Assembly (NCBI GenBank): GCA_963749705.1 | Contig: CAVVNQ010000022.1 | Span: 1 to 23,664 of the forward strand | From: an uncultured Chloroflexia bacterium | GTDB taxonomy: Bacteria; Chloroflexota; Limnocylindria; Limnocylindrales; CSP1-4 | DNA: 23,664 bases | Reading direction: 5' to 3' | Part shown: one piece after another, positions 1 to 23,664 of the stretch | Layout: each line of letters begins with the position of its first letter | How positions within the stretch are numbered: the stretch's first letter is position 1 | Translations under genes and position numbers: made by a program | The notes under the pieces: generated by a model | Seen by the model: the letters and a program-made list of their open reading frames with translations, nothing else | What the model was told of the DNA's origin: nothing | Database searches by the model: none

Positions 1-22
1 AGGTTTCGTGGCGCCAGGAACG

Positions 23-55
23 AAAAGACCGGGCCGCGGCATCCGCGACCCGGTC
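23..55 (-). terminator. Rho-independent terminator of the zinc-ribbon gene
   Basis: Minus strand reads GACCGGGTCGCGG-ATG-CCGCGGCCCGGTC-TTTT, a 13-bp stem (one U-G pair) followed by a U-tract, 14 nt after the stop codon at 70. Confidence 0.85.
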
Positions 56-69
56 CAGACTGTCGAGTG

Positions 70-438
70 TCAGCCGCCGCGCTGCGTCCGGAAGCAGTCC
101 GAGCAGTAGACGGGCTTGCCGTTGGTCGGGCGGAACGGGACGCGGGCCTCGTTGCCGCAGCTCGAGCACGTTGCGGTGAACATCTCCCGCGGTGCGCTGC
201 TCCGGCCGTAGCCGCCGGCCGAGTAGCCGCCGCCACCGCCATAGCCGCCGGCGTCATAGCCGCCGGCAGATGCGCCGTAGCCGCCATCGCCCGCGGCACG
301 CGCGGCCTTGCGGCTGGCGCGGCATGACGGACAGCGCCGGGGCTCGGTGAACCCCTTCTCGGCGTAGAACTCCTGCTCGCGCTCGGTGAATGCAAACTCC
401 ATTCCGCAATCGGAACAGGTCAGGGTCTTGTCGGCCAC
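70..438 (-). CDS. Zinc-ribbon / CxxC-x17-CxxC domain protein (122 aa) with Gly/Tyr-rich linker
   Basis: GTG at 438 with GGAGGA SD at 448-453. N-terminal DKTLTCSDCG..F.FT..EQEFY..KGF..PRRCPSCR is a zf-trcl-like ribbon. C-terminal CSSC-GNEARVPFRPTNGKPVY-CSDC has an exact 17-residue spacer. Confidence 0.9.
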   Translation of the reverse strand: MADKTLTCSDCGMEFAFTEREQEFYAEKGFTEPRRCPSCRASRKAARAAGDGGYGASAGGYDAGGYGGGGGYSAGGYGRSSAPREMFTATCSSCGNEARVPFRPTNGKPVYCSDCFRTQRGG

Positions 439-560
439 GTGCCGATGTCCTCCAGCTGTCGCCGCCTCTTGCCCGGGGTCCTCGAGTGATAGCCGGAGGA
501 AACCAAGTGTCGAACGTGCGATCGGGTTATGTCCGTGCACGGCGATCCGCGCACGGGCGC

Positions 561-566
561 AGTGTA
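561..566 (-). promoter_or_regulatory. Putative -10 element (TACACT) for the zinc-ribbon gene
   Basis: TANNNT hexamer in the glpK/zinc-ribbon intergenic region, directly upstream of a 10-bp hairpin at 533-556. Confidence 0.45.
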
Positions 567-626
567 CGTAGGAACCCGCCCGATGGCGATACCGTATTTT
601 CGGGTCGATCAGAAGGCCCTTCGGCC

Positions 627-2126
627 CTAGCCGGCTGCCCAGCCCTTCGACCGCTCCACGGCTCGCTGCCAGTCACGAAGCAGCGCGGTCCGCCGCTCCG
701 GGGTCATGGCCGGCTGGAACCGGCGGTCGACCGTGCGGATCGACGCCAGCTCGTCGAGGCCCGACCACATCCCCGTCGCGAGCCCGGCCAGCGACGCGGC
801 GCCCCAGGCCGTGGTCTCGGTCACGGTCGGGCGCTCCACCGGCACGCCCAGGAGATCCGCCTGGAACCTGAGCAGCTCATCGTTGCGAGCCGCGCCCCCG
901 TCCACCCGCAGGTCCGCCAGCGGCGCCCCACGGTCGGCCTCCATCGCAACGAACACATCGTGGACCTGGTACGCGATCGACTCGATCGTCGCGCGCGCAA
1001 TCTCGGGCAGCCCGGTGCCGCGGGTCATGCCGATCAGCAACCCGCGGGCGTGCGGGTCCCAGTGCGGCGCGCCGAGGCCGGTGAACGCCGGCACGAGGTA
1101 CACGCCACCGGTGTCCTCGACGCCACGAGTCAGCTCCTCGACCTCGCTCGACGATCCGATCGCGCGCAGGCCGTCGCGCAGCCACTGGACGGCCGCTCCC
1201 GCGATGAACACCGAGCCCTCGAGCGCGTACGCGACCGGACCGCCGTCACCAAGCTGCCACAGCGCCGTCGACAGCAGGCCGTGCCCGGAGGCAATCGGCA
1301 TGTCGCCGACGTTCGCGAGCAGGAACGCGCCGGTGCCATAGGTGTTCTTGGCGTCGCCCGGCGCGAAGCACGCCTGCCCGAACATCGCCGCCTGCTGGTC
1401 ACCCGCCACGCCGGCGATCGGGATCGGGCGACCCAGGACATCGGCGTCCGACTCGGCCCACACCGCCGACGACGGTCGGACCTCGGGCAGCATCGAGCGC
1501 GGCACCTCCATCAATGCCAGCAGCTCGTCGTCCCACTCGAGGCTGCGCAGGTCGAGCAGCAGGGTTCGCGAGGCATTCGATGCATCGGTCGCGTGGACGC
1601 GGCCGCCGGTCAGACGCCAGATGAGCCAGGAGTCGACCGTCCCGAACGCCAGCTCGCCGCGCGCGGCGCGGGCGCGCAGGCCGCCCTCCTCGAGGATGTG
1701 CCGGATCTTCGGACCGGAGAAGTAGGCGTCGAGGGGCAGGCCTGTCCGCTCGCGGATGAACGGCTCGTGGCCGGCCGCCCGGAGCTGCTCGCAGAACGGC
1801 GCGGTGATCCGGCTCTGCCACACGATCGCCGGTGCCACGGGACGGCCCGTCGCACGGTCCCAGACGATCGTGGTCTCGCGCTGGTTGGTGACGCCGATCG
1901 CGGCGATGCTCGCGGGCCCACCGACCGCATCGACGACCTCACGGGCGACACGAACCTGGCTCGACCAGATGTCCTCCGGGTCGTGGGTGACGTGCCCGGG
2001 CGACGGGTAGCCCTGCGGGAACTCGCGCTGCGCGCTGGCGACGGGGACGCCGTGACGGTCGAAGGCGATCGCGCGCGAGGAGGTCGTGCCCTGGTCGAGC
2101 GCGAGCACGAACGGCCCATCGGACAT
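627..2126 (-). CDS. glpK: Glycerol kinase (499 aa)
   Basis: Motifs [57 protein letters not shown] and LRVDGG. ATG at 2126 with GGAGGAG SD; the start was trimmed from the longer ORF call. Confidence 0.97.
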
Positions 2127-2143
2127 CGGAGCTCCTCCCGGCA

Positions 2144-3805
2144 TCAGCCTGGCGGCGGCACGTCGAACTCGCGGTGCGCGCCCTCGAGGTACGTGCGGAC
2201 CTCGGCGGCGCGCCGCTCGTCGTCCCAGCCCAGGATCGCGCCCATGATCTGGGCCACCCTCGGCGCACATCCCGCTCCCCGATCGCGAACCTCGGGCGCC
2301 AGCCGGATGCGGCGGGCCAGCATGTCGTCGAGCGACATCGCCAGCTCGTGCTCGGCGGCCCAGGCGACCTCGGCCTCGAGATACGGGAACCCGGGCTCGA
2401 GCGCGCGGACCATGTCCCGGGCTCGACCGAGCGCGAGCACATCCGGCGCCTCCGTCCCATGGCGATCGACGAGCGACCGGGCTGCCTCGGCGTCGACGTC
2501 ACCGGTGGCGGTGAGCCGCGAGGCGAGCGCGTCGAGGTCGGCGGAGGCCGCCGCCCCGATGATCGGCAGGTCGCCGGTCGCCGTGCGACGCACGCGGGCG
2601 GCGTCGCCCAGGACCGCATCCACGGCATCGCGCGCCATCACCCGGTACGTCGTGTACTTGCCGCCGCTGACCCGGACGAGACCCGTCGCCTCGACGCTGA
2701 CCTTGTGCTCGCGCGAGATCCTGACGCTCGACCGCGCCGTCGACGGGGCGATCAACGGGCGCAGGCCGGCGTACGTGCCCACGATGTCGTCGCGGGACAG
2801 CTCGAGGTCGAGCGCCCCGTTGAGCGTGCCCAGGATCTCGTCCACCTCGGCGGCGCTGGTCGCCGGGCGGTCGATCGGGCCATGGAACGGCTGATCCGTC
2901 GTGCCGATCAGCCAGTGCCGCGGCCAGGGCACGAGGAACGCGACGCGCCCCGGGATCCTCAGCGTCATCCCGCCCAGCGCCGGGATCCGCTCGCGCGGGA
3001 TCACCAGGTGGCTGCCCCGTGCGGGCAGGACGCTGAACGATCCGCCGCCGAACGGCCGGTCCGGTTGCGCTCCCCACACCCCGGTCGCATCGAGGACCGT
3101 CGCCGCTCGCACGTCGAACGTCGTCCCCGTTACCCGGTCCTCCACCGCCGCTCCGATGACGCGGCTGCCGTCGAGCAGCGGAGCCGTTGCCCGGACCCGG
3201 GTGACCGCCGCCGCCTCGTCGGGCGCATGGGCGATCGCGGTCCTGACGACCGCGAGCGCAAAGCGGGCGTCGTCCTCCATCGCGTCGTGGTACAGGAGCG
3301 CGCCCCGCAGGTTCTGCCTCCGGAGGTGCGGGGCGTAGTCGAGCGTCGCTGCGAGCGAAAGGTGCCGGTGCGGGCCGCCGGACCTGGCCGACCCCAGCAC
3401 GTCGTACATCGTCATGCCCGCTTCGTAGAACGCCCGAGCGATCGCGGGCGGTCCGTACAGCGGGAACAGGAACGACTCGAGGCGGACCAGGTGGGGCGCC
3501 AGTCGCAGCAGCCGGGCGCGCTCCGCGAGCGCCTCGCGCACGAGGCCGATCTGCATCTGCTGGAGGTACCGCAGCCCGCCGTGGATCAGGCGGCTTGAGC
3601 GCGACGACGTCCCGACCGCGATGTCGTCCTGCTCGACCAGCGCCACGCGCATGCCGCGGCTCGCGGCATCGAGCAGGGCCCCGGCCCCCACGATCCCGCC
3701 GCCCACGATCAGCAGGTCCCAGTGCTCGTTGGCAAGCCGCTCGAGGTCATGGCCCCGGCGGGCGAGCGGAGCGTGCAGGAGGTGTGGATGCTGGGGATCG
3801 GTCAC
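2144..3805 (-). CDS. glpD: FAD-dependent glycerol-3-phosphate dehydrogenase/oxidase
   Basis: Motifs [42 protein letters not shown] and [11 protein letters not shown]; adjacent to glpK. GTG at 3805 overlaps the upstream stop (GTGA); alternative start at 3844. Confidence 0.93.
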
Positions 3806-4017
3806 GACGGACCCCTCGTCCCGGGCGAGCGCAGGATCCGCCACAGGATGTAGGCGGTGCCGCCGACCAGGATCACGATCAGCAGCGGCGTGTGGAACAC
3901 CAAGGCCTGGCCGTCGCTCGGGAGCAACGCGGTGACGCCGGCGGCCGCGAGCACGGTCACCACGACCGCCGCGGCGACCAGCAGCACCTCGCGGATCCCC
4001 GGCTGCCGCTCAGCCAC
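3802..4017 (-). CDS. Small membrane protein (71 aa, two predicted TM helices), unknown function
   Basis: Two hydrophobic stretches (VLLVAAAVVVTVLAAAGVTALL; LLIVILVGGTAYILW). Fills the nnrE-glpD gap and overlaps both neighbours. Confidence 0.75.
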   Translation of the reverse strand: MAERQPGIREVLLVAAAVVVTVLAAAGVTALLPSDGQALVFHTPLLIVILVGGTAYILWRILRSPGTRGPS

Positions 4018-4792
4018 GGTCTGCGTCTCCCGGGATGCCGATGGGTGCGACCAGCACGCGCCCGGCGAGCGCGCGGCCGCGGCGCGTCTGCAGGCCGATC
4101 TTCGGCCGGTGGAAGGTCACGGTCATGTCCGCCCGGACGACCGGGTCCGACGGGTCGCCGGACGTGAGGTCGACGGCCGTCGGGGTGTCGACGGCCAGCA
4201 CCGGAACCCCGGCGTCGCGGGCTCGACCGATCATCTCGACCGCGGCGCGCACAGGCTCTCGAAGCCGGCCCTGGACCCCCGTGCCGAGCAGGGCATCGAC
4301 GATCACGCCGGCCTTGTCCAGCCCCTGGGCGAGGATGGCGATGTCGCGCGCGACCGGTGCATGGACGCGCGTGACGCCGGTCAGGCCCTCGAGCCGCTTC
4401 CAGTTCCGGAGGGCATCGGGCGTCCCCGGGCGCTCCGCGGTGGACACGAGGACGACGATCACGGTTCCGCCCCAGCCGGCCAGGCGACGCGCGGCGACAA
4501 GGCCGTCGCCGCCGTTGTTGCCGGGTCCGGCGAGGACGAGGACCGGCCGGTCCGCTCGCCCGTTGTGGGCGGCAAGTGCGCGGGCACCCGCCGCCACGGC
4601 CGTACCCGCGTGCTCCATGAGCGTCTCACCGGGGACGCCGAGCGCCTGGGCCTTGCGATCCATGCCCGTCATCGCCGCGGCCGAGATCGCCGTGCGCGCC
4701 GCGGTGCCCGCCCAGCGAAGCTCGAGCTCGTCGAGGCTGAGCTCCGCCAGCTCTCGATCGTCCGCGGGAAGGAGGGTCGGGGGGTTGGCCAC
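4010..4792 (-). CDS. nnrE: NAD(P)H-hydrate epimerase (stand-alone YjeF N-terminal domain)
   Basis: Motifs LMEHAG, VLAGPGNNGGDGLVAAR, IVDALLGTG, VLAVDTPT and ADMTVTFHRPKIG. Confidence 0.92.
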   Translation of the reverse strand: MANPPTLLPADDRELAELSLDELELRWAGTAARTAISAAAMTGMDRKAQALGVPGETLMEHAGTAVAAGARALAAHNGRADRPVLVLAGPGNNGGDGLVAARRLAGWGGTVIVVLVSTAERPGTPDALRNWKRLEGLTGVTRVHAPVARDIAILAQGLDKAGVIVDALLGTGVQGRLREPVRAAVEMIGRARDAGVPVLAVDTPTAVDLTSGDPSDPVVRADMTVTFHRPKIGLQTRRGRALAGRVLVAPIGIPGDADRG

Positions 4793-5278
4793 GGTTCAGA
4801 GGGTACCCCGCAAATTGCCGCTCGTCGGGGCGCCTGTCGCAGGGCATCCCGACGAGCGCTGCACGCCCGGGCTGGTGGTCACCGCCGACGCTCGAGCGGT
4901 GCACGGGCGCACCCAGCGGGACCATCGGATGGGCGGCGCCAGCAACCGGGGTACGTCCGGGCCGCGACCCCGCCCGCAGCGCCCGCCGCGACACGGCGCC
5001 GCCGGCCGATCCGTGCTCGCGCGCAGCCGACTTCTGGCGCGACGCACCCGAGACGGGTCGTCTGGGGGCGTTGCGCTCCGGCACCGAGCCGGACCCACGG
5101 AGCGCCGCACAGGCGCTGCCGGGGGCCGGCCGGCACGGGGTCCGGTGACACACGGCCCGTAGCCCGATCCCCCGCACCGGCGCGTGATGGGTTCCATCGC
5201 CGGCTCGGAACCTGCCCGCGGAGGCTCGACCCGTGCTGGCTGCTCCACCAGATGAGCGCACAAGTGGGGGTCGGTCGC

Positions 5279-5956
5279 ATGACCATTCGCCGCCATCGGC
5301 TGGCATCGATCACGGTGCCCATGGTGTTCTCGCTGCTCCTGCTCGGCTCGCTCGCCGGACCTGCGGCGGCATCCAGCAAGTTCAAGCTCGACCTGTACTT
5401 CGCATCCGGCTACGAGCGCCAAATCGACGGACGGACGTGTACCGCAGCATCGACCGCGATGATGCTCAACTTCATCGCCCGTCGTGACCTGCACCTCGAC
5501 CAGATGAGCATCCTTCAATTCGAGCAGCCGGTCGATGCCCTCGACAACCGGGTGCAGCGAGGCTCGGACCCGCTCGGCTGGTCGATCGCCGCGACGGAGT
5601 TCTCGGCTCGCGAGGACATCCCTTCGACATATGCCTGGAAGGCGTACAACAGCGAGAGCACGGCGCTGCGCACGGCGGCACTGGCGATCGCCCGCTACCA
5701 CAAGCCGGTCGGCCTCGCGATCTGGCACGGCGGCCACGCGGTGGTGATGACCGGGTTCGAGGCCACCCGCAACCCGGCGCTCGGCGGACATTGGACGCTC
5801 ACCGCGGTGTACATCAGCGACCCCTATGGCGCTCACCACGCGCGCTATGCTCCTGCGCTGCGGTCACCGCTCAACGCCTATCTCAAGCTGGATGCGACCA
5901 CCAAGTACGACAAGGCGTGGTACCGCAAGTACGTCATCATCCAGCCGCTCCGCTGA
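5279..5956 (+). CDS. Secreted C39-like (papain-fold) cysteine peptidase family protein
   Basis: Signal-peptide-like N-terminus (RRHR, hydrophobic core, PAAA). Q-x5-CTAASTAMML, GGHAVVMTG and YISDP give a Cys-His-Asp triad pattern. Alternative ATG at 5252. Confidence 0.72.
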   Translation: MTIRRHRLASITVPMVFSLLLLGSLAGPAAASSKFKLDLYFASGYERQIDGRTCTAASTAMMLNFIARRDLHLDQMSILQFEQPVDALDNRVQRGSDPLGWSIAATEFSAREDIPSTYAWKAYNSESTALRTAALAIARYHKPVGLAIWHGGHAVVMTGFEATRNPALGGHWTLTAVYISDPYGAHHARYAPALRSPLNAYLKLDATTKYDKAWYRKYVIIQPLR

Positions 5957-6029
5957 GATCCGCCGACGCCCGCCAGGGTCAGAGACGCCCTGCGTGAGCC
6001 AAGCAGCCCAACGAGGACCACGACACCCG

Positions 6030-7079
6030 ATGGACGACGGCATGCCGACGAAGGGTCGATCGGTCCGTGACGGCTCGCCCGGCATCCGGCACCGCAGCGC
6101 CGATCCGTGGAGCGTCGCCCATCCGGACGTCGGGGTCGGGGTCGCGCGCCGCAGCGACGAGCGGGATCCGGCCTCGTACGCGTACTGGGCCAACCTCGAT
6201 GTCGAGCCGGTGCCGTGGGTCCGCCCGGGACGAAGCTATCGCCGGCCGGCGATCCAGCTGCTCGGGTCGGCGATCGTCGTCGCCGCATTCCTGGTCGTCG
6301 TCGTGGGCATGTCGGCCGCGATCGGCGGAATGACGCGCGCGGTCGGGCCCCGTCCGAGCGTCGCCGTCGTCGGGGTCCATGCGGCCACACCATCGCCCTC
6401 ATCGCCGGCCGCCTCGCTCGCCGCGTCGCCGCCCGCGGACACCACCGAGCCGCCCGCGCCGGTCCGCGAGCCGGTCGATGTCAACATCGACGACCAGCCG
6501 AAGCTCGTGTTCATCTCCGAGCAGAAGAACACCTGGTGTGGGGCGTCCGCAGTCCAGATGGCGCTCAACGTCCTCGGCCCCGCCATCGACGTCACCGCCG
6601 CCTACCAGAAGGTCATCCGGCAGCTCGAGGTGGACTACACCGACCATGAGGACAGCCACAACGGCGGGGCCGGGCCGGTCGGCATGGCGGCCGCCCTCAA
6701 TGAGCTGGGGGGCGTCACCTACGAGCTGCGGATCTACGACACCCGCGCGCAGGCCCTGTTCGACAGTGCGCGCGCGATCAGCTCGACCGGCGAGCCGGTC
6801 ATCCTCCTTGCCTGGCGCGGCGCCCACGCCTGGGTCATGACCGGATACCGGGCCGATGCCGATCCCACCCTGTTCGACGACGCCAAGGTGGATGGCGGCT
6901 ACGTCCTCGACCCCTGGTACCCGCGCGTGTCGTCGATCTGGGGACCGTCGGATCCGCCCGGCACATACCAGAACGCAGCCGAGATGAAGCGCAACTTCCT
7001 GCCCTGGAAGCGGCCCGAGGGCGCGTACCCGGGGCGCGACGGCAAGTACCTGGTGCTGGTGCCTTCGGACGCTCCCTGA
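6030..7079 (+). CDS. Membrane-anchored C39-like cysteine peptidase family protein
   Basis: ATG at 6030 with GAGGA upstream (start uncertain). TM segment LLGSAIVVAAFLVVVVGMSAAI, a Pro/Ser/Ala linker, then EQKNTWCGASAVQMAL, GAHAWVMTGY and YVLDPW. Confidence 0.72.
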   Translation: MDDGMPTKGRSVRDGSPGIRHRSADPWSVAHPDVGVGVARRSDERDPASYAYWANLDVEPVPWVRPGRSYRRPAIQLLGSAIVVAAFLVVVVGMSAAIGGMTRAVGPRPSVAVVGVHAATPSPSSPAASLAASPPADTTEPPAPVREPVDVNIDDQPKLVFISEQKNTWCGASAVQMALNVLGPAIDVTAAYQKVIRQLEVDYTDHEDSHNGGAGPVGMAAALNELGGVTYELRIYDTRAQALFDSARAISSTGEPVILLAWRGAHAWVMTGYRADADPTLFDDAKVDGGYVLDPWYPRVSSIWGPSDPPGTYQNAAEMKRNFLPWKRPEGAYPGRDGKYLVLVPSDAP

Positions 7080-7122
7080 TCGCCCGCTCGCGCGGTCGCG
7101 GGTGCCCTCCGCCCACGCGCCA

Positions 7123-8043
7123 TCAGCCCCGGGGCAGCCGAGCCTCGGGCCCGTCGGGCGTCTCGTGAACCTCGAGGAGGCCCTCCGAACCAAGCGCGAG
7201 GACCGCTTCGCGAACGGCGGCGGGATCATGGCCGCCGATCCGTTCCCCGAACGGGATCAGGGCGCCATCGGCCGCGTCGCGGGCACGCGCGATGATCCGG
7301 CCACGCAGCCAGCGCGTGGTCGACGGGAACGGGGCAGCCGGGCGTCGTGGGCTCCCGCTCACGGCGGCCCGCCGTGGCGCCGCCCGCTCCCCCGCCGCGT
7401 ACCGGCACCAGGCCATCGCCGGGCAGTCGGCGCAGCGCGGGTTCCGCGGGCGGCACGGCCCAGCGCCGATGTCCATGAGCGCGTGCGTCCAGTCCCCGGC
7501 CCGATCGGGCGGGACCACCGCATCGGCCAGCGCCTGGAGCTCCGCGGGCGCAAGCGCCTCGGCCCCGCCGGCCGCGATCCGCCCGAGGACCCGCCGCACG
7601 TTGGTGTCGACCGCCCCGACCGGCAGCCCGAACGCGATCGCCGCGACGGCCCGCGCCGTGTACGGTCCCACGCCGGGCAGGGACCCGAGGCCCGCCACCG
7701 TGGCGGGTACGGAGCCGCCGTGCTCGGTCACGATCGCCTTCGCGGCCCGATGGAGATGGATCGCCCGCCGGTTGTAGCCCAGCCCCGCCCACGCCCGGAG
7801 GACGTCGGCAGCGGGTGCCGCGGCCAGCGCCTCGACCGTCGGAAAGCGGGCCATCCATGACGTCCACGCTTCGGCGGCGCGCGCCGCCTGCGTCTGCTGC
7901 GCCATGAGCTCCGAGACGAGGACCGCGTACGGATCGCGCGTCGCCCGGAAGGCGAGCCGGCGCCCGCTCACCTCGAACCAATCGAGGATGGCGTTGCGCA
8001 GGGCGGTCGGGATCGGGTCGACGGGCGGGTCGGGATCGGCCAC
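7123..8043 (-). CDS. mutY: A/G-specific adenine glycosylase, short form (306 aa)
   Basis: Motifs DPYAVLVSELMAQQT, WAGLGYNRRA, LPGVGPYTARAVA (HhH), VDTNVRRVL and the Fe-S loop CRPRNPRCADCPAMAWC. GTG at 8043 was chosen because the longer ORF is antisense to the LLM gene. Confidence 0.93.
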   Translation of the reverse strand: MADPDPPVDPIPTALRNAILDWFEVSGRRLAFRATRDPYAVLVSELMAQQTQAARAAEAWTSWMARFPTVEALAAAPAADVLRAWAGLGYNRRAIHLHRAAKAIVTEHGGSVPATVAGLGSLPGVGPYTARAVAAIAFGLPVGAVDTNVRRVLGRIAAGGAEALAPAELQALADAVVPPDRAGDWTHALMDIGAGPCRPRNPRCADCPAMAWCRYAAGERAAPRRAAVSGSPRRPAAPFPSTTRWLRGRIIARARDAADGALIPFGERIGGHDPAAVREAVLALGSEGLLEVHETPDGPEARLPRG

Positions 8044-8073
8044 GCCCCTACGATACGGGTGAGGAGGCGATCG

Positions 8074-9009
8074 ATGGCGATGCGGTTCGGGGCGGCGTTC
8101 TGGATCCAGCGCGTCGGCTGGCCAGAGCTGCGCGACGGGATGCTGCACGCCGAGGCGGCCGGCTTCGACGACCTGTGGCTCGACGATCACCTGCTGTCCG
8201 ACGAGGGCGACTGGCCGGATCCCAAGCTCGAGGGCTGGTCGACGTTGGCCGCCGCCGCCGCGGTCACGTCCCGGGCACGACTGGGCCTGATGGTCGCCGC
8301 CAACACGCTGCGCAACCCGGGGCTGACGGCGAAGATCACGACCACGGTCGACCACGTCTCGGGTGGTCGGGCGATCCTTGGCATCGGCGGCGGCTGGTTC
8401 GAGCGCGAGCACGACGCCTTCGGGTTCGATTTCGGCAGCGGGTTCGGTGAGCGGCTCGACCGGCTGGGCGAGGCGGTGCCGCTGATCCGGCGCCTGCTCG
8501 ACGGCGAGCGCGTGACCCACGACGGCCGCTTCTACCGGTTCCGCGATGCCGTCTGCGCTCCCCGCCCGGTCCAGGCCCACCTGCCGATCCTGATCGGTGG
8601 CTCGGGGCCTCGGAAGACGCTGCCGCTGATCGCGCGCCACGGCGACATGTGGAATGCCTATGGCACGCCCGAGCAGCTCGCGGCCAGCGACGCGATCCTG
8701 CGCGCGGCCTGCGACGCGGCCGGTCGTGATGAGCGCGAGATCGAGCGGACGGTCAACCTCAACGTCGTGATTCGCGCGACGCGGACCGAGGCCGAGCGCG
8801 ACTGGGCGGCGTACGTGGCGGCGCACCTCCCCCAGGAGGACGAGCGCGGGCTCGATGCGGGTGGTTCGCTGGACGAGGTTGCCGCGGCGTTGGCGGCGTA
8901 CCGGGCCGTCGGGTTCGCGCATCCCATCCTGATCTTCCGCAGCCCGTTCGACTTCGAGACGATGGATCGTCTGCCGGAGCTCCGGGCGATGCTGGGCGAC
9001 GGCGGCTGA
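8074..9009 (+). CDS. LLM class flavin-dependent oxidoreductase (possibly F420-dependent)
   Basis: Motifs GFDDLWLDDH, RNPGLTAK...VDHVSGGRAILGIGGGW..REH..FG and PILIGGSG.RKTL..IARHGDMWN. SD GAGGAGG at 8061-8067; start is 8074 or 8080. Confidence 0.9.
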   Translation: MAMRFGAAFWIQRVGWPELRDGMLHAEAAGFDDLWLDDHLLSDEGDWPDPKLEGWSTLAAAAAVTSRARLGLMVAANTLRNPGLTAKITTTVDHVSGGRAILGIGGGWFEREHDAFGFDFGSGFGERLDRLGEAVPLIRRLLDGERVTHDGRFYRFRDAVCAPRPVQAHLPILIGGSGPRKTLPLIARHGDMWNAYGTPEQLAASDAILRAACDAAGRDEREIERTVNLNVVIRATRTEAERDWAAYVAAHLPQEDERGLDAGGSLDEVAAALAAYRAVGFAHPILIFRSPFDFETMDRLPELRAMLGDGG

Positions 9010-9015
9010 GCAGCG

Positions 9016-9064
9016 GGCGAACCGGCGTCAGGCGAACCGGCGTCAGGCGAACCGGCGTCAGGCG
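9016..9064. repeat. Perfect 15-bp tandem repeat (GGCGAACCGGCGTCA) x3 plus 4 nt
   Basis: Units at 9016-9030, 9031-9045 and 9046-9060 are read directly from the sequence. The last unit contains the hemY stop codon. Confidence 0.95.
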
Positions 9065-10542
9065 GCCGGGACCGGCTCCCGCGCCCCCTCCTCGATCGCA
9101 CCGCCCAGGCGCGCGCGCACCGTCGCAGCGGCGACGTGCGCCTGCGAGATGCAGTCGGGCAACCCCACGCCGCGGTACGAGGCACCGGTCGTGATGACCG
9201 CGGGCCAGGTGGTCATGGCCGCCTCGATGGCCGCCACCCGGCCGAGATGACCGACGGTGTAGCGGGGCATCGCGCCCGCGTTCCGGTACACGCGAACCAG
9301 CGACGGCGGCCCGGCGATCCGGAGCGTCTGCTCGGCGTCGGTGCGTGCGGCGGCCACCAGTTCCGCCTCGGGCATCGAGGTCCAGCTGCCCTCGTCGCGC
9401 ACGAACATGCGAAGCAGCAGGGTGTCGGCCGGCGCCCGGTCGGGCCACTTCTCGGACGACCAGGTACACGCGGCGATCGCGCCGCCCTCGGTCGGCGGGA
9501 CGAGATAGCCGTGGCCGACGATCGCGCGCCCCACGCTCGCTCGCGGATACGCGAGCGTGACCAAAATGCTGGTTCCGTGCGGGATCGTCCGCAGCACCCG
9601 CGAGGCGCCCGGGACCTCGTCATCGAGCAGCGCCGCCGCAGGTGGCGCCGGAGTGGCGAGGATCACCGCGTCGAAGCGGCCGGCCGTCCCGTCCGCGAAC
9701 GTGGCGCTCACGCCCGCACCCGCACGCGCAAGGCTCCGGACCGCCAGGCCCGTCCGGATGTCCACCCCCGCCTCGGCCAGCGAGGTCGCGAGCACATCGA
9801 TGAGCGTGTCCATGCCACCCCGGAGGCTCGCGAACACGCCCAGCGGCTTCGGCATCGGCCCTGGTCCGGCGATCGGCGCCGTCGCCGCGGCAGACCTCGC
9901 CGCGGCAGCCCTCGCTGCAGCTGCACGCCGCATCGCCCGGCCGTCGGCAAGCCCCGCGAGCAGCAGGCTCCGGTGGTCGCGCTCGGCGGCTCGCAGCTGG
10001 GGAACCACCGCGTCCAGGCTGAGCTCGTCGATCGGCGTCCCGTAGACGCCGCCGACCAGGGGCCCGGCCAGCCGGTCCACCAGCGCGTTCCCGAGACGGC
10101 GCCGCAGGAACGTGCCCACGGCGACGTCATCGTCATCGAGCACGCGGCGCCAGGCGACATCCTTCGCCATCCGCGCCTTCTCGGGCCACGAGAACAGCCG
10201 CGTCCGCGCGAACGGCATTGCCCGCGTGGGCAGCACCAGGCCCAGCCCCTCGGGCATCGGGACCAGGTCGCCGCGGTGGCGGATGTAGACCGCCCGCGGG
10301 TTCCTCGTGCCCACCAGCGCGTCGGCCAGGCCGAGCTCGCGCGCCAGGGCGACGGCCGCGGGGCGCGTGGTCAGGAACGAGTCCGGGCCACGCTCGATCA
10401 CCAGGCCCTCGACCCGCTCGGTCGACACCTTGCCCCCCAGGCGGTCGCCCGCCTCGACGAGCGTGACGGGAACACCGTCGCGGGCCAGCTCCCGGGCGGC
10501 GGCGAGCCCGGTGATCCCGCCACCGACGATGAGGACGCTCAT
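9058..10542 (-). CDS. hemY: Coproporphyrinogen III / protoporphyrinogen oxidase (HemY/CgoX)
   Basis: Motifs VLIVGGGITGLAAA, RLGGKV, IERGPDSFL, GHGYLVP, WSSEKWP.RAP, MPRYTVGH and GVGLPDCI. Last gene of the hem operon. Confidence 0.95.
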   Translation of the reverse strand: MSVLIVGGGITGLAAARELARDGVPVTLVEAGDRLGGKVSTERVEGLVIERGPDSFLTTRPAAVALARELGLADALVGTRNPRAVYIRHRGDLVPMPEGLGLVLPTRAMPFARTRLFSWPEKARMAKDVAWRRVLDDDDVAVGTFLRRRLGNALVDRLAGPLVGGVYGTPIDELSLDAVVPQLRAAERDHRSLLLAGLADGRAMRRAAAARAAAARSAAATAPIAGPGPMPKPLGVFASLRGGMDTLIDVLATSLAEAGVDIRTGLAVRSLARAGAGVSATFADGTAGRFDAVILATPAPPAAALLDDEVPGASRVLRTIPHGTSILVTLAYPRASVGRAIVGHGYLVPPTEGGAIAACTWSSEKWPDRAPADTLLLRMFVRDEGSWTSMPEAELVAAARTDAEQTLRIAGPPSLVRVYRNAGAMPRYTVGHLGRVAAIEAAMTTWPAVITTGASYRGVGLPDCISQAHVAAATVRARLGGAIEEGAREPVPAA

Positions 10543-10570
10543 CGGATTGCGCGCGGCGCCGCGGCCGCGA

Positions 10571-11801
10571 TCAGCCCGCAGCCGCCGCGGCGGCGGGGAC
10601 GATCCCATACTGCGGGACGTTGCCCGACGGCACGTACGGGCACAGCGGGTCGGCCTCGAGCGGATCGCCCGTCCACGCCCACGCGCGCGCCCTCGAGCCC
10701 CCGCAGATCCGCGCGTACTCGCATGCCCCGCAGCGACCCTTGAAGCCCTCGGGCCTGCGCAGGTCCCGCATCACCGGGTGGTCCCGGTACAGGTCGACGA
10801 TGCTCGCCTCGCGAACGTTGCCCAGCGGGATCGGCAGGAAGCCCGACGGGTTGACCGTCCCGTCGTGGCTGATGAACACGATCCCGTTGCCGTCGCGGAT
10901 GCCGAACCCGCGACCGACGGACGAGCCGGCGATCGCGTCCGCGTCCATCCCGTCGGCCTCCATCGCACGGACGGCGATCCGGCGGTAGTGCGTGGCCTCG
11001 GTCGTCTTGACCTGGAACGGCGCCGTCTTCGACAGCCCCCACAGCCACTGGTTGAGCTTCTCCGACTCGCCCGGCGACACCTCGCGGAGCGCGGACCCGC
11101 GGCCGGTGGTGATCAGCATGAACAGCGCCCAGCGCAGGATGTCCATGCCCTTGAGCAGCTCGTAGATCGCCGGCAGGTCCGCCAGCGTCTCGTCGGTGAC
11201 CAGCGTGTTGACCTGGATCGGCAGGCCCGCGGCGCGCGCCCACCTCGCCGCCTGGAGCGTCTTGTCGAACGTGCCCGGGACCATCCGGAACCCGTCGTGA
11301 CGCTGCGCATCGGAGCCGTCGATCGAGAGCGAGATGTTCTGGATCCCCGCGTCGCGCAGCGACTCCAGGACCGGCTGGGTCAGGAGCGGAGTGGCCGCAG
11401 GCGCCAGCGACGCGCCGATCCCGCGTGCGGTCGCGGCGCGGACGAGGTCGTGGAGGTCGGGGCGGTTGAGCGGGTCGCCGCCGGTGAACACGACGTGCGG
11501 GTACGGGACGGCCGAACCCGGTGATGTCGTCGAGCAGGCGGTACCCCTCCTCGATCGTCAGCTCGAGCGGGTTCCGTTCGGCCTGCGCGGTGGCACGGCA
11601 ATGGCGGCAGGCGAGCCCGCAGGCGAGCGTCGTCTCCCAGTACACGAGCATCGGGGCCCGGGCGTAGACGTAGCCGTCGGCGCGAACGGCGCCCACGCCC
11701 GTGATGCCACCGGGATGGCCGCCAGGGTGCCCGCCGGGGTGTCCGCCCGGATGGCCATTTCCGGGGTGTCCGCCGGGTGCACGGTCCGTGATCGTCGTCA
11801 T
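10571..11801 (-). CDS. Radical SAM/SPASM protein, TIGR04053-like (NirJ/AhbD-related), with an apparent +1 frameshift near 11505-11507
   Basis: The 5' part (ATG 11801, overlapping the hemH stop) has VYWETTLACGLACRHCRA (CxxxCxxC). The 3' part has FTGGDPL, SLSIDG, TTEATHYRR and GRCGACEYARICGGSRARA...DPLCPY. The span is 3n+1, and removing one G from GGG at 11505-11507 joins the halves as FGRPYPHVVFTGG. Confidence 0.85.
11706..11774 (-). repeat. Coding repeat of five GHPG units at the radical SAM N-terminus
   Basis: Translation GGHPGNGHPGGHPGGHPGGHPGG, with different synonymous codons in the units. Confidence 0.9.
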
Positions 11802-12748
11802 CGGATGTCTCCTCCGGCCGCCGCGGCGACCGTCTCGGGGGCCAGCGCCGCGGCGGCGAGATCGGCCAGCCCGGCGATGAAGGTGGGGTCGGTGTTCATC
11901 GAGCGCGCCCGTTCGAGCCGGATGCCCGCCTCGCGGGCGACCGCCTGCGCCTCGATGTCGATGTCGTAGAGCACCTCGAGGTGATCCGCCACGAACCCGA
12001 TCGGCCGGATCACGAGGTCGGCGACACCGTCGGCGGCCAGGCGCCGGATCTCGTCGAGGATGTCGGGGCCGAGCCACGGCTCGCCCGTCCGGCCGGCGCT
12101 CTGGAACGCGAAGTCGTAGCGCTCGAGGCCAAGCCGTTCCGCCACCAGCCGGGCCGTACCCGCGAGCTCGTCGGGGTAGGGGTCGCCGTCGGCGAGGACG
12201 CGGGCGGGCAGGCTGTGCGCGGTGAACATGACGCGCACGGTTGAGGCGTCGTCGAACCGGTCCAGCGCCTCGCGCGTGGTCGCCGCCATCGCCTCGATGA
12301 ACCGCGGCTGGTCGTACCACGAGTCGACGAAGACGACTGCCGGAGCGCCATCGCCGAGCGAGGACAGCGCCCCGTCGACCGCCCGGCGATACCCGGCGGC
12401 GTTGGACGACCTCTGGGGCGCCAGGGCGATGGCGACGAGGCGCTCGACACCGTCCGCCGCCATCCGGGCGACCACGTCGCCGATCCGCGGCTCGATGTGG
12501 CGCATCCCCGCGTATACCGGCATGGGTCGATCGCGAGCCGCCAGGTCCGCCTCGACCGCCGCTCGCTGCGCCTCGACGATCCGCGACAGCGGCGAGCCGC
12601 CGCCGATCGCCCGGTAGCGCCCGAGCAGCTCCTCGAGCAGGTGCGGCGGCGGCGGGCTGCCGCGCCGGATGTCGGTGTAGTAGGCCTCCACCTGGTCGAG
12701 CCGGTCGGGGCTGCCATAGGCCATCAGCAGGACGGCGTCGTGGGTCAT
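11798..12748 (-). CDS. hemH: Ferrochelatase (coproporphyrin ferrochelatase CpfC, Bacillus-like type; 316 aa)
   Basis: Motifs VLLMAYGSP, YYTDIRRG, RYRAIGG.SPL, FTAHSLP, FQSAGRTGEPWLGPD and GFVADHLEVLYDID. ATG at 12748 overlaps the hemE stop. Confidence 0.95.
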   Translation of the reverse strand: MTHDAVLLMAYGSPDRLDQVEAYYTDIRRGSPPPPHLLEELLGRYRAIGGGSPLSRIVEAQRAAVEADLAARDRPMPVYAGMRHIEPRIGDVVARMAADGVERLVAIALAPQRSSNAAGYRRAVDGALSSLGDGAPAVVFVDSWYDQPRFIEAMAATTREALDRFDDASTVRVMFTAHSLPARVLADGDPYPDELAGTARLVAERLGLERYDFAFQSAGRTGEPWLGPDILDEIRRLAADGVADLVIRPIGFVADHLEVLYDIDIEAQAVAREAGIRLERARSMNTDPTFIAGLADLAAAALAPETVAAAAGGDIR

Positions 12749-13820
12749 CGGGACGCTCCATGGTCGTGGACGAGGTCGACGACGCGGGCGAGGGCGTCGG
12801 GATCGGTGCCCGGCAGGACGCCGTGTCCCAGGTTGAAGATGTGGCCCGGCCGGCCGTCGTTCTGGTCGAGGATCCAGCGGGCGCTCTCCTCGACGGCATC
12901 CCACGGGCCGAGCAGCAGGGTCGGGTCCAGGTTCCCCTGGACCGCGCGGTCGCCGACCAGCTCGCGCCCGTCATCGATGGCGATCCGCCAGTCGAGCCCG
13001 ATCACGTCGCCGCCCGCTGCGGCCTGCTGGCGGAGGATCCCGGCCGTGCCGACGCCGAAGTGGATGATGGGCACGTCGAGCGGGGCGATGCCATCGAACA
13101 GGCGCCGCATCCACGGCGCGAGTCGGCGCTCGTAGTCGAGCGGGCTCAGGCCGCCGACCCAGGAATCGAACACCTGGACGGCCTCGGCGCCCGCGGCGAC
13201 CTGCGCCGACAGGTACCGGATGGTGGTCTCGACCAGCTGGTCCAGCAGGGCAGCCCACGCCTCGGGGTTCTCGTGCATCAGCCGCTTGGTGTGCAGGAAG
13301 TCGCGCGACGGGCCACCCTCGACGAGGTAGCACGCGAGCGTGAACGGCGCCCCGGCGAACCCGATCAGCGGCACAGGTGATTCGGCGCGGACCAGACGGA
13401 TCGCCTCGAGCAGGGCTGGGACCGCTGCCTCGGGCTGGAAGGTGCGAAGCGCCCGGACGTCCGCGATCGTGCGCACCGGGTGCTCGATGACCGGGCCGAC
13501 GCCCTCCCGGATGTCGAACGCGACCCCCATCCCGGCGAGCGGCGTCGTGATGTCCGCGAACAGGATCGCGGCATCGACGCCCAGGCGCCGGACCGGCTGG
13601 AGCGTGACCTCGGCGCACAGGGCCGGGTCGCGGGTGATCTCGAGCAGGGTGGCCCGTTCGCGGACCTTGCGGTATTCGGGGAGGGCCCGGCCCGCCTGGC
13701 GCATGAACCACACCGGCGTTGCGTCCACGCGCTCGCTGCGGGCGGCGCGCAGGAACCGCGCATCCGGGCGAGGCTCGGGAGCCGGGGCGACGGGGAGCGG
13801 CCCTCGCAGCGCCTTCACGG

Positions 13821-13824
<4 letters not shown>
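12745..13824 (-). CDS. hemE: Uroporphyrinogen decarboxylase
   Basis: Motifs PVWFMRQAGR.LPEY, DAAILFADI, LIGFAGAPFTLA.Y, QVFDSW, VQGNLDP and HIFNLGHG. Confidence 0.97.
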
Positions 13825-15134
<1,310 letters not shown>

Positions 15135-15136
15135 GA

Positions 15137-16180
15137 TCAGGACTCCCGGGACCAGGCCGCGAGGTCGCCGGCGGCATAGGTGATCACGAAGCCGGCACCG
15201 GCCCGCAGGATGGCGGTCGTGCTCTCGGTCAGGGCGCGGCGCCGGTCGAGCCAGCCGCGCTCGGCCGCCGCTTCGATCGAGGCATACTCCCCGCTCACCT
15301 GGTACGCCCCGATCGGGACGTCAAAGCGGCGCCGCGCCTCGGCCAGGATGTCGAGCGACGGCAGCGCCGGCTTGACCAGCAGCATGTCCGCACCCTCGGC
15401 GAGGTCGATCGCCATCTCGCGCATCGACTCCCGCCCGTTGGCCGGATCCATCTGGTAGCCGCGCCGGTCCCCGAACGACGGGGTGGATCCTGCGGCGTCA
15501 CGGAACGGGCCGTAGAAGGCGGACGCCGTTTTCGCGGCGTAGGCGAGGATCGCCGTGTCGTGGTACCCGTCGGCGTCCAGCCCGCGACGGATCGCGGCAA
15601 CCTGGCCGTCCATCATCCCGCTGGGCGCGACGATGTCGGCGCCTGCCTCGGCCTGCGAGGCGGCGGTCCGCGCGTACAGCTCGATCGTGGCGTCGTTGTC
15701 GACCCGCCCGTCGGCGAGCAGCGGCCCGCAGTGGCCGTGATCCGTGTACTCGCACAGGCACGTGTCGGCGATCAGGACCATGTCCAGGTCCGCATCGCGA
15801 AGCCGGCGCAGCGCCTCCTGGACGATCCCGTCCGCGACCCAGCCGCCGGTGCCCACGGCGTCCTTCCCGGCCGGGAGCCCGAACAGGATCAGGCCGCCGA
15901 CGCCCGACGCGGCGAGCGCCCGAGCGTCGCGCACGGCCTCGTCAGGGGTCACGCGCTCCACGCCGGGCATCGAGCCCACGGGATCGCGGCGTCCGTGTCC
16001 GGGCTGGACGAACAGCGGCGCGACCAGCTGGCGGGGATGGATCCGCGTCTCGCGCACGAACGCGCGCAGCGCGTCGGTCCGGCGCGTGCGGCGGAGCCGG
16101 TGGGCGGGATCGGGGACGACCACAGCGTCGTCGCCGGTGGATGGATCGGCGACGGCCGGCCGATCGGCGATGAGGCTCAT
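15137..16180 (-). CDS. hemB: Porphobilinogen synthase (Zn-dependent type)
   Basis: Motifs DTCLCEYTDHGHCG, APSGMMDG, SAFYGPFRDA, YQMDPAN, LVKPA and AYQVSGEY. Confidence 0.97.
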   Translation of the reverse strand: MSLIADRPAVADPSTGDDAVVVPDPAHRLRRTRRTDALRAFVRETRIHPRQLVAPLFVQPGHGRRDPVGSMPGVERVTPDEAVRDARALAASGVGGLILFGLPAGKDAVGTGGWVADGIVQEALRRLRDADLDMVLIADTCLCEYTDHGHCGPLLADGRVDNDATIELYARTAASQAEAGADIVAPSGMMDGQVAAIRRGLDADGYHDTAILAYAAKTASAFYGPFRDAAGSTPSFGDRRGYQMDPANGRESMREMAIDLAEGADMLLVKPALPSLDILAEARRRFDVPIGAYQVSGEYASIEAAAERGWLDRRRALTESTTAILRAGAGFVITYAAGDLAAWSRES

Positions 16181-17943
16181 CGAGCTCCTCCGGGAGTGAG
16201 GCCGGCGGCGTACGCGACCGGCGGGGCGAGGACATCGGTCTGGTCGAGCAGCGGGGTGTGGCTCGCCGAAACCCCGAGGGAGGTAGCGACGAACCGGGCG
16301 AGGTCGGCTGCTGCGGGCGACGGGGCGACGAGGACGGTGGCGAAGCCGAGCGAGCGCGCGGCCTCCGCGGTGGGCGCGCCGATCGCCACGACCGGCGTCG
16401 CTCGCAGCCGTTCGTGCGTCTCGGGCTCCGAGGCCAGGGCGAGCAGCCCGCGCACGGTGGATCCGCTGGTGAGCACCAGGGCGTCGATCGGGCCGTCGTC
16501 GAGGGCATCGGCGAGCAGCGCCCGCGAGGCCTCGGGGCCTTCGACGGTGCGGTAGGCGATCACCTCGGTGACCGTGGCGCCACGCGCCTCGAGGGCAGCC
16601 GGCAGCGCGGAGTCGGCAATGTCGGAGCGCGGCAGCACGACGCGGTCACCGGCCTCGATCGGCAGCTCGCGGGCCAGCACTCGTCCGCTCGCGGTCGACG
16701 GCCGGAACGCCACACTGATCCCAGCAGCACCGAGGATGGTGGCCGTGCCGTCGCCGATCGCGCTCCACCGACGGCGACGAGGATCGATCCCGCTCCGGAT
16801 GACCGCCTCGACCGCCGCCACGGCCGCGTTGCGGCTGGTGATCACGAGCCAGTCGCCCGAACCACCGCCGGCCAGCGCCCTGTCCAGCGCGCCGTCCGGC
16901 ACGGCCGGCAGGATCTCGATGGCCGGGACGTTGACGGCGGCGACGCCGGCGTTCTCGAGCGCGGCAAGGAGCGGCTGCGCCTGGCCCGCCGCCCGGGCGA
17001 CCAGCACCCGGGGAGCGCGGCGCAGCGTCACGATGCGCGCCGCCAGGCGCTCCGCCAGGGCGAGATGATCAACGGCGGGTGCCTCCCCGCCGACCCGGAC
17101 GACCGGGGACGGGGCGATCGGCGAATTGGGCGTCGGTGTCCATTCGCGTTCGGCCGCAGCCACCAGCCGGAGCCGCCCGCGCGAGACCGTCCCGATCGCG
17201 CCGATCGGCGACCGGCAGCCACCGCCGGTCGCGTTGAGCAGCGCCCGCTCGGCCACGACCGCCACGCGCGTCGCCGGGTCGTCGAGCCGCCCGACGGCCT
17301 CGATCGCGCGGGCGTCGTCCGAGCGCACCTGGATCGCGAGCGAGCCCTGGCCCGGCGCGGACACGACCTGGCCCGACGGCAGGATCTCGTCGATCCGGTC
17401 AGCCCGGCCGAGCCGCGTGAGCCCGGCGACCGCGAGCACCAGCGCGTCGCTGTCGCCGCGGTCGAGCTTGGCCAGCCGCGTGTCGACGTTCCCGTGCAGC
17501 GGGTGCATCTGCAGATCGGGCCGGAGCGCATGGAGGAAGGCGGTGCGGCGCGGGCTGTCGGTGCCGACGCGTGCACCCTCGGGCAGCGTGGCCAGCGTCG
17601 TGCCCCGGATGCGGCACACCAGCGCGTCGCGCGGGTCCTCGCGCGGCGGGTAGGCGGCGATCACCAGGCGCGCGTGCTCGTCCGTCGGGACGTCCTTCGC
17701 GCTGTGGACGGCGATGTCCACGGACCCGTCGAGCAGGGCGCCGACGATCGCACCCACGAACGCGCCTTCGCCCCACGCGGTGTCGATCGGTCGATCATCG
17801 CCCTCGGTCCGGATGATCACGAGGTCGGCCGGCACGCCGTCCTCGGCCAGCCGCGCGGCAACCCAGCGCGCCTGGACGAGGGCAAGGGGGCTGCCACGGG
17901 TGCCGATGCGAAGCGCGACGGTCATCTCGGGATCCACGGGCAT
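16177..17943 (-). CDS. hemC: Fused hydroxymethylbilane synthase / uroporphyrinogen-III synthase (HemC-HemD, 588 aa)
   Basis: N-terminal HemC motifs: LRIGTRGSPLALVQA, DIAVHSAKDVP, REDPRDAL, GNVDTRL.KL, GGCRSPIG. C-terminal HemD motifs: LVITSRNA, AIGDGTA, V.EVIAYRT, LTSGSTV, AIGAPTA. One continuous frame; ATG at 17943 overlaps the hemA stop (TGATG). Confidence 0.93.
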   Translation of the reverse strand: MPVDPEMTVALRIGTRGSPLALVQARWVAARLAEDGVPADLVIIRTEGDDRPIDTAWGEGAFVGAIVGALLDGSVDIAVHSAKDVPTDEHARLVIAAYPPREDPRDALVCRIRGTTLATLPEGARVGTDSPRRTAFLHALRPDLQMHPLHGNVDTRLAKLDRGDSDALVLAVAGLTRLGRADRIDEILPSGQVVSAPGQGSLAIQVRSDDARAIEAVGRLDDPATRVAVVAERALLNATGGGCRSPIGAIGTVSRGRLRLVAAAEREWTPTPNSPIAPSPVVRVGGEAPAVDHLALAERLAARIVTLRRAPRVLVARAAGQAQPLLAALENAGVAAVNVPAIEILPAVPDGALDRALAGGGSGDWLVITSRNAAVAAVEAVIRSGIDPRRRRWSAIGDGTATILGAAGISVAFRPSTASGRVLARELPIEAGDRVVLPRSDIADSALPAALEARGATVTEVIAYRTVEGPEASRALLADALDDGPIDALVLTSGSTVRGLLALASEPETHERLRATPVVAIGAPTAEAARSLGFATVLVAPSPAAADLARFVATSLGVSASHTPLLDQTDVLAPPVAYAAGLTPGGAR

Positions 17944-19190
17944 CACAGCGAGAACAGGGCTCGGGCGGCACGTTCCAGGTCGCCGGTCGAGTCGTCGCGC
18001 AGCGTGGCCAGCGGGTCGTGCAGCAGGCCCGCCACCAGCCGATGGCTCATCTGCTCGACCAGCTCCCGCTGGTGGTCGGCGAGGTCGAGCCGCCGGAACA
18101 GGCGATCCAGCTCCTCCAGCCGGCGCGTCTCCGCGCGATCGCTGAGGGCCTGGATCGCCGGGACGCTGTTCCGCGTGGCGACCCACTGGCTGTACTTTGC
18201 CTCCGCGGCGTCCAGCACCCGCTCGAACCGCCGGCGAAGCCGCGCGCGCATCTCGTCGTGCGGGTTCCGGGCAAGGTCGTCGACCGACACGTGCCGCCCG
18301 GCGATCCGGGCGCGGAGATCCGGGTCGAGCGCGGGCGGCGATGACAGGTCGGCAACCGGAAGTTCGTTCGCGATGAGCGCGGATCGCGCGACGGACGACA
18401 GTGGCCAGCGGGCGCTGATCGCGACCACGACCGCGTCCACCTCCGGCAGGGCTGCATCCGATCCGAATGCCGCCGGCTCGCCGTTGACGTCGTACGCCAG
18501 CGCCGCCGCTCGTTCGCTGCTGCGATTGGCGACCAGGACGTGGGCGCCCTGCCGTGACGCCGAGACGGCTGCCAGCCGGGCCATGCGTCCGGCACCGACG
18601 ACGAGGACCTTGCGTCCGAGCAGCGGCCCGGTGAACGGGAGAAGGCGGTCGAGCGCAGCGTCGGCAAGCGAGCGCGGCGGACCTTCGCGCCATGAGCGTG
18701 TCTCGCGGCCAAGGTGGAGCGCGATCTGGAACAGGCGCTCGAGAGCCGGGTGCAGCCCGATGGCATGCGAGCTCGCCGAGCCGATCGGTTCGGGGCATCG
18801 TTCGGCGCCCGGAACACGTCGATCGGAGAGGCACTCGCGCAGCTGGTGGAGGATCTGATCCTCGCCCACCACCACCGAATCGAGGCCCGCCGCCACCGTG
18901 AACAGGTGCCGGGCCGCGGCGGCACCCTCGAGCCGGCGACCGCCGCGCGGCAGGGCAGGCAGGGGTGGCAACGGATGGCCATCGAGGGGTTCATCGACGA
19001 CGTACAGCTCAGCGCGATGGCAGGTGCGAACGAGGATCGCGCGCGGATCATCGGCGATCGATGCGGCCGCAGCGGCGAACGCCTCGCGCTCGTCGCTCTC
19101 GACATGGCGCGCGTGGAGCACGAGGGCGAGCACGTGCAGACGCAGATCTGCGCGGGGGTCGGTCACGGAGGGATCGCGGGGATCGGTCAC
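17943..19190 (-). CDS. hemA: Glutamyl-tRNA reductase (divergent)
   Basis: TCHRAELY (canonical TCNR.E.Y), AGLDSVVVGEDQIL.Q, NADPH motif VLVVGAGRM, VANRS and C-terminal LLHDP. First enzyme gene of the operon. Confidence 0.9.
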   Translation of the reverse strand: MTDPRDPSVTDPRADLRLHVLALVLHARHVESDEREAFAAAAASIADDPRAILVRTCHRAELYVVDEPLDGHPLPPLPALPRGGRRLEGAAAARHLFTVAAGLDSVVVGEDQILHQLRECLSDRRVPGAERCPEPIGSASSHAIGLHPALERLFQIALHLGRETRSWREGPPRSLADAALDRLLPFTGPLLGRKVLVVGAGRMARLAAVSASRQGAHVLVANRSSERAAALAYDVNGEPAAFGSDAALPEVDAVVVAISARWPLSSVARSALIANELPVADLSSPPALDPDLRARIAGRHVSVDDLARNPHDEMRARLRRRFERVLDAAEAKYSQWVATRNSVPAIQALSDRAETRRLEELDRLFRRLDLADHQRELVEQMSHRLVAGLLHDPLATLRDDSTGDLERAARALFSL

Positions 19191-19885
19191 GACGGGCTCC
19201 CGGGATTGGGGTTGGATGCTCGACGCGAGCGTCGGCTGGCCCCCAGCGCCGCGGGCTCCCAGCCGCGAAGGGTTGCGAGCAGCAGGTCGTCGAGCGCCGT
19301 GTTGGCGTCCGTGAACAGCCTGGAGGTAGCGTCGGCATCGAACTCGCGCCGACGGGCGATCGCGCCCAGCTCGGCGATGAACGGGCGCCGGAAGCGCAGG
19401 AACAGGTCGGCCGTCGTTGCCGACCCGAGGCCCTCGCGTCCGGCGATCCGGCCGTACTCGGTGCAGGCGTCCTCCGCATCCCTGAGGAGCTCGCGCCGGC
19501 GGCGCTCATCGGAGGTGTCGAGCGCGGCAACGAGCGCCGTCACGATGCCGCGGCCGTACTGGCGAAAGCGCTCGCGACTCTCGTCGCTGAGCTCGGCGAC
19601 CCACGGGATTCGGCTGGGCGTCTCGTCGGCCGCGCGACGGTAGCCCCGTGCCATCCGGCCCGGTGTCTCGCCAAGGGCGGTGAGCGACGGTCGACCGCTC
19701 GGCTGGTCCGGCAGCAATGCCTGGAGCCCGCCTCGCGAGAAGCGGCGGTGACCGCCCGGGGTCACGAATGTCCGAACCATGCCGCCGTCACCCCAGCGGC
19801 GCACCGTGGACGGCGAGACGCCGAGCAATCGGCAGGCCTCGGTGAGCGTGACCCAGTCGGGGTCGGCGGCTGCTCGGGCTCGCAT
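19187..19885 (-). CDS. Helix-turn-helix (excisionase/BldC/MerR-like) DNA-binding protein with C-terminal helical domain; putative heme operon regulator (232 aa)
   Basis: WVTLTEACRLLGVSPSTVRRWGDGG...TPGGHRRF matches the HTH_17/BldC pattern. The stop overlaps the hemA GTG (GTGA). ATG at 19885 with GGGAGG upstream. Confidence 0.85.
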   Translation of the reverse strand: MRARAAADPDWVTLTEACRLLGVSPSTVRRWGDGGMVRTFVTPGGHRRFSRGGLQALLPDQPSGRPSLTALGETPGRMARGYRRAADETPSRIPWVAELSDESRERFRQYGRGIVTALVAALDTSDERRRRELLRDAEDACTEYGRIAGREGLGSATTADLFLRFRRPFIAELGAIARRREFDADATSRLFTDANTALDDLLLATLRGWEPAALGASRRSRRASNPNPGSPS

Positions 19886-19895
19886 CGGGGACGCA

Positions 19896-19964
19896 AAACC
19901 TCCCAAATCTACCAAACCTTCGCGGAAATCAAAGCATAGTAGGTTTCCCTCGGGGGGGTATCGA
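19896..19964 (-). promoter_or_regulatory. Putative promoter (-35 TCGATA, 17 bp, -10 TACTAT) and direct-repeat operator of the hem operon
   Basis: AT-rich island. -10 at 19936-19941 and -35 at 19959-19964. Plus-strand AAA(C/T)CT occurs at 19896, 19905 and 19914 (9-bp period), with an inverted copy at 19941-19946. Confidence 0.6.
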
Positions 19965-20190
19965 CAGGGCCGTCCGGTCCGCGTATGGCCCGCCGAAGGC
20001 ACGGGTCGGCCGGGACTTCTCGCCGCTCGGTGATGAAATCGGTGGGACCCGCCGACGGCCCGGTTGGCCGCAACGCGCTACCGTTGGCAGCCTCGGACCG
20101 CGGCCCGTAATCGCCGGTGTCGTTCGGCCCTCGGCCTCCCCGACCGGCAGGCGCACGACGTCGCTACCGGCTGCCATGCAGGAGCGTTCC

Positions 20191-20868
20191 ATGACCAGCC
20201 CCGATCCCAACAGCACGGTTCGCTACGCCGTGTGGGCCGTCTATGCACGCGTCGGGTCGCCGCCGGACGGGACCGGTGCTGCGACCGAGCTCGAGGCGTG
20301 GGCCGCGGCACTCGCCGACGACGATGTCGTCCTCCGCGGCTGGTACGACGTCTCGGGCTTGCGCGCCGATGCCGACGTGATGCTCTGGCTCCACGGACCG
20401 AGCGCCGAATCCCTCCAGGCCGCGCTGCGCGGCTTTCGCCGGACGGCCGTCGGTGCGGCCACTGATATCGCGTTCTCGATGATGGGCACCCACCGACCGG
20501 CCGAGTTCAGCCGTGACCACGTGCCGTCGTTCATGCTCGGAACTCGTCCCCTCGGGTGGCTGTGCGTCTACCCCTTCGTCCGGTCATATGAGTGGTACCT
20601 GCTGCCCGACGACGAGCGGCGGGCGATGCTCGCCGAGCACGGCACGGCGGGCCGGGCATTTGCGCGCGTCCAGGCGAACACGGTCGCCGCCTTCGCTCTC
20701 AACGACTACGAGTGGATCCTGGCCCTCGAGTCTGACGATCTCCACGATCTCGTGGACCTCATGCGCGATCTCCGCTCCACGGGGGCGCGGCGGCATGTGC
20801 GCGAGGAGATCCCGTTCCACACCGGCCGGCGGATCGAGGCCGACGGGGTCATCGACGTCCTGCGGTGA
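20191..20868 (+). CDS. hemQ: Coproheme decarboxylase / H2O2-dependent heme synthase (ChdC/HemQ), actinobacterial type
   Basis: Motifs RGWYDVSGLRADAD.M.W.H, HRPAEF..DH.P.F, YPFVRSYEWYLLP..ERRAMLAEHG and AFALNDYEWILA. AGGAG SD before ATG 20191. Confidence 0.93.
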   Translation: MTSPDPNSTVRYAVWAVYARVGSPPDGTGAATELEAWAAALADDDVVLRGWYDVSGLRADADVMLWLHGPSAESLQAALRGFRRTAVGAATDIAFSMMGTHRPAEFSRDHVPSFMLGTRPLGWLCVYPFVRSYEWYLLPDDERRAMLAEHGTAGRAFARVQANTVAAFALNDYEWILALESDDLHDLVDLMRDLRSTGARRHVREEIPFHTGRRIEADGVIDVLR

Positions 20869-21954
20869 CCAGCAACCACGACGCCATCCTCCTGGTCTCG
20901 TTCGGCGGGCCGGACGGCCCCGACGACGTGATGCCGTTCCTCGAGAACGTGACGCGGGGTCGGGGCATCCCACGAGCACGACTCGAGGCGGTGTCCCACC
21001 ACTACCTCGCGCTCGGGGGTGTGAGCCCGATCAATGACCAGAACCGTGCACTCCTGGACGCGCTCCGAGGCGAGTTGGCGGCGCGCCGGGTGGAACTCCC
21101 CCTCTATTGGGGGAACCGGAACTGGGAACCCTTCCTCGCCCCGACGCTGGAGCAGATCCGCGCCGACGGACGCAAGCGTGTCCTCGCGCTCGTGACCAGC
21201 GCATACGCGTCGTACTCGGGCTGCCGTCAGTACCGGGAGGATCTCGCACGAGCCCTCGAGGCCACGGGGCTGTCGGGTGACCTCGTGATCGACAAGGTCC
21301 GCCTGTACTTCGACCACCCGGGGTTCGTCGGACCCTTCGCCGAAGGGCTGGCGACCGCGCTCGCGGAGCTGGCGACGCTCGGGTTCGAACGGGATGAGAC
21401 GCGCGTCATGTTCACGACGCACTCGATCCCGCTGTCGATGGCCGCGGCGTCCGGTCCGCCCGGCGGCTTCGACGCCGGCGGCGCCTACGTGTCCCAGCAT
21501 CAGGCGGCGATCGGCGCCGTGCTCGACGAGGCACGAGCCCGCGGCGCCGACCTGCCCCGATGGTCGCTCGCGTACCAGTCGCGCAGTGGATCCCCGACCG
21601 TCGCCTGGCTCGAGCCGGACATCAACGACGCGCTCCGCGATGCACGAGCGGAGGGGATGCGGGCCGTCGTGGTCGCTCCGATCGGGTTCGTCAGCGACCA
21701 TGTCGAGGTCGTGTGGGACCTCGACCACGAGGTACGCGAGACGTGCGAGACCCTGGGCGTGCGCATGCACCGGGTCGCGACGCCGGGGACCCATGCGCGG
21801 TTCGTGGCCGGCCTTGCCGACCTGATCGAGGAACGCGTTTCGGGCCGGCCGGCCGCGGCCCGCAGCTCACTCGGGCCCTGGCCGTCGACATGCGCGAGCG
21901 ACTGCTGCGCGAACCCGCGCGGCGCGAGCGCCGGCCATCGCCGGAACGGAATAG
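20865..21954 (+). CDS. hemH: Second ferrochelatase (CpfC, actinobacterial type with Cys-rich tail); probable +1 frameshift near 21920-21932 (uncorrected ORF runs to 22145)
   Basis: Motifs LLVSFGGP.GPDDV.PFLENVTRGRGIP, GGVSPIN, YWGNRNW.P, SYSGCRQY, FTTHSIP, WLEPDIND, GFVSDHVEV.WDLD and CASDCCANPR. The shifted frame gives a natural end PAIAGTE* at 21954, whereas the unshifted tail is low-complexity and overlaps the convergent gene. Confidence 0.9.
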
Positions 21955-22029
21955 CCCCCGTCGCATCCCTCATGGCGCAGCGCCGGGCATGGGGCCGCGG
22001 ACTGCGCAAACAGACCGGCCGGGGATCAA

Positions 22030-22056
22030 CGCGGCCGCCGGGTTGCGGCGGCCGCG
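22030..22056. terminator. GC-rich hairpin between convergent genes, possible terminator
   Basis: CGCGGCCGCCG-GGTTG-CGGCGGCCGCG is a perfect 11-bp stem. No clear U-tract. Confidence 0.5.
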
Positions 22057-22102
22057 GATCTGGCGTCAGGCGAATGGCGGTCGACCGCCTCGCCGGGGCG
22101 AG

Positions 22103-23558
22103 CTACTCGCCCGTGTTGATCGTGATGTGCTTGACGAACGTGTAGTCCTCGAGCGCGTACTTGGAGCCGTCCTTGCCGTAGCCCAATTCCTTCACGCCGC
22201 CGTGGGGGGTCTCGGACGACAGCGTGAAGTGCTCGTTGATCCACACGGTGCCGTACTGCAGCCGACGCGCGACGCGCATCGCCTTGCCGATGCTGCCGGT
22301 GAACACCGACGACGCGAGGCCGAACTTGACGTCGTTCGCCCACTGGACGGCCTGCTCCTCGTCGGAGAACCGCTGGACCGTGACGACCGGGCCGAACACC
22401 TCGTCCTGGACGATCTCACTGCCCTGGTCCGGGTTGGCGATGACCGTGGGCTCGAAGTAGGCGCCCGGCCGATCCGGCCGGTGCCCACCAAGCACCAGCT
22501 CGGCCTTGGCCTCGAGCGCTCGATTGACCATGCCCTCGACCTTATCGGCCTGCGCCTGGGCGATGAGCGAGCCCATGTCGAGGTCGTCGGCGTCGGCGGG
22601 GTTGCCCCACTTGATCGTCTTCACCTGGTCGGCGAGCGCCGCGATGAGCGGCTCGTAGACCTTCGGCCCGGCGATCACGCGGCAGGCCGCGGTGCAGTCC
22701 TGGCCACTGTTCCAGTAGCCGGCCGACTTGAGGATCTCGGCCGCGAGGTCGACATCGGCGTCGTCGAACACGATCACGGGCGCCTTGCCACCCAGCTCGA
22801 GATGGAGCTTCTTGACCGTGCCGGCCGCCAGCTCCGCGATGTGCTTTCCGGTCACGGTGTCGCCCGTGATCGAGACCATGCGCACCTTCGGGTGGGACAC
22901 CAGGAAGTCGCCCATCGCGCCGCCCGAGCCCGCCAGGACGTTGAGCACGCCCGCCGGCAGCTGGTCCGCGATCAGCTCGGCGAACCGGAGCGCCGACAGC
23001 GGCGTCCGCGCCGACGGCTTGAGCACGACCGTGTTGCCCGTCGCGAGCGCGGGCCCGAGCTTCCAGGCCGCCATGTACAGCGGGTAGTTCCAGGGCGCGA
23101 TCGAGGCCACGACGCCGATCGGGTCGCGGCGGATCATCGAGGTGTGGCCGTCGAGGTACTCCGTGACCGCGAGCCCCTCGGGGATGCGGCAGGCGCCGGC
23201 GAAGAACCGGAACAGGTCGCTCGAGGTGGCCATCTCGTCGATCGCGGCCGCGGTCGGCTTGCCCGGTCTGGCTCGACTCCAGCCGGCCGAGCTCGTCGCC
23301 GTTGGCGTCGAGGATGTCGGCGATCCTGAGCAGCGCGAGGCTGCGCGTCTGGGGCGTGGTCAGCGACCAGCTCTCGAACGCGTCCGCGGCGGCGTCGACG
23401 GCGCGGTTGACGTCCTCCAGGCCTGATGCGGGGACCGTGGCGACGACCTCGCCCGAGGCGGGGTTCTCGACATCGAGCGTCGCTCCTGAGACGGCGTCCA
23501 CCCACTGGCCGCCGATGAACTGCTGGTACGACTTGACGGGGTTGAGGGTCTCGGTCAC
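22103..23558 (-). CDS. NAD-dependent aldehyde dehydrogenase, gamma-aminobutyraldehyde dehydrogenase (PatD/YdcW)-like; apparent +1 frameshift at 23262-23264
   Basis: 5' part has FIGGQWV and VENPASGEV. 3' part has HTSMIRRDPIGVV.SIAPWNYPL.MAAWKL, LELGGKAP, NSGQDCTAA and EVFGPV. Removing one C restores SQTGKP. GTG at 23558 with GGAGG SD. Confidence 0.9.
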
Positions 23559-23664
23559 TGGAGCCTCCATCGGCACGGATGCGCGCTCGTCGCTGACGGG
23601 ATGATCACCCCGGATTGTGCGCCTGCCCGCGGCGGCGTTCCACCCCGGGCCCACGTCGCGCGAC

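What the first reader, a model, noticed from the sequence alone, without database searches (positions are those of the whole stretch)
10571..11801. Radical SAM enzyme embedded between hemH and hemY: candidate peroxide-independent terminal heme enzyme
Seen: the gene is translationally coupled to hemH (ATGA) inside an operon that encodes every step from Glu-tRNA to coproheme but no decarboxylase. Known: the coproporphyrin-dependent route ends with ChdC (needs H2O2) or the radical SAM enzyme AhbD, and TIGR04053-like proteins are AhbD/NirJ relatives without a firm function. Inference: this protein is an alternative coproheme decarboxylase, or another anaerobic tetrapyrrole-modifying enzyme. That would assign a role to an orphan family.
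Basis: partly seen in the sequence, partly recalled or inferred. Interest (0 to 1): 0.75.

Follow-up and report, generated by a model that had tools for sequence, protein, structure and literature searches.

The report
AhbD-like heme synthase in heme operon
A radical-SAM gene between the ferrochelatase and coproporphyrinogen-oxidase genes of a soil Chloroflexota genome is a close relative of AhbD, the known oxygen-independent enzyme for the last step of heme synthesis; the arrangement is already described, and the gene's break is most likely an assembly error.

Summary
The gene is real: 10571-11801, minus strand, ATGA-coupled to hemH and followed by hemY. Read through its one-base frameshift it scores 446 bits on TIGR04053 (cut-off 395) and 302 on AhbD/TIGR04545 (cut-off 500).

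Three points of the finding need correcting.
1. A ChdC/HemQ gene, with a second ferrochelatase, lies in the same window (20176-22145, plus strand). No decarboxylase is missing.
2. The window is an alternative-haplotype contig. The same assembly holds an intact allele (C6, 447.6 bits). Five unpaired one-base indels break genes on either contig, hemB among them, so the frameshift is probably an assembly error.
3. TIGR04053 is not an orphan. It carries the cysteine pattern published for AhbD of non-methanogenic archaea: radical-SAM cluster plus AuxII, with Glu/Ser at the AuxI sites. Haloferax volcanii has a member, and IMG names several homologs 'AdoMet-dependent heme synthase'.

hemH-rSAM-hemY synteny holds in 75 of 80 Limnocylindria loci. 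Natural fusions join TIGR04053 to ferrochelatase and to a HemY-type oxidase. ChdC co-occurs rather than being replaced (27 of 44 genomes).

Reviews already state that the coproporphyrin pathway can end with AhbD, so this is a new member of a known kind. In what I read, the biochemistry of a bacterial coproporphyrin-pathway member is untested. Low interest.

The parts
10571..11801 (-). AhbD-like radical SAM gene (NCBIfam TIGR04053), 409 codons once the single extra base is skipped; the stop TGA is at 10571-10573.
   Evidence: translation. TIGR04053 446.2 bits (cut-off 395), TIGR04545 301.7 (cut-off 500). AlphaFold2 model of the intact allele, pLDDT 88.6.
11505..11510 (-). Frameshift site: one extra base relative to the intact allele on contig C6.
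   Evidence: With that base left out, the whole gene is in frame with the C6 allele.
11706..11777 (-). N-terminal His-Pro-Gly-Gly repeats (residues 9-32), lying before the conserved core that starts at residue 47.
   Evidence: At least two HP[G/A] repeats occur in 94 of the 120 closest homologs. The model is disordered over residues 1-35.
11598..11621 (-). CX3CX2C motif (C61, C65, C68), ligands of the radical SAM [4Fe-4S] cluster.
   Evidence: Pfam PF04055.
10640..10732 (-). C-terminal CX2CX5CX20C motif (C357, C360, C366, C387), the AuxII cluster site. S369 sits where Cys-type AhbD has a cysteine.
   Evidence: motif definition from passages of PMC10452713.
11798..12748 (-). hemH copy 1 (coproporphyrin ferrochelatase, 316 aa). 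Its start overlaps the hemE stop (ATGA) and its stop overlaps the rSAM start (ATGA).
9058..10542 (-). hemY (HemY/CgoX-type oxidase, 494 aa), 28 bases downstream of the rSAM stop.
   Evidence: TIGR00562 244 bits, cut-off 97.85.
12745..20002 (-). Upstream part of the same operon: HTH/MerR-like gene 19187-20002, hemA 17943-19190, fused hemC-hemD about 16177-17943, hemB 15137-16180, hemL 13821-15134, hemE 12745-13824.
   Evidence: family hits; junction overlaps.
20176..20868 (+). chdC/hemQ, the peroxide-dependent coproheme decarboxylase, pointing away from the operon.
   Evidence: NF042928 321.2 bits, cut-off 235; PF06778.
20865..22145 (+). hemH copy 2, GTGA-coupled to chdC. Its C-terminal tail holds a Cys-rich stretch, and the ORF runs about 100 aa beyond the ferrochelatase profile.
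   Evidence: NF000689 443.1 bits, cut-off 408. It is absent from contig C6 and from the rest of the assembly. The same-genus genome G079 has the same chdC-hemH pair.

Best explanation
The gene encodes an AhbD-type radical SAM heme b synthase, that is, an oxygen- and peroxide-independent coproheme decarboxylase. It belongs to the subtype that lacks the first auxiliary cluster (NCBIfam TIGR04053).

Inferred mechanism, taken from studied AhbDs:
1. The [4Fe-4S] cluster on C61/C65/C68 cleaves SAM to a 5'-deoxyadenosyl radical.
2. The radical abstracts a hydrogen from the propionate beta-carbon on ring A or B of coproheme.
3. The substrate radical loses CO2 and one electron, which leaves through the AuxII cluster (C357/C360/C366/C387).
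4. This yields a vinyl group. Two rounds pass through a monovinyl intermediate to heme b.

The substrate comes from the ferrochelatase encoded immediately upstream. The enzyme works beside ChdC, not instead of it, and probably matters when O2 or H2O2 is scarce.

The frameshift in this window is most likely an assembly error on an alternative-haplotype contig. The same assembly holds an intact allele.

Shown here: family membership, motifs, fold, synteny, fusions, the intact allele. Inferred: substrate, chemistry, physiological role.
For: Family:
- Scores are TIGR04053 446.2 (cut-off 395), then AhbD TIGR04545 301.7, NirJ2 184.4, NirJ 161.2, AhbC 158.9, all full length.
- The intact allele on C6 scores 447.6.

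Link to AhbD:
- In 24 Cys-type against 86 Ser-type representatives, the radical-SAM and AuxII cysteines are kept.
- The four AuxI cysteines are replaced by E268 (Glu in 61 of 86), I301 (variable), S319 (Ser in 70 of 86) and S369 (Ser in 86 of 86).
- That is the pattern Fix et al. describe for AhbD of non-methanogenic archaea (passages, PMC10452713).
- TIGR04545-type proteins form one clade (26 rows, SH-aLRT 99) and the Ser-type rows make up the rest of the family tree.
- At E<=1e-118, TIGR04053 rings in Haloferax volcanii alone among 14 control genomes. Deleting H. volcanii ahbD gives a heme-rescued anaerobic growth defect (abstract and passages, PMC5746218).
- The best-scoring representative, P0130 (488 bits), is from Natrinema.
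- A1 mixes both types, and several Arg and His positions are invariant or nearly so across its 85 sequences.

Context:
- hemH lies directly upstream and hemY directly downstream in 75 of 80 Limnocylindria loci.
- 17 of 30 Chloroflexota loci have heme genes within 1.5 kb, in at least 7 arrangements.

Fusions:
- P0274/P0139 join TIGR04053 (453/447 bits) to ferrochelatase.
- P0317 joins TIGR04053 (445.9 bits) to a HemY-type oxidase that is 33% identical to the window's HemY.
- Cys-type relatives are instead fused to AhbA/AhbB.

Fold: pLDDT 88.6; best matches are PqqE, SuiB, SkfB, BlsE and anSME.

Frameshift as an error:
- The window is 96.6-99.9% identical to C6:132052-157627.
- Of 5 unpaired one-base indels between the contigs, 2 break window genes (rSAM, aldehyde dehydrogenase) and 3 break C6 genes (glpD, an F420 oxidoreductase, hemB).
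- The two alleles differ in 26 codons, 21 of them synonymous.
- 78 of 80 related loci carry an intact gene.
- No ahbC was found in the genome.
Against: - It scores below NCBI's AhbD cut-off (301.7 against 500).
- In what I read, no member from a coproporphyrin-pathway bacterium has been assayed. The 2026 review says only that AhbD 'may' catalyse the step (passages, PMC13564367).
[quoted passage not shown] A natural AuxI-less enzyme may therefore work differently.
- The gene shares an operon with a HemY/CgoX-type oxidase, and CgoX is described as oxygen-dependent (passages, PMC10965808). No CgoN (DUF1444) was found in the 88%-complete genome. A fully anaerobic route is not evident.
- 13 of 30 phylum loci show no heme gene within 1.5 kb.
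- I could not show that the Haloferax TIGR04053 hit is the published ahbD locus.
- No reads covered the frameshift site, so a true pseudogene in this strain is not excluded.
Confidence: 0.7

Rival explanations
1. The window's copy is a genuine pseudogene. In this strain variant the AhbD-like gene has been inactivated by a one-base insertion, and heme synthesis ends with ChdC alone, served by the extra ferrochelatase that only this haplotype carries.
For: - The frameshift is in the sequence.
- The insertion is not in a long homopolymer.
- This haplotype alone carries chdC-coupled hemH copy 2.
- 9 of 15 other genomes of the same family show no TIGR04053 match, so the gene can be lost.
Against: - Single-base frame breaks also hit hemB, glpD and an F420 oxidoreductase on the sister contig, and the aldehyde dehydrogenase on this one. 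That fits consensus error better than parallel decay.
- 21 of the 26 codons that differ between the alleles are synonymous, and there is no second lesion.
- 78 of 80 related loci are intact.
Confidence: 0.15
2. The protein is a radical SAM tetrapyrrole enzyme with a chemistry other than coproheme decarboxylation. It might act in an AhbC- or NirJ-like way on another side chain, or on coproporphyrin(ogen) rather than coproheme.
For: - NCBI keeps the family apart from AhbD and gives it no functional name.
- It lacks the AuxI cluster of the assayed AhbDs.
- Some members are fused to unrelated domains: PNPOx-like, GNAT, FeS_assembly_P.
- 13 of 30 phylum loci show no heme neighbour.
Against: - AhbD is clearly the best named match. 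AhbC and NirJ score about half as much.
- The same AuxI-less pattern is reported for the AhbDs of non-methanogenic archaea (passages, PMC10452713).
- The fusions and synteny are with the enzymes just before the coproheme-to-heme step.
- The genome shows no ahbC that would point to a siroheme route.
Confidence: 0.12
3. One reading: the enzyme is the only terminal decarboxylase of a pathway that has no ChdC.
For: - The minus-strand operon itself holds no chdC.
- In 17 of 44 Chloroflexota genomes with a TIGR04053 member, no Chlor_dismutase-family gene was found. The sole-enzyme situation may therefore exist elsewhere.
Against: chdC is in this window at 20176-20868 and also on contig C6.
Confidence: 0.02

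Closest known systems
AhbD (heme b synthase, NirJ2-like) of Methanosarcina barkeri and Desulfovibrio vulgaris; NCBIfam TIGR04545
   Same: - Same domain order and length.
- Full-length HMM match of 301.7 bits.
- CX3CX2C motif and C-terminal CX2CX5CX20-38C motif.
- One continuous family on the tree.
- Presumed same substrate and chemistry.
   Different: - Below the model's cut-off of 500.
- The four AuxI cysteines are replaced by Glu, a variable residue, Ser and Ser.
- It is linked to hemH/hemY, whereas the Cys-type is fused to AhbA/B.
AhbD of non-methanogenic archaea (Aeropyrum, Sulfolobus, Pyrobaculum, Halorubrum; Haloferax volcanii ahbD)
   Same: - Same AuxI-less Glu/Ser/Ser signature (against passages of PMC10452713).
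- H. volcanii holds a protein above the TIGR04053 cut-off, and Natrinema proteins are named TIGR04053 by NCBI.
- Haloferax also keeps a ChdC-type enzyme for aerobic growth and ahbD for anaerobic growth (PMC5746218), which parallels chdC plus rSAM here.
   Different: - Those organisms make coproheme from siroheme (AhbA/B/C). Here it comes from the coproporphyrin route (hemY, hemH).
- The His-Pro-Gly-Gly N-terminal tail appears in the Limnocylindria proteins examined; other lineages were not examined for it.
- Identity of the Haloferax hit with the published locus was not verified.
ChdC/HemQ (peroxide-dependent coproheme decarboxylase)
   Same: Presumed same overall reaction, coproheme to heme b. 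It is encoded in the same window and is also coupled to a ferrochelatase gene.
   Different: Unrelated fold and cofactor logic: the Chlor_dismutase family uses H2O2, with no SAM and no Fe-S clusters.
AhbC, NirJ and NirJ1 (radical SAM enzymes of siroheme-derived heme and heme d1 synthesis)
   Same: Same radical SAM/SPASM superfamily branch, acting on tetrapyrrole substrates.
   Different: Scores are far below their cut-offs: AhbC 158.9 of 650, NirJ 161.2 of 515, NirJ1 152.7 of 650. No ahbC was found in the genome.
CgdH/HemN (oxygen-independent coproporphyrinogen dehydrogenase)
   Same: Analogous chemistry: radical SAM decarboxylation of propionate to vinyl on rings A and B (passages, PMC7242693, PMC10548856).
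   Different: A different radical SAM family without a SPASM/Twitch domain. It acts on the metal-free porphyrinogen of the protoporphyrin pathway.
Solved SPASM/Twitch radical SAM enzymes: PqqE (6c8v), SuiB (5v1t), BlsE (7vob), anSME (4k37)
   Same: Best structural matches of the model, Foldseek E 1e-17 to 1e-11, and best sequence matches in the PDB. BlsE is also a radical SAM decarboxylase.
   Different: Only 14-21% identity, with other substrates. No AhbD, AhbC or NirJ entry appeared among the PDB sequence matches at E<=1e-5.

Membership tests
NCBIfam TIGR04053 (radical SAM/SPASM family, formerly 'BA_1875 family') | Whole-protein HMM score at or above the curated cut-off of 395 bits. | tested here: met
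   446.2 bits for the read-through and 447.6 for the intact allele on C6. The two broken pieces alone score 362.6 and 64.7.
Radical SAM superfamily | CX3CX2C motif for the SAM-binding [4Fe-4S] cluster, in a partial TIM barrel. | tested here: met
   C61, C65 and C68; PF04055 hit; model with radical SAM fold matches.
AhbD as NCBIfam TIGR04545 (heme b synthase equivalog) | Whole-protein HMM score at or above 500 bits. | tested here: not met
   301.7 bits; 302 for the intact allele. Of the 24 representatives whose best family is TIGR04545, only 1 reached 500, so the cut-off is strict.
AhbD as described in the literature (Fix et al. 2023) | C-terminal CX2CX5CX20-38C motif (AuxII cluster), present in all AhbDs compared there. 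| tested here: met
   C357-X2-C360-X5-C366-X20-C387; motif from passages of PMC10452713.
AhbD as described in the literature (Fix et al. 2023) | Full SPASM motif with four further cysteines (AuxI). This is found only in the AhbDs of methanogens and sulfate reducers. | tested here: not met
   E268, I301, S319 and S369 stand in their place. This matches the paper's second group, the non-methanogenic archaeal AhbDs.
AhbD (function) | SAM-dependent conversion of coproheme III to heme b through a monovinyl intermediate. | not testable with these tools
   Needs anaerobic enzymology or complementation.
AhbD (function) | Genomic linkage to enzymes that make coproheme. | tested here: met
   hemH-rSAM-hemY in 75 of 80 loci; heme neighbours in 17 of 30 phylum loci; natural fusions to ferrochelatase and to a HemY-type oxidase.
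AhbC (TIGR04546), NirJ (TIGR04051), NirJ1 (TIGR04054), NirJ2 (TIGR04055) | Score at or above the curated cut-off (650, 515.45, 650 and 500). | tested here: not met
   158.9, 161.2, 152.7 and 184.4 bits.

The most novel reading that the evidence does not exclude
In Limnocylindria the AuxI-less AhbD-type enzyme is the main heme synthase, not an anaerobic spare. It is built into an otherwise oxygen-using coproporphyrin operon (hemH-rSAM-hemY) in soil bacteria. Its conserved N-terminal (His-Pro-Gly-Gly)n tail captures iron, coproheme or heme, or docks the enzyme to the ferrochelatase, so that coproheme is handed over directly. The natural rSAM-HemH and rSAM-HemY fusions elsewhere hint at such hand-over. 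If so, a radical SAM step would run routinely in aerated habitats, and the terminal heme enzymes would form a channelling complex.
Probability: 0.15. Interest if true: 0.5.

Novelty: new member of a known kind. Interest (0 to 1): 0.25.

Why it matters
It matters little as a discovery. That AhbD can end the coproporphyrin pathway, and that ahbD sits with hemY/hemH/hemQ, is already review-level knowledge.

It has some use as tidying:
- NCBI's unnamed family TIGR04053 is the same thing as the AuxI-less AhbD type of non-methanogenic archaea.
- The family is widespread, over the cut-off in 44 of 301 Chloroflexota genomes sampled.
- It usually accompanies ChdC rather than replacing it.
- It occurs naturally fused to both of its pathway neighbours.

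In the passages I read, no enzyme from a coproporphyrin-pathway bacterium has been assayed. The intact allele on contig C6 would be a reasonable candidate for that experiment.

Tried and rejected
- Read support for the frameshift. The best public run held only 0.21 of the sampled words. Contigs of four runs laid on 10571-12400 left 11486-11668 uncovered, so nothing can be said from reads.
- Binding of HemH copy 1 to the rSAM protein. Complex prediction gave 'no answer', score 0.01. I draw no conclusion from it.
- Primary sources for AhbD in coproporphyrin-pathway bacteria (Dailey et al. 2015 and 2017) are not held. I rely on passages of later reviews that cite them. I did not open the supplements of Fix et al. 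2023 (full alignment, Figure S1).
- A full-text search for 'TIGR04053' found 0 papers. The searches 'AhbD + Chloroflexi', 'AhbD + Firmicutes + anaerobic + HemQ', 'AhbD + coproporphyrin-dependent' and 'AhbD + coproheme decarboxylase + Actinobacteria' listed no paper whose title or abstract start reports an assay of a bacterial coproporphyrin-pathway AhbD. I searched nine of the listed papers for passages and did not open the others.
- My first guess of an actinobacterium (72.8% G+C) was dropped. The closest named records are Limnocylindrales/Chloroflexota MAGs.
- A GC3-only gene call was too strict. I replaced it by family scans of the candidate ORFs.
- 'No decarboxylase in the locus' was rejected.
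- A siroheme route in this genome found no support. ahbC was not found in the 88%-complete assembly.
- An earlier-notes look-up near this place found nothing.
Full report
**What is there**

The window is 23,664 bases at 72.8% G+C. Family scans of the candidate ORFs and the gene junctions give one tightly packed minus-strand operon:

| Gene | Coordinates |
|---|---|
| HTH/MerR-like gene | 19187-20002 |
| hemA | 17943-19190 |
| fused hemC-hemD | about 16177-17943 |
| hemB | 15137-16180 |
| hemL | 13821-15134 |
| hemE | 12745-13824 |
| hemH copy 1 | 11798-12748 |
| radical SAM gene | 10571-11801 |
| hemY | 9058-10542 |

Most junctions are ATGA, GTGA or TGATG overlaps.

The plus strand points the other way. 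It starts 173 bases beyond the operon's first gene and carries chdC/hemQ at 20176-20868 (NF042928, 321.2 bits against a cut-off of 235). A second ferrochelatase follows at 20865-22145, coupled by GTGA. So 'no decarboxylase' is true of the operon but not of the locus or the genome.

**The frameshift**

- Codons 1-96 are in one frame and the rest is in the +1 frame.
- The window is the whole of contig C22 of a 22-contig, 3.6-Mb assembly that is 88% complete.
- It is 96.6-99.9% identical to C6:132052-157627 of the same assembly, so it is an alternative-haplotype contig.
- On C6 the gene is intact: 409 aa, 447.6 bits on TIGR04053.
- The window reads CGT CCC G TAC where C6 reads CGC CCC TAC, which is one extra base.
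- With that base left out, the two alleles differ in 26 codons, 21 of them synonymous.

There are five unpaired one-base indels between the two contigs, and each breaks a conserved frame. Two are on the window (this gene and the aldehyde dehydrogenase near 23265). Three are on C6 (glpD, an F420-dependent oxidoreductase, and hemB). Breaks in genes such as hemB, spread over both contigs at roughly one per 4-5 kb, look like consensus errors.

Of 80 related loci, 78 carry the gene in one frame and 2 (L037, L065) are broken. No public run covered the site, so this stays an inference. I put it at about 0.8.

**Family**

Read through with the code GTAC=V, the protein scores as follows:

| Family | Bits | Cut-off |
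|---|---|---|
| TIGR04053 | 446.2 | 395 |
| AhbD (TIGR04545) | 301.7 | 500 |
| NirJ2 (TIGR04055) | 184.4 | 500 |
| NirJ (TIGR04051) | 161.2 | 515 |
| AhbC (TIGR04546) | 158.9 | 650 |
| NirJ1 (TIGR04054) | 152.7 | 650 |

It is a TIGR04053 member, and AhbD is its nearest named relative over the full length.

The closest database proteins are 67-94% identical. Where they carry an organism name, they come from Candidatus Limnocylindrales or Chloroflexi MAGs. IMG of the 120 listed 'AdoMet-dependent heme synthase' and one 'BA_1875 family'.

**How TIGR04053 relates to AhbD**

- An exhaustive search returned 150 representatives at the 50% identity level. I scanned 114 of them, leaving out 36 short or fragmentary ones. 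TIGR04053 was the best family for 90 and TIGR04545 for 24, of which only one reached TIGR04545's own cut-off.
- I built a tree of 113 rows: the query plus 112 of the 114. Two truncated rows, P0220 and P0221, were dropped. The TIGR04545-type proteins form one clade of 26 rows (SH-aLRT 99), and the Ser-type rows make up the rest of the tree. The root was placed at the midpoint only.
- The two types differ in a simple way. All keep the radical SAM cysteines (C61, C65, C68) and the C-terminal CX2CX5CX20C motif (C357, C360, C366, C387).
- The four further cysteines of the Cys-type are replaced in the 86 Ser-type rows. They become E268 (Glu in 61), I301 (variable), S319 (Ser in 70) and S369 (Ser in all 86).
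- Fix et al. 2023 report the same for AhbDs of non-methanogenic archaea: three AuxI positions hold conserved Glu and Ser, and the fourth is not conserved (passages, PMC10452713).
- Tightening the E-value made the control list name the genomes. At E<=1e-90, TIGR04053 rings in Haloferax volcanii and Methanosarcina acetivorans. At E<=1e-118 it rings in Haloferax alone.
- The best-scoring representative, P0130 (488 bits), is a Natrinema protein. Others are from Nitrososphaerota, Thermoplasmatota, Gemmatimonadota, Clostridia and Polyangiales.
- Deleting H. volcanii ahbD gives a heme-rescued anaerobic growth defect, while its ChdC-type PitA serves aerobic growth (abstract and passages, PMC5746218). 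I could not verify that the TIGR04053 hit is that locus, but it is the simplest reading.

**Context**

- In 80 Limnocylindria loci, hemH lies directly upstream and hemY directly downstream in 75. The other 5 have hemY only, and 2 of these sit at a locus edge. These genomes are kin and do not count as independent cases.
- Across 301 sampled Chloroflexota genomes, 44 have a match over the cut-off.
- Of 30 such loci with 1.5-kb flanks, 17 have heme genes next door and 13 do not; one of the 13 has only the HTH homolog. Three of the 17 are from the window's own family.
- The arrangements seen are hemY-rSAM-hemH, rSAM-hemH-hemY, hemH-rSAM-hemY, hemY-rSAM, hemB-rSAM-(chdC-like)-hemE, hemB-rSAM-hemE, hemA-rSAM-hemB and hemL-rSAM.
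- A Chlor_dismutase-family gene was found in 144 of the 301 genomes. Five of those genomes are marked unpublished.
- I crossed the two tables by eye. 27 of the 44 genomes with TIGR04053 also have such a gene, as do 117 of the 257 without. The family accompanies ChdC more often than it replaces it.
- The own genome has no ahbC and no DUF1444/CgoN.

**Fusions**

- P0274 (695 aa, on a 2.14-Mb contig) and P0139 (700 aa) join a TIGR04053 domain (453 and 447 bits) to a ferrochelatase.
- P0317 (832 aa, Polyangiales MAG) joins one (445.9 bits) to a HemY-type oxidase. That oxidase scores 196 bits on TIGR00562 (cut-off 97.85) and is 33% identical to the window's HemY.
- Nine Cys-type relatives are instead fused to AhbA/AhbB-type domains.
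- The fusions repeat the window's two gene neighbours.

**Structure**

The AlphaFold2 model of the intact allele is confident (pLDDT 88.6, pTM 0.87). Only residues 1-35 and 403-409 are disordered. Its best solved matches are PqqE, SuiB, SkfB, BlsE and anSME. No AhbD-family entry appeared among the PDB sequence matches.

**Mechanism (inferred)**

The chemistry is taken to be as in the assayed AhbDs:
1. SAM is cleaved at the radical SAM cluster.
2. A hydrogen is abstracted from a propionate of coproheme.
3. CO2 is lost together with one electron, which leaves through AuxII.
4. This happens twice, through a monovinyl intermediate, to give heme b.

Many Arg and His positions are invariant or nearly so across an alignment that mixes both types. 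This would fit a shared polycarboxylate substrate.

**Against, and open**

- In what I read, no coproporphyrin-pathway member has been assayed.
- An M. barkeri variant with a perturbed AuxI cluster stalls at the monovinyl stage (PMC10452713).
- The operon's HemY is of the CgoX type, which is described as oxygen-dependent (passages, PMC10965808), so 'anaerobic' may really mean 'peroxide-independent'.

**Comparison with what is in print**

[quoted passage not shown] ChdC' (PMC7242693).
- AhbD occurs in Gram-positive bacteria that lack the other AHB enzymes (PMC13564367).
- All three are passages I read. Dailey 2015 and 2017, which they cite, are not held.
- Two earlier notes of this scan, on other genomes, reached the same reading.

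**Verdict**

This is a new member of a known kind and of low interest. The one loose thread is the conserved N-terminal (His-Pro-Gly-Gly)n tail.

Noticed in passing
window 1-23664 (whole contig C22) against G000:C6:132052-157627: The window is an alternative-haplotype contig of a region also assembled on C6. Identity is 99.9% at the left end, 91.7-96.6% in the middle and 99.2% at the right end. Window 4845-7132 is replaced by about 5.1 kb on C6.
   Followed up: partly
window 20865-22145 (+): A second ferrochelatase is GTGA-coupled to chdC. It is present only on this haplotype and absent from C6 and the rest of the assembly. The same-genus genome G079 has the same chdC-hemH pair, while four other genomes of the family have a single ferrochelatase, next to the rSAM gene. 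The tail holds a Cys-rich stretch. The ORF runs about 100 aa past the profile into the convergent gene, so its true stop may be lost.
   Followed up: partly
window 22103-23654 (-), break near 23265: The aldehyde dehydrogenase gene is split over two frames by a one-base insertion relative to C6.
   Followed up: partly
G000:C6 near 134453, 143673 and 150419-150421: The sister contig has its own one-base frame breaks in glpD, an F420-dependent LLM oxidoreductase and hemB, where the window is intact.
   Followed up: yes
window 11706-11777 (-): The rSAM protein has an N-terminal (His-Pro-Gly-Gly)n tail. The repeat number varies from 2 to 6, and the tail is present in 94 of the 120 closest homologs. 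It is disordered in the model. One run's contig skips 49 bases inside the repeat region. Its function is unknown; metal or heme binding is a guess.
   Followed up: partly
window 19187-20002 (-): An HTH/MerR-like gene is the first gene of the heme operon and overlaps the hemA start (GTGA). A homolog precedes hemA in most of the 80 related loci. It is a candidate regulator facing the divergent chdC promoter region at 20003-20175.
   Followed up: no
window about 16177-17943 (-): hemC and hemD lie in one ORF, an apparent fusion. The product is only 80.7% identical between the two haplotypes, whereas the other heme proteins of the two haplotypes are 96-100% identical.
   Followed up: no
proteins P0274, P0139, P0317, P0194, P0128, P0137, P0146: TIGR04053-type domains occur naturally fused to ferrochelatase and to a HemY-type oxidase. 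Related Ser-type proteins are fused to a PNPOx-like domain, an FeS_assembly_P domain and a GNAT domain.
   Followed up: partly
loci L037 and L065: Two of the 80 related loci also carry the rSAM gene split over two frames.
   Followed up: no
loci L096 and L108, and genomes G267, G199, G176, G284, G236, G027: In some Chloroflexota genomes the TIGR04053 gene sits beside a second, more distant radical SAM/SPASM gene (about 29-33% identity, or 205-236 bits on the same model). This may be an AhbC-AhbD pair of a siroheme route.
   Followed up: no

Follow-up and report, generated by a model that had tools for sequence, protein, structure and literature searches.

BldC of Streptomyces controls development, not heme synthesis. 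Classical MerR proteins carry a long coiled-coil dimerisation helix after their winged helix-turn-helix (wHTH) and recognise a palindromic operator in the 19-20-bp spacer between the -35 and -10 elements, and CarH/LitR and the photocobilins join a MerR/HTH_17 head to a tetrapyrrole-binding sensor. The heme-based globin-coupled sensors HemAT, DosC, AfGcHK and GsGCS hold heme through a proximal His and have MCP, GGDEF or kinase outputs. The sensor-globin domains of RsbR-type proteins form dimers. Finally, Rex is a sensor of NADH/NAD+ with a Rossmann fold.

In the accessible part of its published description, BldC is a wHTH alone, about 68 aa in length, without an effector or dimerisation domain. 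It binds 9-bp direct repeats, AATTXXXX(C), such as GATTTCCCC and CATTTGCAC, in a head-to-tail arrangement; T27, R30, W31, H46, R47 and R48 contact the DNA, and F21, V23 and W31 pack against L11, I40, T42, L43 and G44 at the head-tail interface (PMC5859096). For the RsbR globin family, one source raises, in its available portion, the potential binding of a fatty acid (PMC8717448), and another describes, in excerpt, the rex-hemACD cluster of Streptomyces, where the rex gene heads a hemA operon (PMC5355995). The accessible sections of a 2024 review of coproporphyrin-pathway regulation name no regulator of the kind described below and bring in the Chloroflexota only for mixed pathways (PMC10991733). 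Our search of the open-access literature returned no description of the present family, nor of any HTH-globin regulator of hem genes.

The protein described here appears, from its sequence and predicted models, to be an undescribed combination of known parts, a BldC head and an RsbR-like globin. We consider it moderately probable that it is a one-component, ligand-controlled regulator of a hem operon, which would bind repeats in front of its own gene, repress the operon and sense a tetrapyrrole through a globin devoid of His.

The regulator gene and its heme-synthesis neighbours

The window, meaning the whole 23,664-nt stretch of DNA analysed here, comes from an uncultured bacterium of the Chloroflexota. 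At 19187..19885 on its minus strand lies an open frame of 232 aa, which translates without an internal stop and heads a hem operon; it encodes a BldC-type wHTH followed by a globin-like sensor domain. The longest frame at this gene extends to a GTG at 20002 and would give 271 aa. We favour the 232-aa start because the starts of the homologues, which are full-length, map to about residue 1-10 of this form, and because a conserved non-coding repeat lies upstream of it at 19893-19919. The protein collection lists an identical protein among its called genes.

The stop codon of the regulator lies over the start of hemA, the gene for glutamyl-tRNA reductase (17943..19190, minus strand): the regulator ends with CCG TCG TGA and hemA begins with GTG ACC, giving a 4-nt overlap (GTGA) and confirming the stop/start overlap that the sequence-only reading had noted. 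The hemA product matches Pfam GlutR_N, Shikimate_DH and GlutR_dimer and scores 153.6 bits against the NCBIfam hemA model, under its 209.55-bit cut-off. The co-directional run continues through 9058..17900 on the minus strand, where Pfam and NCBIfam identify, in this order after hemA, a hemC-hemD fusion, hemB, hemL, hemE, a ferrochelatase gene, an AhbD-like radical SAM/SPASM gene and a gene for a protoporphyrinogen-oxidase-like flavoprotein. Divergent from the regulator, on the plus strand, is a hemQ-ferrochelatase pair (20176..22145), made up of HemQ/ChdC (20176-20868; Pfam Chlor_dismutase; NCBIfam HemQ_actino at 321 bits, over the cut-off) and a second ferrochelatase (20865-22145; Pfam Ferrochelatase).

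The arrangement resembles that of Rex in rex-hemACD in that a regulator gene comes first in a hemA operon, but the two proteins are unrelated, and no Rex-like match was found in the regulator with Pfam or NCBIfam. A role as an excisionase or recombination directionality factor was rejected: no integrase or recombinase family was found among the 31 ORFs of the window that were scanned, and the setting of the homologues, with heme-synthesis neighbours in 64 of 79 related loci, also argues against it.

The BldC-type head and the globin-like sensor domain

Residues 11-58 (19712..19855, minus strand) form a wHTH of the BldC/excisionase type. This region matches Pfam HTH_17 (3e-7) and MerR (7.5e-7), the BldC chains 6amk (8e-7) and 6ama (4e-6) align to the regulator, and NCBIfam NF033787 HTH_BldC gives E = 1.2e-10 at 41.1 bits, a score that, being under the 77-bit cut-off, sets the protein apart from BldC. 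The BldC/Xis/MerR-type HTH first recognised at the N-terminus in the sequence-only reading is thereby confirmed. In the alignment the numbering of BldC coincides with that of the regulator, and the wHTH matches in both sequence and fold. With residue roles taken from the available part of the BldC study, the DNA-contacting T27, R30, W31, H46, R47 and R48 are identical, as are V23, W31, T42 and G44 of the interface; W11, L21, F40 and P43 are hydrophobic substitutions. Position 43 is non-polar (Pro) as in BldC, whereas MerR proteins have a charged or polar residue there (PMC5859096). K26 of BldC is replaced by Ser (Ser or Ala in the family) and R22 by Gly. Unlike BldC, the regulator is not a wHTH alone: it is 232 aa long, and a folded domain of ~150 aa follows the HTH. 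In the predicted model the HTH leads through a loop (residues 58-74) into a globin-like bundle; an antiparallel coiled coil is absent, and the regulator would in this respect differ from classical MerR proteins.

This second domain, residues 65-214 (19244..19693, minus strand), was delimited from predicted models and fold comparison; it is helical, free of His and rich in conserved Arg. The AlphaFold2 model of the regulator (m94ea8355661c; mean pLDDT 90.5) places helices at residues 75-88, 94-98, 101-123, 127-150, 155-179 and 184-224, bearing out the ~150-aa all-helical domain that had been foreseen, and a further model (m4f4d6e922c89) has a pLDDT of 86.9. The best VIA-align matches for the domain were pXO2-61, MtR, RsbR-N, the DosC globin and the MabR N-domain. 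These globin-like matches agree with the RsbR-N/protoglobin-like fold suggested earlier, and from the models we assign residues 65-214, with high confidence, to the sensor-globin fold, nearest to the non-heme RsbR/pXO2-61 group.

The fold is common to the RsbR-type sensor globins (Pfam RsbRD_N, PF14361, and Rsbr_N, PF08678; solved examples are RsbR-N of B. subtilis, 2bnl, MtR of Moorella, 3zta, pXO2-61 of B. anthracis, 3pmc, and the MabR N-domain of M. tuberculosis, 9fb1), but the C-domain of the regulator shows no significant sequence relation to them. The output here is a BldC-type HTH, whereas theirs is STAS, GGDEF-like/PucR or stand-alone, and the domain order is reversed, the sensor of the regulator being C-terminal. 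A full-family profile compared with solved structures returned HTH matches only, plus TipAS at 0.19 and pXO2-61 at 0.97, and a C-domain profile gave nothing under 0.26. RsbRD_N (PF14361) gave no match at the regulator, including in a search of its own genome; among relatives it matched 4 of 88 full-length sequences (best E 3.8e-4) and 9 of 76 C-domains (best E 0.0041), all weakly and below threshold. A search of the ESM Atlas brought back the family's own clusters and nothing else, with scores <= 0.84, and a search for longer, fused forms of the C-domain, weak as evidence, scored none.

No B12-binding or other Pfam/NCBIfam domain was matched in the C-part: PF02310 and PF02607 gave no Pfam match at E <= 1 in the regulator and none at E <= 0.1 in the 76 C-domains. 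The CarH-type B12-binding motif is thus absent, as had been claimed, and no known family of heme or tetrapyrrole regulators was matched in Pfam or NCBIfam, in keeping with the sequence-only reading. Besides lacking this domain, the regulator differs from CarH/LitR and the photocobilins in its globin match, which is weaker to them than to the RsbR group, and in that no light-sensing context was seen for it.

The sole His of the regulator is H46, in the wing; residues 60-232 contain none. Its C-domain contains a single Cys (C141) along with three Tyr (Y82, Y110, Y144), the composition originally described. Conserved positions of the C-domain include Y82, R83, W95, R104, R108, G111, Y144, G145, F162, R166 and D199, with R108 kept in 76, R166 in 84, D199 in 81 and Y144 in 53 of 88 sequences. 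No column of the C-domain in these 88 sequences holds a conserved His, Cys or Met, and position 209 is His in just 39 of them. The regulator therefore differs from HemAT, DosC, AfGcHK and GsGCS in its His-free domain and in its family's lack of such a column, as well as in its HTH output. Since a proximal His is absent from both the protein and the family, we consider gas sensing through a classical heme iron the least probable of the signals that the sequence-only reading had proposed.

Tandem repeats in the leader

Upstream of the regulator gene, at 19893..19919 on the minus strand, a candidate operator of three tandem 9-bp units, AGGTTTGGT, AGATTTGGG and AGGTTTTGC, emerged from direct reading, conservation and enrichment. 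The units share an A/G-TTT core and span 7-33 nt upstream of the gene, ending 7 nt before the ATG. Units two and three overlap the GGGAGG ribosome-binding site, and given this overlap the conservation of these two units could be partly translational.

The repeat is kept across 16 aligned orthologous leaders. Where family genes have such repeats directly 5' of the regulator, these number two or three in tandem, measure 9-10 bp each and have an AGATTT core, the period being 10 bp in some clades. Of 111 family genes, 55 have a strict pair of units (spacing 9 or 10 bp, within -70..+3), against 0/110 further upstream, 0/111 inside the gene and 3/5550 shuffles; the pair is missing in the other 56, some of them near misses. 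Members at only 22-30% identity and of differing G+C content also have the repeat. Within the 3.6-Mb genome the 17-nt repeat pattern occurs only here and on a duplicate contig (control, 0), and a motif search of the window found the hemQ-ferrochelatase end of the intergenic region to be without the repeat motif. A second genomic repeat pair was observed at C3:438355, before a 179-aa ORF without a Pfam family.

The leader had no Rfam match at E <= 1 and the 16 aligned orthologous leaders yielded no consensus RNA structure, which makes a riboswitch or an attenuator less likely. A possible -10 hexamer, TACTAT (19936..19941, minus strand), lies about 17 nt 5' of the repeats; it occupies a conserved aligned position and reads TAnnAT in close orthologues. 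A consensus promoter and terminator scan of 19700-20300 found no sigma-70-like site and no terminator. From the sequence alone we infer a -10 element at 19936..19941, and hence the placement of the repeats relative to the promoter. Like the sites of BldC, the candidate sites consist of 9-bp direct repeats in tandem whose core is AT-rich, but this core is AGATTT/GGTTT rather than AATT. They also differ from a classical MerR operator, since the conserved element here is built of direct repeats and lies 3' of the likely -10.

We propose that the BldC-type HTH binds the two or three 9-bp repeats between the likely -10 and the start codon, and that the regulator assembles on them, probably head-to-tail as BldC does. 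Once bound, it would sit on the transcribed leader and the ribosome-binding site, where the simplest effect would be repression of the operon that it heads (regulator, hemA, hemCD, hemB, hemL, hemE and onward); the best reading of this layout is that the regulator gene would be autoregulated. The His-less sensor globin, of RsbR/pXO2-61 type, may hold a small anionic ligand via conserved Arg, Tyr and Asp, and ligand binding would then alter DNA binding or oligomerisation. The likeliest ligand would be a tetrapyrrole (heme or one of the porphyrin intermediates), and the first committed enzyme would then be under feedback from the end product or from an intermediate. The conserved tandem-repeat operator candidate before the gene lends further support to such a one-component pathway sensor.

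Gene contexts of the family and the candidate signal

The regulator family is large: of 301 genomes sampled from the phylum Chloroflexota, 150 contain it. hemA directly follows the regulator in 13 of 19 loci, and among the best 79 further related loci a hem gene is directly downstream in 64 (hemA in 58, hemC/D in 6), or 64 of the 75 that have room for a downstream gene. More distant members adjoin PucC-type MFS transporters in 21 of 40 loci, some also ChuX/HutX: in family f13 the PucC-type MFS gene (PF03209) follows the regulator (11 of 12 loci), and in f9 it precedes it (10 of 13); ChuX/HutX lies upstream at 4 of the 13 f9 loci. Some genomes with PucC-linked members yielded neither ALAD nor an adjacent hemA, and some paralogues lie among MFS_3/MFS_1 transporters and an M20 peptidase. 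A 129-row tree groups 78 of the 81 hem-linked rows in a single clade (support 99), and 23 of its rows lack hem and PucC neighbours alike. The neighbourhood check thus found the homologues strongly linked to tetrapyrrole genes, not unlinked to them. Because its relatives adjoin heme or tetrapyrrole genes, the regulator probably controls heme supply.

Many heme-making families of the phylum are without the regulator, with ALAD versus regulator counts of 12/12 vs 0/12 in f16, 6/6 vs 0/6 in each of f17 and f27, and 17/17 vs 1/17 in f20, and some ALAD-less genomes carry members; both observations weigh against the proposed role. In its favour is a co-absence: five genomes (93-95% complete) of genus g4, within the same family, gave no match for the regulator, hemA or ALAD. 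An actinobacterial origin was rejected: a 3-kb contig with the regulator and hemA in a MAG labelled Phycicoccus is likely mis-binned, since only that MAG, of 61 genomes in its order, has a full-length match.

The regulator could instead tune heme to physiology by sensing a non-tetrapyrrole signal, such as a fatty acid or acyl group, redox or stress, or iron, a reading that we regard as rather unlikely. The nearest folds form the non-heme RsbR/pXO2-61/MabR group, which binds fatty acid or a ligand not known, not tetrapyrroles; fatty acid or acyl ligands are proposed for pXO2-61 and MabR, and the consulted portion of one source extends potential fatty-acid binding to the RsbR globin family (PMC8717448). 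The absence of a heme-ligating His fits this reading as well, as do the 23 of 129 rows without a tetrapyrrole neighbour and the paralogues among MFS_3/MFS_1 transporters and an M20 peptidase. Such a regulator would parallel Rex, and rex-hemACD of Streptomyces offers a precedent in the available text (PMC5355995). Three independent contexts (hemA operons, PucC-type MFS genes and ChuX/HutX) nevertheless point to tetrapyrroles, and the C-domain Cys is not conserved, which argues against thiol redox. The candidate pocket residues, moreover, appear to be mostly Arg, Tyr and Asp and not those of a hydrophobic tunnel. The ligand is probably a tetrapyrrole.

It is improbable, in our view, that the protein is a BldC-like or architectural regulator whose helical domain merely oligomerises without a ligand, giving simple autoregulation by protein level. 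RsbR-type sensor-globin domains do form dimers and the gene stands behind its own candidate operator, and BldC, as far as the accessible text describes it, assembles on DNA repeats without an effector domain (PMC5859096). Near-invariant polar or charged C-domain positions in very distant members, however, suit a ligand site better than they suit a packing interface, and a domain of ~150 aa exceeds the need of a dimerisation helix. Finally, the regulator is very unlikely to act mainly on the enzyme, with its globin-like domain binding GluTR, with or without heme, to control activity or stability in the manner of the GluTR-binding proteins of plants and HemX of Bacillus: the 4-nt stop/start overlap and the immediate hemA neighbour in 58 of 79 loci would suit it, but the DNA-binding residues of the HTH are invariant, a conserved repeat precedes the gene, hemC/D takes the place of hemA in 6 of the 79 loci, and PucC-linked members also occur in genomes that yielded neither ALAD nor an adjacent hemA.

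The tetrapyrrole-responsive reading may extend, as a more doubtful and tentative proposal, to a phylum-wide BldC-type family in which a globin that lost its heme-ligating histidines would still read heme or a porphyrin intermediate through conserved Arg, Tyr and Asp and switch head-to-tail assembly on AGATTT repeats, serving hemA feedback in producers and control of ChuX/HutX and PucC-type uptake in heme auxotrophs. If true, no earlier BldC-family protein would have been coupled to an effector, and the regulators of heme homeostasis would gain a new class. The candidate regulator, its candidate operator and a defined ligand set make a testable system. The BldC family, a bare DNA-binding module, would come to include a one-component system under ligand control, and the RsbR-like non-heme sensor globins would gain a third output type, the BldC-type HTH. 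Operons of ChuX/HutX, PucC-type MFS and regulator genes, present even where no ALAD was found, suggest that uncultured heme auxotrophs may take up heme by this route.

Regulator gene and hem locus

The regulator frame at 19187-19885 (-) is open over 232 codons, and an identical protein is present as a called gene in a public protein collection. Its TGA stop overlaps by four bases the GTG start of the following gene, which encodes glutamyl-tRNA reductase (hemA; Pfam GlutR_N, Shikimate_DH and GlutR_dimer). On the same strand follow a hemC-hemD fusion, hemB, hemL, hemE, a first ferrochelatase (11798-12904, (-)), an AhbD-like radical SAM/SPASM protein within the hem operon (10571-11557, (-)) and a protoporphyrinogen-oxidase-like flavoprotein. 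HemQ/ChdC (20176-20868, (+)) and a second ferrochelatase (20865-22145, (+)) diverge from the regulator.

The locus offers two candidates for the final step of heme synthesis, the AhbD-like protein, matched by the TIGR04053 and heme b synthase models at scores below both cut-offs, and HemQ, which is of the actinobacterial type and scores above cut-off. The two may represent oxygen-independent and peroxide-dependent routes. The ferrochelatase genes differ in subtype: only the second, which has a C-terminal extension of ~100 aa, reaches the NF000689 cut-off.

The whole window (1-23664 of its contig) near-duplicates positions 132052-157627 of C6, a 240-kb contig of the same assembly, at 92-99.9% identity, and is therefore probably a strain variant or alternate haplotig of that region. 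Both copies carry an identical regulator. C6 has no counterpart to 20911-22079, which covers most of the second ferrochelatase, and the stretch 4845-7132 differs between the copies. An aldehyde dehydrogenase at 22103-23663 (-) is split into overlapping frames (22106-23233 and 22545-23663), owing to a frameshift or else to an error of assembly; in C6 the length of this region differs by ~7 nt. A second regulator match in the genome, on contig C10 (32205-32504, (-)), is confined to the HTH (residues 5-99, 35% identity) and falls within a long open frame.

A BldC-type head on a globin-like domain

Pfam matches the regulator with HTH_17 (3e-7) and MerR (7.5e-7) at residues 11-58 and with no other family. 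The NCBIfam BldC model matches at 1.2e-10 with 41 bits, below its curated 77 bits. The regulator and BldC share residue numbering in the alignment. According to excerpts of the BldC study (PMC5859096), BldC contacts DNA through T27, R30, W31, H46, R47 and R48, and its head-to-tail dimer interface sets F21, V23 and W31 against L11', I40', T42', L43' and G44'. The regulator is identical to BldC at V23, T27, R30, W31, T42, G44, H46, R47 and R48, and most of these positions are invariant or nearly so among 88 diverse relatives; positions 11, 21, 40 and 43 remain hydrophobic or non-polar. In classical MerR proteins position 43 is charged or polar, which according to the same excerpts would rule out the head-to-tail dimer. 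The AlphaFold2 model of the regulator shows no coiled-coil helix after the HTH. Because the contact and interface residues are kept, position 43 is non-polar and this helix is absent, the head is BldC-like rather than a classical MerR head. The protein departs from the BldC family in two of its defining features, scoring below the curated value and not being single-domain.

The C-terminal 173 residues contain 29 Arg, three Tyr, one Cys and no His; the single His of the protein, H46, belongs to the HTH wing. This domain matches no Pfam or NCBIfam family, a sequence search of solved structures returned nothing significant, and a search of the genome with the RsbRD_N model did not find the regulator. 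RsbRD_N is the commonest sub-threshold match among relatives, with hits to 4 of 88 full-length sequences (3.8e-4 at best) and to 9 of 76 C-domains (0.0041 at best). Judged by sequence, the domain is an orphan.

The AlphaFold2 model, built on an alignment of 88 sequences, has a mean pLDDT of 90.5, and a second, independent model of residues 62-222, from 76 sequences cut from genomic loci, has a pLDDT of 86.9 and a pTM of 0.81. When each model was aligned structurally with 48,161 representative solved chains, the leading hits were almost the same for both: Bacillus anthracis pXO2-61 (scores of 12.5 and 12.0 for the two models; 132/132 residues, rmsd 2.5-2.7), Moorella MtR (10.2 and 10.2), the DosC globin (10.0 and 8.9), the N-domain of MabR/Rv2242 (9.3 and 8.9) and that of RsbR (9.1 and 9.2). 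Heme-based sensor globins (AfGcHK, GsGCS, HemAT), phycobiliproteins, photocobilin globins and ordinary globins ranked lower. Foldseek found no match at E <= 0.001; among the matches listed, only MtR, RsbR-N, AfGcHK and one neuroglobin entry exceeded a TM-score of 0.45, with probabilities of 0.90-0.94 for the first three. On these structural matches of both models, the predicted fold is that of the non-heme RsbR-type sensor globins, from which the domain differs in failing profile membership.

The sequence-only reading of this gene had described the open frame with its stop overlapping hemA, a BldC/excisionase-like head, and a helical tail resembling RsbR-N or protoglobin folds, without His and with one Cys and several Tyr. 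With frame, stop overlap, hem neighbours and composition all confirmed, its description is correct in every checkable detail. The structural check it had proposed yielded a confident model, with sensor-globin folds at the head of both alignment lists and no Foldseek match at E <= 0.001.

Tandem repeats upstream of the regulator

Directly upstream of the regulator ATG lie three 9-bp units, AGGTTTGGT AGATTTGGG AGGTTTTGC (19919-19893, (-)), which form a candidate operator. A search of the 3.6-Mb genome for the 17-nt pattern TTTGGNAGNTTTGGNAG found it solely at this site and on the duplicate contig (reversed-pattern control, 0); the window holds a single site, against a mean of 0.12 matches in 100 shuffles, one of which reached two. 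An alignment of 16 leaders from close orthologues shows good conservation in the repeat block alone, and RNAalifold gave no consensus pairing for them; an Rfam search of the leader returned no match. In hem-linked orthologues that are less closely related, an element of this kind has a period of 10 bp, GGTAGATTTGAGTAGATTT, and the repeat recurs in family members with identities of only 22-30%, in genomes of low GC content and in the PucC operons. A strict test, demanding two AG[AGT]TT[TC] units at 9 or 10 bp spacing within -70..+3, was positive for 55 of 111 family genes, compared with 0/110 further upstream, 0/111 inside the gene and 3/5550 shuffles; among the 56 negatives, several miss it only narrowly. 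The period is 9 bp in close relatives of the window (L023-L035) and 10 bp in most other clades (L038-L070), and a third variant, GAGCGAATTGCGCAGGTTCGAGCG, is found at five loci (L005, L064, L073, L082, L084). The only other strict pair in the genome, GGTAGGTTCTGGAGGTTCG at position 438355 of contig C3 (locus L122, about 1550-1580), lies ~25 nt before a 179-aa ORF without a Pfam family.

Excerpts of PMC5859096 describe BldC sites as 9-bp direct repeats AATTXXXX(C), such as GATTTCCCC and CATTTGCAC, on which subunits stack head-to-tail with the wing His46 in a narrowed AT-rich minor groove. The candidate operator is made of tandem direct repeats of exactly this kind. A TAnnAT hexamer at 19936-19941, kept in close orthologues, lies ~17 nt upstream, which would place the repeats on the transcribed leader; a consensus promoter scan reported nothing at this leader. 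Since units two and three overlap the GGGAGG ribosome-binding site, their conservation may be partly translational, an explanation that does not apply to the first unit.

Distribution, genomic contexts and possible ligand

Searched against a library of 1.84 billion proteins, the regulator has 503 cluster representatives at E <= 1e-10. Matches occur in 150 of 301 sampled Chloroflexota genomes, a tally that includes two flagged as unpublished (G227 and G173) with weak matches only. Close relatives are labelled Limnocylindrales, Limnocylindria, Chloroflexota or Dormibacterota, and a few have other labels. One of the latter, labelled Phycicoccus, is probably a mis-binned contig, as its MAG gives the sole full-length match among 61 genomes of its order.

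Examination of homologue neighbourhoods, also proposed in the sequence-only reading, bore out the hem linkage: of the best 79 loci from species-representative genomes, 64 have a hem gene immediately downstream in the same orientation (hemA 58, hemC/D 6), and four of the other 15 end at a contig edge. In a phylum search, hemA directly adjoins the regulator in 13/19 loci. A FastTree phylogeny of 129 rows, some of them duplicates and with six loci left out by an extraction filter (L081, L087, L094, L097, L098, L100), places 78 of 81 hem-linked rows in one clade (support 99), together with eight rows that have other neighbours and six located at contig edges. Loci L005 and L018 each carry two divergent paralogues; at L018 one heads hemA and the other hemQ.

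Distant members (22-40% identity) have a heme-synthesis gene within 5 kb in 7/20 loci. In family f13 the regulator precedes a PucC-type MFS transporter (Pfam PUCC, PF03209) in 11 of 12 loci, and the operons at L102, L107, L124 and L126-L133 also include a nitroreductase. In family f9 the transporter precedes the regulator in 10 of 13 loci, with a ChuX/HutX heme-utilisation gene upstream in four (L103, L113, L135, L141). The PucC-regulator pair also occurs in four f9 genomes (G019, G193, G218, G258; 97-99% complete) that gave no ALAD match, and the ChuX/HutX-PucC-regulator operons may serve heme uptake in auxotrophs for heme.

Families without the regulator and hem-free neighbourhoods are evidence against a strict regulator-heme link. 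Heme-making families f16, f17, f27, f15 and f6 have no member and f20 has one in 1/17, while seven genomes of the class have a member and lack ALAD. No tetrapyrrole neighbour accompanies 23 of the 129 tree rows, and some paralogues without hem neighbours (L081, L087, L097, L100) are flanked by MFS_3/MFS_1 transporters and an M20 peptidase. In favour of the link, the five g4 genomes of the window's own family (one genus, 93-95% complete) gave no regulator, hemA or ALAD match; coming from a single lineage, this co-absence counts as one event.

We tentatively favour a tetrapyrrole as the ligand, although taken on its own this is somewhat less likely than not. It is suggested by three independent contexts (hem operons, PucC-type transporters and ChuX/HutX) and by the conserved C-domain positions, mostly Arg, Tyr and Asp (Y82, R83, R104, R108, Y144, R166, R178-R180, D183, D199), which would fit the side chains of a tetrapyrrole, propionate or acetate. 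The rival that the signal is something other than a tetrapyrrole draws on the hem-free neighbourhoods and faces these same contexts. Judged from the family alignment, canonical heme-iron ligation by the C-domain is excluded, because its columns hold no conserved His, Cys or Met, which makes a classical gas sensor unlikely. Less probably, the C-terminal domain could be a pure oligomerisation module, a reading to be set against its conserved polar and charged positions. Action on glutamyl-tRNA reductase itself is a further, unlikely rival; the f13 and f9 members stand beside PucC-type transporters.

In the mechanism that we propose, the regulator would assemble in a head-to-tail array on the leader of its own gene and repress the operon that starts with its own gene and hemA, and a ligand in the globin-like domain would shift this binding. 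By position, the closest analogue is Rex in rex-hemACD (PMC5355995); by architecture, the closest are MabR, with a globin-like sensor in a transcription factor (PMC11617747), and CarH and the photocobilins, which join a similar HTH to a tetrapyrrole-class cofactor (PMC10979010, PMC8717448). Searches of an open-access literature library turned up no account of hem genes being controlled by an HTH-globin regulator. Both kinds of domain are already known; what is new is their combination, a BldC-type HTH with an RsbR-like globin, and its conserved genomic role.
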